From Candidatus Cloacimonadota bacterium (GTDB lineage: Bacteria; Cloacimonadota; Cloacimonadia; JGIOTU-2), in the NCBI GenBank assembly GCA_049903315.1, contig JBNGBT010000002.1, positions 288,001-352,000 on the forward strand: a DNA stretch of 64,000 nt. The letters are read 5' to 3'. The notes beneath the pieces are model-generated. The model saw only the letters and a list, made by a program, of their open reading frames with translations, did no database searches and was not told where the DNA came from. Positions 1 to 64,000 of the stretch are shown here, piece after piece; within the stretch, counting starts at the first letter, position 1, and each line of letters starts with the position of its first letter. A program made the position numbers and the translations under genes.

Positions 1-1271
1 GCTCAGATGACGAATATATAACCTGCTCCTATTCCTCAGCTTTCTTTGATACAATTTTTGCAGGCAGCACAGCATCTCAGCAGAATGTTCTTCCAATTCT
101 TACTGATGATTATATTCCGGATCAGCATGTGGCTAATATCACTATGGATATCACTGGAGATAGCAAACAAAATTGGCTTACACAGTTTTCTGTCATACTC
201 AATGCTCCAGTTTTAGAAACAGGAAATTGCCAGATCGATGACAGCTCCGGAGACAATGATGGTGTTATCGACCCGGGTGAAACAGTTGTATTGACTATTC
301 CAGTTTTAAATACCGGACATGCAACGTCTCCTGCTGTCCAGGCAATCCTTTCATGCTCAAATTATTTAATTACTATCCAGAATACAACTCTTTCTCTCGG
401 ACAACTTGAAGCAGGAGAGAGTATAAACGCAAATTTCACAGTTACCGCTGACTCAATGCTTGAAGAAGGTACTGCGATCACTTTTAACTTTACTGTCAAT
501 GCAGGAGCATATGAGCTGGAAGAAGAAATCGGTATGACCATCGGTCTGATTATTGAGGATTTTGAAACAGCAAATTTCAGTATGTTCGATTGGTATTTTG
601 GTGGAGATGCTGAATGGACTGTCAGTGAGACTGATCCCTACGAAGGTAATTATTGTGTTCAATCAGGGGATATTCCGCATAGTTCACAATCATCATTACT
701 CATTGACCTCGAAGTCTTTACTGATGGGACGATAAGCTTCTGGAAAAAAGTATCATCTGAAAATAATTATGATTACTTACAGTTTTATATAGATGGTTCG
801 CTGCAGGATGAATGGAGCGGGGAATCTCCGTGGTCAGAGGAATCTTATGCTGTTATACCAGGATTACATACATTCGAATGGCGTTACGATAAAGATGTAT
901 ATGTTACTGGTGGAAGCGATTGTGCTTGGATCGATTATATTGTTTTCCCACCTCTTGGTGCGCCTACTTCAAATGACGATCCTTCTCAAACAACTATAAA
1001 TTTCCTTGCAGAGAATTTTCCGAATCCATTTGAGAATGTGACCAATATTAAATTTGCATTGAAGCAGTCTTCGATGGTTACTATTGAAGTATATAATATT
1101 TTAGGACAGAAGGTCAAAACCGTTACAGAAGATGAACTGCCTTCAGGAATTCACTCTGTTCAGTGGGATGGGAAAGATGACTTTGGACATCAGGTTGCAA
1201 ATGGTGTATATTTTTACCGTATGAATACTGATGAATTCTATCAAACCAGAAAAATGATATTGATGAAATAA
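1..1271 (+). CDS. 5'-truncated secreted protein: Ig-like domain, EDFE beta-sandwich domain and T9SS/FlgD-like CTD
   Basis: The frame of ORF 129..1271 is open back to position 3 (SDDEYITCSYSS...), so the gene starts left of the window. Motifs: DDSSGDNDGVIDPGE, EDFETANF, and the CTD NFPNPF...YNILGQKV...WDGKD...NGVYFYRM...KMILMK. Confidence 0.85.
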   Translation, partial: SDDEYITCSYSSAFFDTIFAGSTASQQNVLPILTDDYIPDQHVANITMDITGDSKQNWLTQFSVILNAPVLETGNCQIDDSSGDNDGVIDPGETVVLTIPVLNTGHATSPAVQAILSCSNYLITIQNTTLSLGQLEAGESINANFTVTADSMLEEGTAITFNFTVNAGAYELEEEIGMTIGLIIEDFETANFSMFDWYFGGDAEWTVSETDPYEGNYCVQSGDIPHSSQSSLLIDLEVFTDGTISFWKKVSSENNYDYLQFYIDGSLQDEWSGESPWSEESYAVIPGLHTFEWRYDKDVYVTGGSDCAWIDYIVFPPLGAPTSNDDPSQTTINFLAENFPNPFENVTNIKFALKQSSMVTIEVYNILGQKVKTVTEDELPSGIHSVQWDGKDDFGHQVANGVYFYRMNTDEFYQTRKMILMK

Positions 1272-1282
1272 AAGGAGCTTGA

Positions 1283-4276
1283 ATGAAAGTTATTCCGATA
1301 TTGGGTTTATGTATGTTTTTTTCCGTGATGCTTTATGGTCAGGCAATGTGGCAAGACGATGGAATACCGGTCCGCCAGGGTGTGAATATAGAATGGTACC
1401 GTTCCGGCGCAGCCTTGAATGATGGATCGGTAGTATATGTGTGGTCAGATACTCGCAGAGGAGATCGCGATGTTTGGGCTCAGCGCGTTGATATCAGCGG
1501 GAATCTCCTGTGGGGAGCAGACGGCATCATGGTCAATGGAGAAATAAACAGGCAGGAAGATCCTGTAGTTATTAATACCGGAGATGGAGGAGCAATAGTT
1601 GCGTGGGTTGATTTCAGGAACGAAGATGCTGGAGATGTCTATGCACAAAAATTAGATGTGAGCGGAAATCTCTTGTGGGATCCATCAGGTGTGCCTTTAT
1701 GTCTTGCAGGTGATGTGCAGATATCTCTTAATATTGTGAATGATGCAAATAATGGTGCTTTTGTAATTTGGCAGGATCACAGAAATCCTGGTGGAGTAGA
1801 TATATACGGTACTCATATAAATGCTTCCGGTTCGATCGTTACAGGTTGGAATACTAATGGAAATGCAATAGCTGCTCAGAATGGAGATCAGGATGGACAT
1901 ACATTCTGGGAAGATGGATTTGGCGGAGCTGTTGTTGCATGGCATGATACAAGAACTGCGACGAATGAAAACCTCTATATGCAGAGAATTGCTTCAGACG
2001 GTTCATTACTTTGGGATGCCGGAGGTACTTTGTTATGTGGCTCATCCGATACTCAGAGCAATGTGAAAATGTGCCCTGATGGTACTGGAAGTTTCATTTT
2101 TGTGTGGCGAGATAAACATCTCGATCCTGATGGCGATATAATGGCAATGCGGGTTGATATAGATGGAAATTTTTTGTGGGCTGTCGATGTTCCGATCTAT
2201 CAGGATGACAGCATTCAAAAGGATCCAAGGATTACTGAGTCTACCGATACTGGCGCTTTTATCGTGTGGGATGATTATCGTGATAGTCCTTACACCTCAG
2301 ATATTTATGCACAAAAGCTCGACGTAAGTGGTACACTTCTCTGGGATGCCGCAGGACTTGCACTTTGCACAGCTCCCAATGATCAGCTCGAACCGCGTTT
2401 GACTAATGATAATAATGCCGGATGTTATTTTGTCTGGACCGATGGAAGGGATGGGGGACATCCGCACGAAGATATTTATATGCAGCATGTTGATGATACC
2501 GGGACAATTGAATGGGAAGCGAATGGAAAAATGATCTGCAATGCATATGGAGAGCAGTTCTCAGCGCTTCTCAGAGGAAATGGCACAGGGAAAGTATATG
2601 TCATTTGGGGAGATAACAGAACTGGGTCTACCGGTCTTTATGTCCAAATTCTGGACGAACCAGGTACAGAATATCTCGCATCAAATGGAAAATTAATATA
2701 TTATGGTTTGTGCGGAGATGCAAAGAATTATTCTCTATATGAAAGTTCAGAAGAATCTGTCATTCTATGGGAGGACAGCAGAAGCCCTTACACTGGGAAT
2801 CAATTATATATGCAGATACTGAGTGATGACGGTACAGTGGAACTTGCGTTAAATGGAGAATCTCTTACTGATCCGACTGGATATGATCAGGAGAATGCTG
2901 ATGCGATATATTCGGTCTCTGAAAATGAGCTGGTTGCTGTCTGGGAAGAAAATAGAGCCGGTTTCAAACAAATATTTGCTCAGGCAGTAGATAACCAATG
3001 CACATCACTTTGGGCTGATGGCGGATTGGCTCTTGGAGATTTTTTCAGTGAGCAGCAAAATCCGAAAGTGTCCTCAATGACAGGTTCAAGATCACTTGAG
3101 TATTATACAGGGTGGTCGGATTATCGAGATTTTATGGATCCGGGCATTTTTGGTCAGAAGATTATTGATGGCGTGTTGCAATGGGATGATGAAGGCATTG
3201 AGATCGTTAATAGAAGTGGCGAAGACAAGCTGACTGATATTGTAGACATGTATTATATTTTTCAAAGCGGCGCATGGAATGATCAGAATATTTATGTGAA
3301 ATTAATAGATAGTGATGGAAATACTGCTGCTGGTTGGCCCAATGGTGGAGTCGCAGTTTGTACCGCAACAGGAAATCAGGATAATGCTACCGGTGTGATC
3401 GTACCCGAGGGTTTGTTCGTGATCTGGGAAGATACCCGAGATAGTGTACTTGCAATATATGGACAAGTCGTGACAAGTGCCGGTTCTATGCTTTGGCAGG
3501 AAAATGGCGTTCCAATCGCTAATTATGCAAACGACCAATCATCTCCTGCGTATATATATGAGAATGAACTGTACGCAGTATGGGAAGACTTCCGTAATGG
3601 CATTGATTATAATATTTTTGGACAAAAAGTGCAGTCATCGGACGGTACTCTTCTCTGGAATCCTGATGGAGTAGCAATTGTTGATGAGACCGGAGATCAA
3701 ACGAGTCCTGCAATTTCTATGATCGGTGCGAATCTCTGCATTCCGTGGCAGGATTTCCGAAATGGCACAAATGCAGATATTTTTGGACAGAAAGTGTCCT
3801 CAGATGGAACTGTGCTATGGGTCAACGATCTGCCGATTTGCACTGCGATCAAAAATCAGTCGGGGCCCCTCACTGTTCCTTTTGACGATAATTATGCAAG
3901 TATCATCTGGCAGGATGCCCGATCGAGCGGTAAGGCAGATATTTACAATATTTATGCTCAAAAAATTGAAATAAATGAAGTTTCGATCGATGATCCTCAT
4001 CATGGGAATAGCAGTTTTATAACACATTATCCTAACCCGATCTCTGGCTCTGTATATTTTACTTTACTATCTCCGACAGTGCATTCTGAAACTACTCTCG
4101 ATGTTTTCAATCTCAAGGGACAAAAGATATATTCACACATTTTTGAAGCTGGTGAGAGAAGCTATGAATGGAATACACACGACGTAAATGGAAATCCGGT
4201 TCACAATGGAATATATCTCTATAAATGCTCAAGTGCCGGAACCACTTCCATGAGTAAGCTAATTATATTGAGATAA
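1283..4276 (+). CDS. Secreted repeat protein (probable beta-propellers) with T9SS-type CTD
   Basis: RBS AAGGAG, signal peptide, many repeats of type W-x-D-x-R...DIYAQ...G..LW...G, and CTD YPNP...FNLKGQ...GIYLY. Confidence 0.85.
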   Translation: MKVIPILGLCMFFSVMLYGQAMWQDDGIPVRQGVNIEWYRSGAALNDGSVVYVWSDTRRGDRDVWAQRVDISGNLLWGADGIMVNGEINRQEDPVVINTGDGGAIVAWVDFRNEDAGDVYAQKLDVSGNLLWDPSGVPLCLAGDVQISLNIVNDANNGAFVIWQDHRNPGGVDIYGTHINASGSIVTGWNTNGNAIAAQNGDQDGHTFWEDGFGGAVVAWHDTRTATNENLYMQRIASDGSLLWDAGGTLLCGSSDTQSNVKMCPDGTGSFIFVWRDKHLDPDGDIMAMRVDIDGNFLWAVDVPIYQDDSIQKDPRITESTDTGAFIVWDDYRDSPYTSDIYAQKLDVSGTLLWDAAGLALCTAPNDQLEPRLTNDNNAGCYFVWTDGRDGGHPHEDIYMQHVDDTGTIEWEANGKMICNAYGEQFSALLRGNGTGKVYVIWGDNRTGSTGLYVQILDEPGTEYLASNGKLIYYGLCGDAKNYSLYESSEESVILWEDSRSPYTGNQLYMQILSDDGTVELALNGESLTDPTGYDQENADAIYSVSENELVAVWEENRAGFKQIFAQAVDNQCTSLWADGGLALGDFFSEQQNPKVSSMTGSRSLEYYTGWSDYRDFMDPGIFGQKIIDGVLQWDDEGIEIVNRSGEDKLTDIVDMYYIFQSGAWNDQNIYVKLIDSDGNTAAGWPNGGVAVCTATGNQDNATGVIVPEGLFVIWEDTRDSVLAIYGQVVTSAGSMLWQENGVPIANYANDQSSPAYIYENELYAVWEDFRNGIDYNIFGQKVQSSDGTLLWNPDGVAIVDETGDQTSPAISMIGANLCIPWQDFRNGTNADIFGQKVSSDGTVLWVNDLPICTAIKNQSGPLTVPFDDNYASIIWQDARSSGKADIYNIYAQKIEINEVSIDDPHHGNSSFITHYPNPISGSVYFTLLSPTVHSETTLDVFNLKGQKIYSHIFEAGERSYEWNTHDVNGNPVHNGIYLYKCSSAGTTSMSKLIILR

Positions 4277-4279
4277 GTC

Positions 4280-6559
4280 ATGAAAAAATACACCATCTTC
4301 ATTCTTGTTCTTATTCTTGCAGTTCCTTTATCTGCACAGGTTGCGCTGCCATCGAGATATCATACCTATGATGAGATCAAAGCTGAGCTGGATTCCCTCC
4401 AGCTTGTATATCCTGACCTCGTGTTTGTAGATTCTATCGGAGTGAGTAAAACTGATTCCATTCCTATCTGGGCAGTGAAACTTTCCGACAATGCATCTGT
4501 TGATGAAGATGAACCGGCTGTACTGTATGTGGGGCAATGTCATGCTGAGGAGGTCCTCGGAGTAGAGATCTCCATGTATATGATCAACGAGATATTGGGG
4601 CATTTTTATCAAGCTCCTTATGCAATCTGGTTGAGTGAACTTGAAATCTGGTTTATTCCTTCAATTAATCCCGAAGGATTGCAAGTGGTAATGGATGGAT
4701 GGGATACTGCTTACAGAAAAACGAAACGTGATAATAATTTTAACGGGATTTTTGATTTTCAGCCCGGACCGGGTCATGATATTGATGGAGTCGATCCAAA
4801 TAGAAACTACTCTTATAATTGGGTTCATGGAGACACGTTGTACGAGCCGAGCGGAGAAGAGCGGTACGATTATTATCGTGGACCTGAGCCGTTTTCAGAA
4901 GGCGGCACACAAGCCCTCAAACGTCTTGCACAACAACAGCAATTCCTTTTTTCAATAAACTGGCATTCTTCCCGAACAGGAAATTTCTCTGAGAAAGTTT
5001 TCTATTCGTGGGAATGGGATGGCTTTAAGCGATCACCCGATTTTGAGTTCAATAAAATAATTGGAGAAACTGTTGCATCACTGATAGAAACCGAAGATGG
5101 AACTGCTCATTATGAACCCTCTCCATCACGTGGACGAAAAGGAAATGCACAGGATTGGTTCTATAATACATTTGGTACAGTACAACTTCTTATAGAATGT
5201 GGAACAGAGAATTTACAGCCAAATGCAGCACTGGTAGATGATACATGCGAGCGATGCAAACTTGGTGCATATTGGCTTATGAACCGAGTGCTTGGCTATG
5301 AGACAGATGCTGCAATGCTGACTGGTCATATCGAGGATGGTCAAACAGGTTTACCTATTCAAGCTGAAGTGTACGTGAACGATCATGATATTGTGAGCTT
5401 TACTCCAAGAACATCGGATGAATTATATGGTCGTTACTGGCGGTTGCTCGAACCGGGCACGTATTCAATAACCTACAGAAAAAAAGGATATCAGGATACA
5501 ACGTTCAACAATATCACAATTAATAATTCCGCATGTGCAGTGAAAAATGTTTCTCTGCAACCACTTGCGCAAATTGCAGTTACAGGAAACGTTTATAATA
5601 ACGGTTCACCATTGCAATGTGATATGATACTTAATGATGGATATTTTGCAGACACGTTATCTGTGAGTGGAAGTTTCAACTTCAATTACTATGTTGGAAA
5701 TTATCAGGCAACCTTCATATCTCCGGGATATATCCCACAGATAATGGAACTGACTATTCAGAATGGAATGGACGCTCTCGACATTAATTTTCAACCTGAA
5801 GTAGTTATTTTTGAAGAAAATTGGGAATCAGGTATGGATGGTTGGAATGCTCAAAATTATTGGTGCCTTTATCCCGAACCTTATGAAGGGAATTTTGCGC
5901 TACGTGATAACAGCGAACGATTCTATCGTAACGGTTTTGAGTCCACTATAAAAACGAGTTCATCCATAAACTTGAATGGTGTGAATGAAGATGTTGCCTT
6001 CTCATTCTGGCATAAATATCATGTAGAATGGGAGCATGACAGCTGCTATGTTGAGATTTCATCCAATAATCAGGATTGGGAAGTACTCGCTTCATTTACA
6101 GGCTTTCAACAGGCATGGCAGCAGGTTGTAATTCCTTTGCAGGAGTGGGTAGATACTCATAGCTATTTACGATTCCGGATCAAGACAGACTCATATTTGA
6201 GTGATCCCGGTTGGCTGATTGATAATATTTCGATACTCTCTTCTCAAGGAAATGGAATAGAGGATCCTCCAATTCCAACTGAGTATATTTTATATCAAAA
6301 TCAGCCGAATCCATTCAATTTCATCACATTCTTCCCATATGAAGTCAAGAATTCACATCAGGAAAAACTTTCTCTCTCCATGTTTAATATCAAGGGGCAG
6401 CTTATTCGCACTTTTGAAGTAAGTGATAATAATTCAATGGTATCCTGGGATGGGAAAGATGCTCGTGGTCACAAAGTCGGGTCTGGTATTTATTTCTATC
6501 AACTAAAGGCAGAGAATAAAGTTATTCAAACGAAGAAGTGCGTTTTTTTTAATAAATAG
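4280..6559 (+). CDS. M14 zinc carboxypeptidase with carboxypeptidase-regulatory-like domain and CTD
   Basis: YHTYDEI, HAEE (HxxE), NPEG, DPNRNY, NWHS and IECG motifs; YGRYWRLLEPGTY; CTD NQPNPF...WDGKD. Confidence 0.88.
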   Translation: MKKYTIFILVLILAVPLSAQVALPSRYHTYDEIKAELDSLQLVYPDLVFVDSIGVSKTDSIPIWAVKLSDNASVDEDEPAVLYVGQCHAEEVLGVEISMYMINEILGHFYQAPYAIWLSELEIWFIPSINPEGLQVVMDGWDTAYRKTKRDNNFNGIFDFQPGPGHDIDGVDPNRNYSYNWVHGDTLYEPSGEERYDYYRGPEPFSEGGTQALKRLAQQQQFLFSINWHSSRTGNFSEKVFYSWEWDGFKRSPDFEFNKIIGETVASLIETEDGTAHYEPSPSRGRKGNAQDWFYNTFGTVQLLIECGTENLQPNAALVDDTCERCKLGAYWLMNRVLGYETDAAMLTGHIEDGQTGLPIQAEVYVNDHDIVSFTPRTSDELYGRYWRLLEPGTYSITYRKKGYQDTTFNNITINNSACAVKNVSLQPLAQIAVTGNVYNNGSPLQCDMILNDGYFADTLSVSGSFNFNYYVGNYQATFISPGYIPQIMELTIQNGMDALDINFQPEVVIFEENWESGMDGWNAQNYWCLYPEPYEGNFALRDNSERFYRNGFESTIKTSSSINLNGVNEDVAFSFWHKYHVEWEHDSCYVEISSNNQDWEVLASFTGFQQAWQQVVIPLQEWVDTHSYLRFRIKTDSYLSDPGWLIDNISILSSQGNGIEDPPIPTEYILYQNQPNPFNFITFFPYEVKNSHQEKLSLSMFNIKGQLIRTFEVSDNNSMVSWDGKDARGHKVGSGIYFYQLKAENKVIQTKKCVFFNK

Positions 6560-6663
6560 TAATTTTATCCTTTTTCTCATCGATTAGTTTTAAAAAAGAG
6601 AAAAAGTTTACAATGAATTATCATCAATAAAAAAGAGAATATTATTTTTAAACAGGATTGAAT

Positions 6664-9600
6664 ATGAAAAAGATTATTTTCCTTATTGTATTATGCTTTG
6701 TTTTTTCCTCTCAACTTTTTGCATGGCGACCTCAAGAAATGGAGGTCAAAGTCATTCTTAATTCACAAGAAGATTTTCAAGCATTACATGCTCTTAAACT
6801 GAATGGAGATGTGTATTCAGATTTTGCGCGAGTGTATGTAATCTCTGATGAATTTGATGTTCTAAAACAAACAGGTCTTGAATATGAAATAATTGTTGAA
6901 GACCTTGAAGCCCATTCCAAACAGATATTGGAACTGCGCACAAATTGGCTCTGGTATGATGATATTATTACATTGATGGATAGCTGTGCAACTGCTTTTC
7001 CTTTTATTTGCAGGAAAGAATATATCGGAGAAACTGTTGAAGGAAGACAGATTTCCGCATGTGTTATCAGTGATAATGTGTCCTTGGAAGAGAATGAGCC
7101 GGAGATCATGTTTGATGGAGGTATTCATGGAGATGAACTCTGCGCTGCAGAAAATGTGGCACGAATGATAAGATATCTTTGTGTGAATTACGGCTCCAAT
7201 ACTCAAGTCACTAATATTGTAAATAATACTGAAGTATGGCTTTATCCAATGGTCAATCCTGATGGACGATTTCATGTGGTCAGATACAATGCAAATGGAG
7301 TTGATCTTAACAGGGATTGGGGTTATATGTGGGATGCATGGGGTGGAAGTCCCGGCGCATATTCACAACCTGAAACAAAAGCACTCAGAAGCTGCATGTA
7401 TAATCACCAATTTGTCGTCCATACAACCTATCACAGTGGAACTGAATTTATTTCTCATCCATGGAGTTATCGTTCAAACCTGTGTCCGGATCATCCACAT
7501 ATCAATCAGCTTGCAGGCATCTATTCAACAAGTTCAGGTTATGCAAACCTCGAGTACGGACCGGGTTGTACAGGAATGTACCCGATCAATGGAAGTTCAA
7601 AGGATACAAATTACGGTGTGATGGGCTCAATAAGCTGGTCTATGGAAATTTCCTATCAGAAGCAGCCCCCAACATCACAAATTGTATATTATTGGAATCT
7701 TAACCTGCCTGCAATGCTTACTATGATGGAATACAGCAACTACGGGCTCAATGGACTTGTTACAGATGCTGTCACTGGTGATCCTGTATCAGCTCTCATC
7801 TGGGTAAACAACTTCATGCCTACTTATACAGACCCGCAAGTCGGCGATTTCCATAAGTATGTACTGAATGGAAATTATACTGTTACAGTCACTGCCAATG
7901 GGTACGAAAGCCAGACCATGAATAATGTTACGGTTACAGCAATGAATGCGACAACAGTTGATTTTCAATTGCAACCGTCTGATGACGATGCTTTTTATGG
8001 ATACAAATTTGCAGCAAGCCAAATTCCGGATAATAATACTGGAGATGAGGGAAATACACCTGCATCTCTCGGAGAACCGGATGAAGTAAATTACTCGATT
8101 GGGAAGGATGGATGGTGCATTATTGATATGCAATATCCAATAATCGACGGTGCATATAATGATTTCACAGTTTTTGAAGGAGATATAACTCCTGAAGGTT
8201 ACGACTGCTATGTCGGAAATTCTATCGATGGACCGTTCTATCTAGTTGGTGCCGGTTTTGGGACCACAGAATTTGATCTTAATGGATCGGGACTTGCGGA
8301 AGCACAGTTTATAAAAATAGTCGATGATGGAGATGGCACAGCTACCGCACCCGATGCCGGCTTTGATCTTGATGCGATCTCTACCGAGTTCATTCAAGGT
8401 GCTAATCTTGTAATAGATAATTATTATATTGATGACTCTGCGACAGGTAATGACGATGGTGTTCTCGATCCCGGAGAACAAGCTGACCTCAGTATAGTTG
8501 TGAGAAATAATGGCACCGAAACAGCACAAGATATCTTTTCCATGCTGAGTTGCACCGATTTATACATATCTGTTAATGGGGGACTTGAACCTTTTGGCAA
8601 TATCGAGCCCAGTGAGATGGATACTTCATTTGTGACTATCAGCGCTTCAGGTGGTACACCGAATGGGCATCCTGCTTATTTTTCACTTGATCTGCATTGT
8701 AACAATAGTGCATTTTCAGGAATGTATGATATTATAATAAACATCGGTACAATGCCATATGAAGATTTTGAGACAGGCGATTTCAGTGCATTCAACTGGC
8801 AATTCGGGGGCAGTTTGGATTGGACTATTGACACGAATGCGTATCAGGGTGTATATTGTGCACGATCTGGTGCGATAGGTCATAATCAAACAACTGAAAT
8901 GTCAGTCACTATGGATGTGAGCAGTGGACAGATATCATTTTACAGAAAGGTGTCCTCTGAAAGCAGCTACGATTTTTTGCAATTCTATATTGATGGCGCA
9001 ATGCAGGGACAGTGGTCAGGTCAAATGGACTGGTCTCAGGAATCATTTTCAGTTACAACTGGCACTCATACGTTCAAATGGGTATATGATAAAGATACAA
9101 ATACCACAGGTGGAAGCGACTGTGTCTGGATAGACAATATAAGCTTCCCTGCGTCGAATCCGGACTACCCGATTCTCTACATTGCTCCCACAATGTTTGA
9201 TTTTGGTCAGGTATTCGTTGGTAACGACTCAACGAAACAATTTTTAATTAAAAATGTCGGTGGTGGAACACTCGCTGGTACGATTACTACTCCAGTTGGT
9301 TTTTCAGTAATGGAAACAGGAGGTGTTTCTCCCGTAACAGTACTTGACTATAATTTATCAGGTGGAGATAGTCAGGAATATGAACTTATATTCTCACCAA
9401 CACTTGCCCAAACATATGACAATCAAATTTCTGTATCAGTGCTTCCTTTTCAATTTGAATATCTTAATGTGTACGGAGAAGGTGTTCCCCAAACCAGTCT
9501 TGACGATCCGGAGTTCTATAATGAAACCAGACTCCTCGGTAATTTCCCAAATCCTGTAGGGAATGCAACTGTGATTTCATATCAACTCAAGGGAAGTGCT

Positions 9601-9777
9601 CAATTGCAGGATGTTCTTATCGATATTTATAATATTCACGGAGATTACGTTACTACGATCAAAGGTGAAAAGGGAAGAGCATATTTCGATACTTCCCACC
9701 TCGGTAATGGACTGTATCTTTATAAACTACAGCACGATGACTCAGTTCAAATACAAAAAATGATATTATTAAAATGA
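6664..9777 (+). CDS. Multidomain M14 zinc carboxypeptidase with CTD
   Basis: GIHGDE, NPDG, RYNANGVDLNRDW, TYHSG and MEIS motifs. Start moved to ATG 6664 (ACAGGA upstream, signal peptide MKKIIFL). CTD at the C-terminus. Confidence 0.88.
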   Translation: MKKIIFLIVLCFVFSSQLFAWRPQEMEVKVILNSQEDFQALHALKLNGDVYSDFARVYVISDEFDVLKQTGLEYEIIVEDLEAHSKQILELRTNWLWYDDIITLMDSCATAFPFICRKEYIGETVEGRQISACVISDNVSLEENEPEIMFDGGIHGDELCAAENVARMIRYLCVNYGSNTQVTNIVNNTEVWLYPMVNPDGRFHVVRYNANGVDLNRDWGYMWDAWGGSPGAYSQPETKALRSCMYNHQFVVHTTYHSGTEFISHPWSYRSNLCPDHPHINQLAGIYSTSSGYANLEYGPGCTGMYPINGSSKDTNYGVMGSISWSMEISYQKQPPTSQIVYYWNLNLPAMLTMMEYSNYGLNGLVTDAVTGDPVSALIWVNNFMPTYTDPQVGDFHKYVLNGNYTVTVTANGYESQTMNNVTVTAMNATTVDFQLQPSDDDAFYGYKFAASQIPDNNTGDEGNTPASLGEPDEVNYSIGKDGWCIIDMQYPIIDGAYNDFTVFEGDITPEGYDCYVGNSIDGPFYLVGAGFGTTEFDLNGSGLAEAQFIKIVDDGDGTATAPDAGFDLDAISTEFIQGANLVIDNYYIDDSATGNDDGVLDPGEQADLSIVVRNNGTETAQDIFSMLSCTDLYISVNGGLEPFGNIEPSEMDTSFVTISASGGTPNGHPAYFSLDLHCNNSAFSGMYDIIINIGTMPYEDFETGDFSAFNWQFGGSLDWTIDTNAYQGVYCARSGAIGHNQTTEMSVTMDVSSGQISFYRKVSSESSYDFLQFYIDGAMQGQWSGQMDWSQESFSVTTGTHTFKWVYDKDTNTTGGSDCVWIDNISFPASNPDYPILYIAPTMFDFGQVFVGNDSTKQFLIKNVGGGTLAGTITTPVGFSVMETGGVSPVTVLDYNLSGGDSQEYELIFSPTLAQTYDNQISVSVLPFQFEYLNVYGEGVPQTSLDDPEFYNETRLLGNFPNPVGNATVISYQLKGSAQLQDVLIDIYNIHGDYVTTIKGEKGRAYFDTSHLGNGLYLYKLQHDDSVQIQKMILLK

Positions 9778-9783
9778 GGTAAC

Positions 9784-10980
9784 ATGGAATTATCACAAAG
9801 AGCATTAGGTATTCAGGCATCACCGATAAGAAAACTTGCTCCTTATGCAGACGAAGCAAAGGCAAAAGGTACGCATGTATTTCATCTTAACATCGGACAA
9901 CCGGATATTGAAACACCAAAAGAGATCATGGATGTATATAATCATTTTGATGAAAAGGTGCTGAGTTACGGTCCTTCACAGGGATTGCTGAAATATAGGA
10001 AAAATCTTATAAATTATTATAACAAGCATCAAATTCCACTCAAAATAGAAGACCTCATCGTTACTACAGCTGGTTCGGAAGCTATTATTTTTGCACTTTT
10101 GGCAACCTGTAATGTGGGCGATGAAATAATAGTACCAGAACCTTTCTATACAAATTATAATGGATTTGCAACGATTGCAGGTGTAAAGATCAGACCTCTC
10201 ACGACCTATGCTGAAGAAGGTTTTGCATTGCCGTCAAATGAAAAAATAATTGAGTGCATCACAGATAAAACGAGAGCAATTCTTTTCAGCAATCCAGGAA
10301 ATCCTACAGGCGCAGTTTACTTGAAAAGTGATCTTGAACGGTTGGCAGAAATTGCACTTGAATATGATCTGTATCTTATTTCTGATGAAGTGTATCGGGA
10401 ATTTGTATATGATGGTCTTTCACATGTAAGCAGTCTCCATATTAATGGAATTGAAGATCGGGCAATTATGGTTGACAGCATCTCAAAACGATACAGTGCG
10501 TGCGGTGCAAGAATCGGTTGTATCATTTCAAGGAATCAAGTACTCATGCAGTCATTGCTGAAATTTGCCCAGGCACGGCTCTGTCCTCCAACGATTGATC
10601 AACTTGCAGCAAATGCAGCAGTAGATATTCAGGATGAGTATTTTATTAGTGTACTGCAAGAATATGATAAACGCAGAAATATCGTGTATGATGAAGTACA
10701 GCAAATCGAAGGTGTGGTGTGCGTCAAACCCCAGGGAGCTTTCTATATTATTGTAAAACTTCCTATTGAAGATGCTGAAGATTTTGCGATATGGATGCTT
10801 GAAAAATTTTCTGAAGATGACCAGACTGTAATGTTCGCACCAGCTGAAGGATTCTATGCAACACCAGGTCTTGGCAGAAATGAAGTTCGTCTTGCATATA
10901 TTTTGAACGAGAAAGCGTTAAAGCGCGCAATGTTTCTGTTCCGAAGAGGATTGCAGGAATACATGAATAAAAATTTATGA
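9784..10980 (+). CDS. PLP-dependent aminotransferase class I/II (aspartate aminotransferase-like)
   Basis: LNIGQPD, SNPGNPTG, SDEVYREF and SISKRYSACGARIG (PLP lysine). Confidence 0.92.
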   Translation: MELSQRALGIQASPIRKLAPYADEAKAKGTHVFHLNIGQPDIETPKEIMDVYNHFDEKVLSYGPSQGLLKYRKNLINYYNKHQIPLKIEDLIVTTAGSEAIIFALLATCNVGDEIIVPEPFYTNYNGFATIAGVKIRPLTTYAEEGFALPSNEKIIECITDKTRAILFSNPGNPTGAVYLKSDLERLAEIALEYDLYLISDEVYREFVYDGLSHVSSLHINGIEDRAIMVDSISKRYSACGARIGCIISRNQVLMQSLLKFAQARLCPPTIDQLAANAAVDIQDEYFISVLQEYDKRRNIVYDEVQQIEGVVCVKPQGAFYIIVKLPIEDAEDFAIWMLEKFSEDDQTVMFAPAEGFYATPGLGRNEVRLAYILNEKALKRAMFLFRRGLQEYMNKNL

Positions 10981-10992
10981 TAGGAGTATGAT

Positions 10993-13900
10993 ATGAAGCA
11001 CATTGTGTTACTTGGATTGTTTGTTTTATTGAGCTCATCTTTGTTTGGAGAAGTAATTGAACTCACGCCGTCTCAGACATTAGTTGATATTACATATTTT
11101 GATGAAAATAATGTAACAATGCAGATCTCACTCGACAAATTCGAGAGAACGGTTCAGCAAAAAGATGGAATTGCATTTGATAATCTCTTTGTCGATTCAT
11201 GGAGTAGATTAAGAGAAGAAGGATATCCTGCATTGCCCTCGATAAGAAAAATGGTAATGGTTCCTGAAAATGGATCTGTTGAAGTTGAAATGTCTGTTTT
11301 GAAAAGCATTGAATACGAGAATATTCATCCGTATCCCGCGCAACCATCTGCAGTTGATAATGATGCTTTTGATACACCTCCTTTTACCTATAATGAACAA
11401 TTCTATACTTCTCAAAATACATATCCGCAAAAAATGTATTCCGTATCGGAAATTTTCACAATACGAGGATTAAGTTTTGTATATCTTACAATAACTCCAT
11501 TCCAATATCATGCTTCCAAAAATATCTTATCCATTGCAGAAGAATTTGAAATCTCACTAAATATATCAGGCACCTATGAATTTGATGACAGATTTTATTC
11601 TGAATATTTAAGTTCAATCGTTATGGATAATGCTATAAATCCAGTGTATGAAGTTCCACAAAGAACTTATCCCAAGGATGTGGATGGTGCGGACCTGATC
11701 ATAGTGACCACATATGATTTTATGGATGCGGCAGAAACACTGAAGGAATGGAAATCGCAGAAGGGATTTTATACGGATATTGCTTACTTAGAAGAAATAG
11801 GTTCGACAGCTCAAAATATTTACACCTATCTCTTTCTCGCATATGAGATTTGGACTCTTCCTCCGTCTTTTGTGATCTTTTTGGGAGATTCAGATATCGT
11901 GCCGACAAATTATATTCCAGATCAGCTTTCCGGCGGATACTTAGGTTCTGATAGACCCTATGCTTGTATGGATGGTGATTATCATCCCGATTTTGGGTAT
12001 GGAAGATTATCTGTAGATGATGAGCAACAGGCATTTATCGTGATTGATAAGATCATTCAATACGAGAAAAATCCTCCAGCATTATCATCATTTTATGAAG
12101 ATGTTATAAATGCCGGATACTTTCAGGATGATGAACATGACGGGTACGAAACAAGGCGTTTTATAAAAACTTCGGAAGAAATGCGCGACTTCCTTCTTTC
12201 CGAAAATTATAATGCAGAAAGAATTTATGTGACAGAAGGCTCGGTGAATCCGACTAATTATAATAATGGATACTATGCAAATGGAGGACCCATCCCTGAT
12301 GAATTGCTGAGGGTGAATGGATTTCCATGGAACGGAAATGCGACAGATATCACTAATGCAATCAATAATGGTATTTTTATGATAACTCATAGAGATCATG
12401 GATATACTGCCGGATGGGGTGATCCGGCTTATAACACGGGTAATATAGCTCAATTAACTAATGGAGAATTACTGCCGATGGTTTTCAGTATCAATTGCCA
12501 AACCGGCTGGTTTGACAGCGAAACAGATGACGACCCAGGCACATTCGAATGTTTCACAGAGATGTTCATCCGAAAAGAAGATGGGGGAGCAGTCAGCTCA
12601 ATCGGAGCATGCAGAAATTCTCTCAGTGGGTACAATGATTTCCTGGCACTTGGAATGATAGATGGTATGTGGGATAATTTTCTTCCTGATTTTAACTTTA
12701 ACACGAATGGCTATCTTGGCTATGTCATGTATGAGGGTTTGATCGTTATGGAACAGTTGTGGAATCCTTTACAATATGAATTCGATATATTCCATGTGAT
12801 TGGCGATCCGACTATTCAAATCTGGCGGGAGCAGCCATTGGAAATTACTGCAACACATGACCTTGGCTTTACTTATGATATAACTTCTATTCCGATTACA
12901 ACTAATATAGATGAAGGAATTGCATCTCTCGTCGTTGATGGAGAACTTGTAGGAAAAACAGAGTTCACTACATCATCTTTTGACCTTTACTTATCCGAAT
13001 CCTTATCTGCACCTCAAACTGGAACGATAACTATAACTGCTCGTGATCATCAGCCCTATGTTCAATCTGTAACATTCATCCCACCAAATGGAAGCTTTGT
13101 CATTATAGATGATTTCTCCATTTCCGATATCAATGGAAATGCAGATGGAGAATGGGACGCAGGTGAGGAAATAATTCTCACCTACAATTTGACGAATGTG
13201 GGTAATGAACCTGTTGATAGTATTGATTTTGAAATATATACAGATGAGAGCTTTTTGGATATTACTCAACCAATCACGACAATTACTGGTTTACAAGCTG
13301 GTGAGTCAATAATTTATAACACCGATGCGCTGATCTCGATGGAATGTACTCATGATCAGAGAATAACGTTAGAAGCAGTAGTGAGTAATATAAGCGCAGA
13401 TTTTGTAGATATTCAGAATTTCAATATTGTCAAACTTCCGAAGATTGTACTGCCAATAGATTCCGTCTATTACGAAGTATCTGATAACTCTATAGTGAGT
13501 GTGCCTTTTGAGATTCAGAATATTGGTGCAGACACCCTTCGCTGCACACTGCTTAACCATTCACATGAATGTGCAAATCTTACTGAGGACGCATCATATC
13601 TTACCATTCCACATGTTGTTGAATTCGAAAATCTAAGCCAGCTTACTTTAACAATGTGGTTAAAACTCAGCCAGATATCCCAGCCTGGATTTATATTGAA
13701 TAAAGGTCTGATCAACGGAGATTTGAGTTTTACTATATCAATGACTAATAGTTCAACACTGTTATACAAATTCCGGGATGCATCGGGTGCCGACTTTCAA
13801 AAAATGGTGAGTTTAGATTTCGCACTTGATGAATGGTTTAATCTGGCATTCGTAGTGAATGAAACTTCAATTACGTCCTATCTGAACGGTGAATTACTCG

Positions 13901-14676
13901 ATACTGATTCTTTTATCTCTCCAATTTATTCAACCAATACAGATATTTTGGTAGGATCATATGTAAATTCCGTGTATGAATTTAACGGATATATTGATGA
14001 ACTTGGAATCTATACTGAAGCATTCACGCAGAATGAATTGCAGGATATGCTCTGCTCAACTGCAAGAGGAAATACGCCAGCCTTGCTCAGTTATTATAAG
14101 TTTGATGCTGAAACAGAAGTTCATGATTATACAGGTTATAATGATGCTCTACCAGAAGGTTCGATCTCATTTGAGAATGCGGGTGCTCCTGTTATGACAT
14201 GGTTTGGCTTTGATTGCTCAGAATTAGTTGTGGAGCCCTATCAAAACGCAGTTATGGATATTTCATTTAATACTCTGGGCTATGACCCGCAATTATTCTC
14301 ATCATACCTGGAGATCAACTCAAATGCAGAGAATAGAAACAGTATGTTGATACCGATTGAATTGCTCTATGAACCATACAGTGTCGATCAAAATAATACT
14401 TTCAACGCTCTCTCATTTTTCTATTCGAATCCATTCTCTCCGCATGATGAAATACAATTCAGCTTAAAAACCCAGCAACATATTTCTGTAGATATATATA
14501 ATTTAAAGGGACAGTTTGTCACAAATATTATCGATGATATGCTTGCACCTCAGAACTATTCTTATCAATGGAATGGGAAAGACCACTCAGGTAGAACGGT
14601 TGAGAATGGTGTGTATTTCATTAGAATTAATTCTGAAGAAAGTACAAATTTCAAGAAAATGGTTTTCCTGAGATAG
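10993..14676 (+). CDS. C25 (gingipain-like) cysteine protease with propeptide, LamG-like domain and CTD
   Basis: GYPALPSI propeptide, WKSQKG, FLGDSD, GRLS, catalytic HRDHG and SINCQTG; LamG-like WFNLAFV...YLNG...FNGYIDELGIY; CTD. Confidence 0.88.
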   Translation: MKHIVLLGLFVLLSSSLFGEVIELTPSQTLVDITYFDENNVTMQISLDKFERTVQQKDGIAFDNLFVDSWSRLREEGYPALPSIRKMVMVPENGSVEVEMSVLKSIEYENIHPYPAQPSAVDNDAFDTPPFTYNEQFYTSQNTYPQKMYSVSEIFTIRGLSFVYLTITPFQYHASKNILSIAEEFEISLNISGTYEFDDRFYSEYLSSIVMDNAINPVYEVPQRTYPKDVDGADLIIVTTYDFMDAAETLKEWKSQKGFYTDIAYLEEIGSTAQNIYTYLFLAYEIWTLPPSFVIFLGDSDIVPTNYIPDQLSGGYLGSDRPYACMDGDYHPDFGYGRLSVDDEQQAFIVIDKIIQYEKNPPALSSFYEDVINAGYFQDDEHDGYETRRFIKTSEEMRDFLLSENYNAERIYVTEGSVNPTNYNNGYYANGGPIPDELLRVNGFPWNGNATDITNAINNGIFMITHRDHGYTAGWGDPAYNTGNIAQLTNGELLPMVFSINCQTGWFDSETDDDPGTFECFTEMFIRKEDGGAVSSIGACRNSLSGYNDFLALGMIDGMWDNFLPDFNFNTNGYLGYVMYEGLIVMEQLWNPLQYEFDIFHVIGDPTIQIWREQPLEITATHDLGFTYDITSIPITTNIDEGIASLVVDGELVGKTEFTTSSFDLYLSESLSAPQTGTITITARDHQPYVQSVTFIPPNGSFVIIDDFSISDINGNADGEWDAGEEIILTYNLTNVGNEPVDSIDFEIYTDESFLDITQPITTITGLQAGESIIYNTDALISMECTHDQRITLEAVVSNISADFVDIQNFNIVKLPKIVLPIDSVYYEVSDNSIVSVPFEIQNIGADTLRCTLLNHSHECANLTEDASYLTIPHVVEFENLSQLTLTMWLKLSQISQPGFILNKGLINGDLSFTISMTNSSTLLYKFRDASGADFQKMVSLDFALDEWFNLAFVVNETSITSYLNGELLDTDSFISPIYSTNTDILVGSYVNSVYEFNGYIDELGIYTEAFTQNELQDMLCSTARGNTPALLSYYKFDAETEVHDYTGYNDALPEGSISFENAGAPVMTWFGFDCSELVVEPYQNAVMDISFNTLGYDPQLFSSYLEINSNAENRNSMLIPIELLYEPYSVDQNNTFNALSFFYSNPFSPHDEIQFSLKTQQHISVDIYNLKGQFVTNIIDDMLAPQNYSYQWNGKDHSGRTVENGVYFIRINSEESTNFKKMVFLR

Positions 14677-14688
14677 TATTGGAGGGCA

Positions 14689-17142
14689 ATGGAGACAAAA
14701 ATAAACAAAATTTTGTTACTTGTTTGTTGTATCAGTTTGTTGTTTCCACTTGCTCTTTCTGCAGTTCAGAACACTCAACTTCTCGATTCTCTCATCGTTT
14801 CAGGTAAAGATAATTTTGATAAAGGTCGAGATAACCACGCAATTTACATTCTTTTACGAGCAAAGGAATTAGCTGAAGAACTCGAAGATGTCGAAAAAAT
14901 AATTTCGATAAATAAACTTTTTGCTGAAATTTACGAAAACAAGGGGGATTACAAAACGGCAAATGTTTATTTGAGGAGACTTCAAAATATACAGGACAGT
15001 CTTTCTTTGCTGCAACTTGAACAAATATATTTTTATGAACAGGACGAAAGTAAACCCTTAAAGCATCAGACGTATATTGAAGAACTGGAATTATCTAAAA
15101 GAAATCAATTTAATTTATTTGTAATTATTATTTTTGCACTATTGCTTATCTCATTCATCATTATTGTTATAAAAGGGAAACATTCTGAAAAACAAATGCA
15201 ATTGATCATTGAGGAACAAACGAAAGATCTTATAGAAACGAATCTGTCGCTTGAACAGAAAATTAAAGAAAAAGCAGAGAGCGAGGAGAAATTCAGAACA
15301 ATCTACGAACATGCGCCTATAATGATAGATGCGTTTGACGAAAATGGAAAATGCCTACTTTGGAATAAAGAATGCGAGAGGCAACTTGGTTGGTCAAAAG
15401 ATGATCTGACCAATTCCAGCAATCCCTTATCTCTTCTTTATCCCATAGATAAAGAAAGGAAACAAGTACTCGAGTGGATAAAAATTGCGGATGGCAGCTT
15501 TAATGAGAATATAGCAACTACAAAAGATGGCTCTAAGAAGATCCAGATGTGGTCAAACTATAGATTAGCACCTGGTTTCTGTATCTGTGTAGGGTATGAT
15601 ATTACTGAGCGAAAAAAGTCTGAGAATGAGCTTAAGGAAAGTAAGGAACGATACAAAAAATTAATCTATAATTCACCTTCACTCATAGCAGAAGTCGATG
15701 TAGAAACATATGAAATCGTGACGTGCAATCCTGTAATGGCAAAATCTTTAGGAACGACTGTCAATAAGATAATTGGCAGGGATATACGAAAGCTACTTCC
15801 AGAAGATATATTCAAAAGTAGAATGGTGTTTGCAAACAAAGCTCTAGCCGAGAATAATGCTTTTGTCTTTGAAGATACAAATCATGGAAGACATTTTTAT
15901 AATACAGTAATACCAATAATTACTGCAGGTCGGACGACTTATCAAATGATATCTTATGATATTACTGAGAGAAAACATGCTGAGATGGAGCTTCAGGCAA
16001 GTGAAGCGCTGCTTCAGTCATTGATATATAATATTCCACTCGAATTTTATGCGCGGGATGAAGAAAAAAAAGTGTTCATGCAAAGTGCCCGATCAATTGA
16101 AAAGTGGGGTGACCTCTCTGGAAAGAGTGTTGAGGATCATCAGATAGATGTATCTTTAAAGAAATTGTGGAACAAATGGCTGGAATCCGCATACGCAGGT
16201 CATGAAATCGAAGGTGAGTATGATATCTTCATAAAGAATGAACTGCATCATATGAAAACCCTACTTGCTCCTATTAAAAGGGATAATGAGATAATCGGAG
16301 TTTTAGGAACTGATATTGATATTACTGAAATCAAAGAGAATGAGAAAAAATTGATGATGATGAAAGATGACCTTGAAAGCATGGTCGGAGCTGAAATAGA
16401 AAAAAGAAAAGCACAACAGGAGCTTCTCATTCAGAAATCTAAGCTGGAATCTCTTGGTCAACTTGCTGCCGGTATTGCACATGAAATAAACCAACCAATT
16501 GGATTGATCGCACTTGGAGTGGATAATATTTCTGAAAGATTAAAATCCGGAAGTGATGTATCTGCTGAATATCTGACGGAAAAAATAGAAAAATTTTTCA
16601 AATATATTGATAGGATTCATCAGATAATTGACCATATAAGTACTTTCTCCCGAGATCAGAAAGATATAACATTTGATGAAGTAAATATAAATACAATTGT
16701 TGAGCAAGCTTTAGCCATGATAAGATTGCAGTACGAGGATCAAGAGATTCATTTTGAAATAAATCTTGAAGAAGATCTTCGAATGATATTGGGCAACTCA
16801 TTCAAGATAGAGCAGGTTCTTCTTAATCTGCTATCCAATTCTCGTGATGCTCTTGAAGCAAAGACGAACACTGGTGTTGATTTCCAAAAAACGATATCAA
16901 TTAAAACATTTAAAAAAGGTAAATATATAATTATTGAATTCACAGATAATGGAATTGGCATGTCCTCAAAGGAGTTAGAAAGCATTTTTGATCCTTTCTA
17001 TACAACAAAAGGACCGGAAATGGGAACAGGATTGGGATTATCTATATGCTATGGTATTCTTGATGAAATGAATGCAGAGATATCAGTAAAAAGTATTCCG
17101 GATGAATTCACGACTTTTATTATAAAATTTAAGACCTATTAA
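14689..17142 (+). CDS. Membrane sensor histidine kinase (TPR-like periplasmic region, three PAS-like domains, HisKA/HATPase)
   Basis: Signal/TM segments; three DITE-terminated PAS/PAC units; H-box AAGIAHEINQP; N-box NLLSNS; DNGIG; GTGLGL. Confidence 0.92.
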   Translation: METKINKILLLVCCISLLFPLALSAVQNTQLLDSLIVSGKDNFDKGRDNHAIYILLRAKELAEELEDVEKIISINKLFAEIYENKGDYKTANVYLRRLQNIQDSLSLLQLEQIYFYEQDESKPLKHQTYIEELELSKRNQFNLFVIIIFALLLISFIIIVIKGKHSEKQMQLIIEEQTKDLIETNLSLEQKIKEKAESEEKFRTIYEHAPIMIDAFDENGKCLLWNKECERQLGWSKDDLTNSSNPLSLLYPIDKERKQVLEWIKIADGSFNENIATTKDGSKKIQMWSNYRLAPGFCICVGYDITERKKSENELKESKERYKKLIYNSPSLIAEVDVETYEIVTCNPVMAKSLGTTVNKIIGRDIRKLLPEDIFKSRMVFANKALAENNAFVFEDTNHGRHFYNTVIPIITAGRTTYQMISYDITERKHAEMELQASEALLQSLIYNIPLEFYARDEEKKVFMQSARSIEKWGDLSGKSVEDHQIDVSLKKLWNKWLESAYAGHEIEGEYDIFIKNELHHMKTLLAPIKRDNEIIGVLGTDIDITEIKENEKKLMMMKDDLESMVGAEIEKRKAQQELLIQKSKLESLGQLAAGIAHEINQPIGLIALGVDNISERLKSGSDVSAEYLTEKIEKFFKYIDRIHQIIDHISTFSRDQKDITFDEVNINTIVEQALAMIRLQYEDQEIHFEINLEEDLRMILGNSFKIEQVLLNLLSNSRDALEAKTNTGVDFQKTISIKTFKKGKYIIIEFTDNGIGMSSKELESIFDPFYTTKGPEMGTGLGLSICYGILDEMNAEISVKSIPDEFTTFIIKFKTY

Positions 17143-17179
17143 CAATACAGTTTCATAACTGTAACCTTTTTACAACAAC

Positions 17180-17287
17180 TGTTCGATATCGACCAACAGC
17201 AAATAAATTATATAAATTGCAATATAACTGCAATATAAGTAAATTTCGTACCCATTTTACAATAAAAAAATTGACCGAAATCGAACA
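17180..17287. promoter_or_regulatory. Two related 16-bp imperfect palindromes, putative enhancer sites for a sigma54 activator
   Basis: TGTTCGATATCGACCA (17180-17195) and TGACCGAAATCGAACA (17272-17287), both TGT-N10-ACA-like, upstream of a sigma54 promoter. Confidence 0.5.
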
Positions 17288-17352
17288 ATTTATTGATAAG
17301 TAAAAATATGTGATATTTGCTAATTGGCTAATGGTAAGCGAGTTAACATATT

Positions 17353-17368
17353 TGGCACACAATTTGCT
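17353..17368 (+). promoter_or_regulatory. sigma54 (-24/-12) promoter
   Basis: TGGCAC-ACAAT-TTGCT matches TGGCAC-N5-TTGCW and lies directly upstream of an operon encoding a sigma54 activator. Confidence 0.8.
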
Positions 17369-17385
17369 AATATATAAGCAAACGG

Positions 17386-17730
17386 ATGTTTCTTATGAAT
17401 ATACTTTTAGTAAACTTTGTAAAAGAAAAACTTAATGAGTTGGATGAGTACTTGCATACTCAGGGTTATGAAGTATATTCTGCGGAAAATGACTTGGAAG
17501 CAGTTCAGATCCTCAATAATACACACATCAATGAGGTGGTAGTACACCTTACAAAGATCATGAATGTCGGTTTGATAAATTATATGAATCATTATTTTTC
17601 TGATCTGCGTGTAGTATTAGTGACGAATAATTATGTTGAGCAGGCATTTTCCATAATCAAGAACACTGCATGTGAAATAATCCAAGAACCTTTTACGTTA
17701 TCTACTTTTAGGCAAACGCTCGAGAATTAG
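17386..17730 (+). CDS. Stand-alone pseudo-receiver domain protein
   Basis: Receiver pattern (MNILLV...GYEVYSAE...EAVQIL...PF), but the acidic pair is NF, the phospho-Asp position is H (VVVHL) and the conserved K is E (QEPF). Confidence 0.7.
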   Translation: MFLMNILLVNFVKEKLNELDEYLHTQGYEVYSAENDLEAVQILNNTHINEVVVHLTKIMNVGLINYMNHYFSDLRVVLVTNNYVEQAFSIIKNTACEIIQEPFTLSTFRQTLEN

Positions 17731-17821
17731 GTAAAATGAAAGTACAAATTGGTTTTCTTAACGTTGGCTCGGCTTATCGAATCAATCGGAGGAATATCGA
17801 GGAGAAAGGTTAGCTTTCTCA

Positions 17822-19186
17822 ATGGAAGAACTCAAAATCCTCATTTTAGATGATGAAAAGGGATATCGTGAGGGGATCGAGGAGTATTTGTTAACGCAGG
17901 GCTTCACTGTATTTCATGCGGAGAAGCCCTCGGAGGGATTTCAGATTTTAAAGGATGAACCGTGTGATATTGTGATATTGGATCTCAAATTGCCGGAAAT
18001 GAACGGTGTTCAGGTTCTCCGAAAAATTAAGAAATCCTATCCGGAAACTGAGATCATTATGATCACAGCACATGGAGATATGGAAAGCGTTATTGAATCC
18101 TTGCGCTATGGAGCATCGGATTTCTTCATGAAGCCATTCCGGCTTCTGGATCTAAAGACAGCTATAGAACGCACAAAAAGGTTTATAGCTCTTCAGAATA
18201 GAATTACAGGCCTGAAGTTTCAGTACGATCATCTCATCTCTCAAATCAAGGATGCTGACGGCACAACCATAATCGGTAAGAGCAAAGCAATAAAGGAGAT
18301 TTTGAACTTAATGAAAAAGGTTGCGGGAACTGATAATACAACTATTCTCGTAACTGGAGAAAGCGGAACCGGCAAAGAAATTGTTGCAAGAGGAATTCAC
18401 TCATTAAGCGCTCGAAAAAGCCACACATTTTTGGATATCAATTGTAGCTCAATACCTGATAATCTTTTTGAAAGTGAATTTTTCGGGCACAAGAGAGGTG
18501 CATTTACTGGCGCGATCGAACATAAATCGGGATATTTTGAGGTTGCAAACCATGGGTCGATATTTTTAGATGAGATCTGCGATATGCCCAAACATATGCA
18601 GACTAAACTTCTGAGAGTTCTGGAGGGGAATATTTTCAGAAGGATCGGGAGCAATAGAGATATAAAATTCGATGTGCGCGTTATCTCAGCAACAAATCAA
18701 GATATTGATTCATATGTGAAAAATCATGAATTTAGAGAGGACCTACTCTATCGTCTTAATACATTCCGCATTCACATTCCACCATTACGGGAAAGAAAAG
18801 ATGATATAAAACCGTTACTTGATTATTTTGTGAAAGTATATTCCAAAAAGTTAAAGAAATCCATTAAAAATGTGAGTAATCGGATTTATGATTATTTGCT
18901 CAAGTATGAGTTTCCTGGGAATGTACGAGAATTGAGGAATATGGTAGAAAGGGCTTTGATACTCTGCGATAATTCAACACTTCGACTGGAACATTTTACC
19001 CTTCTCGCAGGAAAAGATGCTGAAATTGATGAAGATACATTAGACCTTGCCGTGCTTGATAAGAAAGAAAAGGAGATGCTTACTAAAGCCCTCAAGAGAT
19101 CTGGAAACAACAAAACAAATGCCGCAAAATTATTAAATATCTCCCGCTCGGCTCTTAATAGGAAAATAGAAAAACATAAACTGTAG
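17822..19186 (+). CDS. NtrC/AtoC-family sigma54-dependent response regulator
   Basis: Receiver (LDDE, ILDLKLP, KPF), Walker A GESGTGKE, GAFTGA, FLDEI, FPGNVREL, and a Fis-type HTH. Confidence 0.95.
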   Translation: MEELKILILDDEKGYREGIEEYLLTQGFTVFHAEKPSEGFQILKDEPCDIVILDLKLPEMNGVQVLRKIKKSYPETEIIMITAHGDMESVIESLRYGASDFFMKPFRLLDLKTAIERTKRFIALQNRITGLKFQYDHLISQIKDADGTTIIGKSKAIKEILNLMKKVAGTDNTTILVTGESGTGKEIVARGIHSLSARKSHTFLDINCSSIPDNLFESEFFGHKRGAFTGAIEHKSGYFEVANHGSIFLDEICDMPKHMQTKLLRVLEGNIFRRIGSNRDIKFDVRVISATNQDIDSYVKNHEFREDLLYRLNTFRIHIPPLRERKDDIKPLLDYFVKVYSKKLKKSIKNVSNRIYDYLLKYEFPGNVRELRNMVERALILCDNSTLRLEHFTLLAGKDAEIDEDTLDLAVLDKKEKEMLTKALKRSGNNKTNAAKLLNISRSALNRKIEKHKL

Positions 19187-19196
19187 GAGAAAATTT

Positions 19197-19301
19197 ATGA
19201 ACAGGATACTTTTAATAAGTGTGATAGTATCATTAGTAATAATCATAGGCGCAATTATAGGTTTTTTCCTCAACAGAAAAACAGATTTAGGGATAAAATA
19301 G
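19197..19301 (+). CDS. Small single-pass membrane protein (34 aa), absent from the ORF track
   Basis: AGGAGA RBS overlapping the regulator's stop codon; MNRILLISVIVSLVIIIGAIIGFFLNRKTDLGIK* has one hydrophobic helix and a basic tail. Confidence 0.55.
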   Translation: MNRILLISVIVSLVIIIGAIIGFFLNRKTDLGIK

Positions 19302-19392
19302 CCTATAATCAGCTGTATCTAAGAAAATCGTTATTTTTCTTGACAAGCCCCTTAGTAAAAATATCAAGTATTCAAAACATGCTGGAGGCAGT

Positions 19393-21399
19393 ATGAAAAA
19401 GCTATTTATTATTTTTGTAATTTTATCATTTTTTATTACTATACCACTTTGTGCCCAATCAATAATCTGGCAAGAAAATTTTAATACAAATCCCGGCACC
19501 TGGGCACTAGATTCAAACTGGAGTATTCAAAGTGGTGCATTAATGTTATCCTGGTCGCCCACAGTCGCTCCCTATGATCTTAGTGCGACATCACCATTCA
19601 TCAATTTACCGTTAAATGTAGGGGATCTGACTGTTTCTCAGTTTATTGACGAGTTTTCGACAAATACAGGAGAAGTAACAAACATTGAACTGATTCATCC
19701 TGGAGGAACAACTGTTCTATGGAGTTTCGATTTGGTTGGTACTAATTGGGGTTATTCTGGTGGTAAAGATATAAGCTTCTCTTTATTCCCATATGCAGGA
19801 CAGCAAGTTCAAATTAGATTTAGAAGTTACGGAGGAAGTACCTATAATTTCAATTATTGGTACATTTATAATGTTGCCATTAATGCATCTCTCGATCATG
19901 ACCTTGCAGCAACAAACATTTCCGGCAATAACATTCTTAATATCGGGCAGCAGGGATTATGGAATGTGACAGTCAAAAACACCGGGCTTAATACTGAGTC
20001 TAATTATGAAGTAAATCTCATGCGAGAACCGGGCATCGTGCTGGGTTCTACTTTTGCAACTACTCCTCTCGCTCCTGATCAACAAACCATCTATCAGTTC
20101 AACTGGACTCCGGATATAAGTGAAGTGGTCAATCTTTACGGGCAGGTTATTCTACCTGGTGATGAGTTCTTGGATAATAATACGACAAATCCATTTTTGG
20201 TTAATATTTATCCTGATGACCCGATTAATGTGCTTGTCTGGGATAATGATAATGCTTCGGATATTGATGGAATAGGTACACAGGTTTTTCTTGAAGAAGC
20301 TCTCACTGCAAATAATGTAACTTATGATACATACACATACCTGCCGGCAAATCTCACACCATATGATGCCATATTTGTTGCTCTTGGCATCTACTGCGTT
20401 GGCTGAGGCACTACACCTCCAGGCTCCGTCGGAGCCTCTGATCAAACGACTTTAATGAACTATCTTTATGGTGGACATCCAATTTATATTGAAGGTTCAG
20501 ATCTGGGATATTCTCACCAGGGAACAGCTTTCCTCGCAAGTCTCGGATGCAGTTTCTTGTCAAATGATACACAAAATATTGGTACTATGACAGGAGTATC
20601 AGGTACTGTTGGAGAAGATTTTGTTTTTCCTTTCACTGCCAATACCGATGCAAATTACTCAGTAGATGAGATAGGCGGAATATTCAGCAGAAGTGTTGCA
20701 TTCAGATCCGATAACAACTATTCCCGTACAGTTGCGTATGCAGGAGCGAATTATAGCACCATTGCATCAACACCGATACTCGGCGGATTAGAAAATACTG
20801 ATACAAACTCAAAAGCTGATTTGGTTGCAACATATCTCGGATACATGCTTAAAATAAATGGTGTATTTCGCGGTATTGTTACAGATAATAATACAGGCGA
20901 TCCTGTTCAAAATGCCACAGTGAATGTAGGTACGTTTAGTGGTGTGACAAATTCATATGGACTTTGTGCGATAGAAGTTCCCCCCGGTTCATATGGTATA
21001 AGCTGCTCACATCCGAATTATGCAACTTTCGTGTATCCATCAGAAATTATAATAGATTATAATGACACATACTGGATGGATATCTCTCTTACTCCAAGTG
21101 TTTCAATTGATGATTTTGAGCAACAGGACGGCATCACGCGCATCTTTCCAAATCCCTTTACCATTCAAACCGCTATTAAATACTATATGAAATCTTCAGG
21201 AAATGTAGATATCAGTGTATTTAATATTAAGGGACAAAAGGTGTGTACTTTAGTTGATGAATACAAACAATCCGGCTATCATGATAATACATTTAACAAT
21301 TCATCTGAATATACTGCGGGACTTTCTTCTGGTATCTATTTCATGAAGTTGGAAACAGAGCAAGTCACTCAAATTGAAAAATTCATAATTCTTGAGTAG
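19393..21399 (+). CDS. Predicted secreted selenoprotein (CxxU), 668 aa with TGA 20404-20406 read as Sec; CARDB-like and carboxypeptidase-regulatory-like domains and CTD
   Basis: ORFs 19393..20406 and 20455..21399 share a frame and the 16 codons between them are open. The junction reads LGIYCVG-U-GTTPPGSVGASDQTTLMNYL. The signal peptide is only in the first part and the CTD only in the second. A SECIS-like hairpin follows the TGA. Confidence 0.75.
20404..20440 (+). promoter_or_regulatory. Putative bacterial SECIS element
   Basis: Perfect 7-bp stem AGGCTCC (20421-27) / GGAGCCT (20431-37) with loop GTC; 21 nt separate the TGA from the loop. Confidence 0.7.
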
Positions 21400-21414
21400 A
21401 ATAATTTATAACAG

Positions 21415-21449
21415 AAAAAGCCAGTTCAGTATGTGAGCTGGCTTTTTTT
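21415..21449. terminator. Bidirectional intrinsic terminator
   Basis: AAAAAGCCAGTTCA-gtatg-TGAGCTGGCTTTTTTT between the convergent CDS and tRNA. Confidence 0.85.
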
Positions 21450-21460
21450 GTAATAAAAAA

Positions 21461-21535
21461 TGGTAGCCCCAAGGGGAATCGAACCCCTGTTACCGGAATG
21501 AGAATCCGGCGTCCTTACCCCTAGACGATGGGGCC
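21461..21535 (-). tRNA. tRNA-Glu (anticodon CTC)
   Basis: Minus strand GGCCCCATCGTCTAGGGGTAAGGACGCCGGA-TTCTCAT-TCCGGTAACAGGGGTTCGATTCCCCTTGGGGCTACCA: acceptor stem, GTTCGA T-loop and encoded CCA. Confidence 0.95.
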
Positions 21536-21590
21536 ACGTGGGATTTGTTTATTTCGTGGTGGATTTTGCTGTCAAGAATTTGAGGAAATG

Positions 21591-21724
21591 ACACACCCCG
21601 ATTCCTTCGGAATCACCCCTCTCGAGAGGGGATTTGTACGATTGTTTTTTTAAAATTAAGTATGATATTGAAAACATCAAAATTTCTCCTCTTGAGAGGA
21701 GTCCGGCTTAGCCGGGAGGTGTGT
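21591..21724. repeat. REPIN-like palindromic element, copy 1
   Basis: ACACACCCCG-[GATTCCttcGGAATC]-CCCCTCTCGAGAGGGG...CTCCTCTTGAGAGGAG-[CCGGCTtAGCCGG]-GAGGTGTGT. Confidence 0.85.
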
Positions 21725-21839
21725 AAATTAAATCCAATTCTGCATTGATCATGATGGAAAAAATTATTAATTGACAAAATTTACCATTAAAATTGGGAAA
21801 ATATTAAGAATTAGTTCATTAGAAATATTAGGAGCTGTT

Positions 21840-22814
21840 ATGAATTATGAAATAATTCAAAAATTAAGATATAAGTTACAGAAAAGAGTAAGAAGGTTGA
21901 ATTCAATTGAAGTGCCGCAATTGTATCATTCTTATTTAAAACAATTTTGGGTATTTTTACATGAATCACCGATTTTTTCCGGAATATTGGATGATTTATC
22001 AAAAAGAATTCCTGAAGCAGAAAAATTAGCAAATGATATAGTATTGAAAAAAGAAACAATTTCATTCAATATTGAATTAGAATTGGTTGCAACTTGTTAC
22101 TATGTGATTGACATATGTGTTAAATCTAAATCTAATGACATAGAGATGAAAATTGGATTTATATATAAAAAAGCAGGTCCATTTGCTAAAAACCTTGAAT
22201 TTTTTCATCACTATTTTGTGGAAACCCTATATGATTATATTGATGAGAATTTAGATGATCAGAAATTGCTTTTAGCATTATTACGAAGATATAAACAAAG
22301 ATGCGAATGGTTTAGAAGAGATTCCTTACTCAAAATGTACAATGAAAATACTCAGATTGGTGAAAAATCCTTAGCAATGGATTTATATGAATATTTATTT
22401 GATCAAGGGATTGAATTTTCCATTGAACCTTCATCAGCTTCTGGCAAGCCAGATTTGATTGCTGCACAGAATACGGATGATCCATTAATTGCAGATGCAA
22501 AAATCTTTGATCCTCAAAAGAGTAAAAATATAGCATATATTACAAAAGGTTTTAATCAGATTTACCAATATACTATGGATTACAATGAACCATTTGGATA
22601 TCTTGTAATTTTCAAGATTTGTGAAGAGGATCTCAAGTTGGATTTTAAAGAAAAAGAACGAGCAATACCTTTTGTTATTTATAATAATAAGACAATATTC
22701 TTCATCGTAATTGATATTTGTAAATATGAGAAAAGTGCTTCACAAAGAGGTAAATTAAAAGTATGTGATCTAAGGGAGGATGAATTAATTAAAATTATTA
22801 AAACCAAAGAATAA
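21840..22814 (+). CDS. Hypothetical protein with C-terminal PD-(D/E)xK nuclease-like motif
   Basis: ATG 21840 follows GGAG. E...GKPDL...IADAK...GFNQIYQY pattern; visibly AT-richer than neighbours. Confidence 0.65.
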   Translation: MNYEIIQKLRYKLQKRVRRLNSIEVPQLYHSYLKQFWVFLHESPIFSGILDDLSKRIPEAEKLANDIVLKKETISFNIELELVATCYYVIDICVKSKSNDIEMKIGFIYKKAGPFAKNLEFFHHYFVETLYDYIDENLDDQKLLLALLRRYKQRCEWFRRDSLLKMYNENTQIGEKSLAMDLYEYLFDQGIEFSIEPSSASGKPDLIAAQNTDDPLIADAKIFDPQKSKNIAYITKGFNQIYQYTMDYNEPFGYLVIFKICEEDLKLDFKEKERAIPFVIYNNKTIFFIVIDICKYEKSASQRGKLKVCDLREDELIKIIKTKE

Positions 22815-22859
22815 GCTTAAATAAACAGATGGGCAAATAACAAAAAGTTAATCGAATGA

Positions 22860-23005
22860 ACACATCCGACCTTCCAACAAGTTGGAATCTACCCCTCTCG
22901 AGAGGGCATCCAGCGATTATTATTAATAAATGGTTGTGAGTTGAAAAATCGAAAAATCTCCTCTAAAAAGAGGAGTACTCCGCCAGATGGCGGAGGGAGG
23001 TGTGT
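22860..23005. repeat. REPIN-like palindromic element, copy 2
   Basis: ACACATCCG-[TTCCAACaaGTTGGAA]-CCCCTCTCGAGAGGG...CTCCTCTAAAAAGAGGAG-[CTCCGCCAgaTGGCGGAG]-GGAGGTGTGT. Confidence 0.85.
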
Positions 23006-23029
23006 ACATTGCTAAAACGGAGACGCATT

Positions 23030-23389
23030 ATGAAACTTTATTATGATCCAAAATTAAAGCTACTGGCACGTAAGCTTCGTAAGAATATGACACTCCCGGA
23101 AGTAATACTCTGGAATCAACTGAAAAGAAAGAAGTTAGGTTATGATTTCCACCGTCAAAAACCAATAGGGGAATTTATCGTTGATTTTTATTGTCCGGGG
23201 CTCAAACTGATAATTGAAGTGGATGGAGAGGTACATCTCGACAAAGGTGAGTCTGATATAAAAAGACAATCAAAATTAGAATCATTGGGATTACGAATAT
23301 TGCGATATAAAGCGACAGATATTTTGAAGAACTTGAATGATGTTATCGATTCAATTCAGAATTATATTAATGATATTTCATCAAAATAA
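23030..23389 (+). CDS. DUF559 / Vsr-like endonuclease domain protein
   Basis: ARKLRKNMTLPEVILW...FHRQKPIGEFIVDFYC...IIEVDGEVH...LESLGLRILR; ATG 23030 follows GGAG. Confidence 0.9.
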   Translation: MKLYYDPKLKLLARKLRKNMTLPEVILWNQLKRKKLGYDFHRQKPIGEFIVDFYCPGLKLIIEVDGEVHLDKGESDIKRQSKLESLGLRILRYKATDILKNLNDVIDSIQNYINDISSK

Positions 23390-23529
23390 CACACCCCGTC
23401 TTCCAAAAAGTTGGAATCCACCCCTCTCGAGAGGGGATTTGTGTATATTTTGCATGTCTCTGGTTTGGATCTGATGTATTCAAAAATCTCCTCTAAAAAG
23501 AGGAGTCCGGCTTTAGCCGGGAGGTGTGT
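23389..23529. repeat. REPIN-like palindromic element, copy 3
   Basis: ACACACCCCG-[TTCCAAaaagTTGGAA]-CCCCTCTCGAGAGGGG...CTCCTCTAAAAAGAGGAG-[CCGGCTttAGCCGG]-GAGGTGTGT. Confidence 0.85.
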
Positions 23530-23542
23530 ATTTATTTTCTTA

Positions 23543-23947
23543 CTACTCAGTAAATATAAGTCCAATCTCTCTCTTTGCACTTTCCGGAGAATCCGAAGCA
23601 TGAACTGCATTCTCTGTAAATGAATCTGCAAATAGAAACCGGATTGTTCCGGGAGCTGCTTTTTCGAAATTAGTATTTCCAACCAATTCTCGAAGCTTTA
23701 AAATCGCATCTTCTCTACTGAGGACTGCGCCTACTATCTTGCCGGATAGCATAAATGATTTAAGTTGCGGGTAGAAACTTTTGCCAAGATGTTCTGCATA
23801 GAAAGTATCTGCTAAATCGTTATTCATGGTGAACATTTTTAATTGCTCAATCACAAATCCGTTGTCTTCGACCATCTTGAGGATTGCGCCGATTTTGTTT
23901 TTCTTTGTTGCATTTGGTTTAATAAGAAGTAAGGTTTTTTGGCTCAT
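23543..23947 (-). CDS. ndk: Nucleoside-diphosphate kinase
   Basis: TLLLIKPNA, FYAEH, APGTIR and NAVHASDS. Confidence 0.95.
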   Translation of the reverse strand: MSQKTLLLIKPNATKKNKIGAILKMVEDNGFVIEQLKMFTMNNDLADTFYAEHLGKSFYPQLKSFMLSGKIVGAVLSREDAILKLRELVGNTNFEKAAPGTIRFLFADSFTENAVHASDSPESAKREIGLIFTE

Positions 23948-24089
23948 TTCGTATGTCCTTCAATATTATTTATTTTGGTCTTGAAAAATAATTGTACAAA
24001 AAAATGAGCAAGAAAAATCTTGGTTTTCAATTAATTATTTCCCTCAAAAAATAGTTTGGAATCATTTGTTTTTTAAATATGGAGTTGCA

Positions 24090-24686
24090 ATGATAGTAGA
24101 GAAACTTATTCAAGGAAATCAAGAATTCGTTAAAACCTTTAAAAAAGAAGAAGAATTGTACCAAAAACTTGCACAACACGGCCAGCATCCAAAAGTGTTA
24201 TGGATAGGATGCTCTGATTCACGGATTGTTCCTGAATTCATTGTCAATGCAGATGCCGGAGATCTATTTATTATAAGAAATATTGCGAATATAATTCCAC
24301 CTTGCAATGCAAATGATCTGTGCTCAAGCTCTGTACTGGAATATGCGATGCTCGAACTCAAAGTAGAACATATTGTCGTGTGTGGGCACACAGGTTGTGG
24401 GGGAATAACCGCACTTGTAAAAGGCACACCAAATAATTCAAGAGTATCTGAATGGTTGAAATATGCCTCTCAGAAGAAAGCTGCAAACGATATAAATGCC
24501 GATTCATATATATTAAAATCGATTAAAGATAACATTCTTTTACAATCAGAACACCTTCTTACTTTTGATTTTATAAAGGAAAATATTAATAATTTGTGTA
24601 TTCATAAGTGGCTGTATGACATGCATTCAGGTGGTATTTCGTATTATGATGACAAAGAAAGAAAATGGATCAAACTTGAAGAATAA
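24090..24686 (+). CDS. Beta-class carbonic anhydrase
   Basis: CSDSR, RNIAN and HTGCGG zinc motifs; ATG 24090 follows GGAG. Confidence 0.93.
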   Translation: MIVEKLIQGNQEFVKTFKKEEELYQKLAQHGQHPKVLWIGCSDSRIVPEFIVNADAGDLFIIRNIANIIPPCNANDLCSSSVLEYAMLELKVEHIVVCGHTGCGGITALVKGTPNNSRVSEWLKYASQKKAANDINADSYILKSIKDNILLQSEHLLTFDFIKENINNLCIHKWLYDMHSGGISYYDDKERKWIKLEE

Positions 24687-24828
24687 ATATTAAAACATGT
24701 AAAATTTGCGATAATTTTTGTCTTAGAAATTAAATTCTCATGAAATTTCGAAAATTCTTGACGTAAAAAGAACAGGTTAACGGGATAACGATAATTAATT
24801 TAAAAAACGATGGAGGAAACTCAAAAAA

Positions 24829-26814
24829 ATGATAGAAAAAAAAGCAATTGACTCTCTTTCGAGTAAAGGAAGAACCTTCCCACCACCAGAAGAAATTAAG
24901 AAAAACGCTTATATAACTTCTGACGAACAGTATAAAGAAATGTGGGAAAGATCCATTAACGATCCCGACGGTTTTTGGTTGGAACAAGCTGAAACTTTGG
25001 ACTGGTTCAAGAAACCTACAAAAGGTTTGAAGTATAACTGGGATACCAAAGCTCGTATAATCGAACACACCTGGTTTGAAGACGGTGAAATTAATGTAAG
25101 TTACAACTGTCTGGATAGGCATCTAGGCACTCCTACAGCAAAAAAGACAGCTCTTCTTTGGCAGGGTGAAATCGAAGATGATGTGAAAAAATATTCCTAT
25201 GAAGAACTTTATACTGAAGTATGCAAATTTGCCAATGTGCTTAAATCCAAAGGCATCACAAAGGGAGATAGAGTAGCTATTTATATGCCCATGGTTCCTG
25301 AACTTGCGATCACAATGCTGGCTTGTACCAGGATTGGTGCGATCCATTCCATAATTTTTGGTGGATTCAGTGCAGATGCAATTCGCGGCAGAGTAAATGA
25401 TTCAGATTGTAAAATGCTTATAACGTCGAACATCTCACGACGTGCAGGCAAACAAATCCATCTGAAAGATATTTCCGATCAAGCCCTGAAAGATACTCCT
25501 TCGATCGAAAGCGTTATCGTTATAAAAGTTAACGATGAGCCATGCCACATGGAAGAAGGACGGGATTTCTGGTATCATGACGAGATGAAGAAAGCAGCTC
25601 CTGTGTGCGAACCGGTTCATATGAACGCCGAAGATCCATTATTCATTCTTTACACATCAGGTTCTACAGGCAAACCCAAAGGTGTTGTTCACACAACTGC
25701 GGGTTACCTCATGCATACAACTCTCACACATAAGCTTGTTTTCAACATTCATGAAGACGACATATACTGGTGTACTGCTGATATCGGCTGGGTAACCGGT
25801 CACAGCTATATTGTGTATGGACCCCTTGCAAATGGTTCTACATCAATTATGTTCGAAGGTGTACCCACCTATCCGGATGCAGGACGTTTCTGGGAGATAG
25901 TGGACAAGTTCAAGGTAACTGTTTTCTACACAGCTCCAACAGCAATCCGCGCTCTTATGAGATTGGGCGATCAATGGCCGGCAAAATATAAATTGGATTC
26001 ATTGAGAATTCTTGGTACAGTTGGCGAACCGATAAATCCCGAAGCCTGGATGTGGTATTACGAAAATATCGGACACGGTCGTTGCCCGATCGTCGATACA
26101 TGGTGGCAGACTGAGACAGGTGGATTTATGATCACACCTCTTCCCGGTGCTCATACTTTAAAACCAGGCAGCGCTCAGCGACCTTTCTTTGGTGTAGAGA
26201 CTGTTGTTCTCAGAGATGATGCCTCAGAATGCGGTGTAAATGAAGGTGGAAAGCTCTGCATCAAAAAACCATGGCCCGGTATGATGAGAACAATGTGGGG
26301 CGATCATGAAAGATTTATCGATACCTATTTTACAATGTTCGATGATGTTTATTTTGCAGGTGATGGCTGCCGAATCGATGAAGATGGTGACTACTGGTTG
26401 CTGGGTAGAATTGATGACGTGGTGAATGTTTCCGGTCATCGTATCGGAACAGCTGAAGTTGAAAGCGCTCTCGTAAGCCATCCTGCAGTTGCAGAAGCTG
26501 CGGTGACGCCAATTCCTCACGAGATTAAAGGACAGGGACTCTATGCGTATGTGACTCTAGTCGGTGGTATTGAACCTACAGATGAATTGAAGAAAGAGCT
26601 TATCAAACATGTTCGTTCTGAAATCGGTCCTATCGCTACTCCAGAGGCAATTCAATGGGCTCCAGCACTTCCAAAAACTCGTTCAGGAAAGATCATGCGT
26701 CGTATTTTACGTAAGATTGCCGAAAAAGATACGGGCAATCTTGGTGACGTGACGACACTTGCTGATCCGAGTGTGGTTGAACACCTCATTGCAGAACGCA
26801 ATTTGAACGACTAA
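24829..26814 (+). CDS. acs: Acetate--CoA ligase (AMP-forming)
   Basis: YTSGSTGKPKG, ADIGWVTGHSY, DTWWQTETGG and LPKTRSGKIMRR. Confidence 0.95.
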   Translation: MIEKKAIDSLSSKGRTFPPPEEIKKNAYITSDEQYKEMWERSINDPDGFWLEQAETLDWFKKPTKGLKYNWDTKARIIEHTWFEDGEINVSYNCLDRHLGTPTAKKTALLWQGEIEDDVKKYSYEELYTEVCKFANVLKSKGITKGDRVAIYMPMVPELAITMLACTRIGAIHSIIFGGFSADAIRGRVNDSDCKMLITSNISRRAGKQIHLKDISDQALKDTPSIESVIVIKVNDEPCHMEEGRDFWYHDEMKKAAPVCEPVHMNAEDPLFILYTSGSTGKPKGVVHTTAGYLMHTTLTHKLVFNIHEDDIYWCTADIGWVTGHSYIVYGPLANGSTSIMFEGVPTYPDAGRFWEIVDKFKVTVFYTAPTAIRALMRLGDQWPAKYKLDSLRILGTVGEPINPEAWMWYYENIGHGRCPIVDTWWQTETGGFMITPLPGAHTLKPGSAQRPFFGVETVVLRDDASECGVNEGGKLCIKKPWPGMMRTMWGDHERFIDTYFTMFDDVYFAGDGCRIDEDGDYWLLGRIDDVVNVSGHRIGTAEVESALVSHPAVAEAAVTPIPHEIKGQGLYAYVTLVGGIEPTDELKKELIKHVRSEIGPIATPEAIQWAPALPKTRSGKIMRRILRKIAEKDTGNLGDVTTLADPSVVEHLIAERNLND

Positions 26815-26831
26815 TTATATAAAAAATAAAC

Positions 26832-26868
26832 AAGCCGGATTTGCTGCCATGCCTTTCCGGCTTTTCTT
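26832..26868 (+). terminator. Stem-loop after acs
   Basis: AAGCCGGA...TCCGGCTT followed by TTCTT. Confidence 0.55.
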
Positions 26869-26891
26869 AATCAAATGAATGAGGAGAAAAA

Positions 26892-28145
26892 ATGGCTGAA
26901 AAGAAAATTATGAATAGATGGTCTGCTGTGATTGGAGCAGTTATCATTCAGCTTTGTCTTGGCGCAATTTATGCGTGGTCAGTTTTCACAAAACCCCTTT
27001 TTGATGCTGGATGGTCACGAACTCAAACACAAGCTGTTTTTGCAGCAGGATTAGCGCTTTTTGCAATTGTAATGGTCATTGCGGGACGGTTAATGCCAAA
27101 ATTCGGACCACGAAAACTTGCAATTGCAGGAGGTGTCGTTCTTGGACTCGGTTACTTCTTGGCAGGTCTTTTCGGAGGAACTAACTTCTGGCTTGTATTC
27201 CTATTTGTCGGTATCATCGGTGGTTCAGGTATTGGACTTGCATATGTTGTTCCTATCGCAGTTGGGATGAGATGGTTTCCTGATAAAAAAGGTCTCATCA
27301 CCGGTCTGGCAGTCGCGGGTTTTGGTTTTGGAGCATTACTCTGGGTCAAACTTGCAGGAACCTGGGGCAATCTTATCGGCAGTTATGGATTGAGCAAGAC
27401 ATTTATTATTTACGGTATCATATTTTTCATTGCTGTGCTTATTGGAAGTATCTGGATGGTTTTCCCGCCAAAAGATTGGAAGCCAAAAGGATGGGTGCCT
27501 ACAGAAGCAGAGAAAAAAGTGGATGATACAAAATTCCAGATCAAGAGCGGACAGATGCTTAAAACACCTCAGTTCTACATGATCTGGCTCACCTTCGTTT
27601 TCGGTGCAGGGGCAGGATTGATGGTTATTGGTAATATCAAACTGTTTGGTATTGAAGAACTGACAAAAGCCGGTATATCAGATATTACTGCGAGTGCTAT
27701 AGCAGGAACGGCTATGGCAGTGTTTTATGCACTTGCTAATGGACTCGGTAGAATCGCTTGGGGTGCGATCAGTGATAAAATTGGAAGAAAAAAATCCATC
27801 GTTATAATGATGATATCTCAGGGTATCTTCGTAATTATTTTCCAGTGGATTGCCGGTATTCCTGCACTTCTTTACATTGGTGCAGCGCTTATTGGATTTA
27901 ACTTCGGTGGTAATTTTTCACTTTTCCCAACAATTACTGCGGACACATTCGGTACAAAATATATTGGACAAAATTATGGATGGGTTTTCCTTGCGTATGG
28001 CGTAGGCGGTATTTTCGGTCCCATTATGGCTGGAAGACTTGGAGATATGGGCAACTTCGCACTTGCATTCATTATATGCGGTGTATTGTGCATTGTCGCA
28101 GCAGGGATTATCTCACGTGTAAAACCACCTAAGCAGACAGCATAA
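26892..28145 (+). CDS. OFA-family MFS transporter (oxalate:formate / monocarboxylate-like)
   Basis: LGAIYAWSVF, WFPDKKGLITGLAVAGFG, GRIAWGAISDKIGR; about 12 TM segments. Confidence 0.9.
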   Translation: MAEKKIMNRWSAVIGAVIIQLCLGAIYAWSVFTKPLFDAGWSRTQTQAVFAAGLALFAIVMVIAGRLMPKFGPRKLAIAGGVVLGLGYFLAGLFGGTNFWLVFLFVGIIGGSGIGLAYVVPIAVGMRWFPDKKGLITGLAVAGFGFGALLWVKLAGTWGNLIGSYGLSKTFIIYGIIFFIAVLIGSIWMVFPPKDWKPKGWVPTEAEKKVDDTKFQIKSGQMLKTPQFYMIWLTFVFGAGAGLMVIGNIKLFGIEELTKAGISDITASAIAGTAMAVFYALANGLGRIAWGAISDKIGRKKSIVIMMISQGIFVIIFQWIAGIPALLYIGAALIGFNFGGNFSLFPTITADTFGTKYIGQNYGWVFLAYGVGGIFGPIMAGRLGDMGNFALAFIICGVLCIVAAGIISRVKPPKQTA

Positions 28146-28165
28146 TAAAAATTATATAAATGTTT

Positions 28166-28203
28166 AAAGGTGAAATGGTCATATGATCGTTTCACCTTTT
28201 TTA
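28166..28203 (+). terminator. Intrinsic terminator
   Basis: AAAGGTGAAATGGTCA-ta-TGATCGTTTCACCTTTTTT. Confidence 0.75.
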
Positions 28204-28488
28204 TTTCAAGCAAACATCATACAACAGTGATGATTTATAACATTTCGGAAAAGAATACAACTTTTTTGTATAAATCCCACAATTACTTGACATTTAAACA
28301 GTCTTATCTCTTAGAAAGTACAAATAAACGAATTTTTCGGAGGCAATGTGGACTTTAAGAAATCAAAATATTTAGTTGATTCAGTTAAAGTCAAGCCAAA
28401 AAATGACTTATCTCTTATAGTGAATATAAGACTAAAATCTTTTGCTCACAAAGAACTATTTCAAAATTCATATTAAATTGGAGGCAGC

Positions 28489-30129
28489 ATGTTAAAAGAA
28501 GAAAAACAAACGTATAACGATGTTTATAAAAAATGGAAGTGGAATGTACCGGAATATTATAATTTTGCTTTTGATGTCGTAGATAAATGGGCGGAAGCTG
28601 ATAAAACGAAATTGGCTCTCGTTTCAATTTTGAAGGACGGCGAATCAGCTCAATTCGATAGCTTTTATGAATTGATGGTGCAGTCAAATAAGGTAGCAAA
28701 TCTCCTGTTGGAACTTGGATTTAAGAAGGGAGATAAAGTTTTATTTATTTCTGATTCTGTACCTGAATGGTATTACTGCATGCTCGGTATGTTCAAACTT
28801 GGTATTGTCCCAATGCCCGGGACAGCTCTTCTTACCACAAAGGATATTGAATACAGATTGAATCGTTCTGAAGCGGTCGGTGTTATTACAAATTCTAATC
28901 ATACTGAATCAGTTGATGAAGCAGTAAAAAAATGCACTTTTGTAAAACATAAAATCCTTATGGATGGCTCTAAGCCAGGTTGGGTAGATCTCGTTGCAAA
29001 AATGAGAGAAATGCCAATCTCACTCGATAAAGATAAAATTATCAAAACAAAGAGTTCAGATCCATTGATGATTTATTTTACTTCAGGTACGACCGGGCAC
29101 CCCAAAATGGTCCTCCATTCACATGCATATCCTCTGGGACATGAAGTAACTGCTAGATTTTGCCAGGATTTAAAACCAACTGATTTACATTGGACTGTCT
29201 CTGATCCAGGTTGGGCTAAATGTGCATGGGGAAAATTCTTTGGCCAAATGATAGTTGGCGCTGCTATTATTCAGTGGGACAATCCTGGAAGATTTGACTC
29301 TGATGGACTGCTAGGTTTGATGGAAAGATACGGCGTGACAACTTTTTGTGCACCACCAACTGTTTATAGAATGCTGATACAGACCGATCTAAGTAAATTC
29401 AAATTAAAGCTTAGGCATTGCCTTGCAGCTGGAGAACCGTTGAATCCAGAAGTTATTAGAGTTTGGAAGGATAATTTTAAACTTGATATATATGACTTTT
29501 TCGGCCAAACTGAAACCGTTGCCCTTCTTTCAAACTTCACATTTCTCCCTTTGAAGTTTGGTTCGGTCGGCTTGCCTACTCCCGGTCATGATGTAAGAGT
29601 TATCAATGATGATCTACAGGAAAGCCCTCCAAATGAAGAAGGTCAAATTGCTTTGTATTTGGACAAGAACAAGCCCAAACCTCCAGGACTGATGAAAGAA
29701 TATTGGAAAGATCCTGATATCATGGCATCAGCGTTCCAGGGTGATTATTATCTTACTGGCGACAAAGCCTATCGTGACGAAGATGGATATTTTTGGTTTG
29801 TCGGCAGAGACGACGATGTAATTAAATCCTCCGGATATAGAATCGGTCCCTTTGAAGTTGAATCGGTTCTGATAGAACATCCAGCTGTTGCAGAATCAGC
29901 AGTAGTTGGTGTAGATGATCCGGATGGTATTCGTGGAATACTTGTTAAGGCATTTATCGTTCTTACTAAAGGATATAAACCATCTGATGAATTAACAAAG
30001 GAGATTCAGGATTTTGTCAAATCAAGGACTGCTCCATATAAATATCCTCGAATTATTGAATATAGTGATAGTTTGCCAAAGACAATTTCTGGAAAACTTC
30101 TGAGAAGAGAATTGAGGAAACAAGGTTAA
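28489..30129 (+). CDS. AMP-forming acyl-CoA synthetase (medium-chain / ACSM-like)
   Basis: YFTSGTTGHPKMV, SDPGWAK, FGQTET, GRDDDVIKSSGYRIGP and LPKTISGK. Confidence 0.92.
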   Translation: MLKEEKQTYNDVYKKWKWNVPEYYNFAFDVVDKWAEADKTKLALVSILKDGESAQFDSFYELMVQSNKVANLLLELGFKKGDKVLFISDSVPEWYYCMLGMFKLGIVPMPGTALLTTKDIEYRLNRSEAVGVITNSNHTESVDEAVKKCTFVKHKILMDGSKPGWVDLVAKMREMPISLDKDKIIKTKSSDPLMIYFTSGTTGHPKMVLHSHAYPLGHEVTARFCQDLKPTDLHWTVSDPGWAKCAWGKFFGQMIVGAAIIQWDNPGRFDSDGLLGLMERYGVTTFCAPPTVYRMLIQTDLSKFKLKLRHCLAAGEPLNPEVIRVWKDNFKLDIYDFFGQTETVALLSNFTFLPLKFGSVGLPTPGHDVRVINDDLQESPPNEEGQIALYLDKNKPKPPGLMKEYWKDPDIMASAFQGDYYLTGDKAYRDEDGYFWFVGRDDDVIKSSGYRIGPFEVESVLIEHPAVAESAVVGVDDPDGIRGILVKAFIVLTKGYKPSDELTKEIQDFVKSRTAPYKYPRIIEYSDSLPKTISGKLLRRELRKQG

Positions 30130-30302
30130 GTATTTGTTAGCAAGAGCCGGATGCAATATTCTGTGTGATTATGGATGGAATCCTTAAGGATTCAATATGC
30201 CCTTCACATAATATTGAACATAAGGTAAGTAACTGATAAAACTCAAAAAATTATAATGTGTGATAATATTAACGAAAAAAATTTATATGCAAGGGAAGCG
30301 AT

Positions 30303-31946
30303 ATGAAAAAAATGCCACTTAACGAAACATTGGGGCATCTCATTGAACGGATTTCTAAGGAATTTCCAGATAATGAAGCCCTCGTTTATCCAGATCAAAA
30401 TATTCGACTTACTTATAAGCAATTCAATGATGAAGTCGATAGAATTGCTAAATCACTTTTGGCTTTGAAAATCACGAAAGGTGATCACGTGTCAATTTGG
30501 TCAACGAATATTCCCGAATGGCCCATTCTCATGTTCGCACTCGCTAAGATTGGAGCTGTTCTTGTTACTGTTAATACAAATTATAAATCACATGAACTTG
30601 AATATTTATTAAAACAATCAGATTCTAAAGCAATTTTTTTAATAGAGAAATTCAAAACTAGTGAATATTATAATTGGTTAAACAAGGTATTAGATGATGC
30701 AACATGGCTCGGTAAAGGAAAACTTGAATCAAGAAAAATTCCCATGCTTAAAAACGTTATTTTATTTGATGATATAGCGAGTGAGAATGCCTTGAGTTAT
30801 AAAGATTTCAGAGAAATGGGAAAAGACATTTCGGATGCTGAATTAGAAGAAATCAAAAAAACGCTTGATGAGGATGATGTTGTCAATATGCAATATACTT
30901 CCGGCACTACCGGATTCCCGAAGGGTGTGATGCTGACACATCATAATATCGCAAATAATGGTTATCTTATCGGCAAACAGATGAAACTCACTGAAAAAGA
31001 TCGTATGTGCATTCCTGTTCCTTTTTTCCATTGTTTCGGTTGCGTCCTGGGAATACTTGCAGCTGTGACGCATGGCACTACCATGCTGCCGCTCGTTACA
31101 TTTGATGCAGAAGAAGTTCTTAAACTTGTCAGTAATGAGAAATGTACTGTATTACACGGTGTGCCCACGATGTTCATTGCTGAACTTGGTGTCGAAGACA
31201 GGCATAAGTATGACACAACATCACTTCGTACCGGTATTATGGCCGGGTCACCATGTCCTGTCGAGGTTATGAACAAGGTTATTAACGAAATGCATTGCTC
31301 CCAGATTACTATTGCCTATGGTTTAACTGAGAATTCTCCCGTTATTACAATGACATCTGTTGATGATGATGTTGAACATCGCACAACAACTGTGGGAAGA
31401 GTGTTACCCCCAATGAAAATGAGAATAGTAAATCTGGAAACTGAATTGGATTGCAAGCCTGGTGAACAGGGTGAGGTCATCATGTCTGGCGAATGCGTGA
31501 TGACTGGTTATTATAAGATGGAAAAGGAGAATGAAGTAGCAATAAGAAACGGCTGGTTGCATTCAGGTGATCTTGGTGTTGTCGATGAAGATGGATATCT
31601 TAAAATAACAGGTCGTATCAAGGATATGATTATACGTGGCGGTGAGAATGTTTATCCTCGTGAGATCGAAGAATTTCTCTATACACATCCGAAAATCATC
31701 GATGTCCAGGTTATCGGAGTTCCTGATCAAAAATATGGAGAACAGGTTTTAGCAGCCATCAAGCTAAAAGATGGTGAAACCGCAACACCGGAAGAGATTA
31801 AAGATTTCTGCATGCAAAACATTGCACGTCATAAACAACCCTACTATGTTGTATTCGTGAATAACTATCCCATGACTGCATCAGGAAAAATCCAAAAATT
31901 CAAGCTTCGCGATGAAATGGTGAAACAACTAAATCTTGGAAATTAG
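30303..31946 (+). CDS. AMP-binding fatty acyl-CoA synthetase (ACSF2-like)
   Basis: QYTSGTTGFPKGV, PFFHCFG, YGLTENSP, GRIKDMIIRGGEN and TASGKIQK. Confidence 0.92.
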   Translation: MKKMPLNETLGHLIERISKEFPDNEALVYPDQNIRLTYKQFNDEVDRIAKSLLALKITKGDHVSIWSTNIPEWPILMFALAKIGAVLVTVNTNYKSHELEYLLKQSDSKAIFLIEKFKTSEYYNWLNKVLDDATWLGKGKLESRKIPMLKNVILFDDIASENALSYKDFREMGKDISDAELEEIKKTLDEDDVVNMQYTSGTTGFPKGVMLTHHNIANNGYLIGKQMKLTEKDRMCIPVPFFHCFGCVLGILAAVTHGTTMLPLVTFDAEEVLKLVSNEKCTVLHGVPTMFIAELGVEDRHKYDTTSLRTGIMAGSPCPVEVMNKVINEMHCSQITIAYGLTENSPVITMTSVDDDVEHRTTTVGRVLPPMKMRIVNLETELDCKPGEQGEVIMSGECVMTGYYKMEKENEVAIRNGWLHSGDLGVVDEDGYLKITGRIKDMIIRGGENVYPREIEEFLYTHPKIIDVQVIGVPDQKYGEQVLAAIKLKDGETATPEEIKDFCMQNIARHKQPYYVVFVNNYPMTASGKIQKFKLRDEMVKQLNLGN

Positions 31947-32032
31947 AATTTCTTAATAAAATACATAATGACATTCATTTTCTTGACACGTTTATTTCTT
32001 CATTTTTTTCCACAAAAAATAATGGAGTAAAA

Positions 32033-32977
32033 ATGGCAATAAAAAAATTATCAAGATTGATCGAACTTGCGCAGAAAATTCCAAAGAAAAAAGTAGTGGT
32101 AACGTATGCTCAGGATGAAACAACCATTTTGGCAACCAAGCGTGCGACAGATTTAAAATTTGCAGAATTCACCCTGATCGGTGATAAAAAAGTGATAAGT
32201 AAAATCTGTGCTGATCACAATATCGATACCAGCATCTACACCATCATACATGAACCAGATGAAATGGAAGCCGGTCACAAGGCGATGCAGCTTGTAAGTG
32301 AAGGTGATGGTGAAGTTATGATGAAGGGCTTGATCTCATCTGATAAGTTTTTAAAATGCATGCTGGATAGGGAATATGGACTGATGATCCCTGATGCCAC
32401 ACTTACTTCGGTTTCTATTGCAGAAATACCCGACTACCACAAGCTACTTATCTTCGCAGATGCTGCTTTTATACCCCGCCCAAATATCGATCAAAAAATT
32501 GCCATGACCAATTATGTGATTGAAACCGCCCGTAAAATCGGGGTGAAACGCCCCAAAGTTGCTATCATTTCCTTCTCGGAAAAACTCAATCCCAAAATTC
32601 CTACTGCCATCGATGCTGCTTTTATATCCAAGATGGCTGATCGGCAGCAGATTAAAAATGCTGATGTGGACGGACCGCTTTCCATCGACCTTTCTATCGA
32701 TGCGAAAAGTTTGCATTACAAAGGTGTGTCCAGTTGTGTTAAGGGAAATGCTGATTGCCTGGTCTTTCCCTTCCTGGAAGCGGCAAATGTTTTCTATAAA
32801 TCACTCACCTACTTCGCGCACGCCCAAATGGCTACAGCAATTGTGGGAACTAAAATTCCAACTACTCTTTCATCTCGCAGTGACTCGATGAACAATAAAT
32901 TATATTCTCTTGCCTTTGCCTGCCTTAGAGCAGATGCGGAATTAATGGATAATATTGAAATAGAGACAATTCGATGA
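32033..32977 (+). CDS. Phosphate butyryl/acyltransferase (PTA/PTB family)
   Basis: MMKGLI, ADAAFIPRP, VDGPLSID and LSSRSDS. Confidence 0.85.
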   Translation: MAIKKLSRLIELAQKIPKKKVVVTYAQDETTILATKRATDLKFAEFTLIGDKKVISKICADHNIDTSIYTIIHEPDEMEAGHKAMQLVSEGDGEVMMKGLISSDKFLKCMLDREYGLMIPDATLTSVSIAEIPDYHKLLIFADAAFIPRPNIDQKIAMTNYVIETARKIGVKRPKVAIISFSEKLNPKIPTAIDAAFISKMADRQQIKNADVDGPLSIDLSIDAKSLHYKGVSSCVKGNADCLVFPFLEAANVFYKSLTYFAHAQMATAIVGTKIPTTLSSRSDSMNNKLYSLAFACLRADAELMDNIEIETIR

Positions 32978-33417
32978 GAATCGTACTGGCTTCCGATCAT
33001 GCAGGTTATACTCTCAAAGAGAAGCTCTTAGAGTATCTTCAAAAAGAGAATTATACTGTCATTGACGGAGGTGCATCCTCAGCAGAATCAATAGATTATC
33101 CTGATATTGGCTTTCCTGCCGCAGAAATGGTTGCACAAGGAATAGTGGATTTTGGAATTGCGATCTGCGGCTCAGGCATTGGTATGAGCATAGTTACGAA
33201 TAAAGTTAAGGGTGTCCGGGCAGCGCTTTGCACCTCAGAAACCATCGCAAGACTCTCCCGCCAGCATAATGATGCAAACATGCTTATACTTCCCGGAAGG
33301 TTCATGCCTTTTGAAGAAGCAAAGAAAATAGTTGACACGTGGATCACGACAAAATTTGATGGCGGTCGTCATCAAAGACGTTTAAATAAAATAAAAAAAT
33401 ACGAGGAACGCCGATAA
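32974..33417 (+). CDS. rpiB: Ribose-5-phosphate isomerase B
   Basis: SDHAG, DYPD, CGSGIG, HNDAN and GGRHQRR. Confidence 0.95.
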   Translation: MRIVLASDHAGYTLKEKLLEYLQKENYTVIDGGASSAESIDYPDIGFPAAEMVAQGIVDFGIAICGSGIGMSIVTNKVKGVRAALCTSETIARLSRQHNDANMLILPGRFMPFEEAKKIVDTWITTKFDGGRHQRRLNKIKKYEERR

Positions 33418-33498
33418 GTTCTTAGTAATTCTCTTATTCATAATACATAATTTTAAACACGATAAACCATTTTCAAAAATCATAATAACGGAGGAATA

Positions 33499-34806
33499 AT
33501 GTTAAATTATGATGAAATAAAAAAAGTTGATCCTGAAATTTATGCAGCAATAATGAATGAAGTCGAAAGGCAATATCATAATCTTGAGCTGATCGCTTCG
33601 GAAAATATTGTGTCTGAAGCAGTAATGGAAGCTGCCGGCTCTGTCCTCACGAATAAATATGCAGAAGGATATCCCTATAGATACAGCCGTAAAACCGGTG
33701 AGTTGTTATACAGATTATATGGCAGATATTATGGCGGATGCGAATTTGTCGATGACGTCGAGCGTCTAGCCATTGAAAGAGCCAAGGAACTTTTTGGAGC
33801 CGAGCATGCAAATGTGCAGCCGCATTCGGGATCTCAGGCAAATATGGCTGCTTATTTTACACTCATAAAACCGGGAGATACAATTCTCAGTCTGGAACTC
33901 ACACACGGCGGACATTTAACTCATGGGCATCCGTTGAGTTTCTCGGGTAATCTATTTAATATTGTGCCTTATGGTGTGAATAAAAAAACTGAGCAATTCG
34001 ACTATGACGAGATCCGCGCAAAAGCACTCGAATGCAAACCCAAGATGATCCTCACAGGTGCAAGCGCTTATCCACGCACGATAGATTTTAAAAAATTTAG
34101 AGAAATTGCTGATGAAGTTGGTGCACCGCTCGTTGTTGATATGGCACATATTGCCGGATTGATAGCAACAGGTCTTCACCCAAGCCCTGTTCCTTATGCC
34201 GATATTGTTACAACAACCACTCACAAGACCCTTCGTGGTCCAAGGGGCGGTATGATCCTTTGTAAGGAGAAATATGCCCAGGAACTCGACAAATGGGTAT
34301 TTCCCGGCATTCAGGGTGGTCCTCTGGAACATATTATCGCAGCAAAAGCTGTCGCGTTCAAAGAAGCACTCGCAGATGACTTTGTAGTCTATCAAAAACA
34401 AATCCTTGCGAATGCCCAGGCACTAGCAAATGGTCTGATGAATAGGGGATTCAACCTGGTTTCTGATGGAACAGATACTCATCTCATGTTGCTTGACCTT
34501 GGAGCTGAAGAAGAAGGTGGTCCCTCAGGAAAGAAGATGGAAGGATCTCTTGATCTGGCAGGCATTACGGCAAATAAAAATACCGTTCCTTTCGATACCC
34601 GACCACCATTTGTGGCATCTGGAATTCGCCTTGGTACGCCTGCGGTGACTACTCGCGGAATGAAAGAATCAGAGATGGATATAGTTGCAGATTTTATCAG
34701 AAAAGTATATGATAACTATGAAAATGAAGAGCAATTAGTAAAAATAAAAGAAGATGTACAGGCACTCTGTGCACAATTCCCGATCTTTGAGGAATTGAGA
34801 AAATAA
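33499..34806 (+). CDS. glyA: Serine hydroxymethyltransferase
   Basis: [37 protein letters not shown] and SGIRLGT. Confidence 0.97.
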
Positions 34807-34817
34807 AGAAGGTTTCT

Positions 34818-35642
34818 ATGAATACGTTCAGACACGGTGATACTATTACAGAATTACTGGAAACTGATAAAGATGCGTTGAGAAAGATGTATCTCAATGA
34901 AATTACCCTCCAATACAGAAAGTGGAAAACTGCCAATCTCGAGATCACTTCAAACAGCCACGAGGATTTGAAAAAGAAGATAAATCTCTATTCCGAATAT
35001 CGTGAGTTTCTATTCACAAAGAAATTCAGAGAAGAGAATACATTTCTCAAGCAAAGAAAGTTGTTCGAGACTGCTTTTTCAGAATTTCTTTACTATGTAA
35101 TGAAAGATCTGAAAATAATTGAAGAGATGGAACTCCATTTCGGAAGAGCTGATGTCCCTTTGAATCTGAAATTCGAATATGAAAAACTTGAAAATATCAA
35201 AAAAGAGAATTTACTCATTCTCTCAAACCAGAAAATGCGTATGGTTGTAGGCAAAAATCTGCAGGTCAAATATCGAGTTCAGGGACGAAAGACTTATGCA
35301 GAATTCGATATGATGCTTCCTATTATTATTACAGAAACTGCCATGGTGCTTGATGACTGGTTTGTCCTTTCTAACCAGAATCAGGTAAGAAAAGTGAAAT
35401 CTCTTTTTCCAAAATGTTTGAGTTTCATTATCTGTGAAGTGGTGAATCACGATTTTCATGTAGATGTATCGAGCTCTAATATTGATGGTATTTATATTTT
35501 GCAGCAACAAACAACACGTATGAAAAGAAGGAAGATTTCCTGCGAAGTACTCGAGTCATTTCTTCATAAGATTCAGACTCATCTATACCAGCAACGTGAA
35601 GACATCCTCAAGAAAATCAGAAAAGGCGTTTTGGCCGATTAA
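34818..35642 (+). CDS. Hypothetical protein resembling Bpu10I-family restriction endonucleases, catalytic motif degenerate
   Basis: PIIITETAMVLD...KVKSLFPKCLSFIICE...IDGIYIL parallels my recollection of the family pattern ECKTxLD...K...P.....lcE...ID.v.iL. Confidence 0.45.
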   Translation: MNTFRHGDTITELLETDKDALRKMYLNEITLQYRKWKTANLEITSNSHEDLKKKINLYSEYREFLFTKKFREENTFLKQRKLFETAFSEFLYYVMKDLKIIEEMELHFGRADVPLNLKFEYEKLENIKKENLLILSNQKMRMVVGKNLQVKYRVQGRKTYAEFDMMLPIIITETAMVLDDWFVLSNQNQVRKVKSLFPKCLSFIICEVVNHDFHVDVSSSNIDGIYILQQQTTRMKRRKISCEVLESFLHKIQTHLYQQREDILKKIRKGVLAD

Positions 35643-35662
35643 CAGAAATAAATGGAGTCAAT

Positions 35663-36646
35663 ATGAATATACAAGAGATCAACCAAAAAGTAATTGAAAA
35701 AACTGAGTTTGTTCAGTCCATTTTTACTGAAATAGCAAAGGTCATTGTAGGTCAGGAATATATGATACGACGTTTGCTGATCGGACTTTTTGCAGATGGA
35801 CATGTACTGCTCGAAGGTGTTCCGGGACTTGCAAAAACTCTTTCAGTCAGCACTCTCGCTGATGTGATCAGTGTCGCTTTTAATCGAATTCAATTCACTC
35901 CCGATCTTCTTCCCGCAGACCTTATCGGAACGCTTATTTTTAATCAGAAAGAGGGGACTTTTACCCCGAAAAAGGGTCCTATCTTTTCGAACATTATTCT
36001 TGCTGATGAAATTAACCGGGCACCTTCAAAAGTGCAAAGCGCTCTCCTCGAAGCAATGCAGGAACGCCAGGTAACTATTGGCGAGAAATCCTACAAGTTG
36101 GATGAGCCGTTTCTTGTACTTGCAACACAGAATCCTATCGAACAGGAAGGCACATACCCACTCCCCGAAGCACAGGTCGACAGGTTTATGCTCAAACTCA
36201 AAGTAACGTATCCCAAAAAAGAAGAAGAAAGAGAAATTATCAATAGGATGTCAGATAATAAACCGATCAAAGTAAATAAGGTCATCAAGCCCAAAGACGT
36301 GCTTCATACAAGGGCTTTGGTAAATGAAATTTATGTTGATGAAAAGATCAAGGAGTATGTGCTGAACATTGTCTTCTCGACCCGAACACCGGAAGAATAC
36401 GGATTGAAAGATATCAGTGAGTTTATTGAATTCGGTGCTTCACCCCGTGCTTCGATCTATCTTGTACGTGCAGCAAAAGCAAATGCGCTTCTTGACCAGC
36501 GTGGTTACGTGTCACCTGAAGACATTAAGGAGATCGGCAAAGATGTGTTGCGGCATCGTATCATCCTTACCTATGAAGCTGAAGCGGAAAATATTACTCC
36601 GGAAGATATTGTTGATAGAATCTTTGATGAAATTGAAATTCCATAA
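35663..36646 (+). CDS. moxR: MoxR-family AAA+ ATPase
   Basis: EGVPGLAKT, RIQFTPDLLPAD, ADEINRA and ATQNPIEQEGTYPLPEAQVDRF. Confidence 0.95.
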   Translation: MNIQEINQKVIEKTEFVQSIFTEIAKVIVGQEYMIRRLLIGLFADGHVLLEGVPGLAKTLSVSTLADVISVAFNRIQFTPDLLPADLIGTLIFNQKEGTFTPKKGPIFSNIILADEINRAPSKVQSALLEAMQERQVTIGEKSYKLDEPFLVLATQNPIEQEGTYPLPEAQVDRFMLKLKVTYPKKEEEREIINRMSDNKPIKVNKVIKPKDVLHTRALVNEIYVDEKIKEYVLNIVFSTRTPEEYGLKDISEFIEFGASPRASIYLVRAAKANALLDQRGYVSPEDIKEIGKDVLRHRIILTYEAEAENITPEDIVDRIFDEIEIP

Positions 36647-36664
36647 TTAGAATATTCATAAGTT

Positions 36665-37543
36665 ATGATCCCAAAAGAGATTCTCCAGCAGATCAAACGC
36701 ATTGAGATATCCACCAGAAGCATAGTCAATGACATGTTTTCCGGCGAGTATCACAGTGTGTTCAAAGGACAGGGACTCGAATTTTCCGAAGTGCGCGCAT
36801 ACCAGCCCGGAGATAATGTCAAACTCATTGACTGGAATGTGTCTGCTCGTATGGGACATCCGTACATTAAAAAATTCGAAGAAACCCGTGAACTCACCGT
36901 CATGCTCATGATCGACGTGAGCCGATCAGGTTCATTTGGAACATTTCACAAGTTAAAAAGGGAAATCGCTGCAGAAGTTGGTGCTATTCTCTCGTTCTCT
37001 GCAACAAAAAACAACGATAAAGTGGGCTTGCTTCTCTTCTCTGATGAGGTAGAAAAATATATCCCGCCCAAAAAAGGAAAAAACTCAGTTTTGAGAATTG
37101 TTCGTGAAATCCTTTATTACAAGCCGGTTCATCAGAAAACAAGTTTGCAGAATGCTCTCGAATATTATTACAAGATGTCCAAAAAACGTAGTATTCTTTT
37201 CCTCATTTCAGATTTCTTCGATGTTGATTATCAAAAAACACTGCAAATCGTCGCGCAGAAGCATGATGTCGTTGCAATCCGCATTCTCGATCCGAAAGAA
37301 TATACGCTTCCAGAAGTAGGATTTATTACCTTTCAGGATGCAGAAACAGGCAAAGAAGTAATCATAAATGCAAATGATAGTGAGCTTCGCAAGAAATACG
37401 AGGAATATATTTCAGAAACTGTCCAATCATTTCCTCAGCTTCTGAAAAAGTTGAAGATAGATCTGATCGATATCCGCACAGATACAGATTATATTGAAGA
37501 TATAGTGAAATTTTTCAAGCAGAGAGCAAAAAGGTTTCGATGA
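36665..37543 (+). CDS. DUF58 domain protein
   Basis: GEYHSVFKGQGLEFSEVRAYQPGD, IDWNVSAR and ISDF. Confidence 0.92.
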   Translation: MIPKEILQQIKRIEISTRSIVNDMFSGEYHSVFKGQGLEFSEVRAYQPGDNVKLIDWNVSARMGHPYIKKFEETRELTVMLMIDVSRSGSFGTFHKLKREIAAEVGAILSFSATKNNDKVGLLLFSDEVEKYIPPKKGKNSVLRIVREILYYKPVHQKTSLQNALEYYYKMSKKRSILFLISDFFDVDYQKTLQIVAQKHDVVAIRILDPKEYTLPEVGFITFQDAETGKEVIINANDSELRKKYEEYISETVQSFPQLLKKLKIDLIDIRTDTDYIEDIVKFFKQRAKRFR

Positions 37544-38463
37544 AGAAATTAATCATTCTTACAGTTTTCATTTTCATTATCCAAAGCTTGGCATTTGGCT
37601 ATTCTATTGATACAGATATAGATACTACGAAAACCGATCTTGATCACCTTCAGGTCGGGGACAGGATATATTTTGATGTATCAGTTCTGCATGAAGATGA
37701 AGATAATATCCATTACATTCCTCAAGAACCGTCAGAAATATTTCTAATCCTTTCATATTCTACTGAAATTCAGCACCTAGCTAATGAGATTCAAACCGGC
37801 TTTCATTTTACCTCAGCTTTTTTTGATACTGGTTTGCAAACGATTCCACCACAGGAATTCATTCTCACTTCATCGGAAGATTCAGTAAAAATATATTCCG
37901 ACTCTTTGGAAGTTTTAGTACATTCTATTCTCCCTGCAGACAGTGTTGCTCTCAAAGACATTAAACCACCCGTTTCATTACACCTTGGATTCTGGGATAT
38001 TGCGATACCTATATTAATGATAGCAATCATAATATTTGTCATAATAATCATTACACGAAGTAGAAAAGGATTGGCTCTCATTCCCGAAAAGAAAAAGAAA
38101 ATCTTGCCTGCGCATGTGATCGCTTTGAAGAAAATCGAGCAACTAAAATTGCAGGATTATATTGCGAAAGGTGATATAAAACGCTATTATGTAGAAGTTT
38201 CCTGGATTAGCAGAGAATATCTGGAGAATCGCTATCATAAACCATTTCTTGAAATGACCGGCTTCGAGATTCGTCAATCCCTGAAAGACCTGAATGTTGA
38301 AAAGAGAATAGAAACTAATACTATCCTTCAGGAGTGTGATCGTGTGAAATTCGCAAAATATATACCTCCGATTCAGGATGCTGAAAAAATATTGAATGAG
38401 CTCATTGATGTAATTCACGAAACCAAAGAGCAAGAAATAGCAGAGGAAAAAGATGAGAATTGA
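37540..38463 (+). CDS. Bat-operon membrane protein
   Basis: Signal peptide, LKDIKPP plus TM helix, REYLE...EMT, DRVKFA; lies between DUF58 and batA. Confidence 0.75.
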   Translation: MKKLIILTVFIFIIQSLAFGYSIDTDIDTTKTDLDHLQVGDRIYFDVSVLHEDEDNIHYIPQEPSEIFLILSYSTEIQHLANEIQTGFHFTSAFFDTGLQTIPPQEFILTSSEDSVKIYSDSLEVLVHSILPADSVALKDIKPPVSLHLGFWDIAIPILMIAIIIFVIIIITRSRKGLALIPEKKKKILPAHVIALKKIEQLKLQDYIAKGDIKRYYVEVSWISREYLENRYHKPFLEMTGFEIRQSLKDLNVEKRIETNTILQECDRVKFAKYIPPIQDAEKILNELIDVIHETKEQEIAEEKDEN

Positions 38464-39451
38464 ATTTCTTAAACCTGCCTTTTTTTGGTTGCTGGTTCTG
38501 ATACCATTACTTGTCGTGTATGAAATTTTTGTGAAAAGCAGAAAGAAGCCGACAGTTCTTTACTCCAATATACAGCTTTTAAAACCGTTTATTTCAAGCA
38601 AATCTCAAATACTATATTATTTACGATATATATTTCATCTTATCATATTTATTGCTTGTGTGATAGCACTTGCCCGACCGGTTCTTCCCGAACGATTTAC
38701 CAGAGTGAAGGGCAAAGGTGTGGACATCATACTTGCCATGGATGTTTCGACAAGTATGCGTGCGATAGATTTTCAGCCAAATAATCGGCTTTATGTCGCT
38801 AAGGAAGAAGCAAAGAAATTCATAGAGTCGCGTCCCACAGATAGGATTGGACTCGTCATTTTTGGTGGAGAAAGCTACACGCAGTGCCCTCTGACGATCG
38901 ACCATAAGATTTTAATAGAATTACTTGAACAGATCAAAACCGGTATGGTGGAGGATGGAACTGCAATTGGCATGGGAATAGCAACATCAATAAATCGCTT
39001 GCGCGATTCTACAGCAAAAAGCAAGGTCATAATCCTGCTCACTGACGGTAGAAATAATTCCGGAGAAATCGATCCAATTACTGCTGCAACTCTTGCAAAT
39101 GACTTAGGCATAAAGATATATCCAATCGGCGTAGGTAAAGAAGGTGTTTCACAAATTCCTGTTGATCATCCTGTATATGGAAGGCAGTATGTTTCCCAAC
39201 AGCTGGATATAGACATGAACACTTTGAATAAAATCGCCGAAATTTGCGGTACGGAAAAGGCGTCTCGTGCACAGAATCCCGAGCAGTTGAAAGAAATTAT
39301 GCAGCACATCGATAAAATGGAAAAAACAGAGATCACAGAAAAAGTGCATTACAGATATTATGATCTTTTCTTTTATTTTATATATGCAGCTTTGCTTTTG
39401 ATCGTGCTTGAAATTCTGTATTCAAGATTTATATTAAAGAGGATACCATAA
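38453..39451 (+). CDS. batA: vWA domain protein BatA
   Basis: ALARP, MIDAS DVSTSM, DRIGLV, GTAIG and LLTDG. Confidence 0.88.
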   Translation: MRIEFLKPAFFWLLVLIPLLVVYEIFVKSRKKPTVLYSNIQLLKPFISSKSQILYYLRYIFHLIIFIACVIALARPVLPERFTRVKGKGVDIILAMDVSTSMRAIDFQPNNRLYVAKEEAKKFIESRPTDRIGLVIFGGESYTQCPLTIDHKILIELLEQIKTGMVEDGTAIGMGIATSINRLRDSTAKSKVIILLTDGRNNSGEIDPITAATLANDLGIKIYPIGVGKEGVSQIPVDHPVYGRQYVSQQLDIDMNTLNKIAEICGTEKASRAQNPEQLKEIMQHIDKMEKTEITEKVHYRYYDLFFYFIYAALLLIVLEILYSRFILKRIP

Positions 39452-40453
39452 ATGAGATTCGGAAATCCTGAATTCTTTTTGTTTTTATTTGTCGTACCGA
39501 TAATAGTATTGCTCTTCTATCTTTCTGCACAAAGAAGGAAAAAGGTTTTTTCAGAGTTCAGCAGTCCGGAACTTCAAAAGAAACTCATCACAAATCTTTC
39601 CCTGGTTTTGCGAACTCTGAAGAATATCCTCATGGTTGCGATCGTTATTTTGCTAATCATTGCAGCAGCACGCCCACAGTGGGGGAAAAAACTGCAGATC
39701 CTCGAAGAAAAAGGACTTGATATCGTTGTTGCAATTGATGTCTCTACAAGTATGCTTGCGGAAGATTTAGCTCCAAACCGTATTCAGAGAGCAAAGAATT
39801 CTTTCATGACTTTTCTCGAGATGCTGACAGGTGATAGGGTAGGACTTATCATTTTTGCCGGCGATGCATTTGTGCAGTGTCCGATCACTTCAGATTATTC
39901 TGCCTTGAAGATGTTTGCTTCTATTGTGGATGTGGGTCTTGTCCCGGAAGATGGAACGGATATTGCTAATGCTATAGCAAAGGCAAATACTCTTTTTACT
40001 GAGGACACTCAAAACAGGGTTATGGTATTGATAACTGATGGAGAAAATCTACAAGGTGATTTCAAAGAAGCAGTGAAAGAGGCAAAAGAAGATAACATCA
40101 TTATTTATACTTTGGGCATCGGAACGCAAAAGGGATCTCCCATTCCTCTGGTTAATCCGCAAACCGGCGAAAAAGAGTATCTTAAAGATAAAGAAGGAAA
40201 CATCGTACTTTCAAAACTGGATTTCTCAAATTTAAGCTGGATCGCAAAAGAAACGAACGGGCTTTTTTTTCAGATTTCTACAGGTCAACAGGAGATTCGG
40301 GACATTCTTAATGATATAAGCTTACTGGAAAAAGAAAAGATCGCAGAAAGACGCTACTCGGAATATAAAGAACAATATCAATTTTTTGTCTTATTTGCCT
40401 TGTTATTATTACTAATCGAGTTTATATTATGGGAAAGGAAAATAAGATCATGA
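39452..40453 (+). CDS. batB: vWA domain protein BatB
   Basis: AARPQWG, DVSTSMLAED, GDRVGLI and ITDGE. Confidence 0.88.
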   Translation: MRFGNPEFFLFLFVVPIIVLLFYLSAQRRKKVFSEFSSPELQKKLITNLSLVLRTLKNILMVAIVILLIIAAARPQWGKKLQILEEKGLDIVVAIDVSTSMLAEDLAPNRIQRAKNSFMTFLEMLTGDRVGLIIFAGDAFVQCPITSDYSALKMFASIVDVGLVPEDGTDIANAIAKANTLFTEDTQNRVMVLITDGENLQGDFKEAVKEAKEDNIIIYTLGIGTQKGSPIPLVNPQTGEKEYLKDKEGNIVLSKLDFSNLSWIAKETNGLFFQISTGQQEIRDILNDISLLEKEKIAERRYSEYKEQYQFFVLFALLLLLIEFILWERKIRS

Positions 40454-41214
40454 AAAATTCTTTGCTTATTATTGGATTCCTCATGTTTTTAATGGTGCAG
40501 AATTGCTTTGCATTGAGCTATGAAAAAGTGCTGAAGAACAGCAATGCGAAGAAAGCGTATCAAAAAGAGGATTTTGCAAAAGCTGAAGAGCTTTTCAAGC
40601 AGAGCAGTATTGAATACCCGGACGAAGGGAAAATTCATTATAATCTTGCAAATGCGCATTATAAGAATGAAAAATACGATGACGCTATTGCTGAATATGA
40701 AGCTAGTTTGAAGAATGAGGATGTAAACAAAGCGCAAGTGCTGTATAATATTGGGGATTCTTATTTTCAAAAGCAGGATTATCAGAAAGCGATAGAGTAT
40801 TACCGTGATTCACTTATCGAGAATCCGAAAGATGCTGATACGAAATATAATTATGAGCTGACGCGGCAGTATCTCCAGCAGCAGCAAGAACAACAGCAGC
40901 AACAGCAGCAAGACCAGGACCAGGATCAAAAAGATCAGGAACAAGAACAACAGGATAAACAACAGCAAAATCAAGATCAACAAGAAAAGGATCAGGAAGA
41001 ACAACAACAGGAACAGCAGCAACAGCAAGAAAATCAAGAACAACAGCAGAATGAGCAGGATCAGCAAAATCAACCTCAACCTACCGAAGAAGAGAAGAAA
41101 CAGGCAGAGAGAATTCTTGACGCAATGCAGCGAGCCGAAGACGATAATCAAAAAGAAAGAATGAAGAAATTATTACAGCAGGATCAGGTAAAAAAAGTAG
41201 ATAAAAATTGGTAA
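40450..41214 (+). CDS. batC: TPR protein BatC with Gln-rich linker
   Basis: TPRs YNLANAHYK and YNIGDSYF; Q/D/E-rich tract; ends in KNW. ATG 40450 overlaps the batB stop. Confidence 0.85.
   Translation: MKNSLLIIGFLMFLMVQNCFALSYEKVLKNSNAKKAYQKEDFAKAEELFKQSSIEYPDEGKIHYNLANAHYKNEKYDDAIAEYEASLKNEDVNKAQVLYNIGDSYFQKQDYQKAIEYYRDSLIENPKDADTKYNYELTRQYLQQQQEQQQQQQQDQDQDQKDQEQEQQDKQQQNQDQQEKDQEEQQQEQQQQQENQEQQQNEQDQQNQPQPTEEEKKQAERILDAMQRAEDDNQKERMKKLLQQDQVKKVDKNW
40866..41080 (+). repeat. Low-complexity CAG/CAA-rich coding tract (poly-Q/D/E linker)
   Basis: QQQQEQQQQQQQDQDQDQKDQEQEQQ... inside batC. Confidence 0.85.
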
Positions 41215-41215
41215 T

Positions 41216-43012
41216 ATGGTAAAAAAAATATTCCTCGTTACTCTTCTTATATTAATGATCAACGTAGTATATTTTGCGGACAATATTACCGTCACATCAT
41301 ATGTTGATAAAAGTACAGTTTCCTTAAATGAACTTCTCAATCTCACGGTTGAGATCAAGTCCGACGAGCAGATCAGCGCCGAACCGGAGATTCCACAACT
41401 TACAGGATTTCAGATAGTTGGACAATCTTCTTCAAGTTCAACTTCAATTGAAATCATCAATAATGAGATGTCCAGATCCGTCACACAGAGCTTTACGTAT
41501 TCCCTTCGTCCGTTGAAAACAGGCAACTTTACAATCCCTCCAATCTATACGAAATATAAGAATAGCACTTATAGGTCGAAGACTATAAATGTAACCGTTG
41601 TTGAAGAAAACAGCAACATAACCCAACCAAGACAGAATCCCCAAAAGGGAAACGATAATTCCGCTAATAATGTGCAAATTTTCCTTCAGGCAACCCCAAA
41701 TAAATCTGAGGTTTTTGTCGGAGAACCTTTCACGATAAAATATGTGCTGTACAGCAACAAGGGACTGGTCGGACTTAATGCGGAGAAAATGCCGGAATTT
41801 GCTGGATTTGTAAAAGAAGAAACCTTTCAGACAAAAAATATTACACATACTCTTGAAGTAATAAACGGCATACGCTATTATGCCTATCGTATCAGCAATT
41901 ATACGCTTTTTCCGACAAATGCAAATACTTTTACTCTTGATAAAATGGAGTTGCTGTGTGCCTATGAAGTTCCCGCAAAGAGTTTCTTTGATTTCGGTAC
42001 GACAAAGAGGGTGTATATCCAATCAAATACAACGTCCATAAAGGTCAAACCACTTCCTCTCACTGGGCAACCGAATAATTTTTCTGGGGCAGTAGGGCAG
42101 TTCGATATTAAATCCGAACTTAGTTCATCACAGGTAAAAACCGGTGAATCTGTCACTCTGACACTTACTATTAGCGGTGCCGGCAATATACGTATGTTTG
42201 ATGCTCCCACATTGCCTGTTATTCCAAATATCGATACTTTTCCCCCTGAAGAAAGTGAAGAATTGTATCAGCCGGATAATATTTCCGGAAAAAAAGTAAT
42301 AAAATATATTCTTATACCAGAAGAACCCGGCACATATAAATTACCTGCCATATCGTTCACTTATTTTGAACCAGGTTCTCAAGCATATAAAACCATTACC
42401 ACAAGATCACTCAGTCTCATTGTTGAAAAAGGAAAAATCACACCCGGTTCGCTTTCATATATACGTCCTCAAGATATTGATATTCAGGGATTGGATATTA
42501 ATTTCATTAATACAACAAATTCCATAACTGACTATACACTTTTAGTTTCACAGGCGTGGTTTTGGATATTGATCTTACTTTCATTATTGAGTATTGTCGC
42601 AGCATTGATCATAAAAAAGGAACGTGAGAAATTATTGAAGGATAGGGCTTATTACAGAACCCGAATTTCCAATAAACAGCTTCTGAAAGATCTCAGCAAG
42701 GTGCAGATTGCATTAAAGGGAGATGATATTTCAGGATTCTTCGTTGCAACAGAAAATGCTTTGAAGAACTTCATTGCAAATAAATGTAATATTTCAGCAG
42801 GAGCTTCGACTATTCAGGATATTACTTCCGAATTGCAAAAAAATGAGCTCCCTGCACAAGAGATCGCTGATATAATCGAGTTCCTGAAAATTACAGATAG
42901 CGCTCGTTTTGGAGGAATACAATTTTCCCATGAAGAGCTTGAAGAAAAAAATAATGAATTGAACACTATCCTGCAAAATCTTTCAAAAACAAAATTCAGG
43001 AAGAAAAGATGA
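41216..43012 (+). CDS. batD: BatD family protein
   Basis: SSSTSIEIINN, GNFTIP, FSGAVGQF, GNI and a C-terminal TM; operon position. Confidence 0.85.
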   Translation: MVKKIFLVTLLILMINVVYFADNITVTSYVDKSTVSLNELLNLTVEIKSDEQISAEPEIPQLTGFQIVGQSSSSSTSIEIINNEMSRSVTQSFTYSLRPLKTGNFTIPPIYTKYKNSTYRSKTINVTVVEENSNITQPRQNPQKGNDNSANNVQIFLQATPNKSEVFVGEPFTIKYVLYSNKGLVGLNAEKMPEFAGFVKEETFQTKNITHTLEVINGIRYYAYRISNYTLFPTNANTFTLDKMELLCAYEVPAKSFFDFGTTKRVYIQSNTTSIKVKPLPLTGQPNNFSGAVGQFDIKSELSSSQVKTGESVTLTLTISGAGNIRMFDAPTLPVIPNIDTFPPEESEELYQPDNISGKKVIKYILIPEEPGTYKLPAISFTYFEPGSQAYKTITTRSLSLIVEKGKITPGSLSYIRPQDIDIQGLDINFINTTNSITDYTLLVSQAWFWILILLSLLSIVAALIIKKEREKLLKDRAYYRTRISNKQLLKDLSKVQIALKGDDISGFFVATENALKNFIANKCNISAGASTIQDITSELQKNELPAQEIADIIEFLKITDSARFGGIQFSHEELEEKNNELNTILQNLSKTKFRKKR

Positions 43013-43758
43013 AAAAATATATATTTATTTTGAGCATATTACTTCTCATTCCTTTATTGCTTTGTGCAAAGAAGTACGATCTGAGTGCTGCTAATACTGC
43101 TTACCAGGAACAGAATTATCAAAAAGCTGAAGAAGAATACATGAAACTTGTCACCGAAGGAGTGAAAAATTTCGAGCTTTTTTATAATCTTGGAAATACG
43201 TATTTCAAACTGAATGATCTTGGCAGTGCACGACTCTATTACGAAAAAGCTGCAAAATTTGAGCCGCTCAACACTGAATTAAATGAGAATATTGCAATGC
43301 TGTTGGCAAGCATTAAAGACAAAGAGGAAGTCAACAGGTCATTTATCGAAACTCTACTACGAAAAATATATTTTGCATTTTCAATCAACCTCTTGGGAAT
43401 ATTTGTACTTGTAATTTTCATTATTATGATGATTTTCATCATTATTCTCATCATGAGTAAAAGTATAATGCTTAAGCGAGTTGTGAAAATTCTTCTCGTG
43501 GTTTTCGCAGTGATCTTCTTTCTGGTGACTGTAACTGAAGTAGTGAGGATTCGGGATTTCTATACTGATGATTCTGCAGTAATACTTCAAGAAACAGTTA
43601 TTGCGTATAGTGGTCCGAGTGAGGATTTTTCACAGGTATTCACTATTCATGAAGGATTGAAAGTATCAATCGAAAGGTTTGATAATGACTGGGTCCTGAT
43701 AAAACTTCCATCCGGAAATGGGGGATGGGTACTTTCCACATCATTAGGAATTATTTGA
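43009..43758 (+). CDS. batE: BatE (TPR + TM + SH3-like)
   Basis: YNLGNTYFK, ARLYYEKA, SGPS...IHEGLKV...GWV. Confidence 0.85.
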   Translation: MKKYIFILSILLLIPLLLCAKKYDLSAANTAYQEQNYQKAEEEYMKLVTEGVKNFELFYNLGNTYFKLNDLGSARLYYEKAAKFEPLNTELNENIAMLLASIKDKEEVNRSFIETLLRKIYFAFSINLLGIFVLVIFIIMMIFIIILIMSKSIMLKRVVKILLVVFAVIFFLVTVTEVVRIRDFYTDDSAVILQETVIAYSGPSEDFSQVFTIHEGLKVSIERFDNDWVLIKLPSGNGGWVLSTSLGII

Positions 43759-43759
43759 T

Positions 43760-44068
43760 ATGAAGGTGAAGCACACTTCACAAAATGCTCAAACTCTGGG
43801 GATTATTGGATTTATACTTCTCATTCCTGCTGTCCTTTCCTGGATTCTATTCGTTCTCTATCTTTCTCATATTACAAGTTTATTTAATATAATTTTTAAA
43901 GCAACTCCAACTTTGATGGTTATTATTTTTACACTAAATCCACTTGGAGCTTTTGCCCTTGGTGTTTTTTCCACTTCGTATGAAAGCAGAAATGTGTACG
44001 CACGAATTGCCTCGATAGGTGGAGTTATCCTAATCGGATTTCTTCTGATTGCAATAATAGTACGTTAA
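43760..44068 (+). CDS. Small membrane protein (about 3 TM)
   Basis: Hydrophobic 102-aa ORF starting directly after batE. Confidence 0.6.
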   Translation: MKVKHTSQNAQTLGIIGFILLIPAVLSWILFVLYLSHITSLFNIIFKATPTLMVIIFTLNPLGAFALGVFSTSYESRNVYARIASIGGVILIGFLLIAIIVR

Positions 44069-44171
44069 TCAACATAAAATCTGATAAATTGCTCTTTATT
44101 TATAAATATTTTGACAAGCTTTAGCTCTATGTACTTTTTTATTCAAAAAAATTTGAACATAATCAAAATCT

Positions 44172-45344
44172 ATGTACATATTAATTATCGGTTTACTTGT
44201 AATAATACTTTTTTCAGCGTATGAATACTATTCCCACTATGCATATAGAAAGAAGATACCTCTTGTTATTCATATTAACGGAACCCGCGGGAAGTCCAGT
44301 GTTACACGTCTTATTGCTGCCGGTCTGCGTGAGGGTGGAAAAAGAACTATTGCAAAAACAACCGGTTCTGCCCCAAGGATAATTCTTGAAAATGGCAGTG
44401 AGATTCCCATTCAGCGTCCTCGTGGACCGAATATCAGAGAACAGGTCAAGATATGTAAATTCGCAGCAAAACGCTCTGCAGATGCTCTTGTGCTCGAATG
44501 TATGGCTGTCATGCCGGAATATCAGTGGATATCAGAGCATAAGATCGTGCGATCTGATATTGGAGTGATAACCAATATTCGTCTCGATCATCTCGATGTG
44601 ATGGGTCCGGGAATCAAAAACGTGACCTATTCTATTTGCAACACAGTACCTAAAAAATCAATCTCTTACACAAGCGAGAGGAAATTGTTTCCCTATATGA
44701 AAGAAATCGCAGATAGAAAAAAAACGAAAATCTATCTCAGCGATCCGGAAGACGTAGAAGATGAAGTACTTGATGAATTTTCACATATCGAACATAAAGA
44801 TAATATTTCCCTTGCATTAGATGTATGCAAAGCATGCGGAGTCGAGCGGAATATCGCACTCGAAGGGATGAAAAAAGCAAAACCCGATATAGGAGCAACA
44901 ACTTTTTATCATGTACATGATGAGGAAAGAGATGTATATTTTGCTCATTCCTTTGCTGCGAATGATCCTGAATCTACAGAGTATGTAATCAAATCAGTAA
45001 AAAACCTTCATCCTGATATCGAATTTTGCGGATTCATTCTCAATACGCGTGCAGATAGGATGTTCCGCTCAAAGCAGTTAGTGAAAATGTTCCGGGAAAT
45101 GGATTTTGACGGTCTATATCTGATAGGACAGGAAACCGCAACAGTGTATGCCTATGCACAAAGCAATAAACTTCCAATGGCAAAAGTGCATAATTTCGGA
45201 TGGGTGACTGGTGAACAATTCATGAAAAAGTTAGGTAAGATCGGAACACAAAATATTTTATTGATAGGCATTGGAAATATTGGTGGAAATGGGGGAATAA
45301 TTGTGAATTATTTTCAAGAAAAATCGAAAATCGGAGAAGCATAA
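44172..45344 (+). CDS. pgsB: Poly-gamma-glutamate synthase PgsB/CapB
   Basis: IHINGTRGKSSVTRLI, KTTGS, LECMAV, ITNIRLDHLDVMG and FAANDPEST. Confidence 0.93.
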   Translation: MYILIIGLLVIILFSAYEYYSHYAYRKKIPLVIHINGTRGKSSVTRLIAAGLREGGKRTIAKTTGSAPRIILENGSEIPIQRPRGPNIREQVKICKFAAKRSADALVLECMAVMPEYQWISEHKIVRSDIGVITNIRLDHLDVMGPGIKNVTYSICNTVPKKSISYTSERKLFPYMKEIADRKKTKIYLSDPEDVEDEVLDEFSHIEHKDNISLALDVCKACGVERNIALEGMKKAKPDIGATTFYHVHDEERDVYFAHSFAANDPESTEYVIKSVKNLHPDIEFCGFILNTRADRMFRSKQLVKMFREMDFDGLYLIGQETATVYAYAQSNKLPMAKVHNFGWVTGEQFMKKLGKIGTQNILLIGIGNIGGNGGIIVNYFQEKSKIGEA

Positions 45345-45794
45345 ATGTTTGAAGTCGCAATAGGTTTAGGTGTTTTAACAAGTCTTTTCTTTTTGGAAAC
45401 CTTTGGCGTTGCTGCTGGCGGTATTGTTGTGTGCGGTTATATTGCTCTCTATCTTCATGAACCTCTTACTATATTAGTGACACTTGCGATAAGCTTTGCT
45501 GTGTATGGAATCGTGAAATTTCTTGGTATCTTCATGTTCATGTATGGACGCCGCAGAATGGTCATATCAGTTTTGCTGGGATTCATAATCGGATGGCTGG
45601 TACGGTCTTTTGGTTTATTTTCTTACATTCCAGGTGACCAGGCAGTTCGTGTGATCGGGTACATTATTCCCGGCTTGATCGCAAATTCAATGGAGCGTCA
45701 GGGAATCATTCAGACAATATCGATAATGGGTGTTGCAGCAGTTATTGTGAGGATGATTCTCATTCTCGTTTTCGGGGGACAACTAATAGGATGA
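45345..45794 (+). CDS. pgsC: Poly-gamma-glutamate biosynthesis protein PgsC/CapC
   Basis: AGGIVVCGYIAL, MYGRRR and IGYIIPGLIAN. Confidence 0.93.
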   Translation: MFEVAIGLGVLTSLFFLETFGVAAGGIVVCGYIALYLHEPLTILVTLAISFAVYGIVKFLGIFMFMYGRRRMVISVLLGFIIGWLVRSFGLFSYIPGDQAVRVIGYIIPGLIANSMERQGIIQTISIMGVAAVIVRMILILVFGGQLIG

Positions 45795-45799
45795 AAATG

Positions 45800-46246
45800 A
45801 ATATCCAATATCCAACACGGAATGATCAATGAAGAAGGAAAAAGAAAGTAAAAAATTCGATTTACACAATAGATTAATTGATTATGCTGTGAGAATAATA
45901 AAAGTATCTGAAAAACTACCAGCGACAATAACAGGCAAGCATATTTCATTGCAGATTTTGAGAAGTGGTACTTCTGTAGCTGCTAATTATGGAGAAGCTC
46001 AAAGCGCAGAATCGCGTTCAGACTTTATACATAAATTAAAGTTATCTCTCAAAGAACTCAGAGAAACTGATGTTTGGCTTAGGATCATTGAAAAATCAGA
46101 ATTAATAGAACCAGCATCAAAATTATCTTTACTATTAAAAGAAACTGATGAATAATAGAAAATTAAATACTTGGATATTGGACATTCCGTGCTTGCCGAG
46201 CCATATCCGCAAGCTGGCTGAGAAGGCTGGTTCAATATTGGATATT
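45800..46246. mobile_element. Inverted-repeat-flanked four-helix-bundle element inside the pgs operon
   Basis: Left arm AATATCCAATATCCAACACGGAATG (45800-45824); right arm TTGGATATTGGACATTCCGTG...TTCAATATTGGATATT (46171-46246). Confidence 0.6.
45829..46155 (+). CDS. Four-helix-bundle (23S rRNA IVP / bAvd-like) protein, possibly C-terminally truncated
   Basis: QILRSGTSVAANYGEAQSAESRSDFIHKL...LKELRET..WL; stops at ETDE, where the last helix usually continues. Confidence 0.85.
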   Translation: MKKEKESKKFDLHNRLIDYAVRIIKVSEKLPATITGKHISLQILRSGTSVAANYGEAQSAESRSDFIHKLKLSLKELRETDVWLRIIEKSELIEPASKLSLLLKETDE

Positions 46247-46268
46247 GAAATATTTTAAAAGAGGTGCT

Positions 46269-47369
46269 ATGTACATCCCAAGTGCGCATTCTAAAATAAG
46301 TGTTATCATACTTCTGCTCATCGCAATAGCATTGTTTTTATGGATTCAAAACTCCAGGATTTGGGTGAAAGAAAAATATTATGATGAGAAATTCCAGGCT
46401 GCACAACTCACAAAACAGGCTACTGATGCAATCAGAGAGTATAGGATTGGTCAGGGTTATACTTTTGATGAGTTGAACGATCCTAATAAATCAGGTCTGA
46501 TTGGAGACAAATATTCGCTTATCACAACAGACAGGGGAGATCTCACAGCAAAGTTGACCACGCTCAATCCAAATATATCTGCAATTATTATTGATTTTTT
46601 CCAGCAAGCAAAACTTGAAAAAGGTGATGTGATCGCAGTGAATGTTACCGGTTCCATGCCAGCTCTCAATATTGCTGTTCTGAGCGCTGCAAAAGTACTG
46701 GGAATCGATGTCGTGCTGGTAAGCTCGGTCGGTGCATCTATGTTTGGTGCAACCGATCCTTACTTTACCTGGCTCGATATAGAAACGCTGCTCAATGAAA
46801 AGGATATCATTTCCTATAAAAGCATTGCAGCATCACTCGGTGGGGGACGCGACCTTGGGCGCGGATTGAGCAAAGCAGGACGCGATCTTATTGTGGAAGC
46901 GATTGATCGAAATAATGTTGAGCTTATTCAGGAAATAAGTATTGAGAAAAATATAGAACGCAAAATGGAAATTTTTGAAAACACCTATGCCAGCGATATT
47001 GCTCTCTATATAAATGTTGGTGGTGGACTTTCCAGTCTTGGAGATGCGGTGAATGGTCGTCTGCTCCCGCCGGGGCTTCATAAGCATGTGCTGACCCGCA
47101 ATATACCCAAAAAAGGAACCATGTTCCTCTTCGCAGAAAAAGGAGTTCCAATCATTCATTTACTCGATGTGCGTGCACTTGCAGAGGAGTATAACCTCCC
47201 AATCTCACCTGTGCCTTTGCCTGAACCAGGAACAGGCGAAATGTTCCTTGAGGAGAGATATAATCTCACTGTTACTTCCATTGCACTGGCAATCCTCGTG
47301 ATCCTTATTGTAATAGTAATTTTCTTTGACAGAAGACAGCAGCAGTTTAAAGAAGAAAATGCGATATAA
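46269..47369 (+). CDS. pgsW: Poly-gamma-glutamate system protein (PgsW-like)
   Basis: DPNKSGLIG, TTDRGDL.AK.TT.NPN, TGSMPALN, SVGASMFGA and INVGGG; ATG 46269 follows GAGG. Confidence 0.8.
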   Translation: MYIPSAHSKISVIILLLIAIALFLWIQNSRIWVKEKYYDEKFQAAQLTKQATDAIREYRIGQGYTFDELNDPNKSGLIGDKYSLITTDRGDLTAKLTTLNPNISAIIIDFFQQAKLEKGDVIAVNVTGSMPALNIAVLSAAKVLGIDVVLVSSVGASMFGATDPYFTWLDIETLLNEKDIISYKSIAASLGGGRDLGRGLSKAGRDLIVEAIDRNNVELIQEISIEKNIERKMEIFENTYASDIALYINVGGGLSSLGDAVNGRLLPPGLHKHVLTRNIPKKGTMFLFAEKGVPIIHLLDVRALAEEYNLPISPVPLPEPGTGEMFLEERYNLTVTSIALAILVILIVIVIFFDRRQQQFKEENAI

Positions 47370-47398
47370 GGAAGAATATCCAAGTTTAAAGGTATAAA

Positions 47399-48286
47399 AT
47401 GAAGAAGTTTTTTATTGTATTTGTTATTATGATCATTGGCTCACATCTGAGAGCACAGCAAGCAGAACTGAAGTTTGACCAGGCACCCGATAATTTTGTT
47501 CTTTATAATTCTAATAATCAGAAAATGTACTCCTACTACTTGCTGCCTTCAAAAGAGAATATTACCTTTACCACCCTGAACATCGATACTCTTGAGATAT
47601 ATTCGAGAATTTTCATTGAAGAACAAAAGGAAGCATATTCATACGAATATGTAGTCACATACAATTCTCGAAACGATACTATTCATAAAACATGCAAAAA
47701 GAGCAGCATTACCCGTGGAGTGAACGGACAAGGAGTTTCAACATATAATAAATCTTTGATCGAGCTACAAAATAAACAATATACTTTAAAGGTTAAAAAT
47801 ATCTCTTCGGAATCGATTCTGTTTAAATTTAACTATAATTCTCTTTCTAATTTTTCATCTCAGCATGAATATATTTCTTATAGCCCGGATGAATATGGAG
47901 ATGAAAAAGTGCTCATGCTCAATGATAAAGAATATACGTATTACGAACCAAACAGCAACAGGATAGCTCTTGATCTTGAAGGTCCAATATATCTAAAAAT
48001 TATCAGCCGTGTGCTTTTTAATATGACCGGAACAAAGAAGATAGATTATCAATTTGAGGTTTATGACAACAATAGTTTATTTGCTTCTTTCGACGAGGTA
48101 GGATATAAATCTGCGAAATCTATCTTGACAAATAATATTGAATTAATTCCTTCAATTGGTGATGTGAATATTCTTCATTTTGAAAAGGGTACGCATCATA
48201 TCGAGATAAAGAAAACATCCAATAATCATGACGTGTTGTTTAGATTTTATATTAATAAAGCAGCAGTGTTCGTGGGGGATAGATGA
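47399..48286 (+). CDS. Secreted/periplasmic hypothetical protein, beta-rich with two similar halves
   Basis: Signal peptide; co-oriented with the pgs genes and overlapping the next gene (ATGA). Confidence 0.7.
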   Translation: MKKFFIVFVIMIIGSHLRAQQAELKFDQAPDNFVLYNSNNQKMYSYYLLPSKENITFTTLNIDTLEIYSRIFIEEQKEAYSYEYVVTYNSRNDTIHKTCKKSSITRGVNGQGVSTYNKSLIELQNKQYTLKVKNISSESILFKFNYNSLSNFSSQHEYISYSPDEYGDEKVLMLNDKEYTYYEPNSNRIALDLEGPIYLKIISRVLFNMTGTKKIDYQFEVYDNNSLFASFDEVGYKSAKSILTNNIELIPSIGDVNILHFEKGTHHIEIKKTSNNHDVLFRFYINKAAVFVGDR

Positions 48287-49338
48287 AAAAATTAATTTTT
48301 ATTTGTTTTGCAGTTTTAATAAGTGTGCAAATTCTCTCCGCACAGGAGTTCGACTACTCTCTTTACAACAAGATCGATATCAGAACCTTCTATGACAGCA
48401 ATGTGCTCAACCTCTCCTCCAAAGACATTCATGAATTTCTGAGTGGGCAGGATCCGGAAAAATATCATATTAAATCAGTTGATGACATGGTGAGTTCATT
48501 TGATATTGAACTTGGTTTCAAACACAACCTTGTTATGGGGCATACACAGATCAGCAAATTCAAATTTTCTTATGACAAATATTGGAAGAACGGATTTAAA
48601 GATTTCAAATTTGTGAGTTTTGAACTCATTCAATATTTCAGCAAATATGTAGATGTTCGAGCGAAATATTCTTATTATCCATATATTTTCATCAATAAAT
48701 ATGAAAGCTATTTCGATCCTTATTATGGATATCATGATTTTACTTATTCAAAAAATCTGGTATGTTCGGGAATGAATATCCGCATTCTTGATTATGTTGA
48801 GTTCGGATATAATTTTGAATATACTGATCAAAACTACAATGACTATTTTCCTGAATATGATGCCTATAATTTCATTAATGAGGGCTGGATCGGTTTTAAA
48901 CCCATGGATAATAGTAAAATTAAATTCAAATACTCATATATCTCGTCAATTGCACGAGCTGAAAAAGTGTATCAACCAGGCAGCATCGAGATTCGCGACC
49001 CTTCCTATGATGCAAATGTTTTTTATACCTCAATATCATTTCCTTTATTTAATAGCCGGCGTGGTAATGCAATAAAATTGTTTCACAGTTTTGAGTGGGA
49101 AAATAAATATTTTCAATCACCATTTTCTCCGGTAGTTGATCCATTCCATTCAGGAAGAAAAGACAACATCTTTCATTATGAGGGCTGGCTCATATATCCG
49201 ATCTGGAACCTTTTTGATTTCCGGACATTTTATACCTACGAAAGCAGAAAAACAGAATCACCAAATGGAACACTCGTATCTGATGAGAAGAATTACATAA
49301 CACGAACATATGGTGTATCAATCCAGGTGAGATTCTAA
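48283..49338 (+). CDS. Probable outer-membrane beta-barrel protein
   Basis: Signal peptide, Tyr/Phe-rich alternating strands and C-terminal YGVSIQVRF (terminal Phe). Confidence 0.65.
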   Translation: MKKLIFICFAVLISVQILSAQEFDYSLYNKIDIRTFYDSNVLNLSSKDIHEFLSGQDPEKYHIKSVDDMVSSFDIELGFKHNLVMGHTQISKFKFSYDKYWKNGFKDFKFVSFELIQYFSKYVDVRAKYSYYPYIFINKYESYFDPYYGYHDFTYSKNLVCSGMNIRILDYVEFGYNFEYTDQNYNDYFPEYDAYNFINEGWIGFKPMDNSKIKFKYSYISSIARAEKVYQPGSIEIRDPSYDANVFYTSISFPLFNSRRGNAIKLFHSFEWENKYFQSPFSPVVDPFHSGRKDNIFHYEGWLIYPIWNLFDFRTFYTYESRKTESPNGTLVSDEKNYITRTYGVSIQVRF

Positions 49339-49365
49339 AACTTGCATCTCATAAATAATTATATT

Positions 49366-49397
49366 CTGCCATGCATTTTTGTGTGGCAGTTTTTTTT
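49366..49397 (+). terminator. Intrinsic terminator closing the pgs operon
   Basis: CTGCCATGCA-tttt-TGTGTGGCAG followed by T8. Confidence 0.85.
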
Positions 49398-49596
49398 AAA
49401 GTAAGCCTTACTCGTTCCTAAGTTGAACTTGGGAACGAGAAAGTATTATTTTTGCGAGTTTAACACAACATATCTAATATTCATCAATTATACTGGAATT
49501 TGTTGGTTTTTTATTTTTTTCTACTTGACAGATTTATTTTTGAAAAGTTATAAAGTCCTAACAACAAAAATAACTATAATTTGCCGGGAGGTAAAA

Positions 49597-51732
49597 ATGA
49601 AAAAAGTTGTAATAATTATATTATTGAGTTTATTAATATCTACAAGTAGTCTTTATTCATTTGCTGGAGGTGATGGATCATCCGGAAATCCCTATCAAGT
49701 AGCAACTGCTGATCATTTGAATGATGTAAGAGATTATTTAGATAAGTATTTCATTCAAACTGCGAACATTGTTGATTTGAGCAGTACATACTCTAATTGG
49801 GAACCGATAGGGACATTAGCCTTACCATTTATTGGACATTATAATGGAGATGGATATTGGATTTCAGGGCTCACAATTAATAGATCATCAACTCCTAACG
49901 TAGGTCTCTTTGGATGTATTGGAGTTACCACAGATAATACAACGGCAACATCCATTACAAAACTGGGATTGACTACTGTTAATGTTATAGGAGCAAGAGG
50001 AACTGGAAGTTTGGTTGGCAGAGTCAAAGGCAATTCACAGACTCTCATTGAACAATGTTACGTCTATTCTGGAACAGTTATAGGTGATGGTGCAACAGGG
50101 GGGCTTGTTGGGGCTAATAATAGTTATGTTGAAAATCCAGCTAACAAAAATTATAATCCAGTTATAAGCGAGTGTTATGCAGATGTGAGTGTCTCCTGGT
50201 CTAAAAGTGGTCTCGGTGATAAAATTGGCGGATTAACCGGTTGTAATCAAAAAGGTATTATTAGAGACAGTTATGCACGTGGTTCTGTTACTGTTGATAA
50301 CGATCCATCTGCTGGATCTCCAGATAGAATGGGTGGTTTAGCTGGCTGTATACTTATTAGAGGATATATAGAAAATTCATATTCAACTGGCTTGGTTTAT
50401 ACTGAGGGTACGGTGCTTCACGTAGGTGGTTTTGTTGGTAACGGCGGCGGTGGAGGAAGTGACGGGAATACATATGATTGTTTTTGGGACACTCAAACTT
50501 CAACTCGAGCCACAAGTTCTCCGACATCAGGTTGCACAGGTAAGACTACTGCTGAGATGAAAACTGAAAGTACCTATACTGATGCAGGATGGGATTTCAC
50601 AAACATATGGAGTTTTTCAGAAGGCAACTATCCTGTATTAAGATATGTTATACATCCAGAGCCTAAAACTATTACTCTTACTGATGGAAGTTCATTTTCT
50701 CCGTCAGTAACTCCCGGTTCTACTGATCAGCCGATTGGACGTTTTTCTTTATCGGCTAGTGATACTGGAAGCGAACTATCTCGTGTAACTATACGACTTG
50801 ATGGCACACGTACTGGAGCAAGTAATTTCAAGTTATGGAAGAGTGCTAATTCCACATTTGGAAGTGACACTCAACTCGGTTCTACTGTAGTAACAGATCC
50901 CGGAGATGCAAAAACTGTAAGCTTTTCTTTTAACGAAGGACTTACAACAACTATGTTCTATTACTTTCTTACCTGTGATGTTGCAGGTGGTGCCACTGGT
51001 TCAATAGAAGGATATTTAACAGACAATACAAGTCTTACATTTTATGATGGCGTCATTAGCGCAACAATAACGGACGCACCTTTATCAAGCGGTGCAGCAA
51101 CCCTCCCTGTCGAGCTCTCAACCTTTACTGGTCAATACATAAATAGCGTTCCCACTCTTTACTGGTCAACGCAAACAGAAACCGACAACCTTGGCTGGAA
51201 TGTGTATCGTAACAAAGACAATGACTTTACATCTGCAGATCGTATAAACGGAGACCTTATACCAGGTCATGGTACTACTTCACAAGTCCAGAATTATGTA
51301 TATAAAGATATAAACGGTACTTTTGATGCTGGTGAGAATTACTGGTACTGGCTGGAAAGCATTGATTACGGCGGCACAGTAAATCACTACAATAGGGTAG
51401 CGCTCATTCACATTCCTGAAATTCAAAATCCTGATCCTCATAGTGCAGTACCACGAAAATACGGATTGCAGTCCGGTCCAAATCCCTTTAATTCTAACCT
51501 TTCAGTGAGTTATATGCTTCATCAAACCGATATGGTACGAGTTGAGATATACAACATGACTGGACAGCTTGTTGCACAGTTCAATGAAGGGCTGAGAACA
51601 GCGGACAGAGAATATATAATAGACTGGGACGGCAAAGACCTATATGGACAGAATGTAGCGTCCGGTGTCTTGCTTATAAAACTCATTACGTCAGAAGGTT
51701 CTGAGACAACGAAAGCCATTTTGTTAAGATAA
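49597..51732 (+). CDS. GLUG-repeat secreted protein with T9SS-type CTD
   Basis: Start ATG 49597 (GGAGG, MKKVVIII); FAGGDGSSGNPYQV, GGLVG repeats, LPVELSTF and GPNPFN CTD. Confidence 0.85.
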   Translation: MKKVVIIILLSLLISTSSLYSFAGGDGSSGNPYQVATADHLNDVRDYLDKYFIQTANIVDLSSTYSNWEPIGTLALPFIGHYNGDGYWISGLTINRSSTPNVGLFGCIGVTTDNTTATSITKLGLTTVNVIGARGTGSLVGRVKGNSQTLIEQCYVYSGTVIGDGATGGLVGANNSYVENPANKNYNPVISECYADVSVSWSKSGLGDKIGGLTGCNQKGIIRDSYARGSVTVDNDPSAGSPDRMGGLAGCILIRGYIENSYSTGLVYTEGTVLHVGGFVGNGGGGGSDGNTYDCFWDTQTSTRATSSPTSGCTGKTTAEMKTESTYTDAGWDFTNIWSFSEGNYPVLRYVIHPEPKTITLTDGSSFSPSVTPGSTDQPIGRFSLSASDTGSELSRVTIRLDGTRTGASNFKLWKSANSTFGSDTQLGSTVVTDPGDAKTVSFSFNEGLTTTMFYYFLTCDVAGGATGSIEGYLTDNTSLTFYDGVISATITDAPLSSGAATLPVELSTFTGQYINSVPTLYWSTQTETDNLGWNVYRNKDNDFTSADRINGDLIPGHGTTSQVQNYVYKDINGTFDAGENYWYWLESIDYGGTVNHYNRVALIHIPEIQNPDPHSAVPRKYGLQSGPNPFNSNLSVSYMLHQTDMVRVEIYNMTGQLVAQFNEGLRTADREYIIDWDGKDLYGQNVASGVLLIKLITSEGSETTKAILLR

Positions 51733-51754
51733 CTTTATTAATCTAAATTAAATT

Positions 51755-51788
51755 AAACTGCCATTCATTTCGAGTGGCAGTTTTTTTT
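51755..51788. terminator. Intrinsic terminator between convergent genes
   Basis: AAACTGCCATTC-attt(c)-GAGTGGCAG followed by T8. Confidence 0.85.
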
Positions 51789-51820
51789 CTAGTAGTACTG
51801 AGAAGCTGATCTAATCGGAA

Positions 51821-52168
51821 TTATTTTTTCAAATTGTTAGGTGTCCCAACTGTTGATTTCAGTTCGAAATCTACTGTCGTAACACCATTACCAACTTCAA
51901 TACTTTCTATTAATGTAACTCTGTATTCCGTGCTTTTTAACGCTCGACCATTATAGGTCTCATTTAGAATATCCATGGAATAGAAACCGTTCACATCAGT
52001 ATAAGCATCAAAACAGATATGCTGCCCATCATTCGTGGTAAAATGTACTTTTGCATTGAATATTGGTTCACCTGTGTCTTTATTGGTGACATAACCAGTT
52101 ACAGTACCAGCGATTGCCATATTTACTGTAATTAATACTAAACTTATGAGTGCAATGAGTTTTTTCAT
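51821..52168 (-). CDS. Small secreted carboxypeptidase-regulatory-like (prealbumin-fold) protein
   Basis: Signal peptide; GTVTGYVTNKDTGEPIFNAKV...TDVNGFY...VDFEL; RBS AAGGAG. Confidence 0.8.
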   Translation of the reverse strand: MKKLIALISLVLITVNMAIAGTVTGYVTNKDTGEPIFNAKVHFTTNDGQHICFDAYTDVNGFYSMDILNETYNGRALKSTEYRVTLIESIEVGNGVTTVDFELKSTVGTPNNLKK

Positions 52169-52209
52169 TGTAACTCCTTTCTTTCTTTTTTATGTGCACT
52201 CATCATTAG

Positions 52210-52225
52210 TGCAACATTCGTGCCG
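52210..52225 (-). promoter_or_regulatory. sigma54 (-24/-12) promoter
   Basis: Minus strand CGGCACG-AATG-TTGCA, about 40 nt upstream of the 52168 start. Confidence 0.7.
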
Positions 52226-52429
52226 GAGAAACATTATTTTTTGATATTTTTCACTAACTTGATTCTCCTATGCCAATTAAGGGTATGTTATTTTTATTAT
52301 TATTTATCGTCGTATCAAACTTATTGCAAAAAAATTGTGCAGCAGCTTCCCATTTTGCAGCAACAAAAGAACAGTGCAAATTCTAATCCACCTTTATTGT
52401 GATAAATAAATATCGTATTTTCTCAAACC

Positions 52430-52623
52430 GCTGTTCATTATGAGCAGCATTAGTTTTCTCAGGCTGGATTTCACTCTTGGGTGGAGTTCAGTATGAAGAA
52501 AGAAGACATGATCGCACTGAAGCCCATCCGCTTGCAGGTATTATGAGGTCAAGGCTTGTCGAATATATTGTAGAACAAAGCAACAGAACAATTGTTGCAG
52601 AGTTATTTTCATGTCGAGTGCGA
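52430..52623 (+). ncRNA. Unidentified structured RNA candidate
   Basis: Several hairpins, two of them G-U-rich and fully paired only on the + strand, plus two crossing 7-bp long-range complementarities in an intergenic region. Confidence 0.45.
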
Positions 52624-52737
52624 ATATCCAAATGTATTTCTCACATATTCTTGACGAAAAAAAAGGATCGAAAATTATCTCATCAATTAAAACATGCAGG
52701 TTTTCTGCAGAGATCACAAATTTAAAGGAGTAGTAAA

Positions 52738-54264
52738 ATGAAGAAAATCATTTTAACATTTATTCTTTTTTTATTCTTATCGAGCACACTTTGTGCAGGG
52801 GCATTTCTTATCTCAGGCGGTGCATTCAGCCACACCTATCCGGTTGCTGCATTCAATGGTGCAAACTACCAAACTGCATGGGTTGACAAGCGTTATAGTT
52901 CCTCTTATTATGCATTTTGGGGCAAGCAGGTTTCTTCCGATGGAACTCCAATAGGTACTGATACAGAAATTGAAGCATATCATTATTATCTGTCTTTTAT
53001 GCCCGATATGTGTACTAACGGGAACAACTGTTTGTTGGTTTGGGAAAGATATCGAGCAGCCTATGGACCGGGAGATGCTTACGGAATATTAATTGATCGG
53101 GATGGGAATCCCATCGGTTCGAAATTCAGGATTTCTATTGGAAATACCGTGAATGCAAATTTTCCACATGGCGATTTTGACGGCACAAATTATCTTCTCG
53201 TATGGCAACTCGGTACTCCGAATAACGGATGCAAAATACAGGGACAATTTGTTTCACAAACAGGCACATTAGTGGGAAGCAACTTTGATATTCGCCCTGT
53301 AGGTATGGCAACAGGTGTCGATCAGATATATCCTGCAGTGAAATTTAATGGCACAAATTACCTTGTTGTCTGGGATGATGATCGCACTGGCAGCAGAGAT
53401 ATTTATGGTCAGCTTGTTGGAACGGATGGCAGTATGGTTGGAAGTGATTTTCCAATATCAACTGCTGGCAATGATCAGATGCTTGTCGATCTTGCATGGA
53501 GTGGTTCCGGCTTCTGTGCAGTGTGGCAGGATGATCGCTGGGATACTAATGATGCAAGTATTTTCGGTCAATTGGTCAATGCAAACGGAACATTGAATGG
53601 AGATAATTTCTGTATTTATGAAGCCCCAGGTGACAGTGGATGCGGTTGGCCCTCAGTCGCTTCTTCTGGAGATTCCTATCTAGCAGGATGGCATAAAGAA
53701 TTCCTCGTTTATGATGAAAGCCCTCTTGATGAAACTCAAATATTTATAAGAGAAGCAGCAGGTGTTGATATTACACGACCTGTCGTATGGTATGATGTAC
53801 AGGCACAAAAAATTTCTCTTACAGGCGGCTTGGTCGATCCTACAATAGATGTGTGTGTGGAACAGTACCACCAAGATCAGGTTTATATCACTTCAGATGG
53901 AGACGATTATCTCATGGTGTGGGAGGATTCTCGGAACGGAAATCAGTATTATGTTGTGTATGGAGCGATAATTGATGACATACCCGTGAGTGTTGATGAT
54001 CCTATCGTGTATAACAGAATAGTGATTTCTCCCAATCCATCTTCTCAACACATTAATGTGAAATTTTCAATGCCAACATCTCAAAAAATTGCACTCGAAC
54101 TTTATAATGTAAAAGGACAGAAAATCACATCGTTCCATGACGGGATTATATCAGCAGGAACACATGAACTTATCTTTGAAACGAATGTTCCTTCAGGAAT
54201 TTATTTCATGAAAATGCAGACAGGATCTGATGTATATATGGAGAAATTTCTTATTCTGAATTAA
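52738..54264 (+). CDS. Secreted repeat protein (FDGTNYLVVW-type repeats) with short CTD
   Basis: Signal peptide; F(D/N)GTNYL(L/V)VW...DIYGQLV..DG repeats; ISPNPS...YNVKGQ...SGIYFMKM. Confidence 0.85.
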   Translation: MKKIILTFILFLFLSSTLCAGAFLISGGAFSHTYPVAAFNGANYQTAWVDKRYSSSYYAFWGKQVSSDGTPIGTDTEIEAYHYYLSFMPDMCTNGNNCLLVWERYRAAYGPGDAYGILIDRDGNPIGSKFRISIGNTVNANFPHGDFDGTNYLLVWQLGTPNNGCKIQGQFVSQTGTLVGSNFDIRPVGMATGVDQIYPAVKFNGTNYLVVWDDDRTGSRDIYGQLVGTDGSMVGSDFPISTAGNDQMLVDLAWSGSGFCAVWQDDRWDTNDASIFGQLVNANGTLNGDNFCIYEAPGDSGCGWPSVASSGDSYLAGWHKEFLVYDESPLDETQIFIREAAGVDITRPVVWYDVQAQKISLTGGLVDPTIDVCVEQYHQDQVYITSDGDDYLMVWEDSRNGNQYYVVYGAIIDDIPVSVDDPIVYNRIVISPNPSSQHINVKFSMPTSQKIALELYNVKGQKITSFHDGIISAGTHELIFETNVPSGIYFMKMQTGSDVYMEKFLILN

Positions 54265-54284
54265 TTATACATTGTTCTAAATTT

Positions 54285-54335
54285 AGCTGGGCTCTGACAG
54301 ATGATTTTTCGTATAAAACTGAGCCCAGTTTTTTT
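54285..54335 (+). terminator. Intrinsic terminator-like stem-loop
   Basis: CTGGGCTC...GAGCCCAG followed by T7, with a large loop. Confidence 0.6.
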
Positions 54336-54411
54336 ATAATAGTTTCACTTCTAAGCGTGGAAGACGAACTCTAAATTCATTAGAAATTAGAAATTTGATA
54401 TTTTTACTTGT

Positions 54412-55158
54412 TTATTCTCTATTCCTTACAAATATATGCTTAATGCGTTTACCCTCGACATCGCGTTCGTCGATTTCGAAGTCCTTTTTCAGTGATTTAA
54501 TAAGAGGTGTGAGTTTGAGAAATCCATAGTTGCGGGGATCAAAATCCCGTCTCTTTTTGATGAGTAGATTTCCTACATCACCCAAAAATGCCCAGCCGTC
54601 TTCATCTGCGACATCGGAGATAGTAGAAGATATCAATCGAATCACCTTTGGGGTGATCTTATCAACTTCCGGCTTTTTTAGGGTTACATCTTCTTCAACT
54701 TTCGATTCTGTTCCCTTTGATTGTGATTTTAATATTTCAATATAAATAAACTTGTCACATGCAACAATAAAAGGCTCGGGAGTTTTTCTTTCTCCGATTC
54801 CGAAAACTTTCATGCCAGCTTCTCTTAACCGTGTTGCAAGACGGGTAAAATCACTGTCGCTTGATACAAGCCAGAAGCCATCGACCTTTTCAGAATAGAG
54901 TATGTCCATTGCATCGATTATCATTGCAGAGTCAGTGGAATTTTTACCTGTAGTGTAACTGTACTGTTGAATAGGGGTGATGGCATTTTCCAGAAGCATG
55001 TTCTTCCATTTGGTGAGAGTTGGTCGCGTCCAATCTCCATAAATTCTTTTGATCGTAGGATTGCCATATTTTGCGATTTCTTCCATCATTTCCTTCACGT
55101 ATGCAGAAGGAATGTTATCGCCATCGATCAATACTGCGAGTTTTAAATCTTTTTCCAT
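54412..55158 (-). CDS. NYN domain (LabA/DUF88, PIN-like) protein with OST-HTH/LOTUS domain
   Basis: LIDGDN, RIYGDW, GKNSTD...IDAMD, SSDSDF and DFDPRNYGFLKL. Confidence 0.92.
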   Translation of the reverse strand: MEKDLKLAVLIDGDNIPSAYVKEMMEEIAKYGNPTIKRIYGDWTRPTLTKWKNMLLENAITPIQQYSYTTGKNSTDSAMIIDAMDILYSEKVDGFWLVSSDSDFTRLATRLREAGMKVFGIGERKTPEPFIVACDKFIYIEILKSQSKGTESKVEEDVTLKKPEVDKITPKVIRLISSTISDVADEDGWAFLGDVGNLLIKKRRDFDPRNYGFLKLTPLIKSLKKDFEIDERDVEGKRIKHIFVRNRE

Positions 55159-55302
55159 AGTTGTCCTTAATTAATCTGATTCTATGAATGAAATTTGAAA
55201 GTATCCTGTCAATGTAAATCTTTTTTAAATGATGAGTTCAACAATAAGATTAAAATATTGACTGAAAATTGATAATATACTGAATCAGTTCGAGGTCTTA
55301 AA

Positions 55303-56736
55303 ATGAAAAAAATAATAGTAATTTTGTTCATATTAACAGTATCAGTTGCTTTTCCTTTGCATCCACAAAAAATTCTTATTTCAGATGGCGCATGGAAACA
55401 TTCAGCACCGGCTGTTGCCTACAATGAATCTAAGTTTCAGGTAGTCTGGTCTGACAATAGGTATAATGACTGGAGATATTATGGAACTCAAATTGAATGT
55501 GATGGGACAGTAGGGGATGAGTACATCATGGTAGGACCCTCCACAAATATTTACCAAGAAACAGAAATGTGTAGTAATGGAAATGAGTTTATGATGGTGT
55601 GGTTTCGCTATCAGACTACAGGATGTCCCAGCTACATTTACGGACAATTGATTGAATCTTCTGGAGTCCCCTCAGGGAGCTATTTCCGAATTGACTTATC
55701 TAATTATGGAATTGTGAGTGTAAATCCAAAAATATGCTCTGACGGAACTGATTTTATCTGTGTCTGGACTCAAGGAAGTTTCCCGTTTTTTAAACCAGTG
55801 GGTCAACTCATAGAATCTGACGGAACATTTATAAATGAAAACTTCAATATAGATGATCAAATAAATACCTATTCAAATCCTTGTATTGCGTTCGACGGTG
55901 TTCACTATCTCTGTGTATGGAACACGGTGATCGATGGAAGTATCTGCATCAAAGGAAGTTTATTAACTCCTGATGGAGTATTATTCGGAAATGAGCTTCA
56001 GATAACATCATCAACAAATCAACTCAATAATGCTGCTATAGTATTCGGCGGTTCAGAATATCTAATAGTGTGGGAAGAATATTCTTTTTCAACAAATCTG
56101 TCTCGTATTTATGGTCAATTTATCTCAACTGACTGTTCACTTATAAGCAATCCATTCCTTATTTCAGGAAGTGGTGAGATTTCTGCGAGAAATCCAAAAA
56201 TTAGTTCAACAGGACACTCCTATCTCGTAACATGGCAGCAGGATAATGCAGATGGAACACACAATCTCCGTGGACAGTTACTTGACCTCTGTGGAACACT
56301 TTATGGTGATGTGTTTGACATCATTGTTGATTATCAGGAGCTCGTGATACATTATAGTGCCTGCAATTCGGAAAATAAATATTTCGTGGTTTGGGAGGAA
56401 GAACAGGCAGATCAAGTTTCTTTCATAAAAGGGCTTTTTATAGAAGACATTCCTGTGAGTACAGATTCGCATCATGAGTTTCACAAAGGTTTTATAATCT
56501 CACCTAATCCCTCTCATAAAAGCTTCAATATAAGATTTAATATTTCTGAACCTCAGAAAGTAATTCTTGAGATGTATAACATCATAGGACAGAAAATTGA
56601 TACTTTATATGAGGGCTTTGTTTCTAATGGAAGACATGAATTGTTCTATGAAACAAATGTTTCTTCTGGAATATATTTCATAAAAATGCAGACAGAAAGT
56701 GAAATTAGGAGCGATAAACTGATAATTATGAAATAG
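55303..56736 (+). CDS. Secreted repeat protein with short CTD, paralog of 52738..54264
   Basis: Same architecture: LISDGAW.H..P.VA, MCSNGN, FDGVHYLCVW, DIPVS, ISPNPS and ETNVSSGIYFIKMQT. Confidence 0.85.
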   Translation: MKKIIVILFILTVSVAFPLHPQKILISDGAWKHSAPAVAYNESKFQVVWSDNRYNDWRYYGTQIECDGTVGDEYIMVGPSTNIYQETEMCSNGNEFMMVWFRYQTTGCPSYIYGQLIESSGVPSGSYFRIDLSNYGIVSVNPKICSDGTDFICVWTQGSFPFFKPVGQLIESDGTFINENFNIDDQINTYSNPCIAFDGVHYLCVWNTVIDGSICIKGSLLTPDGVLFGNELQITSSTNQLNNAAIVFGGSEYLIVWEEYSFSTNLSRIYGQFISTDCSLISNPFLISGSGEISARNPKISSTGHSYLVTWQQDNADGTHNLRGQLLDLCGTLYGDVFDIIVDYQELVIHYSACNSENKYFVVWEEEQADQVSFIKGLFIEDIPVSTDSHHEFHKGFIISPNPSHKSFNIRFNISEPQKVILEMYNIIGQKIDTLYEGFVSNGRHELFYETNVSSGIYFIKMQTESEIRSDKLIIMK

Positions 56737-56799
56737 GTGAAATTTTTAAGGCAATAATTCACCCAGCTTGTTGAATGATAGGGAGTTTCCTGAGTTGGA

Positions 56800-58125
56800 T
56801 CACTCCTTCAAATATATAGTTCCGTTATTATCTACATACACCCAATTATTTCCAACTTTAACTTGCCCTAAACCATTCTCAAACTTTTGCATGTTCTCAT
56901 ATTTACATTCTAAGATTTGATCTCCGTATTTATTGATCAAACCCCATTTGCCATTCATTTTAACAAAAGCAACTCCGTCAGAGAAATGCATGACAAGATC
57001 ATAGGTATTCGGGATGACCATTTTACCGGATGTGTCTATAAATCCCCATTTATCATCTAACTTGACTCGTGTTAATCCATCATTGAAGTTATCCGTAGTT
57101 TGATAGATGCATGGTATAACTTCTTTCCCGGTTTTATCAATATGTCCAAATTTGTTGTTACATTCCACAGCTGCGTATCCATCATGGAAAGGTTCAGATT
57201 CCCAATCATATTTGAAGGGTGTAATCGAATTTCCTGTTTTATCTATATATCCAAATTGTCCATTTAGTTTCACCTGTGCAATTCCCTCGTAAAAGTCCTT
57301 ACCCTTATCATATTTGCATGGAATTACTTCAACACCTTGTTCATTAATATAGCCGTAATACTCTCCTGTTTTATATCCATAATCGTCGTATTGACCTATA
57401 TATACTTTAGCCATTCCATCAGCAAAATCATCAATATCCGTATATTTTATCTCTGTGACAGAATTACCATCTTTATCGATCAAACCCCATTTATTCCCGA
57501 TTTTCACTCCTGCTAAACCATTGTTAAAAATGTTTGAAGCATCATACTTAAAGTCGATCACTATTTTTCCTGAAGGATCAATATAACCCCATTTGTCATC
57601 CAGCTCAACTGCAGCTAAACCATCGGAAAAATCGTAGGCATTTTCGTATATACAGGGGATCACTTCTTGTCCTTCAGTATTTATGAAGCCATATCTTTTG
57701 TTATATTCTTGATCTCTTTTCTGAACTTGTGCAAGACCTTCTGAAAAATATCCTGCATTAAGATATTTCAATTCAATAACGTTTTCACCTTTTGTGTTGT
57801 AAAAGCCATATTGTTTGTTGACATTTACTTCAAAAAAATCCTCTACCACCGGACCGACATGAGTGAACCAAGGAGGAACGATTATTACACCGGATTCGTT
57901 GATCGTACCACATTTTCCATTTTGCATGATAACTGCATATCCGTCTATGAATGGAGAAGCAAGACCGAACTGGCAGTCGATAACAAGATTCTTGTTTTGA
58001 TCTGCATAGCCCCACAGTTCACCACTGAAGTAGGGGATCAGGGCAGGAGATTGTGCATAGCAGTAAGTGCACAGCATTCCCAAAATGAGAAGTGATCCGA
58101 ATAATATTTTATGTGTTTTGGTCAT
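56800..58125 (-). CDS. WG-repeat (KWG-type) secreted protein
   Basis: Repeats FS(D/E)GLA.V....KWG(Y/F)ID..G..VI; signal peptide. Confidence 0.9.
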   Translation of the reverse strand: MTKTHKILFGSLLILGMLCTYCYAQSPALIPYFSGELWGYADQNKNLVIDCQFGLASPFIDGYAVIMQNGKCGTINESGVIIVPPWFTHVGPVVEDFFEVNVNKQYGFYNTKGENVIELKYLNAGYFSEGLAQVQKRDQEYNKRYGFINTEGQEVIPCIYENAYDFSDGLAAVELDDKWGYIDPSGKIVIDFKYDASNIFNNGLAGVKIGNKWGLIDKDGNSVTEIKYTDIDDFADGMAKVYIGQYDDYGYKTGEYYGYINEQGVEVIPCKYDKGKDFYEGIAQVKLNGQFGYIDKTGNSITPFKYDWESEPFHDGYAAVECNNKFGHIDKTGKEVIPCIYQTTDNFNDGLTRVKLDDKWGFIDTSGKMVIPNTYDLVMHFSDGVAFVKMNGKWGLINKYGDQILECKYENMQKFENGLGQVKVGNNWVYVDNNGTIYLKE

Positions 58126-58145
58126 GGATTTTTCCTTATTTATCC

Positions 58146-60194
58146 TTATTTCCAGAGAAGTTTTCCCGTTTTATCGATGCATTGTAATTGTGAAAATTGA
58201 GTTTCGAGAATAAGGGCAACACCGTTTTTAAAATCATTAACCTGGAAGAATTGTGGATCGATGATCGTTTTGCCGGTTTTATCAATATAACCCCAGACAG
58301 AACCCATCTTTACTGCAGCAAGACCTTCAATAAACGATCTCGCATCATCGAATTGGTAGTCGATTACTTTGGTTGCTTTATTATCGATAAAACCCCATTT
58401 GCCACTGTATAGCACAGGTGCCAGTCCCTCTTTGAAATCCCGGACATTTTGATAGCCCGGTAATATCTGCCAAATGCCTTTTTTATCTATGTAACCGCAC
58501 GCATCGCTATCGGTTTGAGCACCAGCGAGTTCTTCTGAAAAGTTCAAAACGCCTTTAAATTTTATTTTAACTGCTACATTTCCTTCACGATCTACAAAAC
58601 CAAATTTTCCGTCTTTTTTTACACGAGCCATACCCTCGATAAAATCATTTGCTTCATAGAATTCTGGCATCATTAATGAATACAAACGTTTACCTTCTTT
58701 ATCTATATAACGCCATTTTCCATCTAATTTTACTGCTGCATAACCCTCCGAAAATTGATGAACATCTTCGTATTGCGGTTCTATGACAATTTTTCCTGTT
58801 TTATCAATGAATCCATATTTATAATTCATTCTTACAGGAGCTAATCCTTCATGAAAATTATTTGATACTTCAAAAACGGGATTAATAACAATTTCACCTT
58901 TTTCATTTAGGAAACCATATTTGTCGTCTATTTCAATAGGAGCTAATCCATCTACAAATTTACTACTCAGAGCGTAATCGAAATATGGTTTGATAACATA
59001 TTCACCTTTTGTGTTGATAAATCCTGATTTTCTATCATCCCATGTAGCAGCTAATCCCTCGGAGAAACTTCTTACATCATTGAATTGAGGAGAGATTACT
59101 ATTTCACCTTTTTTGTTAATAAAGCCCCACTTGCCATTCATTTGTATCGCACATAAATTTTCAGAAAAGTATAGAACAAGATCAAATTGCGGTTCTATGA
59201 CGATCTTACCTTTTTTATTTACAAATCCCCAGAGATTGTCTATCTCAATACTGGCTATGCCATCCTGGAATGAACTGGCGTTTTCAAATTGAGAATCGAT
59301 GACGAATTTACCTTTTTTATTTATGTATCCATATTGAGAATTGATCTTTGCTGGTGCCAATCCTTCGCTAAATCTTCCAACACTCTCAAATTGAGATTTG
59401 ATAATTTCATTACCTTTTTTGTCGATAAATCCCCATGCATCTCCAATTTTCACTCCAACTAATCCTTCGCTAAATGACCAGCTTGCATATTTATATTGAG
59501 GATGGATTACATCATTACCATCGTTATCTATAAAACCCCAATTGTCGTTGTATTCAACTGCTGCTAAACCTTCTGAAAAATCCATTGTTAAATCATAATC
59601 GGTTGGACCAATGACAATATTGCCTTGTTTATCGATGTAGCCCTTTTGATCATCAACTACAATTTGAGCACGATCTTCATAAAAATTGTACGCTAAGTTA
59701 AATTTTGGTTCGATAACGACCGCACCATTTTTGTCGATATAACCCATACGATGCACACCATCACAGTCTAACGACCGGAACTGAACTGCTGCGAGCCCAT
59801 CTTTGAAATTGTTACATGATGTAAATCTTGGGAATATTACGAATTTACCGGTTTTGTCGATGTAACCGGCATTATTAGAGAAAATGACGCATGCTAATCC
59901 TTCGCTAAATCCTGGAGGTTTTGTATAGAATAGTGGTTCAACTATCATGTCACCCTTTTCATCAATGAATCCCCAGTAAGATCCAACTTTGACAACTGCC
60001 TTACCCTCCATAAAGAAGTCGATTTCATCAAATTGAGGGGATATGATAACATCTCCTTGTGCATTCATGTAACCCCATTTTGATCCTTCACGATAGGGGA
60101 GTAAATTACTTGTTTCTGCTAAGCAAAACGAATTTGCTATGAATAGGAAGTAAATGCTAAGCAATGCTAGATTGAGCATTAATTTACGAGCCAT
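58146..60194 (-). CDS. WG-repeat (KWG-type) secreted protein
   Basis: Many FSEGLA...WGFI(D/N)K.G..VI.PQF repeats; start ATG 60194 after AAGGAG. Confidence 0.9.
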   Translation of the reverse strand: MARKLMLNLALLSIYFLFIANSFCLAETSNLLPYREGSKWGYMNAQGDVIISPQFDEIDFFMEGKAVVKVGSYWGFIDEKGDMIVEPLFYTKPPGFSEGLACVIFSNNAGYIDKTGKFVIFPRFTSCNNFKDGLAAVQFRSLDCDGVHRMGYIDKNGAVVIEPKFNLAYNFYEDRAQIVVDDQKGYIDKQGNIVIGPTDYDLTMDFSEGLAAVEYNDNWGFIDNDGNDVIHPQYKYASWSFSEGLVGVKIGDAWGFIDKKGNEIIKSQFESVGRFSEGLAPAKINSQYGYINKKGKFVIDSQFENASSFQDGIASIEIDNLWGFVNKKGKIVIEPQFDLVLYFSENLCAIQMNGKWGFINKKGEIVISPQFNDVRSFSEGLAATWDDRKSGFINTKGEYVIKPYFDYALSSKFVDGLAPIEIDDKYGFLNEKGEIVINPVFEVSNNFHEGLAPVRMNYKYGFIDKTGKIVIEPQYEDVHQFSEGYAAVKLDGKWRYIDKEGKRLYSLMMPEFYEANDFIEGMARVKKDGKFGFVDREGNVAVKIKFKGVLNFSEELAGAQTDSDACGYIDKKGIWQILPGYQNVRDFKEGLAPVLYSGKWGFIDNKATKVIDYQFDDARSFIEGLAAVKMGSVWGYIDKTGKTIIDPQFFQVNDFKNGVALILETQFSQLQCIDKTGKLLWK

Positions 60195-60301
60195 GGATAA
60201 TCTCCTTTCAGTTAAAAAAGTTGATATAGCTATACTCATTTTGATATTTAACAAATATGCGATAGATTTACGTCAAGAAATTGGATAATGGAAACTGTGT
60301 C

Positions 60302-60949
60302 TTATTTTTTCGGTAAAACACTTCCTTGCCAGAGCATGATAACGAAAAATATACTTACAATTCCAAACAGCCAGGTAAGATCAACTTCCATGGTTTGGAT
60401 TGATGAAAATATGAAAAGATAAAGTACTGTGAAAATAATACAGGCAATTGCAAAGAAATTACTAAGTTTTTTGCCAAGAGCATCATCTCTGAATTTCTTT
60501 GCCCTGAATGCGTTGATAACGATGAAAACGATGGAAATAACAAAGCACAGGATCAGGGCATAGACAAAGTTTTCATCGTAGGTTCCCCATCCTTCGAGAA
60601 ATACAATCGGTGATTTGCCGATCATAATGATTGCCACGATCCATGGAATGAGTAAAATCGCAGAAATGATCTTCACTCCAATTTGACGTTTTTCTGTAGG
60701 AAGCAACTGATACATAAGCAAAAGCATGAAAGGAATTTCAAAATAGAATCCTATGCTTGCAATACGACGGGCAATTTCATAGCCCAACCAGCCACTCCAG
60801 AGAAAGAGGTCGCCAATATGATAGACAAGCAAACTTAATGTAATAAGAATGATTGCCGAGTTCTCTTTGGATTTCTCCTTTTTAATAAGGAAATATACAA
60901 AGAAGATTACCAGAATAATTACTGCTATTAATGGTACAATCCATTCCAT
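60302..60949 (-). CDS. Stand-alone multi-pass (about 7 TM) membrane protein
   Basis: GGAGG upstream of ATG 60949 (MEWIVPLI); about seven hydrophobic segments and no soluble domain. Confidence 0.7.
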   Translation of the reverse strand: MEWIVPLIAVIILVIFFVYFLIKKEKSKENSAIILITLSLLVYHIGDLFLWSGWLGYEIARRIASIGFYFEIPFMLLLMYQLLPTEKRQIGVKIISAILLIPWIVAIIMIGKSPIVFLEGWGTYDENFVYALILCFVISIVFIVINAFRAKKFRDDALGKKLSNFFAIACIIFTVLYLFIFSSIQTMEVDLTWLFGIVSIFFVIMLWQGSVLPKK

Positions 60950-61017
60950 TTTAATCCTCCGTACGCTTTTTTTTCTCGTTTCCAATACGGCTATGGAAAC
61001 ATTTATTATTTAATAGA

Positions 61018-63276
61018 TCAATTAACATTGAAATATTTATATACCGCCTTTATACCGTCGACAAAAGCTGCTGGAAATGTGCTAAAGTGAGTTTGTCCTC
61101 GAAGTATTTCTAATTTCATGTCCAAATATTTATAATTTCTTTCTTTGAGTGTATCAATAAGTTTGATAGTTCCATTTTTCACTCCCCAGCTATCCATCTC
61201 GCCATAGGACAAAAACAATTTAATATCCAATACATTATTTGCATCAGCGAATTCCTGTTCATATGTCATGGCAATTTCTTCGTCCCACCAGAGAGAGGGA
61301 CTTATTAACACATACCTATTAAAAAGTTCGGGATTTTTGAAAAGAACATACGTTCCAAAGAGTCCACCCAAAGAATATCCAACAATAGTTCTTTCATTTT
61401 CTGATATTCGGTAATTAGTTTCTATCAGATGGAACACATCGTTTTCGATGAATTCCATAAATTCTTGAGCACCGCCACCACCAGGGTAAGCTTTGTAATC
61501 CAATCTTTCGGTAGGACACATATCCCGGATCCTCTTTGCATACCAATCATCAAAGGTTTGGTTATATGATATACCTACTATTATACATTCAGGTACTTCT
61601 TGTGCAAATCCCATCATGAACATAGATTCTACTACGATTCCAAATTGATAGTCGGCATCTAAAAGGAAAATTGCAGGATACGTTTTATTCGTTTTATAAT
61701 AATCTGGAGGTAATGATACAAATAAACTGTATTCTTCGTCTATAACATCAGATCGTAATTTTAGTAATTCTGTATTTTTTAATGTGATTTCAGAAAGAAC
61801 AATTGTCTCTTCTTCCGGAATATATTCTTCATAGTATTCATTTCCGTCTTCATCAATATAAAACGAGATACTGTTTAGTTCTACTTTTGCCAAACCATTG
61901 TTAAAACCGCATAATGCATTATCGAATTTCAACGGACATATCTCCTTATAATCGCTATTCACAAAAGTAATTTTCTTATCTGACCCAATACCTACAGCAA
62001 CATAAACAGGTCCATTCTCAAATGGATTTTCATTAACCTTTAGGAACTTCTCATACATCGGCCCATAGTCATACTTCGGTTTAATATGATATTCTCCATC
62101 CTTGTTTATGAATCCCCATTTTCCATCTTTTTCAACTGCTGCTCCTCCTTGAGAGAATGGAAATACACGATCATAAATAAATTGAGTAATAGGTTTTCCT
62201 GATGTGTTAATAAATCCATAATGTCCATCAGATTTTACTCTTGCAAAACCTTCCGAGAATGTGCCAGCCATATCATAAGTATGAGGAATGACAATATTTC
62301 CTTTTGTATTTATGTATCGGTAATTGCCATCAACTAATATCACGGCAAGATCTTCTTTAAAAGGACTTGCTGATTCATAAATAAAAGGGATGGTTATATT
62401 TGCTTGTTTATCAAGGAAACCATATTTACCATTCAGAACCGCACTTGTATATCCTTCTGAAAAAGGATGAATATAATCATAAATGATTGGTATTATTTCT
62501 TTTCCTTTTATATTGATAATTCCATATTTATCATCTTTTTTAACCACAGCATATCCATTTTGAAAGTCTGCTGCATTTTGGTAAATAGCTGGAATAACAA
62601 ACTTTCCTTCAGAATTTATATATCCATATTTATTATTTTGCTGTGCACTCGCAACTCCTTCTGAAAAATTTCCACAAAAACTAATATCATCAGTAGTTGT
62701 TGGTTCCCCTTTTGAATTCATCGAAGCATATATTGTATCAGTTTCTGAGTTTTTATAATAAATCAAGGTATTGTTAAAATATTTTAAATCTTGGAATTCA
62801 AAATCAGTTATTTGATTGCCATTGTGTTCAAATAATGCAAACATTTTTAATGAATCGTCACGGACAAATATAACGTTTTCATAAATCTGTATTTCATCAT
62901 TATAATAGCAGTCATATTCACAGGGTACGATTTCTTCTCCTCGAATATTAATAACACCATACTTCTCATTTTTTTTTACTTTTGCCAAATCATATATAAA
63001 GTCTTGGATATTATTATATTTAAAGGGTATTACAATATCGTCATTTTTGTCGATAAGTCCATATTTATCAAATATCTTAACAACGGCAATTCCATTATTA
63101 AAGGGTTGAACTTCGTCATAAATTGGCTTTATAATCAATTCCTTATTCTTATTTATAAATCCCATTTTAGCACCAATTCTATAAGGGATAAGTTCAGGTG
63201 TTTGAGCAAAGCATAAAGAATATATTATGATAAATACAATAAGAGCAAATTCGATAATTATTTTACTTTTTTTCAT
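61018..63276 (-). CDS. WG-repeat protein fused to an alpha/beta-hydrolase (IroE/BesA-like esterase)
   Basis: N-terminal WG repeats; C-terminal SLPPDY...YPAIFLLDAD, GYSLGG nucleophile elbow, SPSLWW and QTH. Confidence 0.88.
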   Translation of the reverse strand: MKKSKIIIEFALIVFIIIYSLCFAQTPELIPYRIGAKMGFINKNKELIIKPIYDEVQPFNNGIAVVKIFDKYGLIDKNDDIVIPFKYNNIQDFIYDLAKVKKNEKYGVINIRGEEIVPCEYDCYYNDEIQIYENVIFVRDDSLKMFALFEHNGNQITDFEFQDLKYFNNTLIYYKNSETDTIYASMNSKGEPTTTDDISFCGNFSEGVASAQQNNKYGYINSEGKFVIPAIYQNAADFQNGYAVVKKDDKYGIINIKGKEIIPIIYDYIHPFSEGYTSAVLNGKYGFLDKQANITIPFIYESASPFKEDLAVILVDGNYRYINTKGNIVIPHTYDMAGTFSEGFARVKSDGHYGFINTSGKPITQFIYDRVFPFSQGGAAVEKDGKWGFINKDGEYHIKPKYDYGPMYEKFLKVNENPFENGPVYVAVGIGSDKKITFVNSDYKEICPLKFDNALCGFNNGLAKVELNSISFYIDEDGNEYYEEYIPEEETIVLSEITLKNTELLKLRSDVIDEEYSLFVSLPPDYYKTNKTYPAIFLLDADYQFGIVVESMFMMGFAQEVPECIIVGISYNQTFDDWYAKRIRDMCPTERLDYKAYPGGGGAQEFMEFIENDVFHLIETNYRISENERTIVGYSLGGLFGTYVLFKNPELFNRYVLISPSLWWDEEIAMTYEQEFADANNVLDIKLFLSYGEMDSWGVKNGTIKLIDTLKERNYKYLDMKLEILRGQTHFSTFPAAFVDGIKAVYKYFNVN

Positions 63277-63548
63277 TGAAACCTCCAGATTTCATTAATA
63301 ATAAATTTATTAACTATTATTGAAGAGGATCAAATCGTTGTTCAGAAGTATTACAATTTTTCCTTCCGCTTCATTACAAAGACAGACTCACTTGGTAAGA
63401 CTAACTTTTTTATCTAAAATACAAATATCTTTGTCAAATTATTTGTTTTATTATGCATTTTTCATTTTTTATTAATGCAAATTTCAAACTCGTTAATGCT
63501 CATTAACATTGACATCGAAGATCATAACTTGATGTCCAAGTTCATACT

Positions 63549-64000
63549 ATGGAAAATAAAAAAAGATACATTGCACTTGCTCTCTTTTCGGGAGGACTGG
63601 ACAGTCTTCTCGCAGTGAAGCTGGTCGAGCAGCAGGGAATAAAAGTCATTCCAGTATGCTTCGAGTCTCCCTTTTTTTCCTGTAAAAAAGCAATACGGGC
63701 TGGCAAACAAAACAATATTTTCGTAAATGTCATCAAGCTTGAGCAGGACTATCTTGATATGATACATGAACCCAAGCATGGGTACGGGAAAAATATGAAT
63801 CCATGTATAGACTGCCATGCGTTTATGTATAAGAAACTTGGAGATATGATGAGCAAGTTCAGAGCTGATTTTCTTATCTCAGGAGAAGTGCTCGGACAGC
63901 GTCCCATGTCACAGCATTTGAACGGATTGAATGCAGTAGCCAAATGGAGCGGTTATAAAGACCTGATCGTACGTCCTCTTTCTCAAAAGTTGTTGCCAGA
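63549..64000 (+). CDS. 3'-truncated PP-loop tRNA thiolation-type enzyme (ThiI/MnmA-like), absent from the ORF track
   Basis: Manual translation: MENKKRYIALALFSGGLDSLLA...GYGKNMNPCIDCH...ISGEVLGQRPMSQ...RPLSQKLLP, open to the window edge. Confidence 0.88.
   Translation, partial: MENKKRYIALALFSGGLDSLLAVKLVEQQGIKVIPVCFESPFFSCKKAIRAGKQNNIFVNVIKLEQDYLDMIHEPKHGYGKNMNPCIDCHAFMYKKLGDMMSKFRADFLISGEVLGQRPMSQHLNGLNAVAKWSGYKDLIVRPLSQKLLP

Follow-up and report, generated by a model that had tools for sequence, protein, structure and literature searches.

A probable CxxU selenoprotein family on predicted T9SS-type surface cargo of Cloacimonadota

The 2026 catalogue of bacterial selenoproteins lists 119 families in its whole table, and SelB- and SECIS-dependent proteins with a CxxU motif include GrdA, SelW-like and AhpD-like proteins, BtuF, and the TonB-dependent receptor FCYXU (accessible part of PMC13188914). 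The gene family reported here shares with them an in-frame UGA within CxxU, a hairpin in the coding region whose loop starts with G-U and lies 16-37 nt downstream, and homologues with cysteine (Cys) in place of selenocysteine (Sec). Exported selenoproteins are also catalogued, namely a TonB-dependent receptor, an outer-membrane barrel, and an Omp28-related family (same part of PMC13188914). The last of these (NF045500) is envelope-related, but it is a thioredoxin-type UxxC protein, unrelated to the Sec domain described here; we make no claim to a first selenoprotein with a C-terminal sorting domain (CTD), as catalogued NF045500 members may carry one. Thioredoxin-fold CxxU selenoproteins of the SelW/Rdx type differ as well, in that neither the Sec domain at this locus nor its family matches Rdx or thioredoxin sequence models. 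The CTP-synthase C-terminal-related selenoprotein NF004836 is named a glutamine amidotransferase and belongs to the same broad fold class (accessible parts of PMC13188914 and PMC12013277). However, its motif is GxUxG, whereas the family described here has CxxU after strand 3 and is exported and modular, and the NF004836 model had no match at E <= 0.1 in 80 family members. Among proteins of known structure, a set of non-catalytic glutamine-amidotransferase-like (GATase-like) domains has the same fold as the Sec domain (Z 17.3-13.9, rmsd 2.8-3.4, 177-191 residues aligned), but only 9-15% identity to it and no sequence-level match. These are STM3548 (2gk3), 3rht, the GH42 middle domain (5xb7, 4oif), ThuA-like proteins (4jqs, 1t0b), and the IFT52 N-domain (5fms). 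Type A cargo of type IX secretion (T9SS), the gingipain-like CTD proteins, likewise has a signal peptide, an Ig/MAM stalk and a sorting domain; the protein described here differs by its Sec and by its host, since T9SS in Cloacimonadota has only been suggested in print (accessible part of PMC11285876).

In the window, a 64,000-nucleotide stretch of a Candidatus Cloacimonadota genome, a single frame runs from ATG 19393 to TAG 21397-21399, interrupted only by TGA 20404-20406. An ORF finder returns it as two pieces of 337 aa and 314 aa, and the read-through product around the TGA is ...ALGIYCVG-U-GTTPPGSVGASDQ... The initial annotation had read both pieces as one exported 668-aa selenoprotein with CxxU and a SECIS element in the coding region. 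All of its coordinates were correct, including the 16 codons between the TGA and ATG 20455, and the reading itself is supported by the Sec machinery, the TGA/TGC column and the covariation presented below. As it had noted, the leader is confined to the first piece and the CTD (Por_Secre_tail, aa 584-666) to the second, and ATG 20455 has no Shine-Dalgarno sequence of its own: the one GGAG nearby lies about 20 nt upstream, within the hairpin. Orthologues of 666-668 aa in six same-genus genomes carry the same TGA, and a seventh orthologue is broken at its 5' end. The features of the locus are as follows.

19384..19388, plus strand: Shine-Dalgarno-like GGAGG ahead of the start codon, from the sequence
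19393..21399, plus strand: the whole gene, 668 aa with TGA 20404 as Sec, based on same-genus orthologues
19393..19455, plus strand: putative signal peptide, aa 1-21, basic then hydrophobic with L-C-A before Q22, from the sequence
19456..19887, plus strand: MAM-like jelly-roll beta-sandwich, about aa 22-165, based on AlphaFold2 (AF2), Foldseek and Pfam in homologues
19900..20187, plus strand: CARDB Ig-like domain, aa 170-265 (Pfam E 8e-4, below cut-off; Foldseek 3idu, TM 0.75)
20221..20862, plus strand: predicted class I glutamine-amidotransferase-like alpha/beta domain, aa 277-490 (the Sec domain), based on AF2 and VIA-align
20395..20406, plus strand: C335-V-G-U338 motif with the TGA at 20404-20406; Cys335 is present in 98 of 99 motif-bearing copies
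20421..20437, plus strand: SECIS hairpin AGGCTCC-GTC-GGAGCCT, based on fit to the published consensus and covariation
20869..21093, plus strand: CarboxypepD_reg-like Ig domain, aa 493-567 (Pfam E 1e-8)
21142..21390, plus strand: T9SS type A C-terminal sorting domain, aa 584-666 (PF18962 E 8e-11, TIGR04183 E 4e-11)
21411..21451, no strand assigned: strong hairpin flanked by A/T runs (-26.3 kcal/mol, z -9.7)
21461-21535, minus strand: convergent tRNA-Glu

TGA is a normal stop codon elsewhere, as had been stated for the ORFs ending at 9777, 10980 and 37543, and the absence of a code change is borne out by 390 long ORFs of the genome that end in TGA. The search for Sec machinery proposed at the outset found every component. 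The genome (96% complete) has a row of genes for tRNA-Sec (anticodon TCA), SelA and SelB at C22:50020-53723, and two selD genes, one fused to NifS and the other with a TGA in its own frame and a comparable small hairpin after it. Across the phylum, selA is present in 69 of the 74 genomes in which the Sec domain is interrupted by TGA, and in the largest family (f6) both the domain and selA are missing (0/98 each); these co-occurrence counts include kin genomes and so are not independent. The five TGA-bearing genomes without selA are 59-96% complete, and one of these has tRNA-Sec and selB beside the gene.

With aa 277-490 as the query, the Sec domain was matched in 84 of the 232 phylum genomes covered (128 matches in total). 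Exactly one in-frame stop, always TGA, is present in 95 of these matches, from the 74 genomes mentioned above, and 33 matches have no stop. We aligned 105 distinct copies, a set that omits five TGA matches and most weak matches; the same profile column holds TGA in 90 and TGC in nine, six copies are motif-less or truncated, and none of the 105 has TAA or TAG inside the domain. Identity to the window copy is as low as 29%. The nine TGC loci come from six genomes, all with selA, and three more CxxC proteins are present in the database. Among the best 150 of 259 database representatives, 58 begin just after the Sec column and nine end just before it (eight of these in C-x-x), while 82 span the column (five CxxC, two CxxW, and 75 motif-less) and one is mixed. 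Trp or variable residues at this site had been named as a sign against Sec. Trp does occur in two of the 150 best homologues (P0005 and P0039, known from protein records alone), while the alternation at the column is otherwise between TGA and TGC. A metagenome scan with P0005 returned mostly CTD matches, with the domain in one of 77 loci, where it is motif-less. Two C-terminal fragments among the best representatives bear WOR-3 names (P0030 and P0101), a hint that the family may reach beyond the phylum. A midpoint-rooted FastTree phylogeny of 176 domains unites the motif-bearing copies in a single group (support 0.78) and keeps 71 motif-less domains separate from it. Because Cys forms are nested within Sec groups at five places, this midpoint-rooted tree favours Sec as the putative ancestral state of the motif-bearing clade, with repeated reversion to Cys.

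Published rules for bacterial SECIS elements specify a loop of 3-9 nt, 16-37 nt past the UGA, that starts with G then G/U with a closing pair, on a stem of 4 bp or more with an energy of -7.5 kcal/mol or lower (accessible part of PMC13188914). The window hairpin satisfies this rule, as reimplemented here. The perfect 7-bp stem of the initial annotation is present at 20421-20437, with a G-U-C loop 21 nt past the TGA and an energy of -10.7 kcal/mol; its core pairs +19..+23 with +29..+33 around the loop C-GUC-G (T of TGA = +1). The stability of the hairpin against its context is modest (z -2.1 in a stretch of 47 nt and -0.8 in one of 96 nt), but the combination of SECIS geometry and at most -7.5 kcal/mol follows just four of the 390 ordinary TGA stops of the genome. 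SECIS geometry is present in 87 of the 90 TGA alleles, and 70 of the 90 reach -5 kcal/mol (controls 5/390); 29 of the 90 are at or below -7.5 kcal/mol in our implementation of the rule, which treats the hairpin in isolation. The 90 distinct sequences divide into 59 that are fully paired in the register of the window, 15 shifted by one base, and 16 with neither arrangement. In the window register, 80% of cells pair compared to 63% in shuffles and there are 91 two-sided changes compared to 34, and none of 500 shuffles is as high on these measures, for a structure taken from the window sequence itself. Two of the five pair measures (the counts of covarying pairs and of pair types) are no higher than in shuffles, RNAalifold gave no consensus structure over the 90 hairpin regions, and Rfam had no match over the hairpin. 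In 58 of 60 and 31 of 34 alleles, the free third position of a Gly codon in the stem is the Watson-Crick partner of the base across from it, where 19.4 and 10.2 are expected from codon use (85 distinct TGA sequences, after dropping rows without Gly there or with Pro or Gln at the middle codon). This is beyond what protein constraint can produce, and, in the aligned sequences, the hairpin is covarying across the family.

The initial annotation had expected Cys and TGA to alternate and the hairpin to be conserved only in TGA alleles. The first expectation stood (90 TGA against nine TGC at one column), but the second did not, as eight of the nine TGC alleles retain the hairpin. Retention in TGC alleles fits a recent Sec-to-Cys reversion, given that the Cys forms are nested in Sec clades. 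With amino acids changing such that pairs stay, this hairpin set provides clean natural data for bacterial SECIS rules. From these comparisons we regard Sec read-through at the UGA of residue 338 as almost certain, and the two gene-finder fragments are most likely one cell-surface protein containing Sec.

Modelled by AlphaFold2 with Cys for Sec, the Sec domain is one continuous domain of 214 aa (pLDDT 95). Its best structural match is STM3548 (2gk3; VIA-align Z 17.3, rmsd 2.9, 187 aligned), followed by 3rht (Z 16.9), the GH42 middle domain (16.6) and ThuA-like proteins (14.9). Foldseek agrees, and the GATase-like fold extends over the whole domain in the model. All of the top 50 structural matches listed are GATase-like or carry such a domain, and no thioredoxin fold is among them. 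The predicted fold is thus closest to non-catalytic members of the class I GATase-like group. Across 80 members, no sequence match was found in Pfam, NCBIfam or the PDB apart from a few weak ThuA/GLMA_2nd matches, and PDB sequence searches returned chance matches only (E >= 0.14). In the ESM Atlas, a Cys homologue used as query matched hypothetical CTD proteins and a single ThuA-plus-CTD cluster, and nothing else. The CxxU motif lies after strand 3 of the model. The end of strand 4, which we take to be the site of the nucleophile Cys in catalytic class I GATases and which was placed by DSSP order and general GATase topology, reads Y365-I-E367-G368-S369 (family pattern Y-x-E-G-[A/V/S]) and has no Cys. 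As for the His-x-Glu pair of catalytic GATases, no His is conserved above 65% in the family. With the site placed in this way, Sec is off the canonical GATase nucleophile position, and the domain would lack the nucleophile of a catalytic GATase. A C-x-x-U-G-x-T-P-P loop takes the place of a shorter loop in motif-less relatives, and the loop (CxxUGxTPPG) is specific to the motif-bearing clade.

The remainder of the protein is modular. The MAM-like part is modelled with a pLDDT of 94, its best Foldseek match is the MAM-Ig module 2c9a (E 5e-10, TM 0.44), and Pfam MAM is found at the same place in homologues; it is probably a binding or spacer part. The Sec domain is shuffled among homologues, from 338-aa proteins with a leader, the domain and a CTD to proteins of up to 930 aa whose stalks are built of Ig, MAM and NIDO domains. 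Pfam detected no catalytic partner in 29 motif-bearing homologues scanned at full length (27 of the 76 complete locus proteins and two database proteins), where partners are only of Ig, MAM, NIDO, fn3 and CTD type, suggesting that the Sec domain is likely the business end.

With its signal peptide and C-terminal sorting domain, the window protein has the pattern of T9SS type A cargo. By simple rules, a CTD-type motif is present in 72 of 72 complete TGA proteins and a hydrophobic leader in 70 of 72. The genome encodes SprA (a 2110-aa frame), PorV and PorU, all above curated cut-offs, and 171 of its ORF segments end in a CTD. The PorP match is weak and below cut-off, and searches of the genome for GldM and GldN gave no match, the positive controls being likewise silent. 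Taken together, export to the surface by a T9SS-type route seems very likely.

The window copy stands alone, with a sigma-54 regulator upstream and the convergent tRNA-Glu downstream, and has neither redox nor Sec genes as neighbours. A paralogue of the Sec domain with C-F-G-TGA follows directly after the NifS-SelD fusion gene, and selD, selB or tRNA-Sec adjoins a family gene in eight of the 74 genomes (flanks of 1.5-6 kb). For five of the 171 CTD-ending segments, the leader is found one segment earlier in the same frame, and in each case the two segments are separated by TGA. These are the window gene, its paralogue, an Omp28-related UxxC gene, an AhpC/TSA-like UxxC gene, and a beta-helix gene; the TGA is conserved in the last three as well. 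The Omp28-related CTD protein (C22:43322-45499) is a distant relative of NF045500 (E 5e-23, below cut-off). The two thioredoxin-fold UxxC genes are clustered with genes for DsbD, an Omp28-like lipoprotein, TlpA and DUF6029, and with selC-selA-selB. In long stretches from 14 genomes, the GATase-like CxxU gene is co-directional with the DsbD operon in six, a sample that is biased because six of the genomes were picked for a nearby AhpC-like gene. Of the 47 genomes with both positions listed, six (five genera, three families) have DUF6029 no more than 10 kb from a family gene, where about 0.5 are expected; distances were computed for the 14 and the others compared by contig ids. The other 41 of the 47 genomes, many of them fragmented, do not have this linkage. 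DUF6029 is present in 198 of the 232 genomes, including 93 of the 98 in the Sec-less family, suggesting that the DsbD operon is a general envelope system that does not exist for the Sec family. The selenoproteins may plug into this general system.

The best overall explanation, which we consider the probable one, is that the protein carries out selenol/thiol redox chemistry at the surface and is recharged across the envelope. SelB would read the hairpin 21 nt past the UGA and insert Sec338, and the signal peptide and CTD would route the protein via the Sec translocon and then the T9SS-type translocon (SprA, PorV, PorU) to the surface. Within a GATase-like module that otherwise has no motif, one clade would have acquired a loop, and on this loop Cys335/Sec338 would form a two-electron selenol/thiol switch for disulfide reduction or reshuffling, or for oxidant uptake, outside the cell; the MAM and Ig domains would provide the stalk and the binding parts. 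A redox role of this pair on extracellular disulfides or oxidants seems a reasonable expectation, although we know of no GATase-like CxxU redox enzyme. The weakest step is recharging by a system of DsbD, the Omp28-like lipoprotein, TlpA and DUF6029, which we propose tentatively and with less than even confidence.

It is unlikely, by our estimate, that the Cys/Sec pair is instead a surface trap for selenium or a soft metal that serves selenium supply or metal handling. Such a role would be consistent with the paralogue directly following the NifS-SelD fusion and with selD, selB or tRNA-Sec near a family gene in eight of 74 genomes, but selenoprotein genes are often clustered with Sec genes simply for co-regulation, and no transporter is beside either the window copy or the paralogue. 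A third Cys before helix 1, which would favour this reading, is present in 46 of 99 copies, but it is missing in the window copy and in more than half of the family.

Slightly less probable still is a non-catalytic adhesin or scaffold module in which the Cys-Sec bond is structural or serves as a redox latch gating binding. The nearest folds are non-catalytic (STM3548, GH42 middle domain, ThuA-like, IFT52), and the motif is absent in 75 of the 82 full-span homologues among the best 150 of 259, so the GATase-like fold works without CxxU. However, costly Sec is kept in 90 of 99 motif-bearing copies down to 29% identity, with the hairpin constraining codons, and uncharacterised CxxU/UxxC selenoproteins are thought to be mostly redox proteins (accessible part of PMC13188914).

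We consider it improbable that the UGA acts as a selenium-dependent switch, with low selenium yielding a CTD-less periplasmic fragment and the full surface form requiring selenium. The stop is always ahead of the CTD, such that read-through decides export, but it cuts the Sec domain after the third strand, the fragment in most homologues is only the signal peptide plus about 65 aa, and Cys alleles are present in six genomes with selA. A nonsense pseudogene, an assembly error or a genome-wide reassignment of TGA to Trp or Gly, for which the two Trp homologues might be cited, has a negligible probability and is ruled out by conservation of the TGA in 74 genomes within a domain that has no other stop and in which the alternative residue is Cys, by the 390 long ORFs of the genome closed by TGA, and by contigs of four studies that are identical over the gene.

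The surface redox protein favoured above belongs to a real and, judged against the catalogues checked, probably undescribed selenoprotein family on T9SS-type cargo. The GATase-like CxxU Sec domain is absent from the 119-family table, and neither T9SS nor Cloacimonadota is mentioned in the accessible review text (PMC13188914). T9SS is likewise unmentioned in the accessible parts of PMC12013277, including its supplements, and of PMC13326102, whose family table may lie outside the part seen. Literature searches on Cloacimonadota selenoproteins, T9SS with Sec, secreted selenoproteins, and Omp28/DsbD/DUF6029 returned no description of the family, and 80 members had no match at E <= 0.1 to Pfam and NCBIfam selenoprotein models. 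The initial annotation knew of no CTD-secreted selenoprotein family; the domain family and its CTD-tagged surface context are probably new, but exported selenoproteins as such are already catalogued. The family is large, with at least 95 genes in 74 of the 232 genomes of one phylum, and places Sec chemistry on a fold and loop unlisted for selenoproteins and on T9SS-type surface cargo. Public annotation cuts its proteins in two: the Sec codon is where 67 of the 150 best database homologues start or stop. The natural CxxC homologues make biochemistry feasible without Sec expression.

A broader and more speculative possibility, which we rate as doubtful, is that Sec-using Cloacimonadota coat their surface with several unrelated selenoproteins reduced by a DsbD wire, the GATase-like domain being a new redox class. 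If so, the surface selenoproteins would comprise the GATase-like CxxU family, two thioredoxin-fold UxxC families and the beta-helix family, and a wire of DsbD, TlpA, the Omp28 lipoprotein and DUF6029 would carry electrons across the outer membrane. The active site would then have originated when a CxxU loop, bringing its own SECIS, was inserted into a module without catalytic function. Together with the DsbD operon and the companion CTD selenoproteins, the family offers a model, open to test, of selenium redox chemistry outside the cells of anaerobic protein degraders. In one Antarctic lake, Cloacimonadota are described as heterotrophs that live anaerobically and secrete peptidases and glycosidases (accessible part of PMC8542988).

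The nearest database relatives of the gene carry Cloacimonadota names. In four of four metagenome runs from four studies (depth 11-64), a single contig spans the gene with zero letter differences; these contigs are assemblies rather than raw reads and possibly the source of this same DNA. The runs that contain the gene are seawater or marine metagenomes. A promoter scan was at chance level (11 vs 9.3), and a terminator scan made no call at 21411..21451. The strong hairpin at this position, flanked by A/T runs, probably acts as a terminator in both directions, for the gene and for the tRNA-Glu that converges on it.

Other genes split by an in-frame TGA, together with genes for selenium metabolism and a DsbD operon, are present in the genome carrying the window (G000; L210 to L212 are loci fetched from it):

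C22:32855-37854, operon for DsbD, an Omp28-like lipoprotein, TlpA/ResA fused to TonB_C, and DUF6029
C22:43322-45499 (L210:11323-13500), Omp28-related TGA-split protein, 725 aa
C22:48072-49994 (L210:16073-17995), AhpC/TSA-like TGA-split protein, 640 aa
C22:65261-68793 (L211), NifS-SelD fusion, then a 345-aa CxxU paralogue
C69:9698-11845 (L212), beta-helix-type TGA-split protein, 715 aa

The AhpC/TSA-like protein consists of a leader (signal peptide), the AhpC/TSA-like domain, PKD, and a T9SS C-terminal sorting domain (CTD), and its TGA lies in a UxxC motif (G-G-T-G-TGA-G-G-C). It is matched in 57 of the 232 phylum genomes, with one TGA in each of the best 60 matches, and is immediately followed by tRNA-Sec. 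The Omp28-related protein (leader, thioredoxin domain, PKD, beta-helix, and CTD) has its TGA in the thioredoxin domain (T-S-T-S-TGA-G-Y-C), and the gene has a strong SECIS-like hairpin (-11.3). Among the 31 genomes searched, this TGA is retained in 6 of 27 matches, including the five closest. The beta-helix-type protein also has a leader and a CTD; its TGA, which comes after C-E-Y-G, was found in four further genomes of the 31.

The SelD part of the NifS-SelD fusion is of the Cys type, and the next gene encodes the paralogue of the window's Sec-domain protein. A second selD, on C55, is Sec-containing. Database homologues P0005 and P0039 of the Sec domain have Trp at the Sec column, which is either TGA as read by the gene caller or genuine TGG.

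The gene order of the DsbD operon is common to several genomes, and DUF6029 was detected in 198 of the 232. A literature search returned no publication combining the operon's terms.

Within the window, a series of secreted CTD-bearing proteins (129-14676) includes two M14 carboxypeptidases and one C25 gingipain-like peptidase. A MoxR AAA ATPase-DUF58-vWA/BatA-BatB-TPR-BatD-BatE-like cluster occupies 35663-43758. The genes at 44172-49338 resemble those for a poly-gamma-glutamate capsule: a Mur-ligase (CapB-like) gene and a CapC gene come first, and after them three ORFs with no Pfam match. The minus strand at 56800-63276 codes for three proteins with WG repeats, one of which is an esterase fusion.
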